Shown: piece by piece, positions 1 through 62,727 of the stretch
Position numbering within the stretch: the stretch's first letter is position 1
How the letters are laid out: each line of letters opens with the position of its first letter
Source: Candidatus Bathyarchaeota archaeon
Lineage (GTDB): Archaea; Thermoproteota; Bathyarchaeia; TCS64
Reading direction: 5' to 3'
NCBI GenBank assembly: GCA_016783485.1
Contig: JADHWM010000002.1
Coordinates: 1 to 62,727, forward strand
Length of the DNA stretch: 62,727 bases
Position numbers and translations under genes: made by a program
Notes under the pieces: generated by a model
What the model was told of the DNA's origin: nothing
The model's database searches: none
Seen by the model: the letters and a program-made list of their open reading frames with translations, nothing else

Positions 1-975
1 CACAGGCTCAATCCGTCGTCTTTGAAGATAGGGTACTCCACCCTCATGGAGGGCTTGAAGGGCACCGTCGAGGAGATACGGCCAGATATAGTCCACTCCC
101 ACAACCTACATCCCCACCTGTTCCAACTCATCAACTGGAAACAGGAAATTGGGTACGGCCTCGTCGCCCAGCTCCATTACCCCACCGTGACCGGGATAGA
201 CAGCGTCGTGGCACGGGGGCTCTACCGCCCGACGATGTGGAATCTCGCCCGGAACCAGGGGAAGGTTGACGGGGTTGTCGCTCACGGAGTCAAGGAACGG
301 GACTGGTTGGTGGGAGAAAAGATCGATGAAGAGAGGATACGGAAAATCAGATACCCCGCCGTGCCCGCTCGCCTCCTCGAATACGAGGGTAACCCCGTCC
401 CTGAACTGGAGGGCGTCGATGGCCCCGTCGTCCTATATATTGGCAGGATCACGTGGAGAAAGGGGGTGCACGTGCTCGTCGATGCGGTGAAGTCCCTCGT
501 CGAGGAGGCGCCCAACCTGCGTGTGGTTATCGCGGGGCCTCCCGAGAAAGACTACCTTGAGAAGATCAGGAGCGCAGTGGAACAGAAGGGCCTGCAGGAC
601 AATGTCGTGTTGGAGGGCGCTCTATCCGAAAAGAAAAAATACGACTACATGTGCGCCTCCACTGTCTTCGTATCCCCGAGCATCAAGGACATCCACCCCA
701 TAACTCTGTTGGAAGCCCAGGCCCTGGGAACCCCTGTGGTTTCCACGAACATTGCGGCGATACCCGACATCGTGCGGGACGGAGAAACGGGCATCTTGGT
801 TGAGTCCGAGGATCCCGAGGCTCTCAAAGAAGCAATCGGGAAGATAACGAGGGACGCCGCGCTGCGGCGAAGGCTTTCCCAAGGCGCTAGAGAATGGGCT
901 TCCAGCCTGTCCCTGGAGTCGTCGGTGGACTCCCTCGAAGATCTCTACTCGGATATACTTGAGAATCGGCGATGA
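1..975 (+). CDS. Glycosyltransferase family 4 (GT-B fold), 5'-truncated by window edge
   Basis: Frame 1 is open from nt 1 (first listed start TTG 22). C-terminal GT4 region HPITLLEAQALGTPVVSTNIAAIPDIVRDGETGILVE. The DIVHSHN motif, which normally lies well inside GT4 enzymes, is only ~20 aa from the ORF start, so the N-terminus lies outside the window. Confidence 0.85.
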   Translation, partial: HRLNPSSLKIGYSTLMEGLKGTVEEIRPDIVHSHNLHPHLFQLINWKQEIGYGLVAQLHYPTVTGIDSVVARGLYRPTMWNLARNQGKVDGVVAHGVKERDWLVGEKIDEERIRKIRYPAVPARLLEYEGNPVPELEGVDGPVVLYIGRITWRKGVHVLVDAVKSLVEEAPNLRVVIAGPPEKDYLEKIRSAVEQKGLQDNVVLEGALSEKKKYDYMCASTVFVSPSIKDIHPITLLEAQALGTPVVSTNIAAIPDIVRDGETGILVESEDPEALKEAIGKITRDAALRRRLSQGAREWASSLSLESSVDSLEDLYSDILENRR

Positions 976-1060
976 GTGACCAACTAACCTTGACCGCGAG
1001 GCGTTCAATATCCGGATACTCCTGACCCTGGGATACTACGAGACCGGGGGTTTCTCGACG

Positions 1061-2071
1061 GTGATCAACGCCCTGGCAGGGAACATGCAGGAACTAGGCC
1101 ACGATGTGACCGTTGCGGCTCACACCGTCAGGGTCGAGCCTCCCTCTGATATTAAGGTCCTGAAAGTACGCCCCGCGGATCTCTGTAAGATCGCCGAGAA
1201 GCATGACATGACCCATATCCATCTATCGTACCCCTTCACGAGAGCGGCCGTCAGAGACAAGCTGTCGCCATACCTGTTGACTCACCACGGTTACACGCCA
1301 TGGCACCTCGTCCCCGGGTTCTCTAACAAGGCCATCCATCTCGGGCTGCGCTGGAGATACAGTAGTCTGCTTCAGAGAGTTCCCCTGATTACCGCCGTTA
1401 GCCCCTTCGTCAGCGAACAGCTCCGAGAGCTTTACGCCTTGGACACCGTCGAGATACCCAACGGGGTGGAAGAGGTCTTTTTCGAGGAGGGGGACGACAT
1501 CGCTCTGGATGGTGATCCCGTTATATTCAACTCGACGGGCTGGAACTGGCAGAAGGGCGTCGACCTTCTTGTCCGGGACTTCTCCACGATAAAACAAACC
1601 CATCCCGAGGCGAAACTTTACGTGGTCGTCCCCCCGGCTCACAGAGACCTGCTGAATAAACATGTCGCCGATAACCAACTGAAACTGGGAGACGACGTCG
1701 TGGCCCTCCCCTACATGGAGCTCGAACGCCTTTCGAGCTACTACAGTTCCACGGACCTATACCTGCTTACCTCCCGGTGGGAGTCCTTCGGTTTACCTAT
1801 AATCGAGTCCTTCGCAAGCGGGACCCCTGTTCTCGGTCGTCGGGTCGAAGATGCAAGGGTGACCCATATCGAGGAGTCCGGGGGAGGGCTGCTGTATGGG
1901 AACGAGACCCAGCTATCGCAGAGACTGGAGAAAATCCTCGACGAGAGGCCCTCATACTCGGTGAGGTCCCGAGAATACGCCCAGAGATTCCATTGGAAAG
2001 ACGTCGTCGATCAATATCTCGAACTGTATCAACGAATCCAGGCTGACCCCAAGGCGTCTACGAACACCTGA
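1061..2071 (+). CDS. Glycosyltransferase family 4
   Basis: RWESFGLPIIESFASGTPVLGRRV GT4 motif. The conserved N-terminal strand/Gly loop RILLTLGYYETGGFSTV is encoded upstream (nt ~1013-1060) of the first canonical start GTG 1061, in the same frame (open from nt 980), so the start is uncertain. Confidence 0.8.
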   Translation: MINALAGNMQELGHDVTVAAHTVRVEPPSDIKVLKVRPADLCKIAEKHDMTHIHLSYPFTRAAVRDKLSPYLLTHHGYTPWHLVPGFSNKAIHLGLRWRYSSLLQRVPLITAVSPFVSEQLRELYALDTVEIPNGVEEVFFEEGDDIALDGDPVIFNSTGWNWQKGVDLLVRDFSTIKQTHPEAKLYVVVPPAHRDLLNKHVADNQLKLGDDVVALPYMELERLSSYYSSTDLYLLTSRWESFGLPIIESFASGTPVLGRRVEDARVTHIEESGGGLLYGNETQLSQRLEKILDERPSYSVRSREYAQRFHWKDVVDQYLELYQRIQADPKASTNT

Positions 2072-2081
2072 TAGTCTAACC

Positions 2082-2807
2082 TTGACTGTCCAACTCCTTC
2101 TCAGTTTCGATGACGCCACATCGCACAACATGAGAGCAGTGGGCCTCCTCGAGAAACACGGGCTCAAGGCCTGTTTCTACCTGGATACTGATGGAATCTC
2201 TATGGAGATGGACGAAAATGACGTCCGAGATATCTCCCAGTGCCACGAGATCGGTGGCCACACCGTGACCCACAGCAACCTGCTCGAGTTAGACCACGAG
2301 AGGGCGGCCTGGGAGGTCTTCGAGTCGAAAAAACGTCTAGAGAGCCTGCTGAAAAAACCCGTCGAGTCCTTCGCATACCCGTACGGGATATACGATGACC
2401 GGATCAAAAGCCTGCTTCCTGAGGCGGGCTATTCCAGCGGCAGAACCACGGAGCTCTACAACGTAGACATTGGCGACGATGTTTATGAGATCGGGGTCAC
2501 TCTATGGACCGATCCCCATCCCTATCGCCAAATATCCTCGGCTTTGAAGCTTCTGAGTCCCAAGAGGGTCATCTCGGAGCCGGCGCTCATCAAGAACTGG
2601 GGTAAATTCGCCGGATTCGTCCTCGAAGATATGCTCGAAGCGGGGAGGGGCGTGTTGCACGTACTAGTACACGCGCACTTTATCGAGGAGAGAGGCGAAT
2701 GGCACCGCCTCGAGCAATTGTTCGAGGACTTCGCCTCCAAAAACAATCTTCGCAACCCAACCATCACGGAGCACCTTGCATCGATCAAGGGAGGGCATCC
2801 AGCATAG
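2082..2807 (+). CDS. Polysaccharide deacetylase (NodB/CE4-like)
   Basis: LLLSFDDATSHN and GGHTVTHSNL motifs typical of NodB homology domain; TTG start. Confidence 0.8.
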   Translation: MTVQLLLSFDDATSHNMRAVGLLEKHGLKACFYLDTDGISMEMDENDVRDISQCHEIGGHTVTHSNLLELDHERAAWEVFESKKRLESLLKKPVESFAYPYGIYDDRIKSLLPEAGYSSGRTTELYNVDIGDDVYEIGVTLWTDPHPYRQISSALKLLSPKRVISEPALIKNWGKFAGFVLEDMLEAGRGVLHVLVHAHFIEERGEWHRLEQLFEDFASKNNLRNPTITEHLASIKGGHPA

Positions 2808-3979
2808 AGACCCTCAACATCGTTCTAGTGGAACTCCTGCTGGAGCCCTCCATCGGCGGGGGGCCCATCTCTGCGATTAATCTCACGAAGGCTCTCACCG
2901 ATAGGGGGCACAGCGTCACGTTGGTGCTGGGGGCGGACACCGACAGGAGAATTGCGGAATGGGTGAATGACGAGCTAGACTCCAACGTGGTCTACACTCT
3001 CGGCTACAGGGGTGTCACCAGTCTCAGAGCGGCACTAGACGATGCATCCGATATGATCGAAGGCCTATCATCTAATGTAGACGTGGTCAACGCTCACGGG
3101 ATCAGCGGATTGGCTGTGCCCGAGGAGATCACGGACAGGCTCGTGGTCACCAATCACGGCCACGTAAGCTCCCGGGGCGGGCACATTTTCTCCTCGACGA
3201 TCTTCAACAGATCGATGTGGTCGACTGGCTCCCTTTCGGAGGCAGCCCGGATCATGGTGGGTGGGGTGCTGCAGGGCGGGTACGAGAAAAGGGCCTGCAG
3301 GAGAGCCCAGATGGTCTTGACCCCGTCCCACTTCGAGAAAGGGCAGATCATCGGCGGCTATGGAATTGACGAGGAGAAAGTTCATCGAGTGCCCAACCTA
3401 ATATCTCTCCCAGAAATCGCCGGCACTAGTCCAAGCCCTGACTCCAAGAAGACTCTGCTCTACGTGGGGGGGCTCTCCACCGCGAAGGGCACGCCTCTCC
3501 TAGTTAAAGCCGCTCGATACATCCTGGGACGAGACCCCGAAGCTGGATTGACCGTCGCGGGTGATGGCCCTTTGAGGGGGATGGTTCAGAGGCTCACGCG
3601 AGATTTCCCGGAGAGGGTCAGATATCAAGGTGTCGTCCACGGAGACGCGCTCTCCTCTTTATACTCGAACGCCTGGGCCTTCCTTTTCCCGAGCCTTTAC
3701 GAGTCTTTCGGCCTCTCCATAGCCGAGGCCCTATCCATGGGCCTACCCGTGATTGCGTACGATGCCACGGCTATCCCCGAGATGGTCATCGACGGGGAGA
3801 ACGGCGTCCTAGCGAAGCCATACGACGTGGATGACATCGCGGAGAAGGCGTTGGCTCTCCTAACTGATCCCGATGAGCGCACAAGGATGAGCGGGAACGC
3901 GAGGAGGATCGTGGAGACGCTGACGGATTCAGACCGCACCATAGCCTCGCTGGAGAAACACTATCGTGAAGTTGCCTAG
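2699..3979 (+). CDS. Glycosyltransferase family 4
   Basis: YESFGLSIAEALSMGLPVIAYDATAIPEMVIDGENGVL. The ATG at 2699 gives a 109-nt overlap with the deacetylase. The conserved N-terminus starts near LNIVLVELLLEPSIGGGP (nt ~2813); an in-frame GTG at 2828 is an alternative start. Confidence 0.8.
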   Translation: MAPPRAIVRGLRLQKQSSQPNHHGAPCIDQGRASSIETLNIVLVELLLEPSIGGGPISAINLTKALTDRGHSVTLVLGADTDRRIAEWVNDELDSNVVYTLGYRGVTSLRAALDDASDMIEGLSSNVDVVNAHGISGLAVPEEITDRLVVTNHGHVSSRGGHIFSSTIFNRSMWSTGSLSEAARIMVGGVLQGGYEKRACRRAQMVLTPSHFEKGQIIGGYGIDEEKVHRVPNLISLPEIAGTSPSPDSKKTLLYVGGLSTAKGTPLLVKAARYILGRDPEAGLTVAGDGPLRGMVQRLTRDFPERVRYQGVVHGDALSSLYSNAWAFLFPSLYESFGLSIAEALSMGLPVIAYDATAIPEMVIDGENGVLAKPYDVDDIAEKALALLTDPDERTRMSGNARRIVETLTDSDRTIASLEKHYREVA

Positions 3980-5735
3980 CAAACCCTTCGAGTTCCCCCG
4001 GGACGTTGATTGGCGCTCCCCGGACACTTTGAAGAAAGCGGCTCTCATCCTCTGCATAATCGTATACGCCTCTTTCATCACCTCGATCTTTTCGTTGCGC
4101 CCCGTGGATCAAGTCCCCCCCGACCCATATTTCCTATTCAACAATCTACCGATCACTTATTGGGTCGGGATCGTCTGCCTCGTTGCCCTGGTCTTCCTCG
4201 TAGTCATCCGGGAAGAGGTCATGGAGCATACTCTGAGCAACCTGATCACGGCGACGGTCGTCGTGCTGTTGCCCTCGTATATTTTCGCCATCCCCCGGCT
4301 GATCTACTGGAACGTGATCTACACCGACACGTTCCAATTCGTCGCCCAAACCCTATATGTCCAGAAGACCGGGCACAACGTCATCGGGAACGAGACCCCC
4401 GGCCTGATCAGCTTCATGTCCGGGATACTGGTGGATATTGCCGGCTTCGACCTGTTCGCGTACGCAAAGTATTCACCCATCTTCGTCTCGATATTCATCT
4501 CCCTGATGATCTACGCGCTATCCCGAATCATCCTGAAAGACCGGAGATTCCCCCTCGTCGCGGTGGTGGCGTTCCACGCCCTGTCGTGGACGGGATTGGC
4601 ATACAACCGCCAGTCCTTCGCTTTCATCTACCAGTATCTCGCCTGGATGCTGATCGTGAAGTTATCGTTGCAGACGTATGACCGGCCGACGGTGATCCAG
4701 TATCTCTTCGTTCTCACGGCCCTCACGATATCCCACCCCGCCTCCTCCCTACTGATATCCCTCACCCCTGTCGTCATCATCATCACTAGGAAGGTTCTCG
4801 AGACGTTGGAGCCCGAAAAGGATTGGAGCGCCCTGAGAATGAATCCCACGCTGGCGATACTCAGCTCGGTGTCCTGGCTGCTGTGGCAGATCAACTTCGC
4901 GGCGTCCTTCACGGCGCTCATTGAGCAGTTCAAGATCACATCTACCAACTTCTTGGGCGAGCCGGACCCCATCGCCCACGCGGTAGTGTCGGGGTACATG
5001 CCCTCCTATCATATAATTGCGAACCTGAGGCAGTACTCATCCTACTATATCCTCCTCACCGGGCTGCTATTCTTCTTGCTCACCGTGAGGAAGGATATCA
5101 ACATGAAGATGGCCGTATCGTTATTCAGCCTCTGCGTCTCTCCTTTCCCCTTCGTGCTGTACGCGAACAGGTGGAGGATGATCCCCTTCATGTACGCGAT
5201 TCTGCCCTGGTCGATCATGTTCGCAGGTGCCCTGAAGTACCTTAAACCGCCCGAGGGGAGGCTCTACGAGGTCGTCGCCGAGAGGGGGAAAGCACTGCTT
5301 ATGTTATCCATCCTGTTCTTCCTGCTCCTGGTTCCCCTCACCATGTATGGCCCCGCGGCCCACATGTATCCCCCCTCAACGGAGCTCTCTCTGATGGATT
5401 ATCTCACGAGTTACGGGAAGGGGTCCGTGGCGGTATTAGACCCCGGGACAACCATCTCATCCTACTACGAGGCGGACAGACTCGATAACGAGGTTGTCTA
5501 CATCGTCCGTTTCCCCTTCATCCACGAGACGGGGCTGGACCTCGAGAACGTGCACTATTTCCAGATCATCATGCCCACCTTCAGGGCCTACTCGAAGGCC
5601 GCCTACATCCAGACATATCCCATGTACGATGTGGCAACGGACAACTTTGTCGATATGCTCAACCTTCACACCTCCTGGGCGAGGGTCTTCGACTCCGATG
5701 ATTGGCACGTGGCGTTCGCTCGGGTGAAGGGGTGA
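3966..5735 (+). CDS. Polytopic integral membrane protein with C-terminal soluble domain (possible glycan polymerase or GT-C-type transferase)
   Basis: 589-aa ORF with many hydrophobic helices and coding-like composition; GTG start overlaps the upstream stop by 14 nt. No family-specific motif recognised. Confidence 0.7.
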   Translation: MKLPSKPFEFPRDVDWRSPDTLKKAALILCIIVYASFITSIFSLRPVDQVPPDPYFLFNNLPITYWVGIVCLVALVFLVVIREEVMEHTLSNLITATVVVLLPSYIFAIPRLIYWNVIYTDTFQFVAQTLYVQKTGHNVIGNETPGLISFMSGILVDIAGFDLFAYAKYSPIFVSIFISLMIYALSRIILKDRRFPLVAVVAFHALSWTGLAYNRQSFAFIYQYLAWMLIVKLSLQTYDRPTVIQYLFVLTALTISHPASSLLISLTPVVIIITRKVLETLEPEKDWSALRMNPTLAILSSVSWLLWQINFAASFTALIEQFKITSTNFLGEPDPIAHAVVSGYMPSYHIIANLRQYSSYYILLTGLLFFLLTVRKDINMKMAVSLFSLCVSPFPFVLYANRWRMIPFMYAILPWSIMFAGALKYLKPPEGRLYEVVAERGKALLMLSILFFLLLVPLTMYGPAAHMYPPSTELSLMDYLTSYGKGSVAVLDPGTTISSYYEADRLDNEVVYIVRFPFIHETGLDLENVHYFQIIMPTFRAYSKAAYIQTYPMYDVATDNFVDMLNLHTSWARVFDSDDWHVAFARVKG

Positions 5736-5742
5736 CTTTGGC

Positions 5743-6405
5743 GTGACGCGGCGGCCCTTGACCAGTATATTCGTACACGAGACAGCCCTGGGGCTCACGG
5801 ACAACATCACTCCCGGGCTGGCCATCGACGCCGGCTCTGGCCAGGGCGCATTCACGGAGAGCCTCCTGGAGAGGGGGTTCCCCGTGGTCATGTTGGACAG
5901 GGACGACTCGTTCGCGCGTTTCAGGCCGAAGGGGGCGGACCTAGTTGTCGTGGATCTCAACCACGGCGTCCCGTTTAGAGACGGTTGCGTCGATCATCTC
6001 TTCGCCATCGAGGTCGTCGAGCACCTTTGGAATCCCTACGGATTCATCGGTGAGGCGTCCAGGCTGCTCCGGGGAGGCGGCACGTTCATGATGTCGACCC
6101 CCAACGTGGAGAACATCTGGCAGAAGGTCATCTACCTGCTCACGGGGAGATTCCTCTATTTCAAGCCCCGTAACGTTAACGCGGAGGGGGATCATTTCTC
6201 ACCGATCTTCGATACGAGCCTCAGGGCATACTGTAAAAAGGTCTTCGAGTTAGTGTCGGTCAGGTACAACGCCTGTTTCATCCCCTTCATCGGGAAGCTG
6301 GGGTTCCTGAAGCCGGTGACCCAGCTCAACTCCCTGAAGAACCGCAAGTCCCTGGGGGAGATAGCGATCTACCGGTTCAAGAAACGCCCCGAATCATCGA
6401 CCTGA
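5743..6405 (+). CDS. Class I SAM-dependent methyltransferase
   Basis: Motif I AIDAGSGQGAF; LFAIEVVEHLWNP and GGTFMMSTPN motifs. Confidence 0.8.
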   Translation: MTRRPLTSIFVHETALGLTDNITPGLAIDAGSGQGAFTESLLERGFPVVMLDRDDSFARFRPKGADLVVVDLNHGVPFRDGCVDHLFAIEVVEHLWNPYGFIGEASRLLRGGGTFMMSTPNVENIWQKVIYLLTGRFLYFKPRNVNAEGDHFSPIFDTSLRAYCKKVFELVSVRYNACFIPFIGKLGFLKPVTQLNSLKNRKSLGEIAIYRFKKRPESST

Positions 6406-7511
6406 TGACCGATCTCAGAGTCGCCCTCACGAGGGCGGGGGACCTCTCCGTCCCCGACGGCGTCAACACCTACGTCCTGAACCTGGCGGCGGCTCTCGCT
6501 GAGAGAGACGTGGAGGTCAACGTGGTGTGCGGTTCCAACGTCGGAGGAGTCAGCGTCGAGGGCGTCGATGTGCAGGCGCTCTCAGAGAGTAATCTGAACT
6601 CGGACAACTCGAGGCGGGTTCTTGCTTGGATGAATGATGGAGCCAGGGCTCTTAAGCGGATCCAGCCGGACATAATCCATTTCAACGGCATCGTCCCGGT
6701 GTCGGTGAAGGGCGGAAAAGTCGCGACGAACCACGGCCTCGTCGACACGTCCCCCTCTCAAAGAATGTATGCCAAGACCCTGTACAACTCCTATGCGGAT
6801 TTCGTGATCTGCTCCACAACCGCCCACAAGATGGAGCTTGAGTCGCTCGGGGTAAAGACGGATAAGTTAGTGGTGATCTCCCCGGGAATCGAGACCGGGG
6901 AGTTCGAGAACAGATCATTAGAGGAACGTGAGGACGCCCTCCTATTCGTCAACCCGTTTCCCAACAAGAATCTGGAGACCGTGGTTCGATCCCTGAAGTT
7001 GATCGGGGAACTGATCCCCGCGATCACCCTATATATAGTCGGTGAAGGCGACGAAGGATACCTGAATACCTGCATGGACTTGGCGGAGGAGCTGGGGGTA
7101 CGTTCGAGCATCTCCCATCTCGGTTTCGTGTCGCGGGAACGTCTCAGGGACCTGCTGAGCATGGTGAAGGTAGTGGTGGCGCCCTCTTTCTACGAGAGCT
7201 TCGGCTACATAGTCCTAGAGGCGATGTGCAGCGGCACGCCGGTCATCGGCAGCGACAGAATTACCCCGGACCTGTTGAGACCGGGATTCACGAGATATGC
7301 CGTGGCCCCCGAAGATCACATCGCCCTGGCGGAGGGGGCCGTTGAGCTGCTGTCCGACCAGGCGAGGTGGGCGGAACTCTCCGCCAACTCTCTGGACCGA
7401 GCCAAACATTTCGACAACGACGTCGTCGTCCCCCAGATAATCGACCTATATGAGCGACTGTCGAGCGGCGTTAGATGCGGGCCCCCATCCCTGATCCGAG
7501 ATAATGTTTGA
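6405..7511 (+). CDS. Glycosyltransferase family 4
   Basis: YESFGYIVLEAMCSGTPVIGSD; start shares one nt with upstream stop (TGATG). Confidence 0.85.
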   Translation: MTDLRVALTRAGDLSVPDGVNTYVLNLAAALAERDVEVNVVCGSNVGGVSVEGVDVQALSESNLNSDNSRRVLAWMNDGARALKRIQPDIIHFNGIVPVSVKGGKVATNHGLVDTSPSQRMYAKTLYNSYADFVICSTTAHKMELESLGVKTDKLVVISPGIETGEFENRSLEEREDALLFVNPFPNKNLETVVRSLKLIGELIPAITLYIVGEGDEGYLNTCMDLAEELGVRSSISHLGFVSRERLRDLLSMVKVVVAPSFYESFGYIVLEAMCSGTPVIGSDRITPDLLRPGFTRYAVAPEDHIALAEGAVELLSDQARWAELSANSLDRAKHFDNDVVVPQIIDLYERLSSGVRCGPPSLIRDNV

Positions 7512-8259
7512 GTTGCTCTCCTTCTCGTTCTCGGCGTTGGGGTCTCTGGTGTCGCTGGGGTTTCCTTTCACGAGGCAAACCGTCCTGTTCCTATTTCCCA
7601 AGCGCTTCATCCCCCTGTTTCTGGCGGCGCTCGAGCGGAGCATCGGGCTTCTGGCCCGGGTTAACCCATGGCTGGGGCACTACATCAGCGAGAGGGTCAT
7701 CGAGTACTCCTTCGTCGTGGAGAGCCTCGCCGCCATCCCTGCTGCGAGGGTGCTGGACGTCGGGTGCTGCGAGAGTTTCTTCACCCACTATCTCATCGAG
7801 AAGGGCTTCGACACCTACGGCATCGATGTACGCCCCTACCCCGAGAAGAGCCCCCGGCTCAACTTCATTCAGGCGAACACTTGGGACACGCCCTTCGAGG
7901 ACGGCTATTTCGGGGTCATCGTCGTGGTCTCAACCTTAGAGCACGTCGGCCTAGGCGCCTACGGGGGGCCCGTGGAGGATGAGGGGGATCTCATGACTAT
8001 GAGGGAGTTGAGGAGGATCCTGGAGAACAAAGGAACGCTGTTGCTGACGCTGCCGGTGAGTTCCGAGTACTCCGTGGACTGGGAACGTCGGTACGACTGC
8101 GACCGGCTCATAAGGCTCCTCGAGGGATTCACATTGGAACGGGGGGAGATCTGGCTCCACGAATCGAGGAGATGGGTCGAGACCCGAATAGACGACATCG
8201 AATCGATGCGGGACGCGATTGGGGAGGGCCTCGCGTGCCTCGAGCTCTCCAAGAGATGA
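7504..8259 (+). CDS. SAM-dependent methyltransferase
   Basis: VLDVGCCESFFTHYLIEKGFDTYGIDV (motif I plus acidic loop) and VVSTLEHVG; 8-nt overlap with upstream gene. Confidence 0.75.
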   Translation: MFELLSFSFSALGSLVSLGFPFTRQTVLFLFPKRFIPLFLAALERSIGLLARVNPWLGHYISERVIEYSFVVESLAAIPAARVLDVGCCESFFTHYLIEKGFDTYGIDVRPYPEKSPRLNFIQANTWDTPFEDGYFGVIVVVSTLEHVGLGAYGGPVEDEGDLMTMRELRRILENKGTLLLTLPVSSEYSVDWERRYDCDRLIRLLEGFTLERGEIWLHESRRWVETRIDDIESMRDAIGEGLACLELSKR

Positions 8260-9422
8260 AGGGGCGTCGGGAGGGGCGAGCCATGAATGTACTGTGGACC
8301 GCTGACCAGTATGACATGCAGCTCGGTGACCCCCGGGGAATATTCAACTACCTGTCGAACCTCGGCGAGGGCTTGAACGCGTCTCCCCGTATCACGCTGT
8401 CCGCTCTGAGGTTCATTAAATCCTCCACGAGCCTCAGCGAGAGAGATGTAACCATTTCCCTTCCTTCGCCGTCGCCGTTCTTCCTCTCCCTCAGAAACCT
8501 GACCCTTTCCATTACCCCCCTGGGTTCCCCCCTCTTTGACGGCGTAGATCTCCTCCACATCACTACATGGGGGGCGAGTTACACCCCCCTGCTGTTGTCC
8601 CGGAGATTGAGGGGGGTCGAGGTCGTCGCCACGGTCCACGACATCGGGAACGCGTTGCATCCCGACCTGTACCGCTACGGCTCGCTGGAACGATCCGCCC
8701 TCCTCAGCAGCCTGAGACAGCTGGCTCGGTCCGGCTGCGCGGTCATCGCCGTCTCCGAGTCCACCAAACGGGACCTGGTTCACTACATAGGGATCTCCGA
8801 GGATCTGGTTTTCGTCGTCCAGGAGGGCGTCGACGACCTCTTCAGACCAGTCGAGTACGAGGGTGCGAGGAATTTTCTTCGCGAAAACTACGGCGTCGAG
8901 AACGAGTATGCCCTTTACGTCGGGAGTTCTCATCCCCGGAAGAATCTCCGCCGGCTCCTCGAGGCCTTCTGTTCAGCGAAATCAGCTGGGCTCCCATGGG
9001 ATCTATTGCTCGTCGGGGTTCCTCCGGAAGACCTGGCGGCGATGCCTGGAGCGAATACGGATGATGTTCGCGCGCTCGGCTACGTGCCCCGGAAGCACCT
9101 CCCCTTTTTCTTCGGCGCCTGCGAGGCCTTCGTCTTTCCGAGCCTCTATGAGGGATTCGGGCTCCCCGTTCTTGAGGCGATGGCCTGCGGTGCACCTGTC
9201 ATCGCATCGAACAGGAGCAGCCTGCCCGAACTCGTGGGAGAAGCGGGGCTCCTGGTGGACCCCTACGATGTCGGATGCCTGTCTGAGTCGATGATGAGGC
9301 TCCATCATGATGAGGGGCTGCGAACCGCGTTGAGGCGAAAGAGCGTCGAGCGGGCCCGCCTGTTCACTTGGGATAAAGCCGTTGAGGGAACCTTGAGGGT
9401 GTACGAGAAATGCCTGATGTGA
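8256..9422 (+). CDS. Glycosyltransferase family 4
   Basis: [39 protein letters not shown]. The ORF is open from 8172, but ATG 8256 forms an ATGA overlap with the upstream stop (ATG 8283 is also possible). Confidence 0.85.
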
Positions 9423-10582
9423 CCCTCATAGGGAACACGCTGAACACCATGGGCGGGGGGGAGAGGGTGACCGCCCACATGCTGCTGACGCTGGAGGCGC
9501 TGGGGCACGATGTCACCCTGATGACCTGGGACAGCCCGGACTGGGACAGGATCGACCGTCTGTTTCACGATGAGATCAGGCTTTCCAACCACGTGGAAAG
9601 CGCGGAGCCCCTCGGGCCTGATTACGTCCCCTTGGACAGGGTTGGCTGGTCGGATGCCCTCCGCTGGCTCGAGCGGTCTCGAAGGATTTATCGTAAAACC
9701 GACTTGGTCGTGAATTCCCAGGGGAACACGGTGCCGGCTTATGCCCACGTTTCCTATGTTCATTTCCCCACATTCGCGCTGCTCCATCCGGCGCTGGAAG
9801 AGATAGCCAAACACCATCTCTCAGCATACGTTTCGTCTAGGAAGGACGAGATGATGATGAGGGTGAGGCAGCCCGTGTACAAGTCCCTCATGGAGCACTC
9901 TGCCGTGGTCTTGGCCAACTCCCATTTCACGAAAAGCTGCCTGGACAAGGTTGTGGATGCGGAGACCAGCGTCCTCTATCCCCCCGTCGAGGCCGAGGAC
10001 ATCATCGGGGTCGCCGAATCGGCGGGTGACCGAGGGAACACCGTGGTGACCATCTCCCACATACGCCGGGACAAGCGGCTGGAAATGATACCCGAGATCG
10101 CTAAGAAGGTCGAGGAAGCGGAGTTTCGCGTCATAGGCCACATCCACGACAGCGACTATCACGGGGAACTCCTCCGAGCGACGGAGGACATTGGCGTCGA
10201 GGACCGGGTCAGTTTCGAGACGGGACTCGACCGGGTAGGCCTCTTGCGCAGCATCGTGGAGGCCAAGGTCTACCTCCACACGATGCCCTACGAACACTTC
10301 GGGATCTCCCCCGTGGAGGCCATGGCCGCGGGGCTCGTGCCCGTGGTCCACCGCTCGGGGGGGCCGTATCGGGATATGCTGGACGGCAAGCAAGGGGAGT
10401 ACGGTTACTGGTACGAGGGGGTTCAGGATGCCGCGGAGCGGATAACGGGGCTCCTCGGCGACGAACGGCTCAGGGAGAGCCTCAGCGAGAAATGCGTCGA
10501 GCGTTCCAAGATGTTTGACACCGGAGTGTTCAGGGAGCGTTTCTCATCATATATCGATCTCGCCCTGGATGGATCTCGTTGA
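9410..10582 (+). CDS. Glycosyltransferase family 4
   Basis: N-terminal GGGERV...LGHDVTL and C-terminal YEHFGISPVEAMAAGLVPVVHRSGGP; 13-nt overlap with upstream gene. Confidence 0.8.
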   Translation: MPDVTLIGNTLNTMGGGERVTAHMLLTLEALGHDVTLMTWDSPDWDRIDRLFHDEIRLSNHVESAEPLGPDYVPLDRVGWSDALRWLERSRRIYRKTDLVVNSQGNTVPAYAHVSYVHFPTFALLHPALEEIAKHHLSAYVSSRKDEMMMRVRQPVYKSLMEHSAVVLANSHFTKSCLDKVVDAETSVLYPPVEAEDIIGVAESAGDRGNTVVTISHIRRDKRLEMIPEIAKKVEEAEFRVIGHIHDSDYHGELLRATEDIGVEDRVSFETGLDRVGLLRSIVEAKVYLHTMPYEHFGISPVEAMAAGLVPVVHRSGGPYRDMLDGKQGEYGYWYEGVQDAAERITGLLGDERLRESLSEKCVERSKMFDTGVFRERFSSYIDLALDGSR

Positions 10583-10651
10583 ACACGTTGATCCATGGGA
10601 AGACGGGATCGCATACATACTCGAGGCACCGATTATAGGTAAGATTAAACG

Positions 10652-11548
10652 ATGGCGATAGACGGTCTCCTCGGCCTCCTCCGGGTCAGGCAGTGGTACA
10701 AGAACCTGTTAATCTTCCTGGGGCTGGTCTTCTCCTTCAACCTGACGAACTTCGACCTGTACCCCCCCTTCATCACGGGCTACGTTCTCCTGTGCCTAGT
10801 TTCAGGGGCGAACTATGCGATCAACGACATTGTTGACCGGGATAAGGACGCAAGTCATCCGGAGAAGAAAAACAGGCCTCTGCCCTCCGGGCGGGCCTCT
10901 CTCAATGAGGCTTACGGGCTGATCGCCGTCCTCCTAGTTGTGTCATTCGTCGGGGGCTACTACCTGAACACGAAGTTCGCGATACTCTTGGGGCTGCTGT
11001 TCCTGACGAGCCAATTCTACAACCTTGTGGCGAGGAAGGTCGTCGTCCTCGACCTGATCGTGATCTCCTCGAACTATATCTGGAGGGCCCTCACCGGGAT
11101 AGCCCTGTTGAAGGGTATCCCGCACCCCCCCGTGTCCCTGTGGTTCATCTTCGGAGTCTTCTTCGTGGCCCTGCTCCTGGCAGCGGGGAAGAGGAGGGGG
11201 GAGCATGCTTTCCTGGGGGATCGCGCGGGCGAGTTCAGGGGCACTCTCCAGAGTTACTCTCCCGCGATGCTGGATAACCTGATCAACGTCTTCAGCGCCA
11301 TCACGATTCTGTTCTACACGATGTATTGCGTCAACGCTCCCATCGGGGACTCTAGGCTCATGGTCACCATCCCTGTCGTGGTCTTCATCATCGGGCGGTA
11401 CCTCTACATCGTCTACAACAAGAATCAGAATGTGATGGACTCGAGCAGGCTCCTCGATGACCGCCCCCTGCTCCTGGGGGTGGCTCTCTGGATATTCACC
11501 GTCATGATACTGCTCTACACCCCGTTGTACGCGAGCGTCTTCCCATGA
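10652..11548 (+). CDS. UbiA-superfamily prenyl-phosphate phosphoribosyltransferase-like protein (DPPR synthase branch)
   Basis: LLRVRQWYKNLLIF and NYAINDIVDRDKDASHPEKKNRPLPSG (NDxxDxxxD); polytopic membrane protein. Confidence 0.85.
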   Translation: MAIDGLLGLLRVRQWYKNLLIFLGLVFSFNLTNFDLYPPFITGYVLLCLVSGANYAINDIVDRDKDASHPEKKNRPLPSGRASLNEAYGLIAVLLVVSFVGGYYLNTKFAILLGLLFLTSQFYNLVARKVVVLDLIVISSNYIWRALTGIALLKGIPHPPVSLWFIFGVFFVALLLAAGKRRGEHAFLGDRAGEFRGTLQSYSPAMLDNLINVFSAITILFYTMYCVNAPIGDSRLMVTIPVVVFIIGRYLYIVYNKNQNVMDSSRLLDDRPLLLGVALWIFTVMILLYTPLYASVFP

Positions 11549-12579
11549 TACTGATAACCGGCGGCTCGGGTTACCTCGGGAGCCACCTCGCGAGGCGTCT
11601 CCTCGCGGAGGGGGAGGATGTCCGGATTCTGGACTTGGTGGATCCCCCCGGGGGACTCGCGTCTGAGGTGGAGTTCGTCGGGGTGGACGTTCGGGACTTC
11701 GAAGCCGTGGCGGAATCATGCACAGGCGTGGAGGCCATTTTTCACACGGCGGCGTCTGTGCCGATATCCAAGGCGGGGAAGGGGTTCAACGAGGTGAACG
11801 TGGAGGGGACGAGGAATGTGCTGGAGGCGGCTCTCCGGCTCGAGCATAGACCCCAAGTCATTCACATCTCCTCGAGCGCCATATACGGGGTGCCGGAGAG
11901 GAACCCGATCGACGAGGAGACTCCCTTCGCCCCGCTGGGGGAGTACGGCCGGTCTAAGGTTGAGGCTGAGAGGCTCTGCCAGATGTACTCCTCGGAGCAC
12001 GGTCTCAGGACCTGCATCATAAGGCCCCGGGGCATCCTCGGCGGAGCCATGAGGCTGGGGATCTTCGGCATCCTCTTCGACTGGATCCGGGACGGTAAGA
12101 GGGTTTACCTCATCGGGAAAGGGGAGAATCTGTACCAGTTCCTCAACATCCACGATCTTGTGGACGCATGCGTTCTCGCATGGAGGAAGAAGGCTACGGG
12201 GGCGTTCTGCATAGGCTCGGACGACTATTTGATGGTCAAGGATCTACTGGGTGAGCTGATAGACTACGCAGGAACCGGGGCAGGTCTCGTTCCGATAAAC
12301 AAGACCCTCGCGAAGAACGCTTTGAAAGCCTTGGACTGGCTGAATCTCTCTCCCCTCGTGGGCTGGCACTACCTGGGGGGCGGGGAAGACTTTTACTACG
12401 ACTGCAGCGAGGCGAAGAGGGTCCTGGGTTGGAGCCCGGTGCACAGCGATCTCGAGTCCTTGAAGGAGTCGTACAATTGGTTCCTGGAGCATTACGGGGA
12501 AGAGGCCGGGAGGACCGGCGTGACTCACCGCCAGACGCCCAGCCAGGGGCTGTTGAAAATTCTGAAGTGGCTCTCATAA
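11545..12579 (+). CDS. NAD-dependent epimerase/dehydratase (extended SDR)
   Basis: ILITGGSGYLGSHL Rossmann motif; YGRSK catalytic YxxxK; ATGA overlap with the UbiA gene. Confidence 0.85.
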   Translation: MILITGGSGYLGSHLARRLLAEGEDVRILDLVDPPGGLASEVEFVGVDVRDFEAVAESCTGVEAIFHTAASVPISKAGKGFNEVNVEGTRNVLEAALRLEHRPQVIHISSSAIYGVPERNPIDEETPFAPLGEYGRSKVEAERLCQMYSSEHGLRTCIIRPRGILGGAMRLGIFGILFDWIRDGKRVYLIGKGENLYQFLNIHDLVDACVLAWRKKATGAFCIGSDDYLMVKDLLGELIDYAGTGAGLVPINKTLAKNALKALDWLNLSPLVGWHYLGGGEDFYYDCSEAKRVLGWSPVHSDLESLKESYNWFLEHYGEEAGRTGVTHRQTPSQGLLKILKWLS

Positions 12580-12595
12580 GCGAACTTGATAGGCC

Positions 12596-13252
12596 ATGAT
12601 AATCGATCTCCACATCCACACCAAGTATTCGGGCGACTCCAGCAACGATCCGGTCGAGTTGGTCAAGGCGGCCAAGGCGAAGGGCCTGGACGGCATAGCG
12701 GTGACTGACCACGATTCCGTGAAGGCCTGGGAGCATTTCCCCGAGGACGACGACTTCACCATCATCCAGGGGATTGAGCGGACGACCGATCACGGCTCCG
12801 TCATCGGGCTATTCCTGACCGAGGGGATCGAAGCCCGGGGTTTCTGGGAGGCCGTCGAAGAGATCAAGAGCCAGGACGGGATCGTGGTGCTTCCCCACCC
12901 CTGCGACGCCCTCAGGAGGGACACCCCCAAGATCGGGAGCCTCGACGAGAGCCTCCTCAGGGCTAGAGTAGACGCCGTGGAGGTGTTCAACTCTAGGTGT
13001 GTTTTGGGCCAATTCAACGAGAACGCCGAGAAACTTGCAGCAGATCTGGGCAGGCACCGGGTGGGGGGCAGCGACGCCCACACCCTAGGCGAGGTGGGTA
13101 ACACTCGAACACTCTTCGACTGCGACTCCCTCAACGAGATCCATATCCAGTTGAAGAGGAGAGCCCCCATCAACACGGTCATCCAGGGGAGCCTGTCGAG
13201 TAGACTCGTCCATTTATCCTCGTTCCTTAACCGGATGAAGGGTAAAGAGTAG
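12596..13252 (+). CDS. PHP-domain metal-dependent phosphoesterase
   Basis: IIDLHIHTKYSGDS, GIAVTDHDS, LPHPCD, GGSDAH motifs. Confidence 0.8.
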   Translation: MIIDLHIHTKYSGDSSNDPVELVKAAKAKGLDGIAVTDHDSVKAWEHFPEDDDFTIIQGIERTTDHGSVIGLFLTEGIEARGFWEAVEEIKSQDGIVVLPHPCDALRRDTPKIGSLDESLLRARVDAVEVFNSRCVLGQFNENAEKLAADLGRHRVGGSDAHTLGEVGNTRTLFDCDSLNEIHIQLKRRAPINTVIQGSLSSRLVHLSSFLNRMKGKE

Positions 13253-13274
13253 CAGAGGGCGCAGGAGGAACGCT

Positions 13275-14273
13275 TTGGACGAGCTCATAGGCTTCGGGCG
13301 GGTCAACGACTTCTCCACATTCGTGTTGAGGGCCAGCCTGGCGAGGCGCTTCGGTTTGTTCGGCGAGATACCGATGTGGGGAGGGATCAAACTGCACGAG
13401 TTCTACCCGCCGCTCTCCACGATGCTGGTGCAGTTTCTCACGATGCGGGGGGCGCTGCTGCTCTACCTCGTGTCCACCCTCGTCGCTTGGAGCTACGGAA
13501 GGGGACCCATATTCGCAGTGCTCTACTTGGCCAGCTTCTTCCACGTGTTCCACATGCTGGAGAACGGGCGATTCGCCGAGTTCCTCGGGTACACCCTCGT
13601 TGTCTCGGCCTGGTTCATCGACAGCGGCATCTTCTCGGGGATACTTTTCGGGCTCGCGGCCATGTCCCATCCCCTGGGGTTCTTCGTGGGCTTCGCCCTG
13701 ATGGCGTTGAAGATGGATCTCACGCCCTTCCTGGTGGCGTTCCCGCTGTGCGGATGGTGGTACACCATCTTCCTGATCCAGAGGAAGCGGCTCTCATATC
13801 TCATGGAGGAGCGCCCCGACAAGTTCCTCGGGATATACTTTGCCTCATATCTCAGCGTAGCAAATCTTCTCCTCTTCCTATTCGCGCCCCTCTGGCTGTG
13901 CGCCGTCGTAACGATAGCGATCTGGCTGCTCCCCGTCTCCCTCAGGGGCAACTATAGCAAGCCCACGATAAGTTTCCCCCAGATCGAGGCGAGGATCAGA
14001 TACTTCATCAAGGCGCTCAGGACTCCCGTGTATCTGTCGGAGATCAAAGAGATCCTGCCGGGGCTCGACGACATCGAGGAGTCCCCCGTGATGATCAAGG
14101 AGCATGATTATGCGAGCTCCTTCAACGAGCTCGTATGGGCGAGCGCCACATACCTGATGGACAGGGGCGTCGTGGTCTACAACGGGTTGCCCTCGACGGA
14201 GGTGCCCAGGGAAAACCTTGAGCTAACTTTAGCTAGTAATATCCCAAGATTCACCATTGAAGACCTAAAATAG
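13275..14273 (+). CDS. Polytopic membrane protein, unknown function
   Basis: Multiple hydrophobic helices followed by a ~100-aa soluble tail; TTG start uncertain. Confidence 0.6.
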   Translation: MDELIGFGRVNDFSTFVLRASLARRFGLFGEIPMWGGIKLHEFYPPLSTMLVQFLTMRGALLLYLVSTLVAWSYGRGPIFAVLYLASFFHVFHMLENGRFAEFLGYTLVVSAWFIDSGIFSGILFGLAAMSHPLGFFVGFALMALKMDLTPFLVAFPLCGWWYTIFLIQRKRLSYLMEERPDKFLGIYFASYLSVANLLLFLFAPLWLCAVVTIAIWLLPVSLRGNYSKPTISFPQIEARIRYFIKALRTPVYLSEIKEILPGLDDIEESPVMIKEHDYASSFNELVWASATYLMDRGVVVYNGLPSTEVPRENLELTLASNIPRFTIEDLK

Positions 14274-14319
14274 CATTGTTTTTCAGGGAGCATTCAAGCA
14301 AATAACCGAGACTCCAAGG

Positions 14320-15369
14320 ATGACTGAGAGAACGCTGGTCACGGGGGCGAGCGGCTGGCTTGGGAACCGGCTGTGCCAGACCCTAGGGGAGCGAGGAAGG
14401 GACATCAGAGCCATGGTAATCCCCGAACACAGGGAGCACCCCGACATACTGAGGCTCCGGGAAAATTTACCGGCCGGCTCCTTGGAGGTAGCCGTGGGCG
14501 ACGTCAGGGACCCCGAGTCCCTCGATGAAGCGTGCAGGGACATCGACACCGTCTTCCACACCGTGGGGGTCATCCACCCCCGGAACGCCAAGGCGTTCTA
14601 CGAGATCAACGCCGAGGGCACCCGGAACACCGTCGAGGCGTGCGAGAGGATGGGTGTGAGGCGGGTCATCTACGTCAGCAGCAACGCCGCCCAGGGGTTC
14701 AACAGGGTCTACGAGGAGAGGGATGGCGTAAGGGTTCCCGTTTCCCTCACCGAGGAGATGCCCTGCCACCCCGAGAGCGATTACGGTAGGAGCAAGTTGC
14801 AGGCCGAGGGGATAGTGAACGGAGCGCACGAAGAGCACGGCATCGAGACCGTCATCATACGCCCCCCCATGTACTACGGCCCCAGGCTCCCCGAGAGGAC
14901 CCAGCGGCTCTACAACATGATCAAAGGAGGCCTCCCCATCGTCGGGGGAGTCCCCGTCTTCGGCGGAGGGAACGTCTACCGGAGCGTCGTCTACATCGAC
15001 AACGTCTGCGAGGCCCTCCTCCTAGCCGAGACCAGCGGAAAAGCCGACGGAGAGACCTACTGGGTCGCCGACGACGGCATGATAACCTGGAGGGATTATC
15101 TGGAGGTCGTCGCATCCAAGCTCGATGTCGAACTCAGCCTCTTCAGCCTCCCCCTCTTCGTGGCCAAGGCGCTGGAGATGGGAGACAAGGCGACCGGCTG
15201 GATCGGGATGTACCAACAGCTGTTCCACGTGCTCGGCGAGATGGGGCGGGACTGCATCTGCAGCATCGAGAAGGCGAAGCGTGATCTGGGCTACAGGGCG
15301 AAGGTTAGCACCGAAGATGGCATTGGGAGGGCCGTGGAATGGATGAGAGAGAACGACCTGGTGGCGTGA
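14320..15369 (+). CDS. NAD-dependent epimerase/dehydratase (extended SDR)
   Basis: LVTGASGWLGNRL; SDYGRSKLQAE (YxxxK). Confidence 0.85.
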   Translation: MTERTLVTGASGWLGNRLCQTLGERGRDIRAMVIPEHREHPDILRLRENLPAGSLEVAVGDVRDPESLDEACRDIDTVFHTVGVIHPRNAKAFYEINAEGTRNTVEACERMGVRRVIYVSSNAAQGFNRVYEERDGVRVPVSLTEEMPCHPESDYGRSKLQAEGIVNGAHEEHGIETVIIRPPMYYGPRLPERTQRLYNMIKGGLPIVGGVPVFGGGNVYRSVVYIDNVCEALLLAETSGKADGETYWVADDGMITWRDYLEVVASKLDVELSLFSLPLFVAKALEMGDKATGWIGMYQQLFHVLGEMGRDCICSIEKAKRDLGYRAKVSTEDGIGRAVEWMRENDLVA

Positions 15370-15375
15370 TGTTGA

Positions 15376-16470
15376 ATGTCTGAGTTTCTGAGGGTCTGGT
15401 GGGCGAATCTCAATCGCATCCTCCTCCTGCTTAGGGTGAAGGGGCTCAGGTACACCTGGAACCGGATCCACTTCAACATCTTCTACTACTCCAAGAACCC
15501 CATAGTGATCAGGCTCCTGCCCTTCCTGGTGAAGTATCCCCCCTACATCGAGCTGGAGGTGACCTCCCGGTGCGCCTTCAGATGCGTCATGTGCGAGCAC
15601 ACCTACTGGGACGAGCCCGAGGTGGACGTCTCCTACGAGGAGTTCAGGGAGGTCGTCGACGAGTTCCCCGGGCTCAAGTGGATCGGCCTCTTCGGGATCG
15701 GGGAGCCCTTCCTCAACAGGGACTATATGAAGATGGTCCGCCACCTCAAGGAGGAAGGGGTCTACATCGAGATCTACGACACCTTCTACTACACAGACGA
15801 CGCCCTCGCCAAGGAGCTCGTGGAGCTGGAGTTTGACAGGATGTTCGTCTCCCTCGACGCCGCGACCAAGGAGACCTACGAGGCGATCCGGATCGGCTCC
15901 AACTTCGATCGTGTGGTGGAGAACGTGAGGAACTTCGTGCGGGTCAAGAACGAGTCGGGCTCCATATTCCCCGACTTTCTCTTCCACTTCGTGATGATGG
16001 AGAACAACGTCCACGAGATGCCCGCCTACGTCGACCTCGTCCACTCCATCTGCGGCGACCAGGGGGTCATCCAGTTCTCGGACCTCCTCCACGAGTTCGA
16101 GGAGATCAAGCACCTCGCCACCGAGGTCCCCCCGGAGATCGTGGAGGCCACTAAGAGGCGTGCCGAGGAGCGGGGGGTCTCGATAGCATGGAACTGGAAC
16201 ACCGAGAGGGAGAAGCCCCCCATTCAGCGGTGCACCGCATGGATCATGCCCTACATCTTCGTGAGCGGCCACGTCATTCCCTGCTGCGTCGGGAACGAGG
16301 CGAACCAGAGGGAACTCCAGAAGAAGCTGAGCCTGGGCAACGTCAACGAGAATAGCTTCAAGGAGATATGGGACTCCCCCGAGTACAAGCGGTTCCGAGC
16401 GATGATCAGGCGGGGGGAGACCCCTCCCCAGTGCAGGGACTGTGGAGTCTTCGCGGTGGACAAGGAATGA
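15376..16470 (+). CDS. Radical SAM enzyme with SPASM/twitch-like C-terminal Cys cluster (1 of 3)
   Basis: CxxxCxxC in EVTSRCAFRCVMCEH; GIGEPFLN; C-terminal CTAWIMPYIFVSGHVIPCCVGN...PPQCRDCGVF. Confidence 0.85.
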   Translation: MSEFLRVWWANLNRILLLLRVKGLRYTWNRIHFNIFYYSKNPIVIRLLPFLVKYPPYIELEVTSRCAFRCVMCEHTYWDEPEVDVSYEEFREVVDEFPGLKWIGLFGIGEPFLNRDYMKMVRHLKEEGVYIEIYDTFYYTDDALAKELVELEFDRMFVSLDAATKETYEAIRIGSNFDRVVENVRNFVRVKNESGSIFPDFLFHFVMMENNVHEMPAYVDLVHSICGDQGVIQFSDLLHEFEEIKHLATEVPPEIVEATKRRAEERGVSIAWNWNTEREKPPIQRCTAWIMPYIFVSGHVIPCCVGNEANQRELQKKLSLGNVNENSFKEIWDSPEYKRFRAMIRRGETPPQCRDCGVFAVDKE

Positions 16471-16498
16471 TGGATGAACCGACGGGGAAGCCTGTGAA

Positions 16499-17467
16499 AT
16501 GCTGAAAGACATCCTCCTGCAGCTCCAACCCGAGTTCTATAGGCCCACATTAGCCCGTCTCATCGTCACCCATAACTGCCCCCTGAAATGTCAGATGTGC
16601 TCCTTCTGGCACGAGTGGAAACAGGACCCCACGACGGAGGATCTCAAAGCATGGATCAAGGAGCTCGTTGATTTCGGCGTCGAGGACATCAGCCTCGGGG
16701 GCGGGGAGCCCTTCATCAGGAAGGATCTGACCGAACTCGTCGAGGAGATCCATTCATATGGCATCACCTGCGGCGTCACCACGAGCGGATGGATAGAAAA
16801 GGACCCCTTCCCCCCCGTGGACCGGGTGGAGGTCTCCATCGACGGGGCGAAGCCGGAGACCCACGACAAGATCCGGGGCATGGAGGGCTCCTGGGAGAAG
16901 GCTGTGGGCCTAGTGAAACGGCTCAAGGAGATGGGGAAGATCAACCAGATCAACTTCGTCCTCCAGAGAGACAACTACCTGGAGCTCGAGGAATACACCA
17001 AGATGGCAAAATCCCTCGGGGTCAAGGCCTCGATTATCCCCATCAGCCTGGACCTAGTGGCCCAGCCCCGCCTCGACGGCGGCCTCGCCGAGATAGACCC
17101 CGTGCTGCTGAGGGACCAGATCGAGAAGGCCTACGCCGTGGGCAACGTCGCGACCTCCCGGGAGTTCATCGAGTTCTGGCTGGCCAAGGCGAACCAAGAG
17201 GAGACCCGCACCCGGTGCCTCGCCCCCAACGTCGAGATACTCGTCTTCGCCACCGGGGACGTGTACCCCTGCGGGAACATCCAGAAGCCGGTGGGCAACC
17301 TGAGGGAGGCCTCCTTGGAGAACATTTACAGGGGTTACAGGGAGAGAAGGAAGGAGATCAGGGAGGGCTCATATTCCGCATGCGACGAGTGCATCTACCC
17401 CGACATCATCTTCGCCAGGGGATTCTGGCAGAACACGGAGCGTTTGTTCAAGAGGGTGCTTCCGTGA
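16499..17467 (+). CDS. Radical SAM enzyme with SPASM/twitch-like C-terminal Cys cluster (2 of 3)
   Basis: VTHNCPLKCQMCSFW; GGGEPFIR; C-terminal CLAPNVEILVFATGDVYPCGN...YSACDECIYP. Confidence 0.85.
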   Translation: MLKDILLQLQPEFYRPTLARLIVTHNCPLKCQMCSFWHEWKQDPTTEDLKAWIKELVDFGVEDISLGGGEPFIRKDLTELVEEIHSYGITCGVTTSGWIEKDPFPPVDRVEVSIDGAKPETHDKIRGMEGSWEKAVGLVKRLKEMGKINQINFVLQRDNYLELEEYTKMAKSLGVKASIIPISLDLVAQPRLDGGLAEIDPVLLRDQIEKAYAVGNVATSREFIEFWLAKANQEETRTRCLAPNVEILVFATGDVYPCGNIQKPVGNLREASLENIYRGYRERRKEIREGSYSACDECIYPDIIFARGFWQNTERLFKRVLP

Positions 17468-17509
17468 ATACACGAAAATCAGGCTCAATTCGATAGGGAA
17501 CGTGGATAG

Positions 17510-18652
17510 TTGTCCATTGGGAACCGGATCCTGAGAGGATTGTTCAACACAGGATTAGGGTATAGGAACCTCGTACGGTTCTACACCGTTTTCCCCCGCT
17601 TCCTCCCGTCGCACGTCCCCTGGGATCCCACGGGCCTCTCCGTCTGGGTCACCACGCAGTGCAACCTGCGATGCGAGTACTGCCTGAAGAGCGTGTCCGA
17701 CTCGGAGGACATCCTCCTGAGCGAGGAGACCTTCGAGAACATCGCCTCAAACGTCCGCGAGGGAATGAAAGTCACCTTCCTGGCGGAGGGTGAGCCCCTG
17801 ATCCACCCCGAGTTCCTCAATTTCATCCGCACCGTCAAGGAGAGAGGCGGCGAAGTGGACTTCAGCACCAACGGGATGCTCCTCACGAAAAAGAACATGA
17901 GCGAGATCGTGGATCTGGGCGTCGACGAGATCACCTTCAGCATCAACGGCATGTATGACACCCACGAACAGCTGTCCCCCGGATCGAACTTTGAGCGCAT
18001 CATGAACAACATCGGCGAGCTTCACGATCTAAAAGACGGGCGAGATGGGAAACCGGAGCTGGCCGTGTGTTTCATCGGTTCCACGAGGAACATCCATGAA
18101 CTCCCCGAACTCGTCGAGGCTCTCAGCCCGTACACGAAACTGATTCGGCTGAACAACCTGATACCCTGGACCCCCGAGATGTACGATGAGCACCTTAGCA
18201 ACGATGCGACCAGAACCCTGCAGATATTCGAGAAAAGCAGGAAGGTGGCAAGGGAGACGGGCGTCAACCTCATCATCAGGCCGCTGACGCCGAAGGTGGA
18301 GATATGCTGGGAGCCCTGGCTGAAACCCTACGTGGCCCACGACGGGTCGGTCATCCCCTGCTGCCTGGTCGGGGATCACTACTCCATCACCCCTGAGCCG
18401 AGCGAGTGGTTCGACAAGATAGAGACCCGCATGCTCCCGGAGACATACGTCATGGGGAATCTGAACGACACCAGCCTAGATGAGATTTGGAACAATCAGC
18501 AGTACAGGCGGTTCAGGAGAAGACTCTCCGAGGCGATAGCAGCCGACAGGAAGAGAGACTGGACCCTTCAGGAGTATTCGCGGCACCGAGAGGAACACAA
18601 GGACGACTTTTACTGCAAGACATGCACCCTCAGGTACGGACTGGTCTGCTGA
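17510..18652 (+). CDS. Radical SAM enzyme with SPASM/twitch-like C-terminal Cys cluster (3 of 3)
   Basis: VTTQCNLRCEYCLK; AEGEPLIH; C-terminal CWEPWLKPYVAHDGSVIPCCLVG...YCKTCTLRYGLVC. Confidence 0.85.
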   Translation: MSIGNRILRGLFNTGLGYRNLVRFYTVFPRFLPSHVPWDPTGLSVWVTTQCNLRCEYCLKSVSDSEDILLSEETFENIASNVREGMKVTFLAEGEPLIHPEFLNFIRTVKERGGEVDFSTNGMLLTKKNMSEIVDLGVDEITFSINGMYDTHEQLSPGSNFERIMNNIGELHDLKDGRDGKPELAVCFIGSTRNIHELPELVEALSPYTKLIRLNNLIPWTPEMYDEHLSNDATRTLQIFEKSRKVARETGVNLIIRPLTPKVEICWEPWLKPYVAHDGSVIPCCLVGDHYSITPEPSEWFDKIETRMLPETYVMGNLNDTSLDEIWNNQQYRRFRRRLSEAIAADRKRDWTLQEYSRHREEHKDDFYCKTCTLRYGLVC

Positions 18653-18689
18653 AACACCTCACATCAGAACGCCCTATCTCTCCTCTCCG

Positions 18690-19991
18690 ATGAACTCAAG
18701 TGAACTCAATCTGGGGTTCAAGATGAGCCCGGACGAAAACATAGATCAACTGATGAAGAAACACCTCGAACATGCCACCCGAAAGATGCTCGTTAGCATT
18801 GGCGAAGAAAAAATCAAGTCGATTATCCTGACCGGGAGCGTGACGAGGGGAGAAGGCTCAGGGATTGCGACCGATCACGGCATCGAGATATTCAGCGACT
18901 ACGACCTCATGGTCCTGGTGGCCCCGAGCCACGACTCCTCCATAGACCGGCTTCGACGAGAATCCGCTGCCCTCTCTGAAAAAATATCCGAAGAACTCTT
19001 GGGAGACGGCCTCCTCTCCGGAGTCAGCATATATCCTCTGAGCGTCGACGACTTGGAATCGCTGACTCCCACGATGTTCACGCTGCAGCTCAGAAACTGC
19101 GGGAAGGTGCTCTATGGTGCTGAATGCCTCGATGTCATCCCAGACTATGATGTCGAGGACATACCCAAGATCGATTCCCTCACGATGCTGAACAACAGGA
19201 TCGCCACCCAGATGAAGTTCCTCGACCCCGAGGTGTTCGTCTGGAAGACCAGGGAGGACCCTCGACAGGTCCGGATGTCCATCTACCATACGGCCATAGC
19301 CTTCATTGATTTGAGCAGCTCCCTCCTGAACCTCATCGGGAAATTCCAGCTGAGTTATGGAGAGAGAGCCGAGGTCTTCCAAAAGGAATTCCATAGATTT
19401 CCGTACCTGAAGGAGCAATGCCCCGATCTTCCAGAGGTGGTGGACTTCTTCACGAGGCTGAAATATGATCCTGATCTTCGCAGGGTCGCCGAGAGATACG
19501 GCTACGGATGCTCTGATGAAGAGCTTGTGGATGTCGCAGTCAAGGTTTGGCTCGAACTCCTCGACTACGTCAAGCCCGTTTGGGCTCATCATGTCAGGGA
19601 ACTATGCGATCCCGGTCCAGACGCTCATGATGTAAAAGATCTGGTGGAGGCTTTCTTCAGGTACGCCAACACTCTCGATTCTCGTCTGGTCTCCATCATC
19701 CATTATCTGAAGTCTAACAACTATTCTCTCGGCTCGATTCCCCGAAGCACAAGATTCTTATCCGCTTCTCTGCCGGCTGCGGTCTACTCCACACTGATAC
19801 TCCAGTATTACGCGACGCCCGGGATTCTAGAGAAAGAACACATTGACCGGGCCCCCCTCCTTTCAGACGCTCAAAAATACCTCAACAAACTCCCCCATGA
19901 GCAACCGCCGGGAATCTTTGAAAACCCCATCAAGCACTGGGACCGGATGAGGCGAGTCGGCTCAAAGATGTGGTCGAGATACATCGAGTGA
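18690..19991 (+). CDS. Pol-beta-superfamily nucleotidyltransferase-domain protein with large helical C-terminal region
   Basis: ILTGSVTRGEGSG...IFSDYDLMVLV matches the G[SG]-spacer-DxD NTase signature; the remainder is unassigned. Confidence 0.6.
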   Translation: MNSSELNLGFKMSPDENIDQLMKKHLEHATRKMLVSIGEEKIKSIILTGSVTRGEGSGIATDHGIEIFSDYDLMVLVAPSHDSSIDRLRRESAALSEKISEELLGDGLLSGVSIYPLSVDDLESLTPTMFTLQLRNCGKVLYGAECLDVIPDYDVEDIPKIDSLTMLNNRIATQMKFLDPEVFVWKTREDPRQVRMSIYHTAIAFIDLSSSLLNLIGKFQLSYGERAEVFQKEFHRFPYLKEQCPDLPEVVDFFTRLKYDPDLRRVAERYGYGCSDEELVDVAVKVWLELLDYVKPVWAHHVRELCDPGPDAHDVKDLVEAFFRYANTLDSRLVSIIHYLKSNNYSLGSIPRSTRFLSASLPAAVYSTLILQYYATPGILEKEHIDRAPLLSDAQKYLNKLPHEQPPGIFENPIKHWDRMRRVGSKMWSRYIE

Positions 19992-21160
19992 ATAAAACCC
20001 TCATCGTTTTCATCGACGGCCTCGGATACGACCGGGTAAACGACTCCTCATTCACGCTCAATCTATCCAACGAGCCCATCAGACTGACCCCCGCACTGGG
20101 CTACAGCTCAGCGCAGCAATCTATCATGTGGACCGGGAAAATGCCCTCTGAGACGGGGCGGTGGAGCGAACTGGCGTACTCTCCCGAGTCTTCACCCTGG
20201 TGGTGGCTGGGCTCCAGATACCTGATGTATCTGGACGAACTTGTGGCCAGAGCCCCACGTAAATTCAGATCGCTCTACGAGATCGTCGCCCGGGAAACGA
20301 TAAGATTCCTGAGCGGATGGATACGCCCCTTCCGTTCATACGACGCTTTCGCTGTGCCCGTCTCCAAGCTCAGCCACTTCACTCCGTATGAATCGGACAT
20401 CCATCAACCCGGCTGCCTAGGTGAGACGGAGACCCTGTTCGATATCCTGAGGAGCAGGGGGGTGAATTATCGCTACATCGGATACCCCGATGTCAAGGAG
20501 GACCACGAAGTTCATGGGAAGGGCATGGAAGCGATAATGGAAAACGACGTGATAATCCTCGGCTTCACGGAGCTGGACTCCATTGAACACCATTATGGAG
20601 TGGATTCAAGGGAAGCCCGGGATAAACTGGGTGAACTCAACGCATTCATCAACGATCTGATAGCGCTCTTCGAATCGAGCAACCCGGATGGCACCGTCAT
20701 CGTCTTCTCCGATCACGGCATGAGCGAGGTCAAGCACTCGATAGATGTCCAAGGAAGAGTGAATTGTCTCGACCTCCGAGACGGGTACGACTATCTCTCG
20801 TTCTACGACGCAACCATGGCCCGATTCTGGTTCTACACCGAGGCTGCTGAATCCATGATCACGGAGCTGCTGCGAACGATCGAGGGAGGAGTGATTCTGG
20901 AGGACGATGAATTACGCTCTTTGGGCCTGGACTTCGGCGACGACGCCTTCGGCGACCTCATCTTCTTGGTCGACGAGGGGTTCGTGGTCTCCCCGAACTA
21001 TTTCCAGGGCAGGACGGTTCCCCGGGGGATGCACGGATACCATCCTAGGAATCCCGGCCAACACGCCTTTCTCGCGAAGAACGATGAACCGGTGCCGAGG
21101 TCAACCATATCCATGGACGAGGTCTTCGACATCTTCATCCAGGCTCTAGGAATCACGTAG
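19970..21160 (+). CDS. Alkaline-phosphatase-superfamily protein (nucleotide pyrophosphatase/phosphodiesterase- or PglZ-like)
   Basis: LIVFIDGLGYD, VIVFSDHGM, GMHGYHP metal-ligand motifs; overlaps upstream gene by 22 nt. Confidence 0.7.
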   Translation: MVEIHRVNKTLIVFIDGLGYDRVNDSSFTLNLSNEPIRLTPALGYSSAQQSIMWTGKMPSETGRWSELAYSPESSPWWWLGSRYLMYLDELVARAPRKFRSLYEIVARETIRFLSGWIRPFRSYDAFAVPVSKLSHFTPYESDIHQPGCLGETETLFDILRSRGVNYRYIGYPDVKEDHEVHGKGMEAIMENDVIILGFTELDSIEHHYGVDSREARDKLGELNAFINDLIALFESSNPDGTVIVFSDHGMSEVKHSIDVQGRVNCLDLRDGYDYLSFYDATMARFWFYTEAAESMITELLRTIEGGVILEDDELRSLGLDFGDDAFGDLIFLVDEGFVVSPNYFQGRTVPRGMHGYHPRNPGQHAFLAKNDEPVPRSTISMDEVFDIFIQALGIT

Positions 21161-21184
21161 GCCGCGCCCTGGAAGCGTAACCCT

Positions 21185-22411
21185 ATGAGTAAAAGGCTCG
21201 CGATAATCGCGAAGAGGTACGCAGACCCCATACCCGAGGGTCACACCCAGGCCTCCATCAACCTCATCAACAGCGTCCTAGGCTCAGAGTTGAAACCCCG
21301 GGTCATCTCCCACGGGCGGCCCCTCACAAGGGGCGACGTCCACATCTACAAACCCCTGGACGACCAGGTCTACGCCGTGTACGGCATGTTCGCCATACCC
21401 AAGTTCTCTAAAACGCTGGGAGCCGTCGCCTTCAAGATTCACGAACTCTACAGGATCCTTATCTCGGGTTGCCTGACCAAGGGCTTCGATGCGATATACC
21501 TGACGAACGTCCCGATGACCCAATACTCCGCATTCCTGAAACTCCTTTCGAAGGCCAGGAATAAGAAAGTGAAGATAGTCGCTCACGCGTTCCACCCCTA
21601 CACCCCTGAGGTGGGGCTTTTCCACGGAAACCATAGATGGCTGTTGAGCCACGGGAGCACGGACCACGTCTTCTGCATCAATCGTAGACTCGTGAGCCAC
21701 TACTCCGGGATCCTCGACCCGGGCAACGTTCATCACGTACCCTACCCTGTTGACACCGAACGATTCAAACCCCGAGACAAGACCGAAGCCCGGAAGCTGC
21801 TGAGGCTTCCCGAAGATGCGAGAATAATAGGATACGTTGGCCATCTGACTTTGGATCGAGGAGCATACGATCTGGTTGAGGCTGTGGGCGATGTGTCGTC
21901 AAGCCACAGGGATCTGATTCTGGCCATCGTCTCGTCTCCCTTCGTCACCGAGGAGCAGTACAAGGACTTTATGCATCACGTGCAAAAATATGGGGTGGAA
22001 GACAAGATCAAAATACTGAATCGCAGAGGAGACTATTACTACAACGCTATATTCAGTGGCTTCGACCACATAGATCGTTTTTTCAATGCCGTGGACATCG
22101 CTGCCCTCCCCTTCCGGAAACCGTATACGATAATCGATCCCCCCGTCACCCTCCTCGAAGCCATGTCCTCAGGAACCCCCCTAGTCACGACGAAAGCAGG
22201 GGCGATCGGAGAAGTCGCAGGCGGCGGCAACTCGGTCCTGATCCCCCCCGGCCAGGAGGGGGAGCTCAGGGAAGCCCTGGATGGCCTTCTGAAGGACGAC
22301 GAATCCAGGGGAAGAATCGGCTCGTCGGCGAGGTCGCACATGGTGAGCAATTATTCTCTGGATGCCATCGGTCATAGAATGATAGAATTATTCGAGGGCA
22401 TCATGGCATGA
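21185..22411 (+). CDS. Glycosyltransferase family 4
   Basis: DPPVTLLEAMSSGTPLVTTKAGAIGEVAGGGNSVLIPPG and GT-B-like two-domain length. Confidence 0.8.
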   Translation: MSKRLAIIAKRYADPIPEGHTQASINLINSVLGSELKPRVISHGRPLTRGDVHIYKPLDDQVYAVYGMFAIPKFSKTLGAVAFKIHELYRILISGCLTKGFDAIYLTNVPMTQYSAFLKLLSKARNKKVKIVAHAFHPYTPEVGLFHGNHRWLLSHGSTDHVFCINRRLVSHYSGILDPGNVHHVPYPVDTERFKPRDKTEARKLLRLPEDARIIGYVGHLTLDRGAYDLVEAVGDVSSSHRDLILAIVSSPFVTEEQYKDFMHHVQKYGVEDKIKILNRRGDYYYNAIFSGFDHIDRFFNAVDIAALPFRKPYTIIDPPVTLLEAMSSGTPLVTTKAGAIGEVAGGGNSVLIPPGQEGELREALDGLLKDDESRGRIGSSARSHMVSNYSLDAIGHRMIELFEGIMA

Positions 22412-22418
22412 TATTCAA

Positions 22419-22428
22419 CTTTAAAATA
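22419..22428 (+). promoter_or_regulatory. TATA-like box upstream of the GT-C-like membrane protein gene
   Basis: CTTTAAAATA lies 24-33 nt upstream of GTG 22452, consistent with a leaderless or short-leader archaeal transcript. Confidence 0.3.
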
Positions 22429-22451
22429 CCGCGCTCACGAGCCTAATAGTC

Positions 22452-24080
22452 GTGCCTGACCTGAGAAAGCACTGGCCTCTGATCGCCGCGCTCCTCGTTT
22501 TCTGGGGCACAGTCGCCCTCGTACTCGTATCATCAGTGAACAACAACGGTGGCCGCCTCATCTACGCCCTCGATGACCCCTATATCCACATGTCCATCGC
22601 GAAAAACTTCGCCCAAAAAGGTGTGTGGGGCGTGACGGAGTACGAGTTCTCCTCGTCAGATTCCTCGATATCCTGGATAATTCTCCTATCTATCGCCTAC
22701 GTCATAGCCGGTGTTAACGAGATCACTCCGTTTTTACTTAATCTGATATCGGGGACTCTGCTTATCGGCGTGCTCTATGGCTACTTATCGGAACATGGGT
22801 TATCCCGCTCGTACACTTTCATGGTTCTGTTTTTGACGATCTTCGTGTCCCCTCTCCCCTCCACCGTCTTCGTTGGGATGGAGCACATCTTTCATGCGCT
22901 CATCACTCTGCTGTTCGTGACTCAGTCTGCGAAGATGTTGGCCAACGAGAGTGAACCATCCCTTGGTTATTTGGCGGCGTTATCCGTGGTCTCCATCACG
23001 ACGAGATTCGAAGCGATGTTTCTCATCGGAGTCGTCGCTCTACTATTCTATGTTAGGAAGCAGATCAGGGTTTCAGTCGTTCTCATTTTAAGTGGTGTCA
23101 TCCCCTTGGTGGCTTACGGGCTCATATCTATCCTGAACGGATGGGGCTTTTTTCCAACCCCGATCTCCCTCAAGGGCTCCTTCCCAACAATTACGCCCCT
23201 TGGATTATTCAGTTTCATGTACGAATTCCTTCATTATTTGACAATCGATGGATTGATCCTTACGCTAATTTTCACAGCATTACTGCTATTTTTATACAAA
23301 TACAATACAGGTGACGGCGTATGGGATCGTTCCATGGTCATGACAATGATATTCATCCCCACGACATCGATGCATATTCTATTCGCAAAAATTGGTAACT
23401 TCTTCAGATACGAAGTCTACCTAGTATCTCTTGGGCTGTTCATCATCGCAATAAATTCATACGAATATTTGACGAAAAACGTCTCATTCAAAAAAAGTAA
23501 GAGAATTGGGATCAACTCTGTCTTAATCATCATCCTGATCATGTTATTCCTATCCCCCCTCTTTCCCAGGAGTTTCAGATCGCTGAAAAACGTCTCCCAG
23601 GCAACCACGAACATCTATGAGCAGCAATACCAGATGGGCCTTTTCTTGGACGAATTCTATTCCGAGGACACCATCGTCGCGAACGATATCGGCGCCATCA
23701 CTTTCTTGACTCGAATACGGCTGATCGACATGAACGGGCTGGGCAACTTCGAAGCTGCTAGGGCGATCATGAGTGGAGAATTGACCACACAGCTGATCGT
23801 GGACCTAGCCCAGGCGGGACAGGCGAGAATAGCTGTGGTCTATGACCACAAGTTCGAGAGGGATTACCGCGGAAACGAGATAGGCGGAATACCTGAACAG
23901 TGGATCAAGGTGGGCCAATGGCGGATATCCGACAACATCGTCTGCGGTAGCGACACTGTCTCATTCTATGCCTTCGATTCCAGCGAAGCTCTCCTCTTAA
24001 CTGAAAACCTGCAGGCTTTCTCTTCGAGACTACCCGAAAGCATCCATCAAAGTGGTGGATACGCGATCTCTGGTGGATGA
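22452..24080 (+). CDS. Polytopic membrane protein, putative GT-C-type glycosyltransferase
   Basis: About 11-13 hydrophobic helices; acidic first-loop motif YALDDPYIHMSIAKNF after TM1; ~170-aa soluble C-terminal domain. Confidence 0.65.
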   Translation: MPDLRKHWPLIAALLVFWGTVALVLVSSVNNNGGRLIYALDDPYIHMSIAKNFAQKGVWGVTEYEFSSSDSSISWIILLSIAYVIAGVNEITPFLLNLISGTLLIGVLYGYLSEHGLSRSYTFMVLFLTIFVSPLPSTVFVGMEHIFHALITLLFVTQSAKMLANESEPSLGYLAALSVVSITTRFEAMFLIGVVALLFYVRKQIRVSVVLILSGVIPLVAYGLISILNGWGFFPTPISLKGSFPTITPLGLFSFMYEFLHYLTIDGLILTLIFTALLLFLYKYNTGDGVWDRSMVMTMIFIPTTSMHILFAKIGNFFRYEVYLVSLGLFIIAINSYEYLTKNVSFKKSKRIGINSVLIIILIMLFLSPLFPRSFRSLKNVSQATTNIYEQQYQMGLFLDEFYSEDTIVANDIGAITFLTRIRLIDMNGLGNFEAARAIMSGELTTQLIVDLAQAGQARIAVVYDHKFERDYRGNEIGGIPEQWIKVGQWRISDNIVCGSDTVSFYAFDSSEALLLTENLQAFSSRLPESIHQSGGYAISGG

Positions 24081-24086
24081 AACGAA

Positions 24087-24851
24087 GTGGAAACTGCTGC
24101 CTCGGTGAACCAGAGATGGAGACTTGCTCAAAAGTATGAAAAAAGGCATTGGGAGATACGCCCCCGGAAACAGAGAAGCGACGAGGTTCTACACGATTAT
24201 TATGAATTCTTCAAGAAATCTCTCAGTCTTGGCGATGACCTAAGCGTTCTGGATATTGGAAGCGGGCCATTCGGAATGATAACCTACTTCCAGGGAACCG
24301 CAAGATGTGCGCTGGACCCGCTATTAGATGACTACTCCCAAAAAACGGGGATAACCAAAGGAACCGCGTTGGTGAAAGGCGTCGCTGAGCATCTACCCTT
24401 CATCGACGGTTCATTTGACATGGTGGTCTCAACAAACGCGATCGACCATGTGATGAAACCCGGCCAAATGTTGAGGGAAGTCCAAAGGGTTATAAAAGAA
24501 AGAGGTTGCACTCTGGTCTCGGTCTATTGCAGCGGCCTGATGATGAAGGTCGTCTTGGACCTACGAGAGAAAATCCATGAGGGAGACGTTCTTCACCAAC
24601 ACCATCTATCGTTTTTATCGATGGTTCGCCTCTTGAACCCCCTCTTTAACATCAAAAGAATTGTGATAGGTTTACGTGGTGATATGGACTTTTCCGAGAA
24701 GGACGTGCTGATTCAACATCTACGTGCATCAAGAATCCTAAAGGCCATGAGGACAGGTATACGGTACCTAATCGAACTGTTTGACCGGCTTATTTACCCC
24801 CCCGCTGAGTACATATTTCTCATGGAAAAACGCGTTCACGCCTCATTCTGA
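24087..24851 (+). CDS. Class I SAM-dependent methyltransferase
   Basis: VLDIGSGPFGMITYF (motif I), LPFIDGSFDMVVSTNAIDHV. Confidence 0.8.
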   Translation: METAASVNQRWRLAQKYEKRHWEIRPRKQRSDEVLHDYYEFFKKSLSLGDDLSVLDIGSGPFGMITYFQGTARCALDPLLDDYSQKTGITKGTALVKGVAEHLPFIDGSFDMVVSTNAIDHVMKPGQMLREVQRVIKERGCTLVSVYCSGLMMKVVLDLREKIHEGDVLHQHHLSFLSMVRLLNPLFNIKRIVIGLRGDMDFSEKDVLIQHLRASRILKAMRTGIRYLIELFDRLIYPPAEYIFLMEKRVHASF

Positions 24852-24940
24852 TTCAACTGATTGTTGTTCACATGCGAAAACGCTAAGCGTCTGTCATAAA
24901 CGATCGATTCGAGTATGATTCTGGTGAGTAGCCCCTGATC

Positions 24941-25546
24941 GTGTTGTTCGGCCCCGATGGCTCGGGCAAGACCACGCTGTCGAGAGCCTTGGCGAGAACC
25001 CTCGTGGAGCGGGGGCAGCCGGTGAAGTGGTGCTGGATGCGGGGGAGCCACACCTTCGTCTCCCTGCTCTCCAGATTCCTCGCCCGATTCCCCGCGTTCC
25101 ATGGCCTCTCGAACCCCTATTACGGGATAGCCGTCCCCCCCTCTGCCTCGAGGCTGTGGCTCCTCCTGGAATACATCGGCTTCCTCCCGATCTACCTGCT
25201 CCAGTACGCCCTCCCCGCGTGGCTCGGCTACACCATCGTCTCCGACAGATTCACCGCAGACCTCGTGGTCTGGATCACCCTGGTGACAGACGATCCCACG
25301 GTGACCGACAGCCTCCTAGCCAGACACCTGATGGCCCTCATGCGGAGAGCCGGCCCCCTGTTCTTCGTCACTGCGGGGCTGGGACGCCTCGTGGCCCGAA
25401 GCGGGGAAGACCCCGGTTACATGAGGCGTCAACTGGCTTTGTATGGTAAATTGGGCTTGAACGCCAATATCATCGACACGACGGATGAGACACCAAAGGA
25501 CTCATTGAATAAGATCCTGGCGATAATAGACGGAGGTGGGTGCTGA
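24941..25546 (+). CDS. P-loop NTPase, (d)NMP-kinase-like
   Basis: Walker A FGPDGSGKTTL at the N-terminus; IVSDRF; ~200-aa kinase-like size; an unusual hydrophobic insert LWLLLEYIGFLPIYLLQYALPAWLGY. Confidence 0.65.
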   Translation: MLFGPDGSGKTTLSRALARTLVERGQPVKWCWMRGSHTFVSLLSRFLARFPAFHGLSNPYYGIAVPPSASRLWLLLEYIGFLPIYLLQYALPAWLGYTIVSDRFTADLVVWITLVTDDPTVTDSLLARHLMALMRRAGPLFFVTAGLGRLVARSGEDPGYMRRQLALYGKLGLNANIIDTTDETPKDSLNKILAIIDGGGC

Positions 25547-25549
25547 GCG

Positions 25550-26557
25550 GTGTCGGTTGTAGATCTCCTCAGGGTCGTGGGGTCGCCATTCGCAGAGTCG
25601 ACCCACTCCGTCCCAGCAGAGGACGCCCAAGGTCTCTATGAGCTCGCCCGGAGGAACCGCATGGGCCTCCTGCTCCTGACCTCCCTCGGGGATGACGATG
25701 TTCCCGCCTCGCTCGAGGAGGAGAGGGCCTCGATGATTGAGAAATCCGAGGAGACGATCCGGCTGATACCCCGGGTCGCCTCGATCCTCCAGGATGCCGG
25801 GCTGAACTACTCCCTCTTCAAGACCATCCGGCCCTACCCGTACACCACCGTCGACCTCGACGTCATCGCCTTCGACGGGGATCTGGAACCCTTCGGGGAG
25901 GCCTTCACTGCAGCAGGTTTCATCACCCTGGACGAGGGCCCCCTGTCCACCACCTTTCGGGACCCCGAGTCCAGCATCGGGATCGACATCTACGACGAGA
26001 TCGGTGTCAGCAAGATTATCTACCTGGACAAGAGGAACCTCCTCGATCACGTGGTCGACGTGGAGGTCGGGGGCGGAACCGTCAGGGCCCTGGACCCCGC
26101 ATCGGATCTCCTCGCGATCATAAGCCACTCCATCATAAAGGAGCTGATGTACGTCCTATCCGAGTACTACACCACACTGTACACGCTGGACGCCATGACC
26201 CCGGGGGAGCTCGATTCCCTAGTCACCCAGGCCTCTGAGAACCGGTTAATTTCGGCCGCATCGCTCCATCTAGGGATCACCGCGGCATTGCATCAGCTGG
26301 CGCATGGTTTAATTCCGGAGAAGATCATGGATCTAATGGACGGCCTGGGAGGAGCCAAGATGGGAGACGGGGACAGATACACAGAGATGCCGATGAAGTT
26401 TTCACCCGGCTCCGTCTGGAGGGTCTTCATAGAGAAGGCCGGGGAGCCGAGGATGAGGCGGAGCCTCGGCGTGCAGGCCCTGAGCCTCCTGAATCCCTCG
26501 TTCGCATTATCCTTCATCCCCAAGTTCATTCACCAGCTGACGCGGGAGACCTACTGA
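25550..26557 (+). CDS. NTP_transf_5-like (uncharacterised nucleotidyltransferase family) protein
   Basis: LFKTIRPYPYTTVDLDVIAF, IGIDIYDEI, ASDLLAIISHSIIKE resemble the DxD / D.H / H....H pattern of PF14907; by-eye assignment. Confidence 0.55.
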   Translation: MSVVDLLRVVGSPFAESTHSVPAEDAQGLYELARRNRMGLLLLTSLGDDDVPASLEEERASMIEKSEETIRLIPRVASILQDAGLNYSLFKTIRPYPYTTVDLDVIAFDGDLEPFGEAFTAAGFITLDEGPLSTTFRDPESSIGIDIYDEIGVSKIIYLDKRNLLDHVVDVEVGGGTVRALDPASDLLAIISHSIIKELMYVLSEYYTTLYTLDAMTPGELDSLVTQASENRLISAASLHLGITAALHQLAHGLIPEKIMDLMDGLGGAKMGDGDRYTEMPMKFSPGSVWRVFIEKAGEPRMRRSLGVQALSLLNPSFALSFIPKFIHQLTRETY

Positions 26558-27480
26558 TGGTGTGGCCGGTCCGGGTGGACAGGGAAAGCGGTAAACGGGT
26601 GATCCTGTGGTCCATCGCAACCCTTTCCATACTGCTCTCGCTGTACCGGCATAACGCCCTGGTCCTTCTCGGGAAGGCAATCGAACTTCTCTCCGGGAAC
26701 CTCGGATACAGCTCCTCCCTGGGTGGGCTATTCCTCGTATCCTTTTTCCTCCTGCTCCGCTGGGAAGAATTCAACCTGATTCTCTCCCAGGAACGTGGAT
26801 ACACATCAATGCTCCCCAGGAGGCTATTCGGCCTGGCAGTGACCCTGTTCCCCCTCTTTTTCATGAGGAACACCGAGTTCCTGCCCCGGCACCAGTACCT
26901 CCATGCATCGGTGATGATGGTCTTCCTAGTGGGCTACGGAGCCACCCTGATTATAACTCCCACACTCTGGAAGGTCCTCCTCCCCTACGCTGCGCTGGCC
27001 GTGATGACTTTCCTCTCACCTTCCCTGATCCAGTCAACCCTGGGCGATGTTTTCATCGACATCGCAGCCGTCCTCACGAGACTCTTCCTCGGCCTTTCAG
27101 GCGCCGGCGTCATCTGGGACGGCAACGAGGCCGCGTTCATCTCCCGGTCGGGGGAGGCGGTGAAGCTCATGATAGACCGGGGGTGCTCATCGATACCCTC
27201 CATCTCCATATTCCTCCTCCTCGTGGGCCTGATGCACCTCGACCAGAAAAAGGATCTAAACTCCACCCTGAAGCTGGCCTCCCTGGGCACGGTCGCCCTG
27301 ATCGTAGTCAACTCGGTGAAGCTCGCGTTGACCATCTGGGCCGGAAAAGTCTACGGCAGCGGGGCCCTCTGGAGCCTCCACAGCTGGCTCGGCTACGTCT
27401 TCTTCACCGGCTTCTATTTGGTGGCTTTGTTAGCGTATCTTAGGATGAGCAAGCCTAGAATGAAGCGGGGGGAGGGCTGA
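26557..27480 (+). CDS. Archaeosortase/exosortase-family-like polytopic membrane protein
   Basis: About 8 TM helices. Cys motif MIDRGCSSIPSISIFLLLVG (family: xCSGxxS), then VVNSVKLAL ~42-45 aa downstream (family: N..R) and LHSWLGYVFF (family His motif). Start shares one nt with the upstream stop (TGATG). Confidence 0.6.
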   Translation: MVWPVRVDRESGKRVILWSIATLSILLSLYRHNALVLLGKAIELLSGNLGYSSSLGGLFLVSFFLLLRWEEFNLILSQERGYTSMLPRRLFGLAVTLFPLFFMRNTEFLPRHQYLHASVMMVFLVGYGATLIITPTLWKVLLPYAALAVMTFLSPSLIQSTLGDVFIDIAAVLTRLFLGLSGAGVIWDGNEAAFISRSGEAVKLMIDRGCSSIPSISIFLLLVGLMHLDQKKDLNSTLKLASLGTVALIVVNSVKLALTIWAGKVYGSGALWSLHSWLGYVFFTGFYLVALLAYLRMSKPRMKRGEG

Positions 27481-27555
27481 TCCCTGCGGCTCAATCTACC
27501 GGATAACTATCCCAGCCAGGCCGCCCTCCTAGTCCTCGCAGTCGTCCTGTTCACG

Positions 27556-28263
27556 GTGGAGTACATCATCGTGTACATCAGCGAATCCATCGGGATCCTC
27601 CTGGTCCTGGTCACCCTGCTGGTCACCTACGGCCTCCTCTCAGTGATCAACGTCTCCGAGGCCATGGCCAAGATCGTGGAGGACATCTCCCTCCTCTTCA
27701 TCTACATGATGCTCATGTCCGCCCTCCCCTGGTTCTTCTTCAAACAGGAGCTCCTGGTCCCCGCCGTCTACTCCCTGGTGCTGGCCCTCTGCTTCTGGAG
27801 GATCCACACCGAGAACATCAGCTTGGAGAGCCTCGGGATGGCCTTCACTAACCTCAAGAGCGCCATATTCATCAGCTTGGCGATCGGCATCCCCATGGGG
27901 GTCGTCGAGTACACCATCCTCCGTCCCGCGGCTGTGACCCCCACCTTCGACGTGGGCTACTTCACCCAGACCGTGGTGCACATGCTCTTCTTCGTGGCCC
28001 TCGGGGAGGAGATCCTCTTCAGGGCGATAATCCAGAACAGCATCATCAAGTCCCTGGGCGTCGCCTCGGGCATCTTCTGGTCCGCCCTCTACTTCAGCGC
28101 GATGCACTTCGTCTGGAGGAGCATACCCGAGCTCTTTTTCACCTTCGCCGGGGGGCTCGTCCTCGGCGCCGTGTATTACAAGAAGAGGAACCTGGTCGAG
28201 CCCGTCCTCATCCACGCTGTGAACAACGTGGTGCTCCTGGCGGTCATGCCCTACCTCCTCTAA
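27556..28263 (+). CDS. CPBP-family intramembrane glutamic endopeptidase (CAAX protease/Abi family)
   Basis: EEILFRAIIQN, FSAMHFVW, HAVNNVV motifs. It is in the same frame as the upstream gene, separated by one TGA and 75 stop-free nt. Confidence 0.85.
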   Translation: MEYIIVYISESIGILLVLVTLLVTYGLLSVINVSEAMAKIVEDISLLFIYMMLMSALPWFFFKQELLVPAVYSLVLALCFWRIHTENISLESLGMAFTNLKSAIFISLAIGIPMGVVEYTILRPAAVTPTFDVGYFTQTVVHMLFFVALGEEILFRAIIQNSIIKSLGVASGIFWSALYFSAMHFVWRSIPELFFTFAGGLVLGAVYYKKRNLVEPVLIHAVNNVVLLAVMPYLL

Positions 28264-28436
28264 AGCGATCCAACCTCTCATAGAGAGTAGATCCTCAAAC
28301 CCCTTGGCTGACACGCAGAAGGTTGAATCCGTAGACTAACTCCGAATACCTTTCCCGTTAAAAAAAGGGCGGTAAAAATGCTGCCCTCTCACAGTACCTC
28401 GTGAAAATATCCCTTTCTGATTATCCTTCGATAATC

Positions 28437-28691
28437 CTACTCGGAGGCTTCCTCTTCTTCCTCCGATTCGGCCTCGAAGTCGAAATCCTCCAGGGGCATC
28501 GGGGGAGGCGTCGTCGCCAGGGTGTAGCCTATCCACGCCATGATGAGCAGGACCATCCCCACCGCTAGGAGCGCGGAGACCTGAATGGTCAGCCACGCCC
28601 ACGGCGACATGAACAGTAACCAGAAATAAATCACGACACCAGCGAGGCTTCCCAGGAAGATTATACCGCCGAGCGCTCGGTCATTAGCCAT
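28437..28691 (-). CDS. Small two-TM membrane protein with Pro-rich hinge and highly acidic C-terminal tail
   Basis: MANDRALGG...two hydrophobic helices...TTPPPMPLEDFDFEAESEEEEEASE. ATG 28691 is preferred over TTG 28700; an AT-rich TATA-like ATTATTAAAG lies upstream on the minus strand. Confidence 0.6.
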   Translation of the reverse strand: MANDRALGGIIFLGSLAGVVIYFWLLFMSPWAWLTIQVSALLAVGMVLLIMAWIGYTLATTPPPMPLEDFDFEAESEEEEEASE

Positions 28692-28775
28692 ATTTATCAA
28701 ACCCTTATTCGGGGCTCATCTTTAATAATTCTACGGTTATGCATGACTTTCTGTCCAGGTTAAACCCGGGGCGAC

Positions 28776-30713
28776 TCACCGATATTTCCTATATGCAACG
28801 GCCGCTACCACTAGCACTAACGCCCCTAGCGCCAAGTAGATCCCGGTCCATGATCGGGGGTTCTCGACCACCACGTCCGTGTATCCCGTGTTGTCATTCT
28901 CGTTGATCTCGAATACATCGTTGTCCCCGTCAACCACGGCGCCGATCCTGTAGCCCCCGACGGCGTCGGGCTCCCAGTGGAACTCCACCGTCAACTCCTC
29001 TTCGCCTCGGATCTCGTCGACGGTGAACGTATCCGCCCTCGATCCGTCCACTGTCAGCGTCACATCGACGCAGGTGGGTTCGACTCCCGTGTTCCTGATG
29101 TCCACGGTGATGAGATATTTCATCGCATCCGATCTGTCCACGGATACGTCGATGACTGTGAGGTCGGGGAGGGTCAGGAGCCCGGGGTCGATTTGGGCGA
29201 ACGTCTCCGGCAGGAGATGCGGCAGCATCAGGAGCTGATCCTCTTTCTCCAGGTTCCCGGTCACGGTGTTCAGCATCTCCTCCGGGGCCTCGTCCAGGAC
29301 CAGCCCCAGTTCCCGGAGATGCCCGTCGTCGATCCAGGATCGTGCAACCGCCATGACCCTCTCCGGACTCATCCCCTCGAGCAGCCGGGCCACTGTGGAA
29401 GGCGTCGAGGGCAGTCGGGCTATCTCCAGGAGGACTTGGGAGAGCAGATCCGTCTCCACGAGATCGAGGATCTCGACCACGACCGTGCTCTCCAGGCTGG
29501 TTGCGGCCTCGACGAGGGCGGCGCAGCTCTGGGGGTCGGTCTCGTACATCGATTTGAGCAGGGCGGAGCCTCCCCGGGGTTCAACCGAGATTAGGAGGGT
29601 GGCTCCCTCGTCCTTCTCCATGTTCAGCAGTAGAGTCGAAAACGGTCTCGTCAACCCGAGTTCAACGGCTGACTCGATCACCTCGATCGCCTCCGATAGC
29701 CCGAGTTCCCGTGCGGTCTCATTGGATGTAGCCTTGGGTGAGACGCTGTCGAGGATGTCGGCTACCAATTCGGAGGGGACGCCTTTGAGCTGTTCGAAAA
29801 CCCTTGAAGCCGTGTCCTCCGTCTGAGCGGGGACCACGACGAAGCTCCGGGATGAATCCATGACGGTCAAAACATGCCATCCCTCCTCGAGCCCGGTTAA
29901 ACTGAAATCCAGATACCTGGACTCTCCCGACTCGAGGGAAACCTGCTCCTCGGTATACGGCTCACGATCTATGGAGAAACCGATCATGCGATCTTCAAGC
30001 CGCTCGCCGGTGTTGATGACCATGGCCGTAACACGGATCTCGCTACCGACACTGGAAACAGGAGGATATACCGAGAGGTCCCTGATTGCGAGTTCGGCGT
30101 GGGCGGGGGGTGGAGATGAACCCTTCTCGTTGAGGTTCACCGTCTTCTTGACGGATCCCGCCTCAACCCTGAACGTACCGAGGGGTATGTTGCTCGTGTT
30201 GTAACTGTAATCATAGATTCCTTCGGAATCCGTCTTGACTGTGGCGCTCGCCGTGACATTGAGCGTCACAGCTGTCGCATTTGGTAGGGCGTACCCGTGG
30301 AGCCTCAGGTCATATGTCCCAATCGGGACGTTGCCCTGAGATATGGTCACGACGCCATCCGTTGCGGTGGCGCTCTTGGTGATCGGCAAGAAGATAATCT
30401 TGGTTGAGATGTGAACGTTGGCGACGCTCTCTGCCCTCACCGAGACCCTGTTGGGCGTCGAGGGGACTTGGACGTCTTCAAGGATCCACTCGTACTTGCC
30501 GTCAACAACGCTCAACGTTTTCGAGAAAGAGATAATGATGGCGACCTCCTCCTCGGGCTGAGCAGCGATCCGGATCGTCACGACGTCCCCCTGCGACGGG
30601 GAGGCCGGGGTGACCTCCAAGGAGGAGACCTCAGCCTGAACTGTGACCGGGAGAAGAGGCGAAATCAGCAGTAGAAAGAGGACAAGTTCCTTTAACCTAC
30701 TTCTTTGCGTCAA
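28776..30713 (-). CDS. Secreted cell-surface protein with CARDB-like domains and C-terminal motif/TM/basic tail
   Basis: TTG start; signal-like LVLFLLLISPLLPVTVQA. Two CARDB-like modules (LAIRDLSVYPP...VINTGE and LTVIDVSVDRSD...DIRNTGVEP...DGDNDVFEINENDNT). C-terminus ENPRSWTGIYLALGALVLVVAAVAYRKYR. Confidence 0.8.
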   Translation of the reverse strand: MTQRSRLKELVLFLLLISPLLPVTVQAEVSSLEVTPASPSQGDVVTIRIAAQPEEEVAIIISFSKTLSVVDGKYEWILEDVQVPSTPNRVSVRAESVANVHISTKIIFLPITKSATATDGVVTISQGNVPIGTYDLRLHGYALPNATAVTLNVTASATVKTDSEGIYDYSYNTSNIPLGTFRVEAGSVKKTVNLNEKGSSPPPAHAELAIRDLSVYPPVSSVGSEIRVTAMVINTGERLEDRMIGFSIDREPYTEEQVSLESGESRYLDFSLTGLEEGWHVLTVMDSSRSFVVVPAQTEDTASRVFEQLKGVPSELVADILDSVSPKATSNETARELGLSEAIEVIESAVELGLTRPFSTLLLNMEKDEGATLLISVEPRGGSALLKSMYETDPQSCAALVEAATSLESTVVVEILDLVETDLLSQVLLEIARLPSTPSTVARLLEGMSPERVMAVARSWIDDGHLRELGLVLDEAPEEMLNTVTGNLEKEDQLLMLPHLLPETFAQIDPGLLTLPDLTVIDVSVDRSDAMKYLITVDIRNTGVEPTCVDVTLTVDGSRADTFTVDEIRGEEELTVEFHWEPDAVGGYRIGAVVDGDNDVFEINENDNTGYTDVVVENPRSWTGIYLALGALVLVVAAVAYRKYR

Positions 30714-30832
30714 CCTTTCGCCTCAGATGTTTCGATTCGAGTCATCCTGATCCGGGAGTATCTCCTCGCGCGACAGACCCATGGGTGACCGTCTTTGAAG
30801 TATTTTTTCACCGACAGCCCCTCACGAGGAGA

Positions 30833-33800
30833 TCAGTAATACTGGGGGTACTGTTCCCGGGCGCGCTCGGCGAGGTCCGGAAGCTGCTTGATGAAGTACC
30901 CTGCGGCTATGCCGGCCAAAAGGAACATAACCGTGTACAGCTGCCAGCTGTTTGCGGAGCTCCTCGATGAGGCGAGCTCCTCGTTCAGCATGGAGACCAT
31001 GGCCTCGAGCCCACTCATCTGGGTGCCCAGCTCCCCCATCTGTCTCTCCAAGTCGGGTACCGCTCCCTCCAGGCTTGATAACTCGACTTCCAGCCTGGTG
31101 ACGCTTCTCTCGAGGACGCCGATCTGGGTCTGGAGCAGCGTAGTCTGGCTCTCAAGGTCCGCCGTCTCGATGTCCTGGGTCTCGATGGTCTTCGCGTATC
31201 CGAGGATGAGCCCCGAGTACTGGGTCACGTAGTCGACGATGTTCTCGAACAGTCTGGCGCCCTGCTGGGGGTTCGCGTCGGGTCCATATCTGTCTGGTCT
31301 GATCAACTCCGGCTTGTACAGCCCCATGAAGTGGCCGAAAGGCGCGTCTCCGGAGACGATGATCACGTTGGTATTCTCCGGGTCTACTTCCAGGGCCATC
31401 ATCGTGATGGCTCCCACTTCTCCCGCCTCGTGGGCCTGAGGCGGGGGCTCCATGCTGTCGACTATAACGCCATAACTCGTGGTTGTCATGAGCACGTGGA
31501 CGTTCTCGAGGCTCTCCTCCTCCAGCTTGATGTATCGGCCATTCTTATGCCCGATGATTGTCCCGGGTCCGTGGAACAGGCTGCGATTCACTCCCGAGAC
31601 GAGGAATCCGAACTCCGGGTCAGCGTTGTCGCTGACGGCGAGGACTCTATATGGAGCGTAACCGTTGGAGAAGTGGTCCTCCGCTGAAGCCGACTCGATG
31701 CGAAGTGCGCTGCCGATATACTCCAGAACCTCGTTGGCCGATGTCTGGCGGAGCGCGTCGTTCCCGAAGTCGCTGTCCGAGGCGATCCAGAGTCCTTTTC
31801 CCCCTTCGTCCAGCCAGCCTTTCACCACTTTGAGCTCGTCGTTGGAGTAGTCCAACAACGGGTTCGCTTGAACCATGATGAGCATCACGGCCCCCTCTAG
31901 GTCGTATTCGGTAAGTTCGCCGTAGACTATTGACCATTTCACGTGGGGCATATCCTCCTCGATTGCGGCGAGCTGGGTGTCGGGTTCCCGGGCCCCCTTG
32001 AGGTGGATGACTACCTCAGGTTTCCCGAAGACGGGGAGCTCGGGGAGCCGTTGCTGGATGGATTGGGTGAAGTAAGGGTGCAGGGTCGTCCTCCTTGAAT
32101 CTTTCATCTCCCGCCAGATGTCCTCGAGGGTATCGTCAGAGACGAATCCTAAGACGTCGACGAGTTCGTAGAGGGCCCCCGTTGAGACCCAGGCGTTCAC
32201 CACGTCGTCGACGACGTCGATCTTCATCACCTCGAAGACCTCCGCCACCGTGGACGGCGTTGCGGGGAGGTTGGCGATCTCGATGAACAGGGCCACCAGG
32301 GTGTCGACGGTGACCTCATCGAGCACGTCTCCGGTTTTCTCCAGGAACTCCTTCTGTCCTTCCGGGGTGAGCTCCCGGGTCTTGTGCTTGACCATGGCCT
32401 CAACCTTCCAGGCGGTGGTGTCCAGATCCTTTACCGCCATCGCCTCGACAACGGCGGCACCCGATTCTGGATCAGTCCCTATCAGCCCGCCCACAGTCGC
32501 GTTGTCATTCACCGTTAACAAGATCTCAGCGAAAGCCTCAGTGTTGTTCGTCCTTACTGCGGTCCTGATGAGAGACCCCGCCTTCACCTCGCTCATTTTC
32601 TCCACCTCCTCGAAGATCCCCTTTGCAGTCCCCCTACCAACCTTAGAAATGACCTCAGAGGCCGGGGCCTCCTCCATCATCTCGACCATTTTTAGGGCGA
32701 CCTCTGGATCCATGTTCTCGATGATGGTTGCAGCTAGCTGTGTGTTGATCTTCTCGAGAATTATGGCGGCCAATGTGGAGTCCATCTTCTCTACGATTGC
32801 TGTGGCTGTTTCTATGTTGGTTTTTTCAATAATAGCGACTGCCTTTGTAATATTCATCTTCTCTACGATTGCTATGGCTGCTTCAACGCTGATTTTTTCA
32901 AATATGGCGGCAGCGGTATCGCTATTGACCTCCTCTATGATCTTCGCCGCAGTCGTCGGGGGCAGGGACTCTATGACTTCGGCGGCCGCCTCAACTGGGA
33001 GTTCCTCGAGATCCTCTGCGGTGGGGGTTGGTGGTGGAGCAGCAGCTCCTCCTCCGGAAGACGTGGTCGTGGTTATGGACACATAGCTTTGGTTGAACGC
33101 TACTACGCGGTCAACATAGTCCTGCCATACCGCCGTGATGAGCACATAATTTCCATCCAGGAGATCCGATGTCGCCAGCGAGGTCGAGGCATTGTTTGAG
33201 GGTGTCATCCCGGTGAATCCCACGGAGACCGCGTTGGAATCAAATATGGATCTCAGGCTCTCTATGACGTAGGTCGGCGTGAAGAACGAGGCGCCGATGT
33301 TCCCGGAGGAGATGGCGGCTGCCAAGCTGCCGTTGGCGACCAGGGCTCCGTTGACTCGGAGCTCCGTCCCCTCTCCTGTGCCGTCGCTCGTTAACGCCAA
33401 GTATGCTGAGTAGGCGTTTCTCTTGACGAGGGCGGATCCGTAGATGAAGGAGCCCGGGCTTCCGTGGACCTCTATGCCGACATCTAGGAAGTCGCCTTGG
33501 GCGACCTCAGTGGGAGCGGTGACGGTGATGTCCCTTTCAAGGACCTCGACGACTGTGGCGGAGTAGAGATAGAGCGTCTTGGGGTATGAGGCGCCGACTT
33601 CCCTCAGGACCACCAAGAGGTAGTCCCCGGCCCCGGGGTTGGGGGTGATCGTGAAGGACGCGTCTCCGTTGGAGTCCAGGGTCTTCGACGCGCTCCAGTG
33701 AGGGTTGGTGAGCTTGGCCCGCAGGAATGCCATGTCCCCCGTGAATATGTCTCTCAGGAAGTTGCGCATCTCCGTGAAGGACTGGAATCTCAGCAGTTTG

Positions 33801-34261
33801 AGGTTCACGTCGAGGCCGGCGAAGCTCGGTGAGCCCCAGAAGGTCCCGTTGATCGTGTCTCCGGTGGCGTACGCCCTGTGAACATTGAGGGGGTATGTCA
33901 CCTCGCTGCTGGTTACGCTCCGGATGAAGTTGACTGTGGTGTCGTTGTTAAGGTACTCCACCATTCCGGGGCTCGTGAAGGTGAGGCTGAAGGCGGGTAT
34001 CTCGAACGGGGCCCCTCCCCCAAGCTCTATCCAGTTGCCCTGTGTGAGGTCGTTCTCATGCGAGGCGATGATGAGGTTGCCATAGTCCGTGGGGGGGTTT
34101 ACAATGACGTTGATGGGGTAGTCCGGGAGGGCGGCCTGCGCTGTCCCGATTGGTGCGACCGGTATCCCGCCCATATATTGGGTGGCGCTGATAATGCTTG
34201 ATGAAATTAAAATAACTAAACCCAGCAGTGGAAAAAGTCGTTTTTTGTGCTGTCTGAGCAA
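30833..34261 (-). CDS. Giant (1142 aa) cell-surface protein with 12-residue tandem repeats, coiled coil and C-terminal TM anchor
   Basis: TTG start; signal-like LFPLLGLVILISSSIISA; TTTTSSGGGAAAPPPTPT linker. About eleven A.AI.EK-type 12-aa repeats and a module shared with 28776..30713. C-terminal heptad-like LESQTTLLQTQIGVLERSVTRLEVELSSLEG, then TM LYTVMFLLAGIAAGYFI. Confidence 0.8.
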   Translation of the reverse strand: MLRQHKKRLFPLLGLVILISSSIISATQYMGGIPVAPIGTAQAALPDYPINVIVNPPTDYGNLIIASHENDLTQGNWIELGGGAPFEIPAFSLTFTSPGMVEYLNNDTTVNFIRSVTSSEVTYPLNVHRAYATGDTINGTFWGSPSFAGLDVNLKLLRFQSFTEMRNFLRDIFTGDMAFLRAKLTNPHWSASKTLDSNGDASFTITPNPGAGDYLLVVLREVGASYPKTLYLYSATVVEVLERDITVTAPTEVAQGDFLDVGIEVHGSPGSFIYGSALVKRNAYSAYLALTSDGTGEGTELRVNGALVANGSLAAAISSGNIGASFFTPTYVIESLRSIFDSNAVSVGFTGMTPSNNASTSLATSDLLDGNYVLITAVWQDYVDRVVAFNQSYVSITTTTSSGGGAAAPPPTPTAEDLEELPVEAAAEVIESLPPTTAAKIIEEVNSDTAAAIFEKISVEAAIAIVEKMNITKAVAIIEKTNIETATAIVEKMDSTLAAIILEKINTQLAATIIENMDPEVALKMVEMMEEAPASEVISKVGRGTAKGIFEEVEKMSEVKAGSLIRTAVRTNNTEAFAEILLTVNDNATVGGLIGTDPESGAAVVEAMAVKDLDTTAWKVEAMVKHKTRELTPEGQKEFLEKTGDVLDEVTVDTLVALFIEIANLPATPSTVAEVFEVMKIDVVDDVVNAWVSTGALYELVDVLGFVSDDTLEDIWREMKDSRRTTLHPYFTQSIQQRLPELPVFGKPEVVIHLKGAREPDTQLAAIEEDMPHVKWSIVYGELTEYDLEGAVMLIMVQANPLLDYSNDELKVVKGWLDEGGKGLWIASDSDFGNDALRQTSANEVLEYIGSALRIESASAEDHFSNGYAPYRVLAVSDNADPEFGFLVSGVNRSLFHGPGTIIGHKNGRYIKLEEESLENVHVLMTTTSYGVIVDSMEPPPQAHEAGEVGAITMMALEVDPENTNVIIVSGDAPFGHFMGLYKPELIRPDRYGPDANPQQGARLFENIVDYVTQYSGLILGYAKTIETQDIETADLESQTTLLQTQIGVLERSVTRLEVELSSLEGAVPDLERQMGELGTQMSGLEAMVSMLNEELASSRSSANSWQLYTVMFLLAGIAAGYFIKQLPDLAERAREQYPQYY
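32591..32998 (-). repeat. In-frame tandem repeat, 36-nt (12-aa) period, ~11 units, inside the 1142-aa surface protein gene
   Basis: PVEAAAEVIESL PPTTAAKIIEEV NSDTAAAIFEKI SVEAAIAIVEKM NITKAVAIIEKT NIETATAIVEKM DSTLAAIILEKI NTQLAATIIENM DPEVALKMVEMM EEAPASEVISKV GRGTAKGIFEEV. Near-identical 27-mers occur at 32782-32808 and 32854-32880 (72 nt apart). Confidence 0.85.
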
Positions 34262-34585
34262 AGTTATTCAGGGAAATACACTATAGAGGAGATATTAATA
34301 TTGGTTACCCTTAACTAATAATGCAATTGAATCTTGGAAGAGTTCCTGAGTTATAACGCTTAACGCATATATCCCAATATATCGAGAACCGTAACATAAT
34401 CTGAGGTAATTCTTATCAATCATTTCAAGAAACTCCGTTCTAGTTGGACCAACCAATTGAGTGCTTCATGAAACCAATCACGCCAGAAAGGCCGTATAGG
34501 CGTCATCTCGTCAACCAGACGACCCATGGAGGACGCACAGGTGGAGCCCTTCGGGAATCCAATGCACCAGAGAGTTGAATGATCG

Positions 34586-36922
34586 GTGTTCGGGGAAGAG
34601 GTCGAGGAGCTGCGAGGGATCAGGTGGGATTGGGGGCAGTTCGAGAGCACCCGGGGATTCCCCGTGAGTTCCAACCTCCTCGATTGGGTCGTCGGCCAGG
34701 AGCAGGCCCTCGAGGAGTGCAACCTCGTCTTGGACGAGTGGATCCACAAGCTGAAATGGATCAGGAGCGAGGGGGCCTTCGACGGCTGGCGGGACCCGGG
34801 GTCCAAAAGACCTCAGAGCAAGACCGTGCCCCCCGGCCCATTCCTGCTTCTCCTCGGTGATCCGGGGACGGGGAAGAGCCTCATCGGGAGAGCCCTCGCG
34901 GCCCATCTGACGGGCAAATATGAGGAGGAGGGATTCAAGTCCCAGGACGTTCTGTGCTGGCCCAACGAGGTCAACCCGAGTGCTCCGAGGATAAGCATCC
35001 ACGAGGCGGGGGAGGGGAAGGCGCTCGTCTCCCGGGAGAAGCCCAAGGGGGAGGAGATGAGGACCGCCTACAACGTCGCTTTCAAGGCTGCATTCTGGAT
35101 GATCCTCGTCATCGGATTCTCCTTCCTCGGGCTCGGCCTGTCAGATCTCCTCAAGAACTACCTGGCTTGGCGCTCATTGGATGGTCTCGCCGCGGGAACC
35201 TCCGGAGGGGTTGTCACGAGCTCGTTCGCCAGCATCTCCGACAAGATCGTCAAGGGAGGCTTCCTCCTCTTCATGGCGTTCATCCTGAGCGTCTACGTGG
35301 AGAGGCGTCAGGGCGCGCAGGCCCGGGGGATCGGAGGGGCGATCCGGTCCACCGCCCCGAAGCTGCTCATCGACAACAGCCAGGGTGCTGCACCGTTCGT
35401 GGATGCCACGGGGCACTCGAGCGTCCAGCTCTTCGGGAGCATCGCCTGGGACCCGTACCAGACGGGGAGGCTGGGGACCCCGGAGCATCAGAGGGTCACC
35501 GCAGGGGATGTCCACAGGGCAAACTTGGGGATCCTCTACATCGACGAGGTGAAGAATCTCCAGCCCTTCGAGGCGACTACGTTGCTGACGGTGCTGGAGG
35601 ACGGGCAGCTCCCCATCGCCCACAGGGCGATGCACGACGGCGGGGGGACCTCTGCCCTCGCGGTCTCGACGGATCCCATCCCCAGCTTGACGCTGCTGGT
35701 GGCGGCGGGGAACTTCGACGCCGTGGACCGCATCCATCCCGCCCTCATGGACAGGATATGCGGGTATGGGCGGGTGATCCGGATGAACAACGACATGCTC
35801 AACACGGTGGAGAACCGCCGCAAGTATGTCCAGTTCATCGCCCAGGAGGTGAAACGTTTCAGGCTGCCCTCTTTCAGCCGGGGGGCCTGCGAGGAGATCG
35901 TGAACGAGGGCCGGAGGCGGAGCGACAAGAGGAATTCCATCATCACCAAGTTCAGGCCCCTCATCGGGGTCATCAAGACAGCCGGGCAGCTCGCTCTCAA
36001 CCAGGGCCTCGAGTTCGTGGAGGCGTCGCATGTCCGGGAGGCGGTGGCGGAGCACTGCAAGACCATTCAGCAGCAGATCCTGGTGCACCAGATCGAGGAG
36101 AGGGGCTCCCTATTGGAGATCGAGCCCCGGGGGACCTCCTTCGGGAGCATCTATGGCCTCGCGGCGGTCTCTGACAGCTTCAGCGGGGAGAGGACGGGGA
36201 CCATCCTCAAGGTAACCGCCTACATGCACCGGAAGAGCCCCGACGACAGCACCCGGGGCTTCTACAAAGTCACGGGGATCGCCCGGGACGGGAGGTGGAT
36301 CGACGACAGCATCGACAAGGTACGCACCGTGATCCTGAAGCGGTACAACGTGGACATCGCCCAGCACTACTACACCCACATAGACTTCTCCCAGAGCCAG
36401 GGGGTAGACGGGCCCAGCGCCGGGGTCACCATGACCCTCCTCATCTGCTCCCTCATCTCGGGGAGGCGGGCCCGCACCCTGGCTCGAACCGGGCGCCCCA
36501 TGAGGCAGGACGTCGCCGTGACCGGGGAGATCAACGTGGGCTCCGACGACGAAGTTCGGGTGACGGCGGTGAGCGGGCTCTACGAGAAGATCAAGGCCGC
36601 CGAGGCGTGGGGCTTCAGGAAGGTCCTCATCCCCCAGAGGAATCTGGAGCACAGCGTCAACCCCGACGACTTCGAGATCGAGGTGGTGGGCTGCTCGACT
36701 CTCGACGACTACTTGAGGCACATCCTCGTCGATGATGAGGACCCCTTCGCCAGCGATGATCGAGATGAAACATCGGGGGAGCGGAAAGTCTCGGCGCCGT
36801 GGGAGGCCCTCGGATCTCCGTCTTCACTGACCGTTCTTCCTCCTCCCCTGACCGTGGGGCTGACATTCGAGCAGGAGAATGGCTCAAAAAGAAGAGACGA
36901 AACGCAGATCGAAGCTGATTAA
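34586..36922 (+). CDS. lonB: Archaeal membrane-bound Lon protease (LonB type)
   Basis: Walker A LLLGDPGTGKSL; two TM helices inserted in the AAA+ module (AFWMILVIGFSFLGLGL, GGFLLFMAFILSVYV); Walker B LGILYIDEV. Protease Ser in GVDGPSAGVTM and Lys in LYEKIKAA. Confidence 0.9.
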   Translation: MFGEEVEELRGIRWDWGQFESTRGFPVSSNLLDWVVGQEQALEECNLVLDEWIHKLKWIRSEGAFDGWRDPGSKRPQSKTVPPGPFLLLLGDPGTGKSLIGRALAAHLTGKYEEEGFKSQDVLCWPNEVNPSAPRISIHEAGEGKALVSREKPKGEEMRTAYNVAFKAAFWMILVIGFSFLGLGLSDLLKNYLAWRSLDGLAAGTSGGVVTSSFASISDKIVKGGFLLFMAFILSVYVERRQGAQARGIGGAIRSTAPKLLIDNSQGAAPFVDATGHSSVQLFGSIAWDPYQTGRLGTPEHQRVTAGDVHRANLGILYIDEVKNLQPFEATTLLTVLEDGQLPIAHRAMHDGGGTSALAVSTDPIPSLTLLVAAGNFDAVDRIHPALMDRICGYGRVIRMNNDMLNTVENRRKYVQFIAQEVKRFRLPSFSRGACEEIVNEGRRRSDKRNSIITKFRPLIGVIKTAGQLALNQGLEFVEASHVREAVAEHCKTIQQQILVHQIEERGSLLEIEPRGTSFGSIYGLAAVSDSFSGERTGTILKVTAYMHRKSPDDSTRGFYKVTGIARDGRWIDDSIDKVRTVILKRYNVDIAQHYYTHIDFSQSQGVDGPSAGVTMTLLICSLISGRRARTLARTGRPMRQDVAVTGEINVGSDDEVRVTAVSGLYEKIKAAEAWGFRKVLIPQRNLEHSVNPDDFEIEVVGCSTLDDYLRHILVDDEDPFASDDRDETSGERKVSAPWEALGSPSSLTVLPPPLTVGLTFEQENGSKRRDETQIEAD

Positions 36923-36994
36923 CTCCGAGGATACTCGCTTCTTTCGCGCATATTTTATCAGGTAAGTCCTACAGTGTACTTTGGAAGTATTGTG

Positions 36995-38299
36995 ATGAAG
37001 AAGAATATCAGCTTGGTCGCCACAGGGGACTCCCTCATCACCATGAGGCAGAGCGTCCATTCGGAGCCCGAGTTTCTCGATATGGTGAAGCTCATCAGGT
37101 CCGCGGACATCGCGTTCACCAACCACGAGATGCTCCTCCACGACTACGAGGACTGGATCTGGCCTTCGGCCGAGTCCGGGGGCACCTACACCCGGGCTCC
37201 CCCCTATATCATCGACGAGCTCATGTGGATGGGTTACGACATATTCTCCACCGCGAACAATCACAGCCTCGACTATCTATACGGGGGGCTCTTCAGCACC
37301 CGGGACCACCTCGACGCTGCGGGGGTCCTCCACTCCGGCACCGGGAAGGACCTCGCCGAGGCCCGAGCCCCCGCCTATAAAGAATATCCCCAGGGGAGAG
37401 TGGCTCTCATCTCGGCGTCTTCGAGCTACGCCTCGTTCGGTCGCGCCGGGGACGTCCGGAGGGACCTCCAGGGGAGGCCGGGGCTCAACCCTCTGAGGAC
37501 TGAGACATGGTGGACGGTGAAGGAGGAGGTCCTGGAGACCATCAAGGGCTTAGAGGAGGCGCTGGGGATCCCCGAGCTCGTTCAGCCCGAGGACGCCCAC
37601 CTCTTCCTGCGCCAGAAATTCGTGGTGGGGGACGACGTCGGGATGCACACCAAGCCCCACAAGGGGGACATGGAGGGGAACCTGGAGTCGATCCGGGACG
37701 CCGCGAAGCAGGCGGACTGGGTGCTCTTCAGCCTCCACGCCCACGAGGGGCTCCTCCACGACAGGGAGCAGCCCGCGGAGTTCATCGAGACCTTCGCCCG
37801 GGAGGCCATCGACGCCGGGGCCCACGCCTTCATAGGCCACGGCCACCACGCGATGAGGGGCATCGAGATCCGTGACGGGAGGCCCATCTTCTACAGCCTG
37901 GGGGACTTTATCTTCCAGAACGAGACCGTCTACAAGATGCCCGCCGACTTTTACGAGAGTTACAAGCTCGACCCCTACAAGGGGATGGTGTCGGACGCCT
38001 TCGACGCGAGGACGGATGCACCGCCGAGGCCGGGGTGGCCCGCCTCGAAGTGGTTCACCAAGGACAGGAAGTACTGGATCAGCGTCATCCCGTTCATGGA
38101 GTTCGAGGGGGACCGGCTCAGCAGCCTGAAGCTCTACCCGGTGGAGTTGGGGCAGGACAAGCCTCGGAGCCAGAGGGGGAGGCCCATGTTCGTGGACGAG
38201 GAGGAGGGCGCCGATATCGTGGGGATAATGAAGAAGCTGTCGGAGCCCTACGGGACCGAGATAACCATCGAGAAAGGCATCGGGACAGTGAAGGTCTAA
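36995..38299 (+). CDS. CapA/PgsA-like metallophosphatase (poly-gamma-glutamate capsule synthesis family)
   Basis: LVATGDSLI, FTNHEMLL, STANNHSLDY, SLHAHEG, GHGHH motifs. The ORF is open from GTG 36974; ATG 36995 (MKKNISLV) is preferred. Confidence 0.8.
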   Translation: MKKNISLVATGDSLITMRQSVHSEPEFLDMVKLIRSADIAFTNHEMLLHDYEDWIWPSAESGGTYTRAPPYIIDELMWMGYDIFSTANNHSLDYLYGGLFSTRDHLDAAGVLHSGTGKDLAEARAPAYKEYPQGRVALISASSSYASFGRAGDVRRDLQGRPGLNPLRTETWWTVKEEVLETIKGLEEALGIPELVQPEDAHLFLRQKFVVGDDVGMHTKPHKGDMEGNLESIRDAAKQADWVLFSLHAHEGLLHDREQPAEFIETFAREAIDAGAHAFIGHGHHAMRGIEIRDGRPIFYSLGDFIFQNETVYKMPADFYESYKLDPYKGMVSDAFDARTDAPPRPGWPASKWFTKDRKYWISVIPFMEFEGDRLSSLKLYPVELGQDKPRSQRGRPMFVDEEEGADIVGIMKKLSEPYGTEITIEKGIGTVKV

Positions 38300-38326
38300 T
38301 TTTTTTTTCTTCCTTCCTTTTTTTTA
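38300..38326 (+). terminator. Oligo-T archaeal-type terminator after the CapA-like gene
   Basis: T9 immediately after stop TAA 38297-38299, then CTTCCTTCC and a T8 run. Confidence 0.6.
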
Positions 38327-38374
38327 AGCTAAAACCCACTGCCGAGCCGTTGAACCAGTTTTTCTCTATCTGCC

Positions 38375-39130
38375 TTAATCTAACCTATTTTCTGTCCAGA
38401 AATAATTTCCAGAGAGAAATAACACTGGTTTTCGGTTGGACCAGAATATAATCAGTTGCTCCCTGAGTCTATTGCTGCCGAACTTTTTTATGATTCCATC
38501 GATGATGTTGCCGAGGCCCAACCATCCCTTCTCATGTCTCGATATCAACACTCTGAGATCAGCCGATCTGAGGAGTCTTTCCATTGAGCTCTTCGAGATG
38601 TATTTATGATACATCCCGACCTTGTCTCCGGTCACCAGAAGGCTCAGACTGTTTCGAAGGCATACAAGGAGCCCCGGTAGCGCAAAGAATGCTCTGCCTC
38701 CTGGGGCTAGCGACCTTTGTGCATCCGCGAGGGCTCTGGTCACCTCTTCTCTGAGTCTGAAGTGCTCCACGACCCCCAGGGAGATGTAGCCCCCGAGAAC
38801 GTTTTTTCTGAAGGGGAGCCGTGTAACATCACCGATCAGGAAGGCGGACTCTGCGCCGTTCTGTCTTCCGATCCTGTGGGCGTGCTGAATAGCATCGGGG
38901 ACGATGTCGATGCCGATTGCTCTGTATCCCCGCTTCTCTAATGAATAACACCATTCCCCCTCGCCACAACCGCCATCTAAAATCAAACCCTCTTTTTTGA
39001 AAAACTCCTGAAAAATATTTGTCAGGCGATTTCGTACGGGGCTGTCCATATTGGCGAAAAGTGAAACTTGGCTGCTTGAGTTGTGGTCGTATTGAAATAC
39101 TCTCTCCCAATCTTTTTGGGTCGATTTCAC
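38375..39130 (-). CDS. Class I SAM-dependent methyltransferase
   Basis: ILDGGCGEGEWCYSLEKRGYRAIGIDI; LGGYISLGVVEHF. Confidence 0.8.
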   Translation of the reverse strand: MKSTQKDWERVFQYDHNSSSQVSLFANMDSPVRNRLTNIFQEFFKKEGLILDGGCGEGEWCYSLEKRGYRAIGIDIVPDAIQHAHRIGRQNGAESAFLIGDVTRLPFRKNVLGGYISLGVVEHFRLREEVTRALADAQRSLAPGGRAFFALPGLLVCLRNSLSLLVTGDKVGMYHKYISKSSMERLLRSADLRVLISRHEKGWLGLGNIIDGIIKKFGSNRLREQLIIFWSNRKPVLFLSGNYFWTENRLD

Positions 39131-39329
39131 ACTCTCTTAATTGGGTATTATGTTTATTAGTCTATTTTCTAGATAATTTATTCTTTACATTCTCTTGGAG
39201 CCTCGCCGGAACATGTCACCGATGATGCCGGTCTTCGGATGGTTCTAGAATGCACGTGCACATGGTTGCTGCGCCCAGTTTCCCCGTGAGGGCAACAGGT
39301 TAAATCGCCGGGGGGGCTACCTGAATCGG

Positions 39330-40337
39330 GTGAATCGTTTGGGTGACGTTGATTTTGGCGTGATGCTCCCCGTCATGGTGCCCTCGGGCTCTAGGCCCCT
39401 GCCGTTCTACCATGCGCTTCAGTACCGCTACGGTGGGCTGGACGTGGGGGTGGTGCGGGAGGCGGCGCTGGAAGCGGAGAGGCTGGGGTATCACAGCGTC
39501 TGGGTCTCGGATCATCTGAGCCGGGAGGTGTGTCGGGAGCGTCTGGAGTGCTGGACCACGATGACCTGGCTCGCGACCCTGACGGAGCGGGTGCGGCTGG
39601 GGAGCATGGTGATCTGCAACCTCTACAGGCATCCGGGGCTCATGGCGAAGATGGCCTCGACCCTGGATCTCGTCTCGGGGGGGCGTCTGGAGCTGGGGAT
39701 CGGGGCGTGCTGGTCCGAGCTGGAGTGCTCCGAGAGGGGTATCGACTGGCCATCGCCGGAGGTCCGGCTCCAGATGCTGGGGGAGTCGGTGCGGATCATC
39801 AAGAGCCTCTGGACCCGGGAGCGCACCGATTTCGAGGGGAGGCACTACAAGCTCAGCGGGGCATATTCTGAACCCAAGCCGGTCCAGAAGCCTCATCCGC
39901 CGGTGATGATCGGGGGAGGCGGGGAGGGGTTCACCCTGAGGCTGGTCGCCAAGTACGCCGAGGCCAGCAACTTCGGGGGCTCCCTCGCGGACGTGGAGAG
40001 GCGGATGGGTGCCCTGCGGCGCCACTGCGAGGAGGTGGGGAGGGACTACGGCGAGATCACCAAGTCGACGAGCCTGGGAGTGGTGGTTCACCCGACCCGG
40101 GAGGAGTACCTGGAGGACATGAGGGAGCGGTGGGAGGCGAACCGGGCCCCGGGGCTCTTCGAGGAGTGGCTGGGGAAGGCCGAGGAGGCCTACATAACGG
40201 GGACCCCGGACGAGTGCGTGGAGCAGCTGAGGCCCTACGTGGAGCTGGGGGTCGGCCTGTTCGTGATCCGGTTCGGGGACATGCCGAGCCTCGAGGGTCT
40301 CAGGCTCTTCGCCGAGAAGGTCGCCCCCCGTCTCTAG
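39330..40337 (+). CDS. Luciferase-like (LLM-class) oxidoreductase, probably F420-dependent
   Basis: LGYHSVWVSDHL, TTMTWLATLTERVRLGSMV, GGRLELGIGACWSELE, FEGRHYKLSG typical of LLM family. Confidence 0.85.
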   Translation: MNRLGDVDFGVMLPVMVPSGSRPLPFYHALQYRYGGLDVGVVREAALEAERLGYHSVWVSDHLSREVCRERLECWTTMTWLATLTERVRLGSMVICNLYRHPGLMAKMASTLDLVSGGRLELGIGACWSELECSERGIDWPSPEVRLQMLGESVRIIKSLWTRERTDFEGRHYKLSGAYSEPKPVQKPHPPVMIGGGGEGFTLRLVAKYAEASNFGGSLADVERRMGALRRHCEEVGRDYGEITKSTSLGVVVHPTREEYLEDMRERWEANRAPGLFEEWLGKAEEAYITGTPDECVEQLRPYVELGVGLFVIRFGDMPSLEGLRLFAEKVAPRL

Positions 40338-40366
40338 CTCGTGTCGAGCGGGGGTTTGTTGGGGGG

Positions 40367-41572
40367 CTAGTCCTCGATCCGCACTCCAATCTGGAGGATT
40401 GCGAGCCCGATGAAGTATATCACCGACGTCGCGATGAATATGGGGTAGAGCCCGTATGTGTCGGCGATGTAGGCTGCGGCTATGGCTGCGATGGGCATGA
40501 CGACGTTCATGGGTATTGATGCGAGGGCGAAGCCGACCCCCCTCTGCTTGGGGGGCGAGAGGCGGGCGGTGAGGGTCATGTTGGCGGGCATGCCTAGGAT
40601 GCCGAAGAACCCGTGGGTGATGTAGGCGATCATGAAGGGCCAGTACCCTTTGAGGAAGAAGGCGAGGGCGAAGAATGCGTAGGAGACAAAGAGCGTGGCC
40701 GCGAACCATCTTTTCTCCCCGTACCGGGAGGCGAGCTCCCCCCCGAGGGGGCTGGCGACTATACCGATGAGGGAGCTGATCCCGAGCATTATCCCGATCT
40801 GGCTGATGGTCCATCCCTGAGCCTCGGCGAGCCAGATGCTGAGGAAGCCTGTGGTGAGGCCTCCCCCGAAGCGTCTCACGGTACCGGAGAGGAGGAGGAA
40901 TATCATGTTGGAGTTGAGGAGGGTGTCCACGGTCTCCCCCTCGTCCCAGGAGTCCCGTACCTCCTTCTCCACCATCTCGGCGGCGGGCTTTACGAAGTAG
41001 AGGGCCACGAGCCCCAGCAGGATGGGGATGACCCAGAAGCTGTAGATCTGCCTCCAGCTGAAGGCGAGGAGCCCCATGAGGATGGTGATGGAGAGGGGGC
41101 CCAGGGATACCCCGGTGGTGCCCCCGCTGTGCCATATCCCTAGGGCCCTGGAGCGGTTTTGGGGACTGGTGATATCGGAGACGTAGCTCTGGGCGGGGGG
41201 GTGGTAGAGGGTGGAGTTGAATGTGAGGAGGGTGGAGGCGAGGATGAACATCCAGGGGGTCATGGAGACGCTCCCCAGAAGGGCCCCCACGGCGGCTATC
41301 ACGATGCTCGCGGCGATGAGCTTCTTTGGGCCGAACCTGTCGGAGACCATCCCACTGGGGACGCTTAAGAGGAACTGGCAGAGGCTGGGGATAGCGATGA
41401 TGAGGCCGATCTGCTGGTAGGTGAGGCTGAACTCCTCCTTGAGGACGGGGAAGAGGGTGGTTTGCATGTTCCCTGCGGCGTGGACCAGCATGTGGGTGAG
41501 GACCATGATGAGGAGGCTGGAGCTCATGAGCCTGCCCAGGGAGGACTTTTCGTTCTCTCCTATGTTGATCAC
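40367..41572 (-). CDS. MFS transporter
   Basis: 12-TM-like profile; signature GMVSDRFGPKKLI between TM2 and TM3. Confidence 0.85.
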   Translation of the reverse strand: MINIGENEKSSLGRLMSSSLLIMVLTHMLVHAAGNMQTTLFPVLKEEFSLTYQQIGLIIAIPSLCQFLLSVPSGMVSDRFGPKKLIAASIVIAAVGALLGSVSMTPWMFILASTLLTFNSTLYHPPAQSYVSDITSPQNRSRALGIWHSGGTTGVSLGPLSITILMGLLAFSWRQIYSFWVIPILLGLVALYFVKPAAEMVEKEVRDSWDEGETVDTLLNSNMIFLLLSGTVRRFGGGLTTGFLSIWLAEAQGWTISQIGIMLGISSLIGIVASPLGGELASRYGEKRWFAATLFVSYAFFALAFFLKGYWPFMIAYITHGFFGILGMPANMTLTARLSPPKQRGVGFALASIPMNVVMPIAAIAAAYIADTYGLYPIFIATSVIYFIGLAILQIGVRIED

Positions 41573-41773
41573 CGAGTGAAACTCACATGGGGGTCAGGTA
41601 TCATTTTACGTTTGCCTATGACTCGCTCGCCCATCGATCACGAGTGCAAAAAACGTAGTCTTTTCACCCCCTATGCTCCGGTGATCCGCTTTCGAAAATG
41701 AATGATTTTTATTCAAGTGTATTGTGTCAATGTAAGAACGTAAATTTCACTCAAGGTGGCATGACGACTTCAT

Positions 41774-43036
41774 TTGGCTCGAACGAAAAATCTTACCGAG
41801 TTTCTAGGCGGACTACCCCGAAATTTCAAGGTGATGATGGCCAGGAACTCCTTCGCCAACTTCATCGTCAACATGAACCCCTACAACTCCCTCTTCATAT
41901 TCGCGTTGGGGGCATCCGGCACGGAGCTGGGGATGCTGAGCTCCATCGGATTGGCTTTCTCCACGATCTTCTCTGTTCTCACCGGATGGATCTCTGATCG
42001 CGGGGACAAGAAGGCATTCTTCCTCTTGGGCACGGCGGTGGGCGTCTTGGTTCCCATCGCTTATATCCTGAGCCCCAGCTGGTCGTGGCTCGCCGTGGCC
42101 TTCATTCTGTTCGGCGTCTCGGAGGGCATCCTCCAGCCCGCGTGGCAGGCGATGTACGCGAACAGCGTCAACGACGGCTCCCGGGGGACGGTGTACGGCC
42201 TGGCGAACCTCTTCGTCATGAGCCCGATCCTCTTCGCGGGGCTGGTCGGCGGGGCCGTCGTGAGTTGGTTCGGCGGGATGGATGCGGACGGCATCCGACC
42301 CCTCTACTACCTCCAGATAGGGCTCTCCTTGGCCATCGTCGCCTTCGTCTGGCGTTATCTGACGCCTCCCCGGAGGCAGGGGCAGTCCGTCCCGTTCTCG
42401 TTCAGCCAGATGATCGCGGACTATCGGGACGTCCTGTCCATCGACGGCGTCCGCTCGTGGGTTCTGATGAAGAGCCTGGGGAGCATATCCATAGGCCTCG
42501 CGGGGCCCTTCTGGATGATATACGCCTCGTTGGTCTGGGAGGCCTCCGCTATGACCATCGCCTTCATGGTCACCGTGAGGACGTTGACCCGGATCGTCCT
42601 GTCCCCCGTAGTGGGGCGCCTCACCGATGTCTACGGGAGGAAGAAACTCATCATCGGGGGGAGGCTCACCATGTACGTGGCCGCGATCATATTCCTCTGG
42701 GGAGGCGGGGGCTTTTTGCTCCTCTTAGCGTGGGTGCTCATGGGGGTCAACGACTCCACCGGGGTCGCATGGCAGGCCAAGGAGGTGGAGTTGGTGGGGC
42801 GTCACCAGAGGGCTAGGATGACCGCCCTCAGTGTGGGCGCCTTCAACCTCCTCGCCGTCCCCGCGAGCTTGCTGGGAGGGTATCTCTGGGATCATGTGGG
42901 CTACCTCGCGCCCTTCATATTCATGATCGTGGTCGATGGGCTCGTGAGGATGCCCATCATCGCCAAGTACGTACCCGAGGCCGGATACGACGAGCTCAAC
43001 TCTAAACAGGTTGACTCGGGTTTATTCACAGACTAA
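41774..43036 (+). CDS. MFS transporter
   Basis: TGWISDRGDKKAFF and VVGRLTDVYGRKKLI loops; TTG 41774 start uncertain (ATG ATG at ~41833 is an alternative). Confidence 0.8.
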   Translation: MARTKNLTEFLGGLPRNFKVMMARNSFANFIVNMNPYNSLFIFALGASGTELGMLSSIGLAFSTIFSVLTGWISDRGDKKAFFLLGTAVGVLVPIAYILSPSWSWLAVAFILFGVSEGILQPAWQAMYANSVNDGSRGTVYGLANLFVMSPILFAGLVGGAVVSWFGGMDADGIRPLYYLQIGLSLAIVAFVWRYLTPPRRQGQSVPFSFSQMIADYRDVLSIDGVRSWVLMKSLGSISIGLAGPFWMIYASLVWEASAMTIAFMVTVRTLTRIVLSPVVGRLTDVYGRKKLIIGGRLTMYVAAIIFLWGGGGFLLLLAWVLMGVNDSTGVAWQAKEVELVGRHQRARMTALSVGAFNLLAVPASLLGGYLWDHVGYLAPFIFMIVVDGLVRMPIIAKYVPEAGYDELNSKQVDSGLFTD

Positions 43037-43045
43037 TTCATTCAC
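43013..43045 (+). repeat. Direct repeat A (covers last codons and stop of the MFS gene)
   Basis: GACTCGGGTTTATTCACAGACTAATTCATTCAC; 17-nt perfect core CGGGTTTATTCACAGAC (43017-43033) shared with 44765-44781. Confidence 0.8.
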
Positions 43046-43171
43046 TGAACCATTTTCTTCCTTATCGACCACACGCGTTGAGGGGTGGACCCCCGAAGTG
43101 AACGTGGTTGTCGATAATCATAATCTGAATTTCGGTGAAATATGGATAAACTGATTGTTCGTTGATTGGAT

Positions 43172-43380
43172 TGTCTAAAACATTATAGACCCGAAGGATC
43201 AGTTGAAGTTCAAGGTTCTATTGCCAAATACAGTAGATGTGTCTTAATGGGACCTGAACTGAGAAAATGGAGAAGATGAGAATGCCCAAGTACATCGTCC
43301 TGGGAAAGTTCACGGCTGAAGGGATCAAGAACATCAAGGACTCTCCCAAGAGACTGGAGGCAGCCAACAAGTTGGCGGAG
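43172..43380 (+). repeat. Dispersed duplication, copy 1 (decayed divergent-promoter region plus first ~35 codons of GYD gene)
   Basis: Aligns by eye with 46275-46481. It is nearly identical from ~43199 to 43380 and looser from 43172 (shared AAAACATTATA). Confidence 0.85.
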
Positions 43381-43479
43381 CATGAGGGCTTTGAGGTCCC
43401 ATTCGGGGTTGTATTCTACGGTTCTTCCTGGTCCGTGTCTGTGGAGGTTTGTCCAGAGGGTGGTTTGGATGGGGGTTAA
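43267..43479 (+). pseudogene. Truncated duplicate of the GYD-family gene (first ~35 codons only, then unrelated sequence)
   Basis: MPKYIVLGKFTAEGIKNIKDSPKRLEAANKLAE is identical to the N-terminus of 46383..46676; similarity stops abruptly at nt 43380. Confidence 0.6.
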
Positions 43480-43680
43480 ATCTAGGCTCTCGAACAATAA
43501 CTTGGGAGAACCTACTCGCTTCATCCCGATCACAAGATGATGGAGTACGGCTCTCCCAATAAACTCAACGAATTATTTAATCCGCTTGCGCGCGCTGGAA
43601 AAAGAATTACTACAATTGTATTAGACAATTAATGCACACGCGCGATTATCTTTGCATTTACCGCGTTTAGGGATTCGTTT

Positions 43681-44238
43681 TTAGATCTGGGTGATGTGTC
43701 TTCTTATTTTCTGTAAAATTACATCTTGTGTAATGTCCATCATCATTGTAACTCCACTAATGGGATCCGTAGAGATTGTTTTGTATCCAAGATTCTCCCA
43801 AATCTGGCGTAGAGGTCTGCCTGCTTGATCCAACTCCTCTGTAGTGAACTTTACAGCCTTGTAACCGTTCTCATACAGGTAAACCATCTCAAGGACAGCA
43901 ATCACTGTACCCACTCCTTTACGTTCAATGATTGAGGCTGAGCTATCTGAGAAAAACACTCCCTTATCATCAGCGTCGTAGCCGAAGTCATAAGCTATAG
44001 GTTCACCGTCTAGAAGAACAAGTAGACAGAAGAATCCAGGTTTACTTATCCTGCTTTTTAACTCTTTCCAGCTGTACCTTAGATCTTTCCGGAACTTGGT
44101 GTGATCTATTGTCATGATTTTCTCTGTTATTGTATCATCGATGTTGGTGTAAGTCGAGATCATTACGTTTCCATTTAATGATAAACTGAGCTTTGCTTCA
44201 CCTAGCCTCAACAATTCGTTAAGAGACGGAACACTCAT
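43681..44238 (-). CDS. GNAT-family N-acetyltransferase
   Basis: IIERKGVGTVIAVLEMVYLYENGYKAVKF (acetyl-CoA-binding R/Q-x-x-G-x-G/A-like motif); ~185 aa. Confidence 0.75.
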   Translation of the reverse strand: MSVPSLNELLRLGEAKLSLSLNGNVMISTYTNIDDTITEKIMTIDHTKFRKDLRYSWKELKSRISKPGFFCLLVLLDGEPIAYDFGYDADDKGVFFSDSSASIIERKGVGTVIAVLEMVYLYENGYKAVKFTTEELDQAGRPLRQIWENLGYKTISTDPISGVTMMMDITQDVILQKIRRHITQI

Positions 44239-44340
44239 GAGATATATTGAACTTAAGAAATAATATCAATTTATTGAACTGCGCGCAGATAGTTTCCATA
44301 ATTATGTGTTAAATGGTTTTTATTATTATTTTACAGTTTA

Positions 44341-44715
44341 ATGGGTGAAATGGACTTCTACGACAGAGGGATTCTGACAATTCTAAGGGATGGAAAACCC
44401 AGAACCTTCCAACAGATACTCTCCGAGGCAGGGTTCTCACACAACACCCTGCGAAAGCACCTGGACGAACTCGTGTATCAGGGTCTAGTCACGAGGCTGA
44501 AGAGATCCCGAAAGGGCCCGGGGAGGCCTCTGTTGACGTACAGGATACAGAGAGAGGCTGAGAGAGCTGTCTCGGCTGTCTTGGATCCTTCCATGGGGCT
44601 TGTGGTGGTCTCTTTCGAAGCGTTGAGTCGCTTCTGTAAGCGAGAGGAGGGTGGTTTCTGTAAGGAGATCAAGGATCATTGTACGCCTGTTTCTTGTCCT
44701 CAATTCATAAAATAA
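44341..44715 (+). CDS. Winged helix-turn-helix transcriptional regulator
   Basis: ILTILRDGKPRTFQQILSEAGFSHNTLRKHLDELVYQGLVTR; C-terminal Cys-containing tail. Confidence 0.7.
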   Translation: MGEMDFYDRGILTILRDGKPRTFQQILSEAGFSHNTLRKHLDELVYQGLVTRLKRSRKGPGRPLLTYRIQREAERAVSAVLDPSMGLVVVSFEALSRFCKREEGGFCKEIKDHCTPVSCPQFIK

Positions 44716-44760
44716 GGATTAAAACCATATTTAACCTAATAATTGAACTAGCCTGCGCGC

Positions 44761-44793
44761 GACGCGGGTTTATTCACAGACCAATCCATCCCT
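44761..44793 (+). repeat. Direct repeat B (abuts the stop codon of the minus-strand methyltransferase gene)
   Basis: GACGCGGGTTTATTCACAGACCAATCCATCCCT; 27 of 33 positions match repeat A, and three of the differences are T-to-C. Confidence 0.8.
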
Positions 44794-45563
44794 CATGATT
44801 CCTTCCTAGCTACTAATACCATCCCGAAGGTGTCGGTGGATACTGGCTCCATGTCGTACCCCCCGAAACTTGAATGATAGCTCCACCCGGTATCCTCGAC
44901 CTGCCTTACGAGCTCGTGGAGTGAGTAAACTCTATGGTCGAGCTCGAACGTGCTCAGATGCTCCAGGTCATCGCCCCGCTGCTCGTAGTATCGCCAGACG
45001 TTGAACATCCTGGAATTCTCGAGATCCAGACGTCTCTCCGCTATCATGACCCGGCCCCCCTCCCCGTAGCTCACATCCCTGGCCTGGAAATGCCTCACGA
45101 GATAATCCCGGTTCGCCGTATGGATGACGAAGATGCCACCTCGCTTCGCCAGTTCACGTGCTTGGCTGAAGATGGCCCCGTCGGTGGCCTCGTCCCAGTA
45201 GCCATGCGAGGTGAACAGGTTGACTAAGGCGTCGAAGGACTCCCCCCGGTCCCCTAGGAGTTTTCCCATCCGCCTAATGTCACCGATCATGAACTCGACC
45301 CGACACGAGACGCCCCTCTCGGCCGCGAGCTCCCCAGCCCTCTCGATATAGGTAGGCGAGATGTCGACCCCCACGATCCTGTAACCCTTGTCCGCGAGGA
45401 GGATGGAGTGACGCCCTAAGCCGCAGGCGAGGTCGAGGACCGTACCCCCCGGGGGCACACCGTGCTCCGAGAAGAGCCTCATCAAGCCCTCCACCTCCTC
45501 ACCGGTCCTCTCCAGCCTCTCCTCAAGTTGGGCCCCATACAGTGAGGCATTATCGATGAACAA
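44793..45563 (-). CDS. Class I SAM-dependent methyltransferase
   Basis: VLDLACGLGRHSILLADKGYRIVGVDISPTYIE; FDALVNLFTSHGY. Confidence 0.85.
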   Translation of the reverse strand: MFIDNASLYGAQLEERLERTGEEVEGLMRLFSEHGVPPGGTVLDLACGLGRHSILLADKGYRIVGVDISPTYIERAGELAAERGVSCRVEFMIGDIRRMGKLLGDRGESFDALVNLFTSHGYWDEATDGAIFSQARELAKRGGIFVIHTANRDYLVRHFQARDVSYGEGGRVMIAERRLDLENSRMFNVWRYYEQRGDDLEHLSTFELDHRVYSLHELVRQVEDTGWSYHSSFGGYDMEPVSTDTFGMVLVARKES

Positions 45564-45640
45564 TCTCTCGGTTCAATGCTTGTCCAATCTCATTTCCCAA
45601 TTATGATGGTAGGAAGCGTGGATAAGAATTGAGTGGAAAC

Positions 45641-45668
45641 ATCGGGAAAGGAGATTCGAACCCCTTTC
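45641..45668 (-). other. tRNA T-arm/3'-acceptor-like fragment (not an intact tRNA)
   Basis: The minus strand reads GAAAGGGGTTCGAATCTCCTTTCCCGAT. That gives a canonical TTCGAAT T-loop in a 5-8 bp stem (one G-U, so strand-specific) followed by 7 nt plus a discriminator-like T. No convincing D or anticodon arms lie upstream. Confidence 0.3.
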
Positions 45669-45889
45669 AGTCGCCCGCGTGATCAGGGACGTGTCACGAA
45701 TTTGTGTGCTTCGACTTCATATCCCGGTGAAGTCTGAGATTCCACTGGGGATTCCTGATATCATCATCAGCTTCAGAACCAGAGATAATGAGTTACCTTA
45801 CGTAGAAGCGGAGATTGACGATTCGACACTTGATTGATTTTATGATTGTTTTTGTTTTTCTCTCTCGTAGAGGCGGTCAATCATTATGC

Positions 45890-46310
45890 CTATCTCCGGA
45901 TTATCGTAAAGACCCGAATCTCCTCATAGATTGGACCCATTTTCTCCCAGAACGTGACCACATCTACACCATAGAGAAACCCCCCCATATCGAAGTCAAG
46001 TAGCCCCTTGTCCACTAGAAGTCCAAGGTTGTGGAAGAATGTAAAAAAAATTGGCCCGCTTGACGTTGGCATCCGGGTCTACTCCGAGGCTGGTTTTACT
46101 CATGTAGTCGTCCAGGTCTGGCCAATCCCAGTAGGCTACGTCCCAGAAAGTCTTCCAGTTCTCAGGAGTGTTATATCGGTTGAATAGGCTCATCCACAGC
46201 TCTGTTTTCTTGTAATCGGTCGTGAATATGATTACGGTGAATTGTGGATTAAGTGATAGCTCGTAGTTAGGCCTGACCAAAACATTATAACGTAAATGCT
46301 CAATTGACAT
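45890..46310 (-). pseudogene. Hypothetical protein apparently split by a +1 frameshift in a T8 homopolymer (A8 on + strand, 46044-46051)
   Basis: ORFs 45996..46310 and 45890..46072 overlap at the homopolymer. Removing one T fuses ...DANVKRANFF to TFFHNLGLLVDKGLLDF... into one ~140-aa ORF. Confidence 0.45.
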
Positions 46311-46481
46311 TCAAGGTTCTGTTGTCACAAATGGTAGATGTGTCTCAATGGAACCTGAAATGAGAAAATGGAGAAGATGTGAATGCCGAAGTATATCGTC
46401 CTGGGAAAGTTCACGGCTGAGGGGATCAAGAACATCAAGGACTCTCCCAAGAGACTGGAAGCAGCCAACAAGTTGGCGGAG
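46275..46481 (+). repeat. Dispersed duplication, copy 2 (functional context: start of minus-strand ORF, intergenic region, GYD gene 5' end)
   Basis: See copy 1. The shared string is TTCAAGGTTCT...GAGAAAATGGAGAAGATG.GAATGCC.AAGTA.ATCGTCCTGGGAAAGTTCACGGCTGA.GGGATCAAGAACATCAAGGACTCTCCCAAGAGACTGGA.GCAGCCAACAAGTTGGCGGAG. Confidence 0.85.
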
Positions 46482-46676
46482 TCTCTCGGGGGAAAGATAC
46501 TCAAGTTCTATTACACCATGGGTAGATACGATTTCGTCTGTGTGGTCAAGGCTACGAGCAATGAATCCATGATGCAGGCTCTGCTCGCTCTTGGTAGTCA
46601 GGGCTCTATTAGCACCGAGACTCTCACGGCTATACCTGTCGAGAAAGCCGCCGAGATCATCGGTAAACTACCCTGA
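46383..46676 (+). CDS. GYD-family protein
   Basis: MPKYIVLGKFTAEGIKNIKDSPKR...YYTMGRYDFVCVVKA...; typical ~97-aa GYD-domain architecture. Confidence 0.85.
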   Translation: MPKYIVLGKFTAEGIKNIKDSPKRLEAANKLAESLGGKILKFYYTMGRYDFVCVVKATSNESMMQALLALGSQGSISTETLTAIPVEKAAEIIGKLP

Positions 46677-46701
46677 TCAAGATCTCATACAATCTCCCCT
46701 C

Positions 46702-46715
46702 TTTTTTTAAAAAAA
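46702..46715. terminator. T7/A7 tract after the GYD gene
   Basis: CTCTTTTTTTAAAAAAACC about 25 nt after stop. Confidence 0.45.
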
Positions 46716-46813
46716 CCATTCAGATGCTGATTCAGCGCGCGAATAGATTTTATTACGCATTATAGAAATATTTATATGTAATCTTTTGATTACGTGTTAT
46801 GCAGGCGTAGACT

Positions 46814-47101
46814 GTGGAAGACGCGGAACTGGTGGATAAGCTGAGCGCTCTAGGACATATCTACCGACTAAAAATAGTGACAGCTCTCACCGAGGGAGAT
46901 AAATATCTAAGCGAAATTGCGAAGGAAGTTGGAATCAGCAGGGCCCTCGCAAACGTGCATCTGAAGAAGCTTAGAGAAGCTGGCCTCGTCAAAACCAGAG
47001 TATTGTTGCTTGAAGACGAGGCGAGGGCGCTTAGATACTACGAGTTAAACGATTTCCACATTGAACTCTCGCCTGAGGAACTGAAAAGGAGGAAGAAATG
47101 A
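46814..47101 (+). CDS. ArsR-family winged-helix transcriptional regulator
   Basis: LSALGHIYRLKIVTALTEGDKYLSEIAKEVGISRALANVHLKKLREAGLV. Confidence 0.75.
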   Translation: MEDAELVDKLSALGHIYRLKIVTALTEGDKYLSEIAKEVGISRALANVHLKKLREAGLVKTRVLLLEDEARALRYYELNDFHIELSPEELKRRKK

Positions 47102-47365
47102 ATGGATTATAGAGGCGTCGCGGTTACCGGAGTCTGGATTGGCATGGCCCTAATCATCGGAGTGTTCAGCTTCACCGGCAGTCGTCTTGCCGATGCTTCG
47201 CTGATCTTGATTTTTGCGGCTTTCATGCTTACTGCGCACATCATCAAACAGAAACCTGAGGGGGATTCAATGGAGAAGCTCTCTCAAGAGCTCCCGGACT
47301 TCAAGAAACGATTATCCGCCGTCGAAATCGATGTTGGTGAGATCAAGAGGCTACTCGAAGAATAG
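47102..47365 (+). CDS. Small membrane protein with C-terminal helical/coiled tail
   Basis: Abuts the ArsR stop; two hydrophobic helices, then LSQELPDFKKRLSAVEIDVGEIKRLLEE. Confidence 0.55.
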   Translation: MDYRGVAVTGVWIGMALIIGVFSFTGSRLADASLILIFAAFMLTAHIIKQKPEGDSMEKLSQELPDFKKRLSAVEIDVGEIKRLLEE

Positions 47366-47394
47366 ATTGCGTACGCGTAAGCGAGTGATACACG

Positions 47395-47862
47395 ATGATG
47401 GACGGAGGTCTCATCGACTCCCTTGTAGTCTTCTTCGCAGTCGCCTACTATGCTTTTCTGGTCATAGTATACCTTGTGCGCGCTCATAATCTATCGGATA
47501 TAGAGCTGAAGATGGCCCTCCCCTTCAGCGCACAGGTGATTCCATTCAGCATCCTATGGGTGTTGAACATCCTGAAGGGAGACACTGGTCGAATCATCTC
47601 CATGACGCCAATCATCGTCTATCTCCTGTACGACCTATGGTATCGATTGATCACCCGGAAAAAACCCCTGCATCATCCTGACCGCTGGCCGAAGGAACTT
47701 GCACTGTACCTCCTTCTCCTTATGGTTGGGAGCATAGGATTGAACTGGTACGGATACCTGATATCAGAATTCTACGGCATGATGCTCGTTGCCGCTTTCT
47801 TCGTCATGCTGAGCTCCTTCGGCTACTATCAATACAGATACAGGAAGAGAAAGAAGCGATAG
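47395..47862 (+). CDS. Four-TM membrane protein, unknown function
   Basis: Hydrophobic helices and basic C-terminus YRYRKRKKR; same operon-like string as the ArsR gene. Confidence 0.6.
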   Translation: MMDGGLIDSLVVFFAVAYYAFLVIVYLVRAHNLSDIELKMALPFSAQVIPFSILWVLNILKGDTGRIISMTPIIVYLLYDLWYRLITRKKPLHHPDRWPKELALYLLLLMVGSIGLNWYGYLISEFYGMMLVAAFFVMLSSFGYYQYRYRKRKKR

Positions 47863-48160
47863 ACGAACACAGATATGTATCATGCATATCCTCAAAGAGA
47901 TAGAACCCAGAACAAGAATCATCCATCTCACGATACAGAACTCAGGTGAAGTGAAGAAACGAGCATGACGGGACACCAACAACCCGTGAAAACACCGCCA
48001 AACACCAGAAGGAACCCGAAAAACACCCGGAAACCACCCCCGCCAACCCCCTCAAGTTAAACAGTAGCCATTCAGTAGCTGAACAGTACCAAAACAACAC
48101 CAAAAGAAGACAGAAAAACCCTCCAAACAACAAAAGGACCGAAAAAACAACCTCTTACAA

Positions 48161-48183
48161 CCCCCCCAAACAAACAGGGGGGG
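48161..48183 (-). terminator. C7/G7 hairpin with 9-nt loop downstream of the EutA-like gene, followed on the minus strand by T-runs
   Basis: CCCCCCCAAACAAACAGGGGGGG. On the minus strand it is followed by TTGTAAGAGGTTGTTTTTTCGG. Confidence 0.4.
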
Positions 48184-48205
48184 TACCGCGCGCGCGACCC
48201 CACCA

Positions 48206-49660
48206 CTAGAAGACCAACGACTTGATGATCACCGGAATGAACCCCCGCTCCCCTGTCGGCTCACCGATATCCACATAGTTAAAATCGCTCAACCTGACCT
48301 CGTCGATAGAGATCAGCGCACACCCCGGAGCAACCTCCTCCTGGATCACCCGACCGATACCCATACCGATATCCGCCTCAAACACCAGCACCAAGGCACC
48401 CCCCGCCTCCAACTTATCCCGCTGCACAGAGACCACCGCCTCCGACAACCCCTTCATCTGGAGATAAGAAGGCTGATTAATCACCGAACGCGCAAACGCC
48501 AGCGCAAAGGCATCCCTCCCCGGATCCAGATCATGCATCCCGAGGGCCCACCGGATCTCGACCTCCATCTGCTCCACGGAGAGCACACTGCTCGCAAACC
48601 GGGGAGCCACAACGGGAAGATTACGGATAGGCAGCAGACCCAGATCCGAGATCAGATTCGTCGTCCCGCTCACCTGGAGAGTATACTGGGACTCCCCGAT
48701 CACAGTCGCCCGGATCCTCTCCGCGGGCTCCGCCACAGTCATCGGGAGATCGCACATCCTCCTCCGGATCTCCTCCCCCAGGAGCAACCCGATATCCCCG
48801 AAGCTCCGCTTCTCATAACCGTAGACATACTCAGAGACCCCCCCCGAGAAGAACACGACATCCACACGCCCATCGAACCCCAGCGGCGGGGTCTGCATCA
48901 ACTTCTCCGTCAACGGCGACAACGGCTCACCCCTGATCAACTCGAAAAGAGAATCCGCCAACGACGACGCCAGAGCAGCCTGCTCCTCCTCCGAGACCAC
49001 CTCCCCCACAGAGACCCCGAACCCATTAGCCGAGGCCACTATCTCCGCGGGCCCCTCCACCCTGAGCGCCCGCCCCTCGCCATCCAAAACCACGTGGCGG
49101 GCACCCACGAAGACGCTCGCGGTCTCCACAACCTCCCCCCTCCGGATCACCGCGATTTTCGTAGTCCCCCCGCCCACGTCCACATTCATCACCGTCTTAA
49201 GCCGCCGATCCGAGAGCTCCACGGCACCCGAACCATGGGCCGCCAAGATCGCCTCGTAATTGGGCCCCGCCGTCGCGACCACGAACCTCCCCATCTGGCT
49301 CGAGAACAACTCCAGGATCCTCGCCGCATTATGACGGAGAGCGGCAACCCCCGTGATGATGATGGCCCCGGTGTCAATGTCCTCCGCCTCGAACCCGGCA
49401 CCTCGGTAGGCATCCCCGAGTATCCCCCTCAAACCCTCCGTGTCAATGGTATAATCATCATGGAACGGCGTCAGACAGATCTCCGACATATGAGTGACCT
49501 CCCGGTCAACGATATCGAACTTATGCGTCTCCTCGACGAAACCGAGGCTGAGCTTAGAGAATACCAGCTGAGTGGTGGTGGAACCGATGTCGATTCCCAC
49601 ACTGTTAAAATGGCGTAGCTCCCCCGTCACACCCTCGCCCTGTTCTATGTCCTCGGCCAT
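48206..49660 (-). CDS. EutA-family ASKHA ATPase (ethanolamine ammonia-lyase reactivase-like)
   Basis: SVGIDIGSTTTQLVFSKL, DTGAIIITG, FVVATAGPNYEAILAAHGSG, MNVDVGGGTTKIAV. The ORF is open to 49771, but ATG 49660 (MAEDIEQ) is preferred because 49771 would lie 2 nt from the divergent start at 49774. Confidence 0.8.
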   Translation of the reverse strand: MAEDIEQGEGVTGELRHFNSVGIDIGSTTTQLVFSKLSLGFVEETHKFDIVDREVTHMSEICLTPFHDDYTIDTEGLRGILGDAYRGAGFEAEDIDTGAIIITGVAALRHNAARILELFSSQMGRFVVATAGPNYEAILAAHGSGAVELSDRRLKTVMNVDVGGGTTKIAVIRRGEVVETASVFVGARHVVLDGEGRALRVEGPAEIVASANGFGVSVGEVVSEEEQAALASSLADSLFELIRGEPLSPLTEKLMQTPPLGFDGRVDVVFFSGGVSEYVYGYEKRSFGDIGLLLGEEIRRRMCDLPMTVAEPAERIRATVIGESQYTLQVSGTTNLISDLGLLPIRNLPVVAPRFASSVLSVEQMEVEIRWALGMHDLDPGRDAFALAFARSVINQPSYLQMKGLSEAVVSVQRDKLEAGGALVLVFEADIGMGIGRVIQEEVAPGCALISIDEVRLSDFNYVDIGEPTGERGFIPVIIKSLVF

Positions 49661-49684
49661 GATATACTGCTGTACCTGCACCAG

Positions 49685-49696
49685 TCTATAAAAAAG
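49685..49696 (-). promoter_or_regulatory. TATA-like box for the EutA-like gene (if the start is ATG 49660)
   Basis: TCTATAAAAAAG (minus strand CTTTTTTATAGA), 25-36 nt upstream of ATG 49660. Confidence 0.35.
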
Positions 49697-49773
49697 AAAC
49701 CCCGAAAAACAGAGAGACACAACGAAAAACCCGACTAAAAACCGTAAATACTCAGACGGGTATCTCATCACAG

Positions 49774-51417
49774 GTGAAATATTTGTACGATATCCTGATC
49801 AAAGGCGGGAAAGTCATCACAGGGGCCGGGAACCCCTGGTTCAAAGCCGATGTCGGCATAAAGGATGGAAAGATCGCCAAGGTCGGCCCACTAAAAGGAG
49901 CCGATGCTGGACGAGTGATCGACGCCAAAGGCCTCGTGGTGAGCCCCGGATTCGTCGACCTACACAACCACTCCGACACCAGCATCATGGTGAACCCCCA
50001 AGCCGAGAGCTACATCAGGCAGGGAGTCACCACCCTCGTATTCCCCAACTGCGGATCAGGGGAAGCCCCCCTCAACGACGCCCTCAAAGAACAATTCCGA
50101 AGAGACACACCCGCATTCTTCGACGCGGGGCTCGAACCCGACTGGTCCACATTCGATGAATACCTCAAGAAGATAGAGTCCATAGGCACATCGGTCAACG
50201 TCGCCCCCCTCATCGGATTCGGCACCGTCCGCCGATACGTCATGGGCTACGAGATGAGAGCACCCACCAAGGGGGAACTCGAGGCGATGTACGCCGAAGT
50301 CGAGAAGGCTATGAAAGCGGGAGCCTTCGGAATCACCACAGGCCTCCGGTACATCCCCCAGTCTTGGGCGGAGACCGAAGAGGTCATCGAGGTCGCCAAA
50401 GCAGCGGCGAAATACGACGGAATCCATACAAGCCACCTCAGGGACGAGGGGGATCGAGGAGACCCCATCGGGGCCATCAAGGAGCTCATCGAGATCAGCG
50501 AGAAGGCCGGCCTACCTGGACACATCGCCCACTTCAAGATCCTCTCCAAACCCCACTGGCACGAGTGCGACGAGATCCTCAGGATCATCGAGGAAGCCCG
50601 GGCCAGAGGAGTCGACATCACAGCCGACCAGTACCCCTACCCCGCCAGCGGCTCCAGCCCATTCTCATGGAGCCCCGCATGGGCCCGGGAGGGGGGCGAC
50701 GAGGGGCTCTTGGAGCGCCTCAAGGACCCGGAGACCCGCAAGCGGATCCGGGACGAGCTGGAGCGGGTGATGGAGGTCCGGGGGGGCCCCCAGGCTGCAC
50801 TCATACGCAACTACCCGCTCAAACGGGAGTACATCGGGAAGACCATCGCCGAAATCACCGAGATGCTGGGCAGAGACGACCCCGTGGACACCCTCGTCGA
50901 CATCTACACCGACCACGTCGAGAAGAGCGTCGCCGGGGAGGTCGAGGGCCGCTTCAGCTTCATCAACTTCAACATGACCGACGAGAACGTCAACAAGATG
51001 ATGAAGAAGCCCTGGGTCATGACCAGCAGCGACGGGCGCATCCACGCCCCCTACGGCCCCCTCGTGGAGAGGAACCCCGCCGTCCACCCCCGATTCTACG
51101 GCGCATACCCCCGGGTCCTCGGGAGATACGTCCGGGAATGGGGCGTCCTCACTCTCGAGGAAGCCATCAAGAAGATGACCAGCCTGGGAACCCAACGCCT
51201 CGGCCTACTGGACAGGGGCCTCATCGCCCAAGGGATGTGGGCCGACGTCACTGTATTCGATCCGAAGACAGCCATCGACAAAGCCGAATACACCCCCCCG
51301 GAGAAGAGCGTCGTATACCCGGAAGGGATACCCTACGTCGTCGTGAACGGGGTCCTCACCATAGACGAGGAAGAACACACTGGCGCACTCGCCGGAAAAG
51401 TCCTAAGGAAGAGGTAA
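49774..51417 (+). CDS. N-acyl-D-amino-acid deacylase (D-aminoacylase) family amidohydrolase, paralogue 1
   Basis: YDILIKGGKVITGAGNPWFKADVGIKDGKIAKV and GLVVSPGFVDLHNHSD (HxH metal motif); ~547 aa. Confidence 0.85.
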   Translation: MKYLYDILIKGGKVITGAGNPWFKADVGIKDGKIAKVGPLKGADAGRVIDAKGLVVSPGFVDLHNHSDTSIMVNPQAESYIRQGVTTLVFPNCGSGEAPLNDALKEQFRRDTPAFFDAGLEPDWSTFDEYLKKIESIGTSVNVAPLIGFGTVRRYVMGYEMRAPTKGELEAMYAEVEKAMKAGAFGITTGLRYIPQSWAETEEVIEVAKAAAKYDGIHTSHLRDEGDRGDPIGAIKELIEISEKAGLPGHIAHFKILSKPHWHECDEILRIIEEARARGVDITADQYPYPASGSSPFSWSPAWAREGGDEGLLERLKDPETRKRIRDELERVMEVRGGPQAALIRNYPLKREYIGKTIAEITEMLGRDDPVDTLVDIYTDHVEKSVAGEVEGRFSFINFNMTDENVNKMMKKPWVMTSSDGRIHAPYGPLVERNPAVHPRFYGAYPRVLGRYVREWGVLTLEEAIKKMTSLGTQRLGLLDRGLIAQGMWADVTVFDPKTAIDKAEYTPPEKSVVYPEGIPYVVVNGVLTIDEEEHTGALAGKVLRKR

Positions 51418-51430
51418 ACCCTCCTCCCCC

Positions 51431-51439
51431 TTTTTTTTT
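51431..51439. terminator. T9 tract between convergent D-aminoacylase 1 and the BT1-like transporter
   Basis: CTCCTCCCCCTTTTTTTTTAAA, 14 nt after stop of 49774..51417; it overlaps the stop codon of the minus-strand gene. Confidence 0.5.
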
Positions 51440-52919
51440 AAACTGTAACGGCTTTCGCCGCCTCGAAAGGCTTCAAGTACCTGACAAGGAACAGAGGCAG
51501 CAACGTGAAGCTGGATAGAACCCCGAATAGCAGAGGGATATTCCTGGGAAGCAGGTAGCCAATGATGATGCTCGCCGGGATATTTCCCACCCAGGAGAAG
51601 CTCATGTACATCTGGAACACCGTCGCCGACAACGCCAGGGGGGTCGAGTCCGCCATGAGCGCCATGCGGCCCCCGGAGTTTATCCTCTCAACGAAATTCG
51701 AGATGATCGCGAGGACGATGAACCAGGTCACCATCCCCGGCTTCAGGGTCATCCACAGGTAGCCCGTCACTATCACCCCCAACCCCGCAATGAAATAGAT
51801 CCGCTTATGCCCCCACCGATCCGCAGCTATCCCCCCTATGACGGAGGCAGGGATCCCGGAGAGGAGAACCAAGACCGAGATCCGCCCCGCCCTCTCAGGT
51901 GTAAAGCCTCCCACGATCTCATTCATCACTAGGCTGAACATTCCCCCCGTGGGATTACTGATCCTCCTAGTCCCGATGGCGGAACCGACCATGAGGAGAG
52001 CCGCGATGAGCACAGACTTCTCGGTGAACGTGAAGGCGATGGCCTCCCGGCTGAACACCCTCTCCGCCTCCAGCTTTGGCTCCTTCAAGATCAAGAATAG
52101 GAAAGCTAAGAGCCCCACGAGCCCCCCCGTGATAAACACACCCCGATAACCCATCCACGAAATAATCAACGGGCTTAAAAGACTCGCAGCGATGCCCCCC
52201 ACCGCCATCCCGAACGTATTAACCCCACCGAGAACCCGGGCATGCCACTCAGGCGGAGTCACATCCACCGCATAAGAATCCGCAGCTATGTCGAATAGAG
52301 CCCCCGCAGTGGTCATAGCCAGGCACAGAGGAAAGAAGACCGACCACACAGGGACGGCATTAAGATCGGTGACAACGAATCCCAAGATGGCAATAATACT
52401 CAGAACCCCCGTTGCCACGAACAGGGGATGCCTCCTGTAGGTATTCCCCCTGAATCGAACGGGGAAACCGTCCGAGATCATCCCAATGAACATCTTCCAC
52501 TGCCACGATACGTAGACCAGCCCTAGAAACAGGGCAGTGTCAAAAGTATTTACACCCCTAACCTGCATCAGATATAGAGGAGCCCACATGGAGAACGTGA
52601 TCTTCATGTATCCATTCGCGAAGTACGCGAGGCCATAGAAGAGGGCGATAAGTTTAGGACGCCAGACCTCGGATAGGAGCTCCCGCACCCGCTCCTCCTT
52701 AGGGGCCTGCCAGTAAGTGACCCCCCGGGCCTCGAATTCCCTCCTCCACTTCCGACCCAACCCGAAAAGAATCAGATACGCTGATAAAGTGAGACCGAAG
52801 AAGACGAGCCCCAGGGTTTGCTCGAATTTCATATTCCATCGAGTTGTGACTCCATGTATAAATGCGTTTACGGAAAACGAGCGGAGAAAAAAGGATCTAG
52901 ACAGCACTTCCTCCGACAA
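51438..52919 (-). CDS. MFS-type transporter, folate-biopterin-transporter (BT1)-like
   Basis: About 12 TM helices; GMISDGFPVRFRGNTYRRHPLF loop resembles the BT1 signature; by-eye assignment. Confidence 0.7.
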   Translation of the reverse strand: MSEEVLSRSFFLRSFSVNAFIHGVTTRWNMKFEQTLGLVFFGLTLSAYLILFGLGRKWRREFEARGVTYWQAPKEERVRELLSEVWRPKLIALFYGLAYFANGYMKITFSMWAPLYLMQVRGVNTFDTALFLGLVYVSWQWKMFIGMISDGFPVRFRGNTYRRHPLFVATGVLSIIAILGFVVTDLNAVPVWSVFFPLCLAMTTAGALFDIAADSYAVDVTPPEWHARVLGGVNTFGMAVGGIAASLLSPLIISWMGYRGVFITGGLVGLLAFLFLILKEPKLEAERVFSREAIAFTFTEKSVLIAALLMVGSAIGTRRISNPTGGMFSLVMNEIVGGFTPERAGRISVLVLLSGIPASVIGGIAADRWGHKRIYFIAGLGVIVTGYLWMTLKPGMVTWFIVLAIISNFVERINSGGRMALMADSTPLALSATVFQMYMSFSWVGNIPASIIIGYLLPRNIPLLFGVLSSFTLLPLFLVRYLKPFEAAKAVTV

Positions 52920-52977
52920 CCCCCCTGCAACCTAAAAAGGTAAAAACGGAAACGCCTCCTAGTAAACGGTATTCACA

Positions 52978-54372
52978 ATGGTGAGTGAACTCGAAAAAAC
53001 GGTCCTCGGGGAGATCTGGTCATCCAACGAGGCGTATGAAACTCTAATCCATCTATGCGACGAGTTCGGAAGCCGATTCGCAGGCACCGAAGGAGAGAAG
53101 CCCTCGGCCGAGTACATCGCGTCCAAGCTCAGAGAGTACGGGCTCGAAAACGTCGCTCTCGACGACTTCAAGTACGTGGGATGGAAGCGGGGCGAGGCCA
53201 AGCTAGAGCTGCTGGAGCCCAGGAATGTGGAGATCTACACCCAATCCCTCGCTCTCTGCCCGCCGACCCCCACAGAGGGCATCGAGGGGGACGTCGTCTA
53301 TCTGGGACCTGGCTTTCCCGAACTCTTCGAGGCAAAGAAAGACGAGATCCACGGCAAGATCGTTCTCTGCACCAGCCAGCCGAGGCCGTCGGGGGCCATG
53401 GTCCACCGGCGCACAAAGTACGGCTACGCGGTGAAGTACGGAGCCGTCGGCTTCATATTCGTGAACCACAATCCCGGGCAGCTTATGCCCACCGGCTCCC
53501 TCCGACCCGCATACAGGATGGCCGGGGAGATCCCCGGAATCGGTGTCAGCTGGGAGACGGGCAGCAATCTGATCAGGATGCTCGATAAAGGACTCGCGAG
53601 CGTGAGGATCACCACCTCAGATATCGTCACTCCCGACACTGAGTCCTGGAACGTCGTGGGGGAGATCCCCGGCACTGACCTCAAGGACCGGGTCATCCTG
53701 GTCGGCGCTCACTTCGAGGGCCATGACATCGCCGTGGGGGCTCTCGACGACGGCTCGGGGGCGGTGGTCATCATGGAGGCCGCTAGAGCACTGGCGAAGC
53801 ACCAGGGGGAGTTCAGGCGCACAATCCGCTTCGTCTGCTTCTCCGCCGAGGAGATCGGAGTCACCGGTTCAACCTGCTACGCAGCCAAGCACAGCGACGA
53901 ACTCGACCGCATTGACCTCATGATCAACTGCGACGGCGCCGGACGGGCCACGGACCACGTCTACCGGGTCTATGGGCCCGACTCCCTCGCAGGCTACCTC
54001 CAGGACCTCGCCGGCAGGATGCACTACAACATGAGGGTGGGCAGAGCCATGGCCGCCTCCTCGGATCACTGGCCTTTCTACATGCAGGGGATACCAGCGG
54101 TCTCCCTCTCGGGCTATAGGAGCCCCGCAGAGGTCGCCAGGGTCGGCCGGGGATGGACCCACACCTCCGCGGACACCATCGACAAGGTGGTCCCCAAGAA
54201 CCTGAAGGACGCCGCGATGGTCCTCGCCCACTCGCTGATCCACCTGGCCAACGAGCCTGGCACCATCGCGGAGAGGACTCCGGTGGAGGAGATCGTGAGG
54301 CGCCTGGAGGAGAGCGGCATGGCCGACACCCTCAGGGTGCAGCTCAAGTGGCATCCTGACTCCATACGGTGA
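52978..54372 (+). CDS. M28-family metallopeptidase (aminopeptidase) with PA-like insert
   Basis: NVVGEIPG...VILVGAHFEGHDIAVGALDDGSG, FVCFSAEEIGVTGS, SSDHWPF. Confidence 0.85.
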   Translation: MVSELEKTVLGEIWSSNEAYETLIHLCDEFGSRFAGTEGEKPSAEYIASKLREYGLENVALDDFKYVGWKRGEAKLELLEPRNVEIYTQSLALCPPTPTEGIEGDVVYLGPGFPELFEAKKDEIHGKIVLCTSQPRPSGAMVHRRTKYGYAVKYGAVGFIFVNHNPGQLMPTGSLRPAYRMAGEIPGIGVSWETGSNLIRMLDKGLASVRITTSDIVTPDTESWNVVGEIPGTDLKDRVILVGAHFEGHDIAVGALDDGSGAVVIMEAARALAKHQGEFRRTIRFVCFSAEEIGVTGSTCYAAKHSDELDRIDLMINCDGAGRATDHVYRVYGPDSLAGYLQDLAGRMHYNMRVGRAMAASSDHWPFYMQGIPAVSLSGYRSPAEVARVGRGWTHTSADTIDKVVPKNLKDAAMVLAHSLIHLANEPGTIAERTPVEEIVRRLEESGMADTLRVQLKWHPDSIR

Positions 54373-54432
54373 TTTGTGGAACCTCTCCTCGCCTGAGAGG
54401 CGGATTAAGGGACGGGTCTGACCCCGATCCGG

Positions 54433-54798
54433 TTAGGCCGGCGCCCCTTCCTTTACCTCGAACTTGGGCTCGTCGGTAACGAGGAAGGGTAATGGCGTCG
54501 GCCTGTTCCTGGGGTAGATCTCGAGAATCCTCTTCCTCAGCTCCATGTCCTTGGGTGTGAAGGGGGCGCGCTCCTTCTGAAAGAGGACCGCCTTGGTGAG
54601 GGATATGAACGCGTTCAGCGTGTCCGCCTTTAGCTTGAGCTCCCTCAGGTCGTAAAGGTGCACGTGCATCTTGGACTCGGTCTCGGGAGGGCTCCTCCAG
54701 CCGACGACGTATTCGGCGAGCTCCTCCTCCATGGCCTCCAAATCAACTGTGGCCGCCCAGAGGAACCTGACGAAATGGTAGGGCTCGTTCTTTTTCAT
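54433..54798 (-). CDS. Hypothetical protein (121 aa)
   Basis: Coding-like composition, ATG start, located between the M28 peptidase and D-aminoacylase 2; no motif recognised. Confidence 0.5.
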   Translation of the reverse strand: MKKNEPYHFVRFLWAATVDLEAMEEELAEYVVGWRSPPETESKMHVHLYDLRELKLKADTLNAFISLTKAVLFQKERAPFTPKDMELRKRILEIYPRNRPTPLPFLVTDEPKFEVKEGAPA

Positions 54799-54882
54799 AT
54801 TTCTAGCGAAGCCTCCTCGGCGAAGCTTGGAGTAACCCCCTGAAATCCTAAGATTCGGACAAATAATAATGATACTGAACCA

Positions 54883-54924
54883 GAAAAAGAGAAAAAAAGG
54901 GGCCGAGGAGGCCTAGTCCTCGGC
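54883..54924 (-). terminator. Hairpin plus T-run terminator at the 3' end of D-aminoacylase 2
   Basis: Perfect 8-bp stem GCCGAGGA/TCCTCGGC around the stop codon. On the minus strand it is followed by CCCCTTTTTTTCTCTTTTTC. Confidence 0.55.
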
Positions 54925-56556
54925 GATTTTATGCCTCAGAGGTATCCCCGCTAGGGCACCGGTGTGCTTGTCGTGCTCGATGGTCAGGGTGCCGTTCACG
55001 AAGACGTACTCGATGCCCTCGGGGAGCTGGATGGGGTCCTGGTATGTGGCCCGCTCCCTCACGTTGAGGGGGTCGAAGACGGTGATGTCGGCCCAGAAAC
55101 CCGGCCGCAGGACGCCTCTGTCCATGAGCCCTAGCTTCGTCGCGCCAGCCGATGTCATCTTCCGGATCGCATCCTCCAGGGTCAGCACCCTCTCTTGCCG
55201 GACGTACTTCCTCAGTATCTTCGGGAAGGTCCCGTAGTTCCGGGGGTGTACGAGCATGTGATAGTTCGCGGGGAGGGGGGAGCCGTCGGTGCCCACCATG
55301 CTGAGGGGGTTCTTGAGGAGCGCCTTGACGTCCTCCTCATGCATCGCCTGACCGATGCCGCCGAGCTCCTTGTCCTCCTTCATCCTGTCGAGGAAGAGGT
55401 CGACGGGCTCCATCCCCCGAATCTCAGCTGCCTCGGTCATGAACTTCCCCACTAGGTCTTGGTCCTCCTCGGTAGCCGTCAGTATCAGCGCCCTGTCCCA
55501 GGTGTGCTCAGCGAGAGTGGTCTCCATCATTTCTTTCACGTAAGCCCTGATCTTCTTGTACATCTCAGGGTCCTTGAGGCGCTCCCGCATCTTCTCGGGG
55601 CCCCCCTCCTCGGCCCAGGTGGGGAATCCACGGACTATGCCGCCCCTGAAGGTCCAAGGATAGACGTCGATGGCGACGTCGACGCCCCGGCGCCTCGCCA
55701 TGTCGATGATCTTGAACCACTGGTCCAAGGATTTCTCCCAGTTCACCGCTCCGCACGCCTTGGCGTGAGTCCAGGTGGTTGGGAGACCCGCTTCTTCACC
55801 GATCTTGATGACCTCCATGATGGACCAGATCTCGCTGTCTATGGTGGTGGTGATGAAGTCCCTTCCGCCTCGGGGATCGCTCTCCCAGCCCCTGCGCCGG
55901 TCGTGACTTGTGTGGATGCCTCCGTACATTGCGGCGACTTTCGCGAGTTCGATGAGTTCATCGGTTTCCGCGTAGTTCCCCGGGGTGTACATTGGTCCGG
56001 TGGAGAGGCCGAAGGCTCCCTCCTCCATGGTCTGGGCGACTAGAGCCTTCATCTCGTCCAGCTCGTCTTTGGTGGGGGCCCTGTTCTCCCATCCCAAGAC
56101 GCAGAGGCGGATCGTTCCGTGGCCTGCCTGGAATGCTCCGTTGATGCTGCAACCCTGGCGCTCGAACCTCGCCATGTATTCTGCTAAGGTCGTCCAGTCG
56201 ACCTCGATGTCGTGTGCGAGTTTAACCCTCCTCTGGATGGCTTCGAGGGCTGCGCCCTTGAGGGGGCCGCTTCCGCTGGTCCCGCATTGGCAGGCGAACT
56301 GGGTGGTGACCCCCTGGTGGATCATCGAGTCTCCCGTAGGGTAGGCGATGAACGGGATCTCTGCGTGGCTGTGCATGTCGATGAAGCCTGGAGAAACGAC
56401 GAGCCCTTTGGCGTCGAGGACCATGTCCGCCTTCGAGGCGGGGAGCCTTCTGTTGATCTCGGCAATTTTCTCTCCTTCGATGGCGAGATCCGCTTTGAAC
56501 CATGGTGCCCCGGTTCCATCCACAACGTATCCGTTTTTGATTAGGTAATCCCACAT
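54913..56556 (-). CDS. N-acyl-D-amino-acid deacylase (D-aminoacylase) family amidohydrolase, paralogue 2
   Basis: WDYLIKNGYVVDGTGAPWFKADLAIEGEKIAEI and GLVVSPGFIDMHSHAE; collinear with 49774..51417 along its whole length. Confidence 0.85.
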   Translation of the reverse strand: MWDYLIKNGYVVDGTGAPWFKADLAIEGEKIAEINRRLPASKADMVLDAKGLVVSPGFIDMHSHAEIPFIAYPTGDSMIHQGVTTQFACQCGTSGSGPLKGAALEAIQRRVKLAHDIEVDWTTLAEYMARFERQGCSINGAFQAGHGTIRLCVLGWENRAPTKDELDEMKALVAQTMEEGAFGLSTGPMYTPGNYAETDELIELAKVAAMYGGIHTSHDRRRGWESDPRGGRDFITTTIDSEIWSIMEVIKIGEEAGLPTTWTHAKACGAVNWEKSLDQWFKIIDMARRRGVDVAIDVYPWTFRGGIVRGFPTWAEEGGPEKMRERLKDPEMYKKIRAYVKEMMETTLAEHTWDRALILTATEEDQDLVGKFMTEAAEIRGMEPVDLFLDRMKEDKELGGIGQAMHEEDVKALLKNPLSMVGTDGSPLPANYHMLVHPRNYGTFPKILRKYVRQERVLTLEDAIRKMTSAGATKLGLMDRGVLRPGFWADITVFDPLNVRERATYQDPIQLPEGIEYVFVNGTLTIEHDKHTGALAGIPLRHKIAED

Positions 56557-56730
56557 GTTCTATCAATCCACATTTTGTCGTTAAGTAATATTTAATTTTC
56601 TACGAATTAATTGAGTTTGAACGCTTTTTATTTCCTGTATTTAGAGAATACGGAGGATCCTCCGAAACTAGACTAAAAAGCTAAATTCACCGTCTAGTTT
56701 AGTTATTGGACATCTAGGATAAATGAGGGA

Positions 56731-58581
56731 ATGGAACGGATGGCGAAACTCAAGAAAGCCCCTGAAGACATGGAATACATTCTAGTCACGGACGTAGGGA
56801 GCACGACGACCAAGGCACGGTTCTTCTCCAACAAGTCGGGAGAGTGGAGGTTCGTCGTGGCCGGCGAGGCCCCCACAACTGTGGAGGCGCCCTATGAGGA
56901 TGTCACCATGGGGGTACAGAACGCAGTCAGGGAGATCGAGGAGCTCACCGGCCATAAGATCCTCGCCCCGGACGGCAGCGGGATCACGGTCCCCTATGAA
57001 CATGGATCCGGCGTCGACCTTTACTGCACCACTAGCAGTGCGGGGGGAGGCCTCCAGATGATGGTGGGAGGGTTCATCAAGGCGATCACAGCGGAGAGCG
57101 CCAACAGGGCAGCCCTCGGGGCGGGCTCGATAGTCATGGACGTCTTCGCTGAGGACGACGGTAGGGCCCCCTACCAGAAAATCAGGAGAATCAGGAGCCT
57201 TCGACCGGATATGATTCTGGTTGCCGGGGGCACCGACGGTGGCGATACGACCCACGTCATTCAACTCATCGAGCTCATAAAGGCCGCCGATCCGAAGCCC
57301 CGACTCGGGGTCTCATACAACCTCCCCCTTGTTTATGCTGGTAACAAGGACGTGCGGCCGCAGGCCCAGAGCCTCCTCGGGGAGAATTTCGCCCTCGAGA
57401 TAGTCGACAACCTCCGCCCAGTCCTCGAGGTAGAGAACACTGAGCCGGCTCGCATGGCCGTCCACGAGCTCTTTATGGAGCACGTCATGAGCCACGCCCC
57501 GGGTTATCCAAATCTCATGAAGTGGACGGACGTGGATATCATGCCTACCCCGGCGGGGGAGGGGATGGCAATCCAGCTTATCGCTGATACGTTCAAAAAG
57601 AACACCATTGGCGTCGGGCTCGGAGGGGCCACCACCAACGTGTATTCGGTCGTTGATTCTCGCTTCGTCAGGAGTGTAAGTGCGAACCTGGGGATGAGTT
57701 ACAGCGTGAGCAACGTGATGAAGGAGGCGGGTCTCGGGGACATCATGCGCTGGCTTCCCTTCAGCAGGGATGAGGAGGATATCGGGCGGCGCCTCTCAAA
57801 CAAGATGATCCGCCCCACAACCATCCCCCAGACCCTTGAGGAGCTCATTATCGAGCACTCTGTCGCCAGGGAGGCTCTCCGCCTAGGCTTGGGACATCAC
57901 AAGAGCATCGCCACGAGGCTCAAGGGCATGAAGCTAGGCGAAGGGATGGACCGGGGCACTTTCTTCGACCAGGAACTCGCTGAGACCTACATCGATATGC
58001 TAACCCTTGAGGTCATCGCTGGAACCGGCGGTCTTCTGAGCCACGCTCCCGACAGGATCCAGAGCATGATGATCCTCACGGATGCTTGGCAGCCTGAGGG
58101 GGTGACCTGGATGTTCCAGGACAGCGTCTTCATGATGCCTCACCTAGGGGTGCTATCCACCGTCTACAGGGATGCCGCCTGGAACATATTCGATAAGGAC
58201 TGTCTTGTCAAGCTAGGTACCAACATCGCTCCGAAGGGAATGATTTCCCAGGGCAGCGAGGTTATGAAGGTGAGTTGGACTGCCCCGGACGGATCCGAAT
58301 TCCAGGAAACGGTGCGAGGGGGAGAGATTAAACGCATCAAGCTCCCGGATGGCGTCGAAGTCGACGCTTTAGTGGAGCCTGCCCGTGGATTGGATGTGGG
58401 CGCTGAGCCTGGGAAGAGTCTCGAGGCGAAGGTTATTGGCGGAATCGGCGGAGTTATCCTCGACGGGCGGGGCAGGCCCATCCAGCTGCCCGATGAGGCT
58501 GAGGCCCGGAGGGCGCTGTTGAGGGAGTGGTTCGCCGTTCTTGAGATGTATCCGGCAGAGATGATCGGTAAGCTGTACTGA
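56731..58581 (+). CDS. GlmL/MutL-family ASKHA protein (glutamate-mutase accessory-protein-like), long form
   Basis: ILVTDVGSTTTKARFF, TSSAGGGLQM, LVAGGTDGGD, IGVGLGGATTNVYS; 616 aa. Confidence 0.7.
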   Translation: MERMAKLKKAPEDMEYILVTDVGSTTTKARFFSNKSGEWRFVVAGEAPTTVEAPYEDVTMGVQNAVREIEELTGHKILAPDGSGITVPYEHGSGVDLYCTTSSAGGGLQMMVGGFIKAITAESANRAALGAGSIVMDVFAEDDGRAPYQKIRRIRSLRPDMILVAGGTDGGDTTHVIQLIELIKAADPKPRLGVSYNLPLVYAGNKDVRPQAQSLLGENFALEIVDNLRPVLEVENTEPARMAVHELFMEHVMSHAPGYPNLMKWTDVDIMPTPAGEGMAIQLIADTFKKNTIGVGLGGATTNVYSVVDSRFVRSVSANLGMSYSVSNVMKEAGLGDIMRWLPFSRDEEDIGRRLSNKMIRPTTIPQTLEELIIEHSVAREALRLGLGHHKSIATRLKGMKLGEGMDRGTFFDQELAETYIDMLTLEVIAGTGGLLSHAPDRIQSMMILTDAWQPEGVTWMFQDSVFMMPHLGVLSTVYRDAAWNIFDKDCLVKLGTNIAPKGMISQGSEVMKVSWTAPDGSEFQETVRGGEIKRIKLPDGVEVDALVEPARGLDVGAEPGKSLEAKVIGGIGGVILDGRGRPIQLPDEAEARRALLREWFAVLEMYPAEMIGKLY

Positions 58582-58591
58582 TGGGGATGAT

Positions 58592-59749
58592 ATGATGGCT
58601 GAAAATAATAATTCGGAAAAAAATCCTGATGAGGCATTCGCTTATACCCCAGGCCTCAAGGTGAAGAGGTCGATGATAGTGAGCGAGGAGAGGCGTCTAC
58701 CCCTACTGGGTGACATCCTCGTGGAGAAGGGAGCCAGCGTCTCCTATGACACAATCGTCGCCAAGACAGAGGTCCCCGGGGATCCCGAGCTGGTCAAAGT
58801 TACAGCGATTCTTGGAATCGATCAGAACGAGGTCCATGACTTCCTATTCAAGAAGGAGGGTGACAAGCTCCAGAAAGGAGAAGTCTTCGGCCGTTACAAG
58901 GCGTTCTTCGGCCTCATCAACAGGGAGGTTACATCTCCCCTGGATGGAGAGATCGAGTCGATCTCTAAACTCACAGGCCAAGTCATAATACGTCCGGAAC
59001 CAGTACCGGTGGAGGTGAACGCGTATATCCCCGGAAAAGTCGTCGGGATTATGCCTCGGGAGGGTGTCGTGGTCGCGACCCAGGCCGCGTTCATACAGGG
59101 GATCCTCGGACTTGGGGGGGAGGCTCACGGGGAGGTCAGGATCGTTGTGGATTCTCCCGAGGATGAACTTACCGCTGAACGGATATCCGAGGAAGACAAG
59201 GGACGAATCCTCATCGGAGGGAGCCTCATCACACTCGCGGGTTTCAAAAGAGCTGTGGAGATAGGCGTCGCAGGATTGGTTGCGGGCGGAATGAACTATA
59301 CGGATGTGACTGAAATCATGGGGGAAGCCATAGGCGTTGCCATCACCGGCCATGAGGAGATAGGCACCACTCTGATCATCACAGAGGGTTTTGGTAAAAT
59401 GAACATGTCCACCCGAACCTTCAACCTCTTGAAGAGCTTCGAGGGATACGTAGCCGCAATCAACGGAGCCACACAGATCAGGGCGGGGGTACTCCGGCCT
59501 GAGATCATCATCCCTCACGATGAGAAGGAGGAACTCGAGAAGGAAGGCCTCTCGGCGGGCATGACTTCGGGCACTCCAGTGAGGATCATTAGGGAGCCCA
59601 ACTTCGGAGCTATAGGGAAGGTGGCGAGCCTTCCGGTGGAGCTCATGAGGGTCGAGTCCGGATCAAAGGTTCGGGTCCTGGTGGTTAGACTCGATGATGG
59701 GACAGAGGTCACGATACCTAGAGCGAACGTCGAGATCATCGAGGAGTAA
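58592..59749 (+). CDS. Hypothetical protein, possible barrel-sandwich-hybrid (lipoyl/RnfC-N-like) N-terminal domain
   Basis: Starts 10 nt after the GlmL-like stop. GDILVEKGASVSYDTIVAKTEV and KKEGDKLQKGEVFG...SPLDGEI resemble hybrid-motif folds; weak by-eye call. Confidence 0.6.
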   Translation: MMAENNNSEKNPDEAFAYTPGLKVKRSMIVSEERRLPLLGDILVEKGASVSYDTIVAKTEVPGDPELVKVTAILGIDQNEVHDFLFKKEGDKLQKGEVFGRYKAFFGLINREVTSPLDGEIESISKLTGQVIIRPEPVPVEVNAYIPGKVVGIMPREGVVVATQAAFIQGILGLGGEAHGEVRIVVDSPEDELTAERISEEDKGRILIGGSLITLAGFKRAVEIGVAGLVAGGMNYTDVTEIMGEAIGVAITGHEEIGTTLIITEGFGKMNMSTRTFNLLKSFEGYVAAINGATQIRAGVLRPEIIIPHDEKEELEKEGLSAGMTSGTPVRIIREPNFGAIGKVASLPVELMRVESGSKVRVLVVRLDDGTEVTIPRANVEIIEE

Positions 59750-59763
59750 TCTCCTCTTCTCGA

Positions 59764-59831
59764 GTTTTTTTAAGTCGCCCTATATATGGATGGCACGCTC
59801 TATTTTTTTTAAAAAAAATAAAATAAAAAGG
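59764..59831. terminator. Bidirectional T/A-run terminator region between convergent operons
   Basis: T7 at 59765-59771 and the palindromic T8A8 tract TATTTTTTTTAAAAAAAATAAAATAAAAAG. Confidence 0.5.
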
Positions 59832-59849
59832 GTTGGATTTTTGCTAGAC

Positions 59850-60470
59850 CTATCCTAGCTGGAGCCACTCCAGCATTAGGAATGCTATTCTGCCTGCGTA
59901 TTGGTTGATCCTTGTGGCGATGGTGTTGGCGAAGGAGTATCCGAATGCTGCCATCATAGCGTAGCGCCCGAAGGTGCTTAGCTTTATGGCTATCGGGCTT
60001 CTCGTAGCCTTTATCGTGAAGATGAAGTACATCATTGCGCTCACCAGGGTCACTACCATGATGAGGTTGTTCAAGCTGGCACCGATGTCCCCCGGCACGT
60101 TGAGGCTCCAGAAGGAGGACTTGATCTGGTCGATGACGCTTCCACCGACGAGGCCACTCATTGCCGTCCCGACGCCGATCCCGACGACGAGTGCAATAGG
60201 GTACCTGTAGATCCAGAAGTTCTCCTTGGAGTACCGTGCGTAGGCCATGATGCCAAGTATCACCGGTATTATGTACAAGATCTGACCTGACATGATCTTT
60301 TGTATAGCGCTGCTGTCGATGCTACCCCATGCCATCACGATGCTGTTGGCTGTAATCACGCCTAGGTAGATGTGCTCCGCCGTCTTGGAGACGGGGGTGT
60401 CCTTCCACGCTAGAGTGGTGATCATTATCGTTAGGATAGCCGAGATCCAGAGTCCGATTACGTCTGCCAT
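59850..60470 (-). CDS. Polytopic membrane protein, unknown (4th gene of membrane operon)
   Basis: About 6 hydrophobic helices; abuts the upstream gene with no gap. Confidence 0.65.
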   Translation of the reverse strand: MADVIGLWISAILTIMITTLAWKDTPVSKTAEHIYLGVITANSIVMAWGSIDSSAIQKIMSGQILYIIPVILGIMAYARYSKENFWIYRYPIALVVGIGVGTAMSGLVGGSVIDQIKSSFWSLNVPGDIGASLNNLIMVVTLVSAMMYFIFTIKATRSPIAIKLSTFGRYAMMAAFGYSFANTIATRINQYAGRIAFLMLEWLQLG

Positions 60471-61313
60471 CTACTTTTTTCCTCCTTTTGTCATTAAGAA
60501 GCCGATGTTTCCAAGAATCAGGAATATTAGTACCACGAGTCCTCCCATGGTCATCATGTCTGAGAGCTTGATCGCCTCCCCGGCAAAGCCAGATAGGTTT
60601 TCATACTCGGCGGCTCCTATGCCGCCGTTTAGGATCCCATCTAGGTTTATCGGGTAGTAGGGCAGTAACGTGGGCACCATCATCTCGTTCACCTCGGTGA
60701 TGAGTGGAAGATCGTACTGCACTGCAGCCTGTCTAATCCAGCCCTCGATGACATCGCCTCCGGCAGTCCAGATGCCCACCAGAGCGATTTTTTCATGAGT
60801 GGGCGCTCCTAGTTCAGCCATTAAAGGTAGGTCGCTCGTCGGTGTCTGCTGATAGTCTTCAGTGACCAAGCCGTTGATATCCCCCATTAGGCTTGCGTAT
60901 GAGGGCTCGCCTCCGGCTATGAACCCGAGGTGAACCCAGTCTTCGCCATACACGTATCCGCTTGCTTCAGGTTTGACTTTATCCATAAGTCGCCCTACCA
61001 GCATCGGACTTTCAACGGCGGTGCTCATAATGACTAACTTGACTCCTTTCGATATAGCGTGCCTGAACACAGCCACCATCCCAGGTTCCATGAAAGCAAT
61101 GGTTCCCGATTCGTAGCCCATGTTAACAAAGAAGATGTCCCCAGTCTCCAAAACGTCCACAGCCGCATATACATATCTTGTCTGGTCAGAAATTGGTATC
61201 GGGAAGCCGAGAGGATACAATGTGATATAGGCCATCGCTATGATGATTAGGCCGAAGTACAGCCATGTAGGCAGGTTGGCAAGGGTCTTGCCTATTCCAC
61301 CGTTTTCACCCAT
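60471..61313 (-). CDS. Bitopic protein: N- and C-terminal TM helices flanking a ~200-aa extracytoplasmic domain, unknown
   Basis: WLYFGLIIIAMAYITLY and GGLVVLIFLILGNIGFLM helices; 5-nt gap to the upstream gene. Confidence 0.65.
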   Translation of the reverse strand: MGENGGIGKTLANLPTWLYFGLIIIAMAYITLYPLGFPIPISDQTRYVYAAVDVLETGDIFFVNMGYESGTIAFMEPGMVAVFRHAISKGVKLVIMSTAVESPMLVGRLMDKVKPEASGYVYGEDWVHLGFIAGGEPSYASLMGDINGLVTEDYQQTPTSDLPLMAELGAPTHEKIALVGIWTAGGDVIEGWIRQAAVQYDLPLITEVNEMMVPTLLPYYPINLDGILNGGIGAAEYENLSGFAGEAIKLSDMMTMGGLVVLIFLILGNIGFLMTKGGKK

Positions 61314-61318
61314 TCACA

Positions 61319-61972
61319 TCAATCCTCCGTGGCTCCAAGGAAGCCCGTCTCCATTGCCAGCAGCGTTCTGACGCCCATCAAAATGCCTCCGAGGCCGACC
61401 CCGATGGTGATAGCCCTGTAAGCGGCCGTAACCACGACGTCAGCGAGCCAGTTCTTGACGGTCATCAGAGCGGGTATGTAGGTTACGAACATCGGCATGT
61501 TACCCATGATGACTACAATGCTGACCACCACAAGTATAGTAGTCTCAGTCGATCTAGCCCTGATCACCCTGTAGGTGGCCGAGGCCAGATAGAACAGTGT
61601 AGCTGCATAGGCTGTCGAGCTCAGGGGGAGGTTGAAGTTGGTGTACATCCACTGGTACGTGTCGCTGCTTCTACCCATGAAGATTCCTACGGCGATCCAG
61701 ATGATCAGTGAGCCGAGTAGCAATACGCTATAGAATACGTCTATCATATTGCCCTGGCTCATGTTCTTCTGGATTCTTCTGGTGTGGATCATCAGAATGT
61801 TGACGCCGGCGAATCCCATCATGAAGGCGACCATCACCGTGTTGAAGTTCGTGATGGTGTTTCCCAGGTCATTCAGTGGTGTCAAGTCAATGAACCAGTT
61901 AGCCGTGATGATGATACCGACAATAAAGGTCAGAGCCAGCGGGATCTGACGCCTAATCGTTCTTTGAGACAT
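61319..61972 (-). CDS. Polytopic membrane protein, unknown
   Basis: About 6 hydrophobic helices; 6-nt gap to the upstream gene. Confidence 0.65.
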   Translation of the reverse strand: MSQRTIRRQIPLALTFIVGIIITANWFIDLTPLNDLGNTITNFNTVMVAFMMGFAGVNILMIHTRRIQKNMSQGNMIDVFYSVLLLGSLIIWIAVGIFMGRSSDTYQWMYTNFNLPLSSTAYAATLFYLASATYRVIRARSTETTILVVVSIVVIMGNMPMFVTYIPALMTVKNWLADVVVTAAYRAITIGVGLGGILMGVRTLLAMETGFLGATED

Positions 61973-61978
61973 ATCAAA

Positions 61979-62727
61979 TCACCAAGAGAACAGGTTCAGC
62001 AACGGAGTTGCCATCCCCAAAGTTGACAGTATGACCCCTAGTAAGATGAAGACGATACCGGCTACCTTGAAGTAGTCCTGAGTAGCCATGCTCGCGAGCA
62101 TCTGTGGAGTCTGGTTGATGTATGCACCGACGGCGTAGATCTCCTCTCCGATGAGGTTCATGTCACAGACAGCAGCAAAGAAGGGGATCTGGTATAGCCT
62201 ACCAGTTCCGCCAATCTGCACCGCCCCGACCATCCCAAAAGCCTCTGCGACCTGGACCGATTCATGCCAGAATGCCCCGATGAGTAAGCCCGTTGCGGGC
62301 TTTTGCCTGAGGATCAAAGCCACCATGGATGCCTGAGTCTGCAGCCATGGTAGATGCTCTTCCCTATTAGCAAGGTACTCATCGAGTTTTCCTTCGAGTC
62401 TGTACGCTGTTCTCAGAACCTCATCTGCTACCGGCACGACGCTCGAGGAACGCATTGACGCAATGATCATTGTGCCATGTCTGGCGCAGATCCTTGCGGC
62501 GTGTCCTAGAACGGCGAGACCGGCCATGATCATCGGTGCGATCGAGCTCTGCATGCCCGAGTTGCCCGAGCCGAAGCCCTGGCATACCACGGGGCGACCC
62601 ATCTCGGCTGCCCTGCCTACGGCCTCTTCGATGAAGTCGAGGGCGGGGAGCCTACGGATCCAGATCTCTTTCTTGCTGTAGATTAGGTATAACGCGACAG
62701 CCCATATTCCTGCAAGTGTTACTAGAT
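61979..62727 (-). CDS. Membrane protein, unknown, 5'-truncated by window edge
   Basis: The frame stays open upstream of ATG 62602 to the window end (LVTLAGIWAVALYLIYSKKEIWIRRLPALDFIEEAVGRAAEMGRPVV...). It has a soluble middle part and a C-terminal TM. Confidence 0.65.
   Translation of the reverse strand, partial: LVTLAGIWAVALYLIYSKKEIWIRRLPALDFIEEAVGRAAEMGRPVVCQGFGSGNSGMQSSIAPMIMAGLAVLGHAARICARHGTMIIASMRSSSVVPVADEVLRTAYRLEGKLDEYLANREEHLPWLQTQASMVALILRQKPATGLLIGAFWHESVQVAEAFGMVGAVQIGGTGRLYQIPFFAAVCDMNLIGEEIYAVGAYINQTPQMLASMATQDYFKVAGIVFILLGVILSTLGMATPLLNLFSW

What the first reader, a model, noticed from the sequence alone, without database searches (positions are those of the whole stretch)
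15376..21160. Three tandem radical SAM/SPASM-like enzymes plus nucleotidyltransferase and alkaline-phosphatase-fold protein, with no room for a precursor peptide
Seen: three consecutive ORFs each have an N-terminal CxxxCxxC (SRCAFRCVMC, HNCPLKCQMC, TQCNLRCEYC) and a Cys-rich C-terminal region (..PCC.. / ..PCG.. then C..C). The gaps between them are only 28 and 42 nt. After a 37-nt gap comes a Pol-beta-type NTase-motif protein (GSVTRGEG...SDYDLMVLV). Overlapping it by 22 nt is an alkaline-phosphatase-superfamily protein (FIDGLGYD, FSDHGM, GMHGYHP). Established: SPASM/twitch radical SAM enzymes mostly mature peptides or proteins (AlbA, PqqE, MftC, anSME), with carbohydrate-acting exceptions such as BtrN. 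Inference: no small ORF fits between these genes, and they sit inside a glycan locus upstream of a sortase-like cassette. They therefore either perform radical chemistry on a sugar or lipid-linked glycan, or modify the neighbouring surface proteins in trans. Three paralogues in a row with an NTase and an AP-fold partner is not an arrangement I can match to a described pathway. The two adjacent surface proteins contain almost no Cys, which argues against sactionine-type crosslinks.
Basis: partly seen in the sequence, partly recalled or inferred. Interest (0 to 1): 0.7.

Follow-up and report, generated by a model that had tools for sequence, protein, structure and literature searches.

The report
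Sugar-tailoring radical enzymes plus nucleotidyltransferase–phosphodiesterase pair
This archaeal five-gene block is most likely cell-surface sugar-tailoring machinery built from two separately widespread but uncharacterised modules, three radical SAM enzymes and a nucleotidyltransferase/phosphodiesterase pair, and it is not a peptide-modifying system.

Summary
Five co-directional ORFs lie at 15376-21160 with 28, 42 and 37 nt gaps: three radical SAM enzymes, a Pol-beta-type nucleotidyltransferase (NT) and an alkaline-phosphatase-fold protein (AP).

- **Wrong detail:** the three radical SAM proteins are not full SPASM enzymes. Each has a BtrN-like "twitch" pattern of four Cys for one auxiliary cluster. 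They are old paralogues, at most 26% identical.
- **Conservation:** the block recurs in related "Bathyarchaeota" MAGs. A distant low-GC lineage carries rSAM3-NT-AP-(B12-rSAM)-rSAM1. Another carries all three radical SAM genes without NT or AP.
- **Two modules:** rSAM1 relatives occur in at least 368 species genomes, usually beside a sugar-1-phosphate nucleotidyltransferase, an SDR, a GT4 and HpnJ-like B12 radical SAM genes. AP relatives occur in at least 577 genomes in bacterial exopolysaccharide loci. NT is nearby in 45 of 78 sampled loci and none has a radical SAM gene.
- **Folds:** NT resembles aminoglycoside O-nucleotidyltransferases. AP resembles NPP phosphodiesterases.

The best reading is radical tailoring of an activated sugar, plus nucleotidylation and phosphodiester processing of a sugar hydroxyl. 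The exact chemistry is unknown. No family reaches a curated functional cut-off, and I found no paper describing them.

The parts
14320..15369 (+). Extended SDR (NAD-dependent epimerase/dehydratase family), ending 6 nt before rSAM1. Likely redox partner of the radical SAM enzymes.
   Evidence: Pfam Epimerase 1.7e-35. NCBIfam gives only sub-threshold hits: HpnA-like 115 bits, LegB, RmlB. An SDR also abuts the rSAM1 orthologue in L004, with a 4-nt overlap. An SDR lies within 5 kb of rSAM1 relatives in 40 of 76 loci.
15376..16470 (+). rSAM1: radical SAM enzyme with a twitch-type C-terminal domain. Family signature C66xxxC70xxC73-EHTYW. Auxiliary-cluster Cys are C286, C303, C353, C356, with an extra invariant C304.
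   Evidence: PF04055 2.4e-16 and PF13186 7.7e-15. Best NCBIfam hit is TIGR04317 at 147 bits against a cut-off of 380. The family profile matches only BtrN (7.8e-11) and DesII (2.3e-6) in the PDB, and its Cys align with BtrN C169, C187 and CxxC. 368 confirmed loci in species genomes.
16499..17467 (+). rSAM2: radical SAM enzyme with four conserved C-terminal Cys (C240, C258, C295, C298), enough for one auxiliary cluster.
   Evidence: PF04055 3.7e-22 and PF13186 2.9e-8. Best NCBIfam hit is TIGR04053 at 105 bits against 395. PDB sequence matches are PqqE, SkfB and BlsE. The orthologue in L004 is 54% identical. rSAM2 lies next to rSAM1 in Patescibacteria loci L144, L145, L157 and L166. A B12-binding radical SAM gene replaces it in L011, L012 and L173.
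17510..18652 (+). rSAM3: radical SAM enzyme with a twitch-type domain (C266, C284/C285, C369, C372, C380). It always lies directly upstream of NT-AP where the two modules meet.
   Evidence: PF04055 5.2e-19 and PF13186 7.3e-14. TIGR04317 scores 156 bits against 380. BtrN is the top single-sequence PDB match at 7e-8. Orthologues in L004 (34%), L011 and L012 (26%, 23%). Distant homologues all lie in glycan loci.
18690..19991 (+). NT-like protein: an N-terminal Pol-beta nucleotidyltransferase domain followed by a large helical domain, resembling aminoglycoside O-nucleotidyltransferases. In this clade two residues conserved across the family are replaced: D/E113 is Ser and K203 is Ile.
   Evidence: No Pfam hit. 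The family has 868 representatives at E<=1e-3. The family profile matches AadA at 0.0025 and ANT(4') at 0.08-0.19. The AF2 model has pLDDT 93.7. The top eight Foldseek PDB hits are all ANT(4'), probability 0.95-1.0.
19970..21160 (+). AP-fold protein of the NPP (nucleotide pyrophosphatase/phosphodiesterase) type. It has no signal peptide or transmembrane segment. The real start may be the GTG at 19988.
   Evidence: PF01663 1.6e-14. The family profile matches Xanthomonas NPP at 3.5e-18, then ENPP6, 5, 7 and 4. D16, D203, H207, D248, H249 and H355 are invariant in 21 family members. At least 577 loci in species genomes.
21185..22411 (+). GT4 glycosyltransferase directly downstream of AP. It keeps this position in the close relatives.
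   Evidence: Pfam Glycos_transf_1 1.5e-17. Same position in L001, L002 and L003.
8172..9422 (+). GT4 glycosyltransferase related to the GT4 subfamily that accompanies rSAM1 relatives elsewhere.
   Evidence: tblastn with the rSAM1-linked GT4 of L141 gives 37.5% identity, 5e-56. Pfam GT4.

Best explanation
The block is cytoplasmic glycan-tailoring machinery made of two modules that are conserved separately and have been brought together in this lineage.

**Module 1: SDR 14320-15369 plus rSAM1, rSAM2 and rSAM3.** This module remodels an activated sugar, most likely an NDP-hexose or possibly a lipid-linked sugar.
- Each enzyme cleaves SAM at its CxxxCxxC cluster.
- The resulting 5'-deoxyadenosyl radical abstracts a hydrogen from a sugar carbon.
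- The single BtrN-type auxiliary [4Fe-4S] cluster takes up or relays the electron.
- The outcome would be a keto, deoxy or epimerised sugar. The neighbouring SDRs would reduce it and the GT4 enzymes would install it.

**Module 2: NT plus AP.** This module resembles an aminoglycoside-type O-nucleotidyltransferase paired with an NPP-type phosphodiesterase.
- It would nucleotidylate a hydroxyl on a sugar or glycan intermediate.
- It would then cleave or transfer the resulting phosphodiester.
- The net result is either a phosphate-containing decoration or transient activation or masking.

**Shown here:** gene content, fold and family assignments, cluster-binding Cys patterns, conservation, and the gene neighbourhoods.

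**Inferred:** the substrate class, from neighbourhood association and from similarity to BtrN, DesII, ANT and NPP. Every chemical step is also inferred.
For: **The locus is a glycan locus**
- It holds seven GT4 genes, a polysaccharide deacetylase, methyltransferases, two SDRs and a DPPR-synthase-like UbiA gene.

**The block is conserved**
- Five-gene synteny is identical in L001, L009 and L010/L013, and in the parts that the shorter contigs L002 and L003 cover. The NT and AP proteins are 76-94% identical.
- L004 and L005 carry one-to-one orthologues of all three radical SAM genes (40%, 54% and 34% identity) among SDR, GT4, NTP-transferase and LicD genes.
- L011, L012 and L173 carry Wzx, rSAM3-like, NT (31%), AP (40-43%), a B12-binding radical SAM gene, rSAM1-like (41-42%) and GT4, together with SDR and NTP-transferase genes.

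**The rSAM1 family sits in nucleotide-sugar cassettes**
- There are 368 confirmed loci across anaerobic archaea and bacteria.
- In 76 sampled loci, within 5 kb of rSAM1: GT4 in 58, NTP-transferase in 45, SDR in 40, HpnJ-like B12 radical SAM in 44.
- The micro-synteny rSAM1-GT4-SDR-NTP-transferase recurs.

**Similarity to sugar-acting radical SAM enzymes**
- The rSAM1 profile matches only BtrN and DesII in the PDB.
- Its four Cys align with the four Cys of BtrN's C-terminal twitch domain.

**The NT-AP pair**
- NT: the AF2 model has pLDDT 93.7, and Foldseek's top eight hits are ANT(4'). The sequence profile also hits AadA and ANT(4').
- AP: it has an NPP-like profile, and all its metal ligands are invariant.
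- NT lies within 10 kb of AP in 45 of 78 bacterial EPS loci, always on the same strand, and is adjacent in 15.

**Modularity**
- None of the 78 bacterial AP loci has an rSAM1-, rSAM2- or rSAM3-like gene.
- None of the 76 rSAM1 loci has NT or AP.
- G+C drops from 0.59 to 0.50-0.56 starting at the NT gene.
Against: - No member of any of the five families has a demonstrated function, so the substrate is inferred from neighbours only.
- The 62.7-kb window has no sugar-1-phosphate nucleotidyltransferase of the type that accompanies rSAM1 elsewhere.
- The window's NT protein lacks the family's usual third acidic residue (Ser113) and a 91%-conserved Lys (Ile203). It may therefore not be an active transferase.
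- The AP nucleophile position is Ser or Thr in only 14 of 21 family members.
- Foldseek E-values (about 0.02) and TM-scores (0.25-0.40) for NT are modest.
- rSAM2 and rSAM3 profiles match peptide-modifying enzymes (PqqE, SkfB) about as well as sugar-modifying ones.
- The literature library I searched lacks most subscription-journal papers, so a published characterisation could have been missed.
Confidence: 0.68

Rival explanations
1. The radical SAM enzymes are peptide or protein maturases, as in RiPP or anSME systems. They would act in trans on the neighbouring archaeosortase-type surface proteins or on an unlinked precursor.
For: Most characterised SPASM and twitch enzymes act on peptides. 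rSAM2 and rSAM3 have sub-threshold matches to PqqE, SkfB, StsB and WgkB models. An archaeosortase-family gene and two secreted proteins lie 5-13 kb downstream.
Against: There is no room for a precursor gene. There is no PqqD or RRE domain hit. The surface proteins have 0 and 2 Cys. Orthologues and relatives in more than 80 other loci are never next to such proteins and almost always lie among nucleotide-sugar and GT genes. All three proteins have the single-cluster twitch pattern.
Confidence: 0.06
2. The radical SAM enzymes modify a lipid rather than a sugar. The target would be the polyprenyl or dolichyl carrier, or an archaeal membrane-lipid head group, as with Tes, GrsA/B, HpnH, HpnJ or calditol synthase.
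For: A DPPR-synthase-like UbiA gene, a PHP phosphatase and membrane proteins lie just upstream. The adjacent SDR's best model is the hopanoid-associated HpnA. The B12-binding radical SAM genes that accompany rSAM1 elsewhere resemble HpnJ at 351 bits. There are weak hits to Tes and HpnH models.
Against: All those matches are far below the curated cut-offs. The most frequent partners of rSAM1 are a sugar-1-phosphate nucleotidyltransferase, an SDR and a GT4, which points to a soluble NDP-sugar. HpnJ itself acts on the sugar part of its substrate (my own knowledge). Bacterial and archaeal hosts with very different lipids share the family.
Confidence: 0.12
3. NT and AP form a regulatory writer/eraser pair, or a nucleotide-signal synthase and phosphodiesterase pair, that controls polysaccharide production. 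They would not be tailoring enzymes.
For: One family member hits the SMODS model at 1e-5. NPP enzymes hydrolyse nucleotides and dinucleotides. Some bacterial loci place a SpoIIE/SiaA-like phosphatase or STAS proteins next to AP.
Against: Structure and profile searches both put aminoglycoside O-nucleotidyltransferases first, not CD-NTases. The pair is embedded inside operons of GT and sugar-modifying genes on the same strand. The regulatory neighbours are lineage-specific.
Confidence: 0.12
4. One radical SAM enzyme, rSAM3, matures the adjacent AP-fold protein. The analogy is anSME, which makes formylglycine in sulfatases.
For: rSAM3, NT and AP are adjacent in two distant lineages. AP-superfamily sulfatases are the classic targets of radical SAM maturases.
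Against: AP belongs to the PF01663 NPP type and has no C/S-x-P-x-R motif. No anSME model appears among the best 25 NCBIfam hits listed for any of the three radical SAM proteins. 78 bacterial loci encode the AP family without any radical SAM gene of these types.
Confidence: 0.03

Closest known systems
BtrN (2-deoxy-scyllo-inosamine dehydrogenase, butirosin pathway; PDB 4M7T/4M7S)
   Same: It has a radical SAM core plus a C-terminal twitch domain with one auxiliary [4Fe-4S] site. The rSAM1 Cys C286, C303, C353 and C356 align with the four Cys of BtrN's C-terminal domain at C169, C187 and the CxxC. It acts on a carbohydrate. It is the best PDB match for the rSAM1 family and for rSAM3 as a single sequence.
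   Different: Similarity is confined to the core motifs and the twitch domain (E 7.8e-11). The proteins here are about 100 residues longer, with N-terminal extensions and an extra invariant Cys. They occur in surface-glycan loci, not aminoglycoside clusters. Their substrate and reaction are unknown.
DesII (TDP-4-amino-4,6-dideoxy-D-glucose deaminase/dehydrogenase; PDB 8HZV) and the AprD4/AprD3 radical SAM dehydratase plus SDR reductase pair
   Same: These are radical SAM enzymes acting on nucleotide-activated or glycosidic sugars. DesII is the second and last PDB match of the rSAM1 profile. An SDR lies directly next to rSAM1 here and in L004, as AprD3 accompanies AprD4.
   Different: Scores on the NCBIfam models are very low: DesII 30 bits against a cut-off of 450 for rSAM1, and AprD4 58-60 bits against 500, seen only for the B12-type partners. 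No aminotransferase is part of the core cassette. Whether the SDR acts as a reductase is untested.
ANT(4') kanamycin nucleotidyltransferase and AadA / ANT(3'')(9)
   Same: They have a Pol-beta nucleotidyltransferase domain followed by a helical domain. The G-S ... D-x-D/E motif is conserved. They are the top structural and profile matches. These enzymes transfer NMP to a sugar hydroxyl.
   Different: The protein here is about 180 residues longer, with a much larger helical region. Identity is only 10-12%. Neither the family nor this protein is linked to antibiotic resistance. The family instead sits in polysaccharide loci paired with an NPP-like gene. The window's clade has lost two residues conserved across the family.
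Bacterial NPP / ENPP nucleotide pyrophosphatase-phosphodiesterases (e.g. Xanthomonas NPP, PDB 2GSN)
   Same: It shares the PF01663 fold. All six metal-ligand positions are invariant. It is the best profile match at 3.5e-18.
   Different: The protein here has no signal peptide and so appears cytoplasmic. The position that aligns with the nucleophile threonine is an invariant Gly, and a nearby Ser is only partly conserved. It is genetically coupled to a nucleotidyltransferase inside EPS operons.

Membership tests
Radical SAM superfamily | CxxxCxxC cluster motif within a PF04055 core, plus a glycine-rich SAM-binding motif | tested here: met
   All three proteins have the motif (C66/70/73, C27/31/34, C51/55/58) and pass PF04055 at 61-80 bits against a cut-off of 29.5. 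They carry GIGEPF, GGGEPF and EGEPL motifs.
SPASM subfamily (two auxiliary clusters) | Seven or eight conserved C-terminal Cys (CX9-15GX4C ... CX2CX5CX3C ... C) that bind two [4Fe-4S] clusters (definition as in PMC9477430) | tested here: not met
   The Pfam PF13186 model is passed. However, orthologue alignments show only C-x11-G-x4-C plus C-x2-C. No CX2CX5CX3C is present. Conserved Cys number four in rSAM2, five in rSAM1 and five or six in rSAM3.
Twitch subfamily (BtrN-like) | Three or four conserved C-terminal Cys that bind one auxiliary [4Fe-4S] cluster | tested here: met
   The rSAM1 profile aligns C286, C303, C353 and C356 with BtrN C169, C187 and CxxC. rSAM2 and rSAM3 show the same spacing pattern. 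Actual cluster content cannot be tested with these tools.
RiPP / peptide maturase radical SAM enzymes | An adjacent precursor peptide gene and/or an RRE (PqqD-like) recognition domain | tested here: not met
   Gaps of 6, 28, 42 and 37 nt hold no ORF. There is no PqqD or RRE hit. The only small ORF seen in a relative (L012, 45 aa) is not conserved.
Any curated radical SAM equivalog (W-cofactor maturase TIGR04317, PqqE, MftC, AhbD, NirJ, MoaA, BlsE, DesII, viperin and others) | Score at or above the NCBIfam curated cut-off | tested here: not met
   Best scores are 147, 105 and 156 bits against cut-offs of 380, 395 and 380. All other models score lower. PADLOC pVip hits are 26-59 bits and cover only the core.
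Pol-beta-fold nucleotidyltransferases (ANT-like) | The hG[GS] motif, the [DE]x[DE] metal-binding pair, a third acidic residue on the next strand, and the NTase alpha/beta fold | tested here: inconclusive
   G49 and D70 are invariant, S50 is the commonest residue at its position (S 29, G 15, A 9 of 54), and D/E72 is acidic in all 54 members. The fold is supported by AF2 and Foldseek. The third acidic position is D or E in 83% of the family but Ser113 in this protein, and K203 is Ile. No Pfam NTase model is passed by this protein.
Alkaline-phosphatase superfamily, NPP branch (PF01663) | A bimetal site (Asp; Asp/His; Asp-His; His) plus a Thr or Ser nucleophile | tested here: inconclusive
   PF01663 scores 54.8 bits against a cut-off of 23. 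D16, D203, H207, D248, H249 and H355 are invariant. The residue aligned to the NPP Thr nucleophile is Gly44. Ser46 is Ser or Thr in only 14 of 21 members.
Sulfatase plus anSME maturation system | A sulfatase with a C/S-x-P-x-R motif next to a two-auxiliary-cluster radical SAM maturase | tested here: not met
   The Sulfatase model scores 18.7 bits, below its cut-off of 25. No CxPxR motif is present. The AP family occurs without radical SAM genes of these types in 78 loci.
Known anti-phage defence systems | Match to a PADLOC system model | tested here: not met
   NT and AP have no hits. The radical SAM proteins have only weak core matches to pVip.

The most novel reading that the evidence does not exclude
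The twitch radical SAM families here, above all the widespread rSAM1 family with its C-x3-C-x2-C-EHTYW signature, would make a class of surface sugars not yet described in anaerobic archaea and bacteria. Candidates are radical-derived deoxy, keto, epimerised, branched or carbocyclic sugars, made with HpnJ-like B12 enzymes in many lineages. Separately, the NT-AP pair would be a previously unrecognised two-step route, found in more than 500 species, that places or removes a phosphodiester on exopolysaccharides by nucleotidylation followed by NPP-type cleavage.
Probability: 0.25. Interest if true: 0.8.

Novelty: new variant of a known kind. Interest (0 to 1): 0.55.

Why it matters
- **A gap in surface-glycan biosynthesis.** Radical SAM chemistry on sugars is known almost only from antibiotic pathways such as BtrN, DesII, AprD4, HygY and NeoN. 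Here a twitch radical SAM family appears in at least 368 species-level genomes of anaerobes, including methanogens, ANME relatives, anammox bacteria, Patescibacteria and Asgard archaea. It sits in a compact nucleotide-sugar cassette, which points to an unexplored branch of cell-surface sugar biosynthesis.
- **An unannotated gene pair in EPS loci.** The ANT-like NT and NPP-like AP pair is an unannotated accessory of exopolysaccharide loci. The AP gene is present in at least 577 species and had NT nearby in 45 of 78 sampled loci. Working out what it does could reveal a new glycan decoration or activation step.
- **Testable targets.** The work names cultured organisms that carry each module: Methanospirillum stamsii Pt1 for rSAM1 plus rSAM3, and Lentisphaera marina IMCC 11369 for NT-AP.

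Tried and rejected
- **First AF2 run failed.** Predicting NT from a five-sequence alignment gave pLDDT 42 and was unusable. A 54-sequence alignment from the representatives search fixed it.
- **Word-indexed search under-reported NT.** It found only five relatives of NT, suggesting an orphan. The exhaustive HMMER search found 868.
- **Wasted look-up.** The look-up of encoding contigs does not index ids from the representatives search, so one look-up was lost.
- **Alignments too divergent or too narrow.** With the rSAM2 and rSAM3 alignments its patterns were too narrow and returned only the two Bathyarchaeota MAGs. The true spread of rSAM2 and rSAM3 is therefore underestimated.
- **Literature.** Five searches for a characterised homologue or for radical SAM enzymes in polysaccharide loci found nothing relevant. 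The Kuenenia S-layer glycan paper gives only a circumstantial lead.
- **Readings rejected.** A RiPP system, anSME-type maturation of AP, a defence system, and recent tandem duplication of one radical SAM gene. The reasons are given under the rival explanations and the membership tests.

Full report

ORF listing confirms five co-directional genes at the stated coordinates:
- rSAM1, 15376-16470, 364 aa.
- rSAM2, 16499-17467, 322 aa.
- rSAM3, 17510-18652, 380 aa.
- An NT-like protein, 18690-19991, 433 aa.
- An AP-fold protein, 19970-21160, 396 aa.

The intergenic gaps are 28, 42 and 37 nt, and an SDR gene ends 6 nt before rSAM1. No peptide gene can fit.

Pfam assigns Radical_SAM plus SPASM to all three radical SAM proteins and Phosphodiest (PF01663) to the last protein. 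The NT-like protein has no Pfam hit.

Two details need adjusting:
- The 22-nt NT/AP overlap shrinks to a 4-nt GTGA overlap if the GTG at 19988 is the start. The 94%-identical orthologue P0126 was called from that start.
- The long NT start at 18690 is supported, because distant homologues conserve the first 11 residues.

**2. What the three radical SAM proteins are**

- They are old paralogues. Pairwise results are 26% (2e-33), 25% (1e-18) and 23% (2e-4).
- None reaches any curated NCBIfam cut-off. The best are TIGR04317 at 147 and 156 bits against 380, and TIGR04053 at 105 bits against 395.
- Orthologue alignments show C-x11-G-x4-C followed much later by C-x2-C. There are four to six conserved Cys and no CX2CX5CX3C.
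- By the usual definition, SPASM has seven or eight Cys for two clusters and twitch has three or four Cys for one (PMC9477430). These are therefore twitch-type enzymes.
- A profile of the rSAM1 family matches only two solved proteins, both sugar enzymes: BtrN (7.8e-11) and DesII (2.3e-6).
- That alignment places C286, C303, C353 and C356 on BtrN C169, C187 and its CxxC.
- That these four BtrN Cys bind its auxiliary cluster is my own knowledge of the BtrN structure. I could not re-read the paper here.
- rSAM1 has an extra invariant Cys (C304) and rSAM3 a mostly conserved one (C285), each next to a predicted cluster ligand. These could act as hydrogen donors, as in radical SAM epimerases. That is speculation.

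**3. Context in the window**

- The organism is archaeal: a LonB protease is present, and the closest genomes are MAGs labelled Candidatus Bathyarchaeota.
- Positions 0-28 kb form a glycan locus.
- It holds seven GT4 genes, a polysaccharide deacetylase and three methyltransferases.
- It holds a UbiA gene scoring 204 bits on the decaprenyl-phosphate phosphoribosyltransferase model (cut-off 234), followed by an SDR and a PHP phosphatase.
- It holds polytopic membrane proteins.
- Downstream lie an exosortase/archaeosortase-family protein and a CAAX protease.

**4. Is the block conserved?**

Yes, at three levels.

(a) *Close relatives.* L001, L009 and L010/L013 keep the same order across the whole neighbourhood, and the shorter contigs L002 and L003 match over the genes they cover. 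The NT and AP proteins are 76-94% identical.

(b) *A low-GC lineage, L004 and L005.* It has one-to-one orthologues of all three radical SAM genes:
- rSAM1 at 40% identity, 8e-91.
- rSAM2 at 54%, 7e-128.
- rSAM3 at 34%, 2e-51.

They are arranged differently, flanked by SDR, GT4, NTP-transferase and LicD genes. Neither NT nor AP is on the 15-kb contig.

(c) *A further lineage, L011, L012 and L173.* The order is Wzx, rSAM3-like, NT-like (31% identity, 1e-57 to 1e-68), AP (40-43%), a B12-binding radical SAM gene, rSAM1-like (41-42%), then GT4. SDR and NTP-transferase genes are also present.

The rSAM3-NT-AP adjacency is therefore old. rSAM2 can be replaced by a B12-type radical SAM gene.

**5. Two separable modules**

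They span Verrucomicrobiota, Acidobacteriota, Omnitrophota, Cloacimonadota, Rokubacteria and others. I searched the ORFs of the 78 bacterial loci with profiles of the five families:
- An NT-family gene lies within 10 kb in 45 loci, always on the same strand as AP.
- It is adjacent to AP in 15 loci.
- No rSAM1-, rSAM2- or rSAM3-like gene is present in any of them.
- Clustering and annotation of the neighbours show exopolysaccharide loci. They hold a polyprenyl glycosylphosphotransferase, GT4 and GT2 genes, Wzx and Wzy-like genes, Wza and Wzc-like genes, and in 22 loci a uridine-kinase-like gene.

*The rSAM1 family.* It returned 368 confirmed loci at 36-55% identity.
- Archaeal hosts include Syntrophoarchaeum, Methanoperedens, Methanospirillum stamsii, Hadarchaeota, Heimdallarchaeota and Nanoarchaeia.
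- Bacterial hosts include Patescibacteria, Omnitrophota, Nitrospirota, Brocadiaceae and Elusimicrobiota.
- In 76 sampled loci none has NT or AP.
- rSAM1 is usually the only twitch enzyme present.
- It is joined by rSAM3 in five loci and by rSAM2 in four.
- Within 5 kb there is a GT4 in 58 loci, a sugar-1-phosphate nucleotidyltransferase in 45 and an SDR in 40.
- Also within 5 kb, an HpnJ-like B12 radical SAM gene (351 bits on TIGR03471, cut-off 577) is present in 44.
- The string rSAM1-GT4-SDR-NTP-transferase recurs in unrelated archaea.

*In the window.* G+C falls from 0.59 to 0.50-0.56 starting at the NT gene. This fits a mosaic origin.

**6. NT and AP**

*NT.*
- An exhaustive search shows NT belongs to a family of 868 representatives, 400-450 aa long. 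The word-indexed search had found only five.
- With a 54-sequence alignment AlphaFold gives pLDDT 93.7.
- The eight best PDB matches are all ANT(4') kanamycin nucleotidyltransferase, with probability 0.95-1.0, E about 0.02 and low global TM.
- The sequence profile independently finds AadA (0.0025) and ANT(4').
- The family conserves G49, D70, D/E72, E55, N169, R170, Y223 and R226.
- The window's clade has Ser where 83% of the family has Asp or Glu (position 113).
- It has Ile where 91% of the family has Lys (position 203).
- This particular protein may therefore be catalytically altered.

*AP.*
- The AP profile matches Xanthomonas NPP (3.5e-18) and ENPP4 to ENPP7.
- All six metal-ligand positions are invariant.
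- The nucleophile position is unclear.
- It has no signal peptide or transmembrane segment, judged by reading the sequence.

**7. Most likely mechanism**

*Shown:* the families, folds, Cys patterns and neighbourhoods above.

*Inferred, module 1.* The SDR plus rSAM1, rSAM2 and rSAM3 perform successive radical tailoring steps on an activated sugar. These could be oxidation, dehydration or epimerisation at unactivated carbons. The single auxiliary cluster would handle the electron as in BtrN. The SDRs would handle keto intermediates, as in the AprD4/AprD3 logic. The GT4 enzymes would install the product.

*Inferred, module 2.* NT would transfer an NMP to a sugar hydroxyl, and the NPP-like AP would cleave or transfer that phosphodiester.
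- The uridine-kinase-like neighbour in bacterial loci would fit nucleoside release and recycling, but that is only a hint.
- I put 0.68 on the general statement: sugar or glycan tailoring by two modules.
- I put no more than about 0.2-0.3 on any specific reaction.

**8. Rivals**

- Peptide or protein maturation: 0.06.
- Lipid modification: 0.12.
- A regulatory role for NT-AP: 0.12.
- anSME-like maturation of AP: 0.03.
- PADLOC gives no support for a defence system.

These are probabilities for each statement taken on its own. Some concern only one module, so they are not meant to sum to one with the main explanation.

**9. Novelty**

Radical SAM chemistry on carbohydrates, O-nucleotidyltransferases and NPP enzymes are all known kinds. 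These particular families, their cassettes and the NT-AP pairing reach no curated functional cut-off. I found no paper that describes them in five searches of an incomplete library.

I therefore rate it a new variant of a known kind, of moderate interest. The most useful outputs are the wide distribution of the rSAM1 cassette and of the NT-AP pair, and cultured organisms in which to test them.

Noticed in passing
window 10652-14273: A UbiA-family gene scores 204 bits on the decaprenyl-phosphate phosphoribosyltransferase model (cut-off 234). It overlaps an SDR gene by 4 nt and is followed by a PHP phosphatase and a 332-aa polytopic membrane protein. This looks like an archaeal counterpart of the mycobacterial DPPR to DPR to DPA route, which makes a lipid-linked pentose donor.
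   Followed up: partly
window 24941-34261: This stretch holds a P-loop protein, a 335-aa unknown, an exosortase/archaeosortase-family protein (26557-27480; TIGR04178 39.5 bits against 23) and a CAAX protease. Two secreted proteins follow on the minus strand (645 aa with CARDB, and 1142 aa), each ending in a transmembrane segment and a basic tail. Together with the glycan genes it resembles an archaeal version of the bacterial exosortase-linked EPS loci. Some bacterial NT-AP loci carry exporter and tyrosine-kinase genes with sub-threshold matches to XrtA-associated models.
   Followed up: partly
window 18690-19991 (residues 113 and 203): The NT-like protein of this clade has Ser113 and Ile203. 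The wider family has Asp or Glu in 83% and Lys in 91% of members at those positions. The gene is nevertheless kept intact at 76-87% identity among relatives, so it may be a catalytically altered or scaffolding form.
   Followed up: partly
L094-L170, e.g. L123 7033-12200, L146 5513-6925: HpnJ-like B12-binding radical SAM genes accompany rSAM1 in 44 of 76 loci, with up to three per locus (351 bits on TIGR03471, full length, below the 577 cut-off). HpnJ is associated with the sugar-derived cyclitol of hopanoids, so carbocyclic or C-methylated surface sugars are a possibility.
   Followed up: partly
L115, L120, L123-L125, L142 (Brocadiaceae / Kuenenia genomes): Anammox genomes carry the rSAM1 cassette. 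The published Kuenenia S-layer O-glycan contains an unidentified 174-Da residue and heavy methylation (PMC5088730). This is a lead only; no link was shown.
   Followed up: no
L047 6650-7327 and 21 other bacterial AP loci: A uridine-kinase-like gene (176.7 bits on PRK05480, cut-off 180) recurs about 2.5 kb upstream of AP in 22 of the AP loci clustered. It could recycle a nucleoside released by the NT-AP reaction, or it could phosphorylate a sugar.
   Followed up: no
window 15022-16512, minus strand: A 496-aa ORF runs antisense to the SDR and rSAM1 genes. It is a shadow ORF typical of GC-rich coding sequence, and nothing supports it as a gene.
   Followed up: partly
L004 12340-14394: Two adjacent 330-346-aa P-loop proteins lie next to the three radical SAM genes, one of which has a weak HPr-kinase C-terminal match. 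Function unknown.
   Followed up: no
L012 4067-4204: A 45-aa ORF lies between the rSAM3-like and NT-like genes. It is absent from the window. In L011 the corresponding 446-nt gap probably holds the uncalled N-terminus of NT. It is not a conserved precursor candidate.
   Followed up: partly

Follow-up and report, generated by a model that had tools for sequence, protein, structure and literature searches.

Gene content of the window

The window, the whole 62.7-kb stretch of DNA analysed, carries four consecutive plus-strand genes, here termed P1 to P4 (Table 1). All four ORFs proposed in an earlier note were found (24941-25546, 25550-26557, 26557-27480 and 27556-28263), as was the translational coupling it had claimed for P2 and P3, where the stop of the former overlaps the start of the latter as cTGATGg. 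The motifs it had read in P2 (DLDVIAF, IDIYDEI and SHSIIKE), in P3 (DRGCSSIPSI, VVNSVKL and LHSWLGY, in that order and spacing) and in P4 (EEILFR, FSAMHF and HAVNN) were also present. The P4 start at 27556 is probably misplaced. In three orthologs an ancestral ATG lies 4-5 nt past the P3 stop, a position occupied in the window by CTG at 27484, and the frame is open from there, so that a start at 27556 probably truncates P4 by approximately 24 N-terminal residues. P1 has just three residues ahead of the Walker A glycine and a stop three codons upstream, an arrangement common to its ortholog in locus L001; a possible CTG start lies at 24935. Ratios of dN/dS spanned 0.08-0.21 across the four genes (P1, 0.17-0.21; P2, 0.15-0.21; P3, 0.12-0.14; P4, 0.08-0.12), and purifying selection acts on all of them.

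P1 and P2 form the 3' end of a co-directional sugar/glycan-modification locus, which encodes UbiA, two epimerase/dehydratases, PHP, three radical-SAM/SPASM proteins, a phosphodiesterase, GT1, a 542-aa membrane protein and a methyltransferase, and whose gene order is retained in L001. Facing P4 on the opposite strand are two surface proteins described in the earlier note as giant; their lengths are 645 and 1142 aa, and they have a 156-aa module in common. The longer one comprises a TIGR04279 domain, MgtE_N-like repeats, a coiled coil and a C-terminal TM helix followed by a 20-aa tail, and its C-terminus weakly resembles SlaB. It is a conserved neighbour, with synteny kept in L005 and L015, and is unlikely to be a sortase substrate.

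Table 1. Position and assignment of the genes discussed in the text
Feature	Coordinates	Strand	Assignment and basis
Upstream sugar/glycan-modification locus	10652..24851	+	Co-directional with P1-P4; Pfam and NCBIfam matches
P1	24941..25546	+	Predicted thymidylate-kinase-fold P-loop protein; Walker A GPDGSGKTT, WMRGSHT, SDRF
P2	25550..26557	+	Predicted Pol-beta-fold nucleotidyltransferase-like protein, PF14907-related; D102, D104, D146
P3	26557..27480	+	Archaeosortase, uncurated clade; C210, N252, K255, H275
P4	27484..28263	+	CPBP (Rce1-like) glutamic intramembrane protease; first canonical start GTG 27556
Small two-TM protein, 87 aa, acidic tail	28437..28700	-	phmmer matches in related loci
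CARDB-domain secreted protein, 645 aa	28776..30713	-	CARDB 76 bits; C-terminal scan
Surface protein, 1142 aa	30833..34261	-	TIGR04279 134 bits, MgtE_N 59 bits

The archaeosortase P3 and its CPBP partner

P3 scored 39.5 bits against the exosortase/archaeosortase signature TIGR04178 (cutoff 23, E 5e-10), close to the 41-48 bits of its relatives. The family assignment made in the earlier note thus stood with this model and with the conserved Cys and His residues, though not with Pfam PF09721, which gave no match to the window protein and is precomputed for relatives P0006, P0009 and P0010. The catalytic Cys is C210, with N252 and K255 following 42 and 45 residues later and H275 a further 20 residues past K255. 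Alignment of 20 clade members at 24-47 % identity showed C210 to be invariant in these and in all loci; Cys, Asn and His are invariant throughout the clade, H275 among them. P3 lacks the conserved Arg normally found approximately 41-45 residues after the Cys and has K255 instead, as had been suspected. Arg occupies this column in every member of the alignment except the window's own lineage, Lys being confined to that lineage and the fragment P0022. Hydropathy, a crude method, gave seven clear TM segments plus one or two weaker N-terminal ones, in agreement with the approximately eight expected.

No named Art/Xrt subfamily model reached its cutoff on P3. The best-scoring one, for P3 and for all its relatives, was ArtC (TIGR03762), at 37.2 bits for P3 and 31-47 bits across the group against a cutoff of 100. 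P3 is an archaeosortase from a clade without a curated model of its own, with ArtC as its nearest named subfamily and with an obligate CPBP partner. It belongs to the same superfamily as ArtA of Haloferax volcanii, with which it shares a catalytic Cys and a basic residue approximately 41-45 residues later; ArtA depends critically on Cys173 and Arg214 (PMC9263693), and the catalytic triad proposed for exosortases and archaeosortases is Cys/Arg/His (Haft preprint). ArtA processes a motif-TM-basic signal on surface glycoproteins. It differs in belonging to another subfamily, recognizing PGF-CTERM, having no CPBP partner and effecting lipid attachment with PssA/PssD, whereas the window P3 carries Lys at the position equivalent to Arg214.

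The identification of P4 as a CPBP glutamic protease was borne out by a score of 61.1 bits against PF02517 (GA 22.4) and by three readable motifs of the family, EExxxR (EEILFR), FxxxH (FSAMH) and HxxxN (HAVNN). Among the NCBIfam profiles, P4 reached no named Mrt/CPBP subfamily cutoff. Its best matches were the myxosortases (MrtS, MrtJ, MrtC and MrtX), CPBP proteases for C-terminal tripartite signals, but the scores were low (Mrt_core NF040914, 32 vs 100; MrtS, 43 vs 130; MrtJ, 41 vs 75), and myxosortases act alone on Cys-containing signals whereas P4 accompanies a Cys-protease sortase.

Linkage of P3 and P4 was seen in six independent lineages, the window lineage included. The two genes are adjacent in the window lineage and L027, reversed but adjacent in L026, 2 kb apart in L025, and fused in L007 (P0011) and L019. 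Over 233 aa, P4 shares 55 % identity with the C-terminal half of fusion P0011. An HMM specific to P4 returned 147-418 bits on CPBP genes or domains beside or near P3-clade sortases in all six lineages and matched nothing in sortase-free loci. By these comparisons P3 and P4 are a genuine functional pair, with P4 the dedicated partner of P3. The earlier note had proposed such a pairing, and the evidence for it is stronger than its author could have known, because same-clade archaeal relatives are natural sortase::CPBP fusions.

The P3-P4 clade is an archaeal analogue of bacterial XrtE (TIGR04162, VPEID-CTERM), likewise an exosortase-family enzyme coupled and sometimes fused to a CPBP protease, with the sortase N-terminal and the CPBP domain C-terminal. 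XrtE is bacterial, and in the window the two proteins are encoded by separate genes, though they are fused in relatives. Neither the window P3 and P4 nor the archaeal fusion P0011 matched TIGR04162 (cutoff 150 bits), which recovered the genuine XrtE P0152 at 192 bits as a positive control. The CPBP halves also fall into different subfamilies (the PEP-CTERM-associated CAAX protease model TIGR03008 gave approximately 20 bits against a cutoff of 81), and the signal found near P3-clade sortases is PEF-like rather than VPEID-CTERM. Because the XrtE model was missed and both CPBP subfamily and signal differ, the archaeal fusions look independent or very ancient.

Folds and distribution of the P1-P2 pair

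Sequence searches with P1 yielded matches at the level of the Walker A motif only. Its AF2 model (pLDDT 87) gave more than 150 Foldseek matches to dTMP kinases with TM approximately 0.65, and the family retains Walker A and SDRF/ADRY motifs. On the dTMP kinase equivalog test (TIGR00041/PF02223) P1 scored 13 bits and a bacterial homolog 48 bits, against a cutoff of 83. The kinase-like protein of the earlier note is accordingly best described as having a predicted thymidylate kinase (TMK)-like fold, below the curated dTMP kinase cutoff. For P2, described there as NTP_transf_5-like, the fold held up better than the Pfam assignment. The score against PF14907 (NTP_transf_5) was 17.1 bits (E 0.004), below the GA of 31.2, but PF14907 is precomputed on several homologs of 37-43 % identity, so that P2 can be taken as a divergent relative of that family; NCBI names a P2 ortholog 'nucleotidyltransferase family protein'. 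Its AF2 model (pLDDT 92) matched 5uvd, FKRP (ranks 2-3) and then ANT(2''), LnuA and TM1012, and D102, D104 and D146, a DxD plus third Asp forming the metal site, were invariant in 33 P2-family sequences. The model thus predicts a Pol-beta-type nucleotidyltransferase core fold.

Homologs of P2 fell into more than 120 clusters from several phyla. In Bathyarchaeia, Nitrososphaeria and a Tepidanaerobacteraceae bacterium, homologs of P1 and P2 occur together in glycan loci, their two genes overlapping. In the glycan loci examined (L008/9, L010, L012, L013, L016 and L017) a TMK-like gene lies adjacent to or near P2, and none has a P3-clade sortase or P4-type CPBP gene nearby; the order methyltransferase, TMK-like gene, P2 recurs in the bacterial locus L012. 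An independent survey had also noted this 'thymidylate kinase + PF14907' pair, there flanking PEP mutase. Our census covered approximately 14 P3-clade lineages and approximately seven P1-P2 lineages, many on short contigs. Within the sequence available, neither P1 nor P2 was found in most P3-clade loci (L002, L006, L007, L019 and L023-L027). The one lineage with P2 beside a P3-clade sortase was that of the window, a shallow Bathyarchaeia lineage to which the four-gene cassette is confined and in which Lys has also replaced Arg. Beyond this lineage the four genes were not seen together, an absence that the earlier note had named as refuting its proposal. Its placement of the kinase-like and nucleotidyltransferase-like genes in a sorting system is not supported, given their pairing in sortase-free glycan loci, a bacterial one included. 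On this distribution, P1 and P2 form a separate and much more widespread glycan-locus module, usually without a sortase or CPBP gene nearby.

A probable two-module arrangement and its alternatives

We consider it probable that the four genes fall into two distinct modules of two genes each, transcribed together at the 3' end of a Bathyarchaeia surface-glycan operon. This would set two modules of known kinds next to each other rather than define a new four-part machine, a reading that follows from the P1-P2 pair normally belonging to sugar-coat synthesis loci. The biochemical roles proposed for P1, P2 and the CPBP protease derive from folds and context. P1 and P2 would most likely add a phosphate-linked substituent to a glycan or lipid-linked precursor, P1 making or priming a phosphorylated or activated donor that P2, FKRP/LicD-like in fold, would transfer. 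P3 would use Cys210, His275 and Lys255 to cut the tripartite signal at its substrate's C-terminus, at the surface of the membrane, and would then pass the protein on to an anchor, with P4 performing a coupled second proteolysis, most likely clearing or trimming the released TM remnant. In the window lineage, P3-P4 would have been captured behind P1-P2, with local substrate genes absent and the catalytic Arg now Lys. Glycan made by the upstream genes probably decorates the sorted proteins, and this would account for sorting and glycan genes lying together; exosortases are usually found within EPS loci (Haft preprint), much as P3-P4 sit at the end of a glycan operon. Four observations sit uneasily with the two-module model: the P1-like genes upstream of sortases without P2 in L004 and L021, which it explains only by inherited synteny; the P2-P3 translational coupling; Lys in P3 where ArtA has a critical Arg; and the lack of an identified substrate for this lineage within the window.

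In related lineages, the substrates of P3-like sortases appear to be encoded next door and carry a PEF-like tripartite signal, GDIP[E/D][F/L]P followed by a TM helix and basic residues. A family of approximately 270-aa proteins has the tail GDIPDLP or GDIPEFP followed by a TM helix and a basic stretch in L006 (two copies), L023, L024, L025 (two copies) and L027, and an unrelated 1224-aa protein in L002 ends GGIPEFP...RRRTLR; tails of this kind were found nowhere else in approximately 300 kb of loci. The alignment of the L002 tail with the PEF-CTERM model TIGR03024 runs from end to end, although the IPEFP/IPDLP tails of the relatives score at most 12.4 bits against it (cutoff 23) or do not match. 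The resemblance to the ArtC/PEF-CTERM system lies in these PEF-like tails and in the rank of ArtC as best-scoring subfamily, and the differences in the scores below cutoff, in the obligate CPBP partner of the P3 clade and, for the window lineage, in the catalytic Lys and the absence of a local PEF-like substrate. No PEF-type substrate gene was found in the window, nor a PEF-like signal in either neighbouring surface protein.

The best local candidate, as yet unproven, is the convergently transcribed 645-aa CARDB protein, which has a signal peptide and surface-type domains and ends in ...VVENPRSWTG-[TM]-RKYR, the sole tripartite-looking C-terminus in the window. Both the tail, as VE[NRE][PS]RS[WL]TG, and the position next to P3-P4 are kept in L005 and L015, just as substrates of related sortases are encoded beside them. 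Were E-x-[P/S]-R-S-[W/L]-T-G plus TM and basic tail a signal that co-evolved with the change from Arg to Lys, the window lineage would represent a new class of sortase/signal specificity. We regard this as doubtful. A TM helix with basic residues after it is to be seen in any type-I membrane protein, and the tail is without the Pro-rich signature that marks known Art/Xrt signals, matching neither the PEF/IPDLP motif nor any curated signal model. It occurs on one protein family only and therefore lends no support to a portable sorting domain, and the three orthologs are too close to tell motif constraint from shared ancestry.

Alternatively, all four proteins could act as one system in which P1 and P2 make or activate an acceptor linked through phosphate or a nucleotide, or else alter the newly formed C-terminus, and the Lys-variant P3 and P4 then carry out the attachment to surface proteins; this would amount to a GPI-like phospho-linked anchoring step undescribed for archaeosortases. 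The genes are tightly packed, and their order persists at P1 identities as low as 69 %, where the glycan genes upstream are different ones (L014/L015). The gain of P2 and the replacement of Arg by Lys fall in exactly the same lineage. The P1-like genes directly upstream of the sortases of L004 and L021, which form one subclade with the window, are a residual hint in the same direction. There is also a precedent in lasso peptide maturation, where PsmK and PsmN, a kinase and an uncharacterized nucleotidyltransferase-fold protein, jointly modify a peptide C-terminal Ser. As in PsmN and in the phospho-substituent transferases FKRP/fukutin/LicD, P2 has a predicted Pol-beta nucleotidyltransferase core with metal-binding carboxylates and an adjacent kinase gene, and its nearest structures include FKRP and ANT(2''), the latter being the nearest model for PsmN; PsmN and P2 have the same nearest PDB neighbours (5cfs and 4xje). 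P1, however, has a TMK fold and not one of HPrK or choline-kinase type, the structural matches of P2 cover the core only (TMq approximately 0.3), and the P2 family, its function predicted from fold, sits in glycan loci and not in RiPP clusters. The window P1 is moreover closer to sortase-free, P2-paired homologs (46-54 % identity) than to the sortase-adjacent P1 of L004 (35 %). Given also the single shallow lineage joining P2 to a sortase and the many loci with one pair alone, a single four-gene system seems improbable to us.

It is highly improbable that P4 is an unrelated membrane protease or immunity-type Abi/CPBP protein lying downstream by chance: CPBP proteins abound and differ widely in function, and P4 falls below every named subfamily cutoff, but the two cases of natural fusion with a sortase of this clade, at 55 % identity to P4, and the exclusively sortase-linked matches of the P4-specific HMM effectively refute this.

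The small two-TM protein downstream of P4 recurs both next to P3-clade sortases and next to P1-P2 pairs, with phmmer matches in L005, L015 and L018, beside the sortase in L007 and L027, and beside P1-P2 in L008/9 and L016.

Gene assignments and start codons

The four co-directional ORFs that the earlier note had read here, P1 to P4, were all found where it placed them, every motif it quoted was seen in the proteins, and its claim of P2/P3 coupling was borne out by the bases shared between the P2 stop and the P3 start (cTGATGg). Its labels of kinase-like (P1), nucleotidyltransferase-like (P2), archaeosortase-like (P3) and CPBP protease (P4) also stand, supported by signature models for P3 and P4 and by modelled folds for P1 and P2. 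Features of the window and of loci carrying relatives (numbered L001 to L027) are collected in the table.

Coordinates of features in the window and in related loci
Locus	Feature	Coordinates	Strand	Size
Window	P1, kinase-like ORF	24941-25546	+	201 aa
Window	P2, nucleotidyltransferase-like ORF	25550-26557	+	335 aa
Window	P3, archaeosortase ORF	26557-27480	+	307 aa
Window	P4, CPBP protease ORF	27556-28263	+	235 aa as first reported
Window	P1 start region	24929-24943		
Window	P3-P4 intergenic region	27481-27556		
Window	Radical-SAM/SPASM trio	15376-18652	+	
Window	Two-TM protein	28437-28700	-	87 aa
Window	CARDB protein	28776-30713	-	645 aa
Window	1142-aa protein	30833-34261	-	1142 aa
L007	87-aa protein homolog	928-1194		
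L027	87-aa protein homolog	9588-9869		
L008	87-aa protein homolog	8149-8439		
L016	87-aa protein homolog	13688-13966		
L007	YdjM-family gene	1302-1838		
L016	YdjM-family gene	9171-9878		
L005	SAM-methyltransferase-like gene	2084-2749	-	221 aa
L025	LolCE/FtsX-type ABC permease region	7805-10729		
L006	DRCP(S/A)(T/S)G protein	1498-2316		
L023	DRCP(S/A)(T/S)G protein	2661-3494		
L025	DRCP(S/A)(T/S)G protein	5146-5958		
L025	DRCP(S/A)(T/S)G protein	11782-12594		
L027	DRCP(S/A)(T/S)G protein	12543-13388		
L016	XrtW/XrtD-like exosortase	2910-4967		
L008/L009	XrtW/XrtD-like exosortase	upstream edge		

P3 scored 39.5 bits on TIGR04178, the signature model for exosortases and archaeosortases (cutoff 23), and reached no named subfamily, the top-scoring being ArtC (37 bits against 100). 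Pfam PF09721 (EpsH) did not match the window P3, which was detected by the TIGR signature model alone, and a P3 ortholog carries the generic NCBI name 'exosortase/archaeosortase family protein'. P4 was unambiguously identified as a CPBP/Rce1-like protease (61 bits) with EExxxR, FxxxH and HxxxN all present; its top NCBIfam neighbours were CPBP 'myxosortases', each under cutoff. P1 and P2 were weak by sequence and were therefore structurally modelled. The P1 model (pLDDT 87) displayed a full-length thymidylate-kinase (TMK) fold with more than 150 PDB matches at a TM-score of about 0.65, and GPDGSGKTT, WMRGSHT and a DRY-like motif are kept across the family. The P2 model (pLDDT 92, pTM 0.91) comprised a Pol-beta nucleotidyltransferase core, in which D102, D104 and D146 were invariant among 33 homologs. 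Its structural matches included a fungal nucleotidyltransferase-like protein, FKRP (the CDP-ribitol ribitol-phosphate transferase) at ranks 2-3, ANT(2''), LnuA and TM1012.

The closest genome match was Candidatus Bathyarchaeota MAG QDN_3 (P3 93 % identical), followed by a more distant match in a Bathyarchaeia MAG, and there was also a 100 %-identical metagenome contig, L018. Scans for tRNA and Rfam families across the window gave nothing informative for placement.

Two of the genes have unusual starts. In L001, L005 and L015, P4 begins with an ATG 4-5 nt past the P3 stop; this codon is CTG in the window, which also carries a 1-nt deletion between P3 and P4. The frame is open upstream of the start first reported, adding 24 conserved residues that form part of TM1, and the ATG of the three relatives is the ancestral P4 start. 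P1 has just three residues ahead of its Walker A glycine, and three codons upstream there is a TAG stop. Homologs elsewhere are 5-20 residues longer at the N-terminus, L001 has the same short form, and translation of P1 may in fact start at the CTG at 24935. Read-through of the TAG or a frameshift was dismissed as the source of the short N-terminus, there being more stops upstream and the same arrangement in L001.

An archaeosortase clade with a CPBP partner

Almost all archaeosortase biology comes from ArtA of haloarchaea, and to our knowledge nothing is known of the archaeosortases of Bathyarchaeia, which are among the most abundant uncultured sediment lineages. An exhaustive profile search with P3 returned about 27 clusters under E 1e-30, and a pattern-based metagenome scan from a narrower alignment yielded 9 loci. 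The next-closest P3 relative after a 48 % homolog was a 564-aa natural sortase::CPBP fusion (P0011), the CPBP half of which matched P4 at 55 % identity across 233 residues. An HMM census of all loci showed P3 and P4 to be adjacent in the window lineage (the window, L018, L001, L005 and L014/15) and in L027, which lies on a 1.47-Mb contig. They are fused in L007 and L019 and neighbours in reversed order in L026, and L025 has a LolCE/FtsX-type permease in the 2 kb between them. A P4-specific HMM had no match on sortase-free loci. P3 and P4 form a genuine pair, as the earlier interpretation had held, and the P3 clade consists of uncurated, ArtC-like archaeosortases with an obligate CPBP partner. 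With this partner, fused in some members, the clade corresponds in archaea to bacterial XrtE; the XrtE fusion model itself did not match these archaeal proteins, and a genuine XrtE from the same search scored 192 bits. With the fusions it becomes easier to tackle the old question of the part that CPBP proteases play beside exosortases.

Transporter genes were also seen around the clade. A MOP flippase lies just upstream in L025, both L006 and L025 have an additional FtsX-type permease and ABC ATPase downstream, and the top NCBIfam match of the fused CPBP domain was an 'ABC permease/CPBP' family.

In a 20-member P3 alignment (24-47 % identity), C210 and H275 were invariant and N252 nearly so. 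Position 255 was Lys throughout the window lineage and Arg in every other lineage, with Lys also found in a 64 %-identical fragment (P0022). Cys173 and Arg214 of Haloferax volcanii ArtA, 41 residues apart, are described as critical in PMC9263693, citing Abdul Halim 2018, and Cys/Arg/His is the proposed triad of the family (Haft 2023 preprint). The dN/dS of P3 was 0.12-0.14 (0.08-0.21 across all four genes), so the Lys variant is not decaying and the Arg-to-Lys change has been kept under purifying selection. Pseudogene status of either the Lys-variant P3 or the ATG-less P4 was discarded given their open frames and dN/dS of 0.08-0.14. The window represents a derived Lys-variant lineage of the clade, situated behind a generic glycan-decoration gene pair, and offers a natural test of the proposed Cys/Arg/His mechanism.

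The conserved gene set near related sortases comprised a 2-TM protein, a secreted protein of approximately 270 aa and a 140-aa protein. Members of the ~270-aa family in L006 (two copies), L023, L024 and L025 (two copies) end in WTLQGDIPDLP(A/M)G followed by a TM helix and then basic residues, whilst the L027 member ends in SGDIPEFP...YLRRHEN. A 1224-aa protein of L002, unrelated to this family, ends in GGIPEFPFQ...RRRTLR, so the tail is shared across unrelated proteins with the portability expected of a sorting domain. Although PEF-like, it falls under the curated PEF-CTERM cutoff. The P3 clade has a cognate PEF-like GDIP(E/D)(F/L)P-CTERM signal on adjacent substrates, and this signal, the CPBP partner and the Arg-to-Lys variant are the three features that mark the clade. 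An invariant Cys was additionally noted in the ~270-aa family, within DRCP(S/A)(T/S)G and 15-16 residues upstream of IP(E/D)(F/L)P. Given the CPBP protease in the system, this Cys is reminiscent of the Cys-containing signals cut by the CPBP myxosortases, and it could be a lipidation site.

Neither the PEF-like tail nor the 2-TM, ~270-aa and 140-aa families occurred within the 62.7-kb window. The sole tripartite-looking C-terminus there belongs to the CARDB protein (...VVENPRSWTG, TM, RKYR), whose gene is convergent with the cassette; it is conserved in two orthologs and lacks a Pro-rich signature. This tail may be a sorting signal or an ordinary TM anchor, the two being indistinguishable from this observation. 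By our rough apportionment, the substrate of the window lineage is perhaps most plausibly sought among proteins encoded elsewhere, with the CARDB protein a tentative candidate almost as plausible and something else less likely. No similarity was seen between the CARDB protein and the 2-TM protein encoded after the sortase in other lineages.

The glycan-locus pair P1-P2

Homologs of P2 formed more than 120 clusters (32-46 % identity), spread over Bathyarchaeia, Hodarchaeota, Nitrososphaeria, Baldrarchaeia and a Tepidanaerobacteraceae bacterium; beside this family the P3 clade is very small. All P2 contexts examined were glycan loci with GT1, GT2 or GT4, a MOP flippase, methyltransferases, sugar epimerases or aminotransferases, to which the bacterial locus adds Bac_transf and Wzi. 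In L008/9, L012, L013, L016 and L017 the P2 homolog overlaps or abuts a TMK-like gene, and in L010 the two are 5 kb apart; the bacterial L012 has the gene order of the window (methyltransferase, TMK-like, P2). None of these loci contained a P3-clade sortase or P4-type CPBP. The part of the earlier interpretation that placed P1 and P2 within the sorting system was not supported. Rather, P1-P2 is a separate, widespread module of a TMK-fold and a PF14907-like protein, an uncharacterized glycan-locus module across archaea and bacteria. In the window it is preceded by UbiA, two epimerases, PHP, three radical-SAM/SPASM genes, a phosphodiesterase, GT1, a membrane protein and a methyltransferase, confirming that P1-P2 close a sugar-modification locus.

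The three radical-SAM/SPASM genes are tandem paralogs, a trio also present in L014, and adjoin the type-I phosphodiesterase-family protein and the PHP phosphoesterase. Glycan loci do not usually carry such a trio, which may point to unusual chemistry on sugars or peptides. Separately, the Bathyarchaeia glycan loci L008/9 and L016 encode a second type of exosortase, of 685-694 aa, 5-7 kb from P1-P2, with a long C-terminal extension and XrtW/XrtD/XrtV matches far under cutoff. These Exosortase_EpsH proteins were rejected as P3 relatives, being of a different, XrtW/XrtD-like type. The gene is followed by those for a DUF7982 protein and DUF1616 proteins, and a related protein (P0106) is a GT4/GT1::exosortase fusion.

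Linkage of the two pairs and neighbouring genes

L001, L005 and L014/15 retain P1 to P4 together with the genes for the small TM, CARDB and 1142-aa proteins; at this depth P3 is at least 87 % and P1 69 % identical, and the upstream glycan genes are not the same. Beyond the lineage carrying Lys255 the four-gene cassette splits. In a crude NJ tree the window lineage grouped with L004 and L021, in both of which an Arg-type sortase is immediately preceded by a P1-like gene and P2 is missing. This is the one observation in favour of a link between kinase-like protein and sortase, and may equally reflect inherited synteny; window P1 was 46-54 % identical to sortase-free, P2-paired P1s versus 35 % to the L004 P1.

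We propose that the sortase would cut a tripartite signal via a Cys210 acyl intermediate and move the protein to an anchor, with the CPBP protease performing a coupled step, either clearing of the remnant TM helix or a second cut. FKRP/LicD-type transferases and the PsmK/PsmN tandem of kinase and nucleotidyltransferase-fold protein serve as the analogy for P1-P2, which would place a phosphate-linked substituent on the glycan that the upstream genes make. Their linkage might then reflect biogenesis of glycosylated surface proteins, like that of exosortases in EPS loci (Haft 2023 preprint). The stronger reading, in which Lys-variant archaeosortase, CPBP protease, TMK-fold kinase and FKRP-like transferase form one translationally coupled unit that uses a new non-PEF signal and furnishes the C-termini of surface proteins such as CARDB with a phosphate-linked moiety, GPI-like or phosphoglycan, we regard as improbable; if true, it would constitute covalent anchoring chemistry undescribed for any archaeosortase.

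The 87-aa protein has two TM helices, an acidic C-terminal tail and a weak Pfam 'archaeal microprotein' match. Its homologs adjoin P3-clade sortases in L007 and L027 and sortase-free P1-P2 pairs in L008 and L016. It is the only gene family linked to both pairs; a further gene common to the two neighbourhoods encodes a YdjM-family membrane hydrolase and lies directly upstream of the sortase::CPBP fusion in L007 and of the P1-P2 pair in L016.

A 156-aa module with the motif LP(S/A)TPSTVA is common to the CARDB and 1142-aa proteins (31 % identity, E 4e-14). The latter also carries a TIGR04279 domain and MgtE_N-like repeats, and its coiled coil plus TM weakly resembles the S-layer anchor SlaB; the two proteins may form an S-layer-like envelope pair. 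A 1143-aa protein upstream of the L002 sortase had no BLASTP similarity to the 1142-aa protein, the match in length being coincidental. Lastly, the near-identical MAG at L005 carries an extra SAM-methyltransferase-like gene, absent from the window, between the small TM and CARDB genes.
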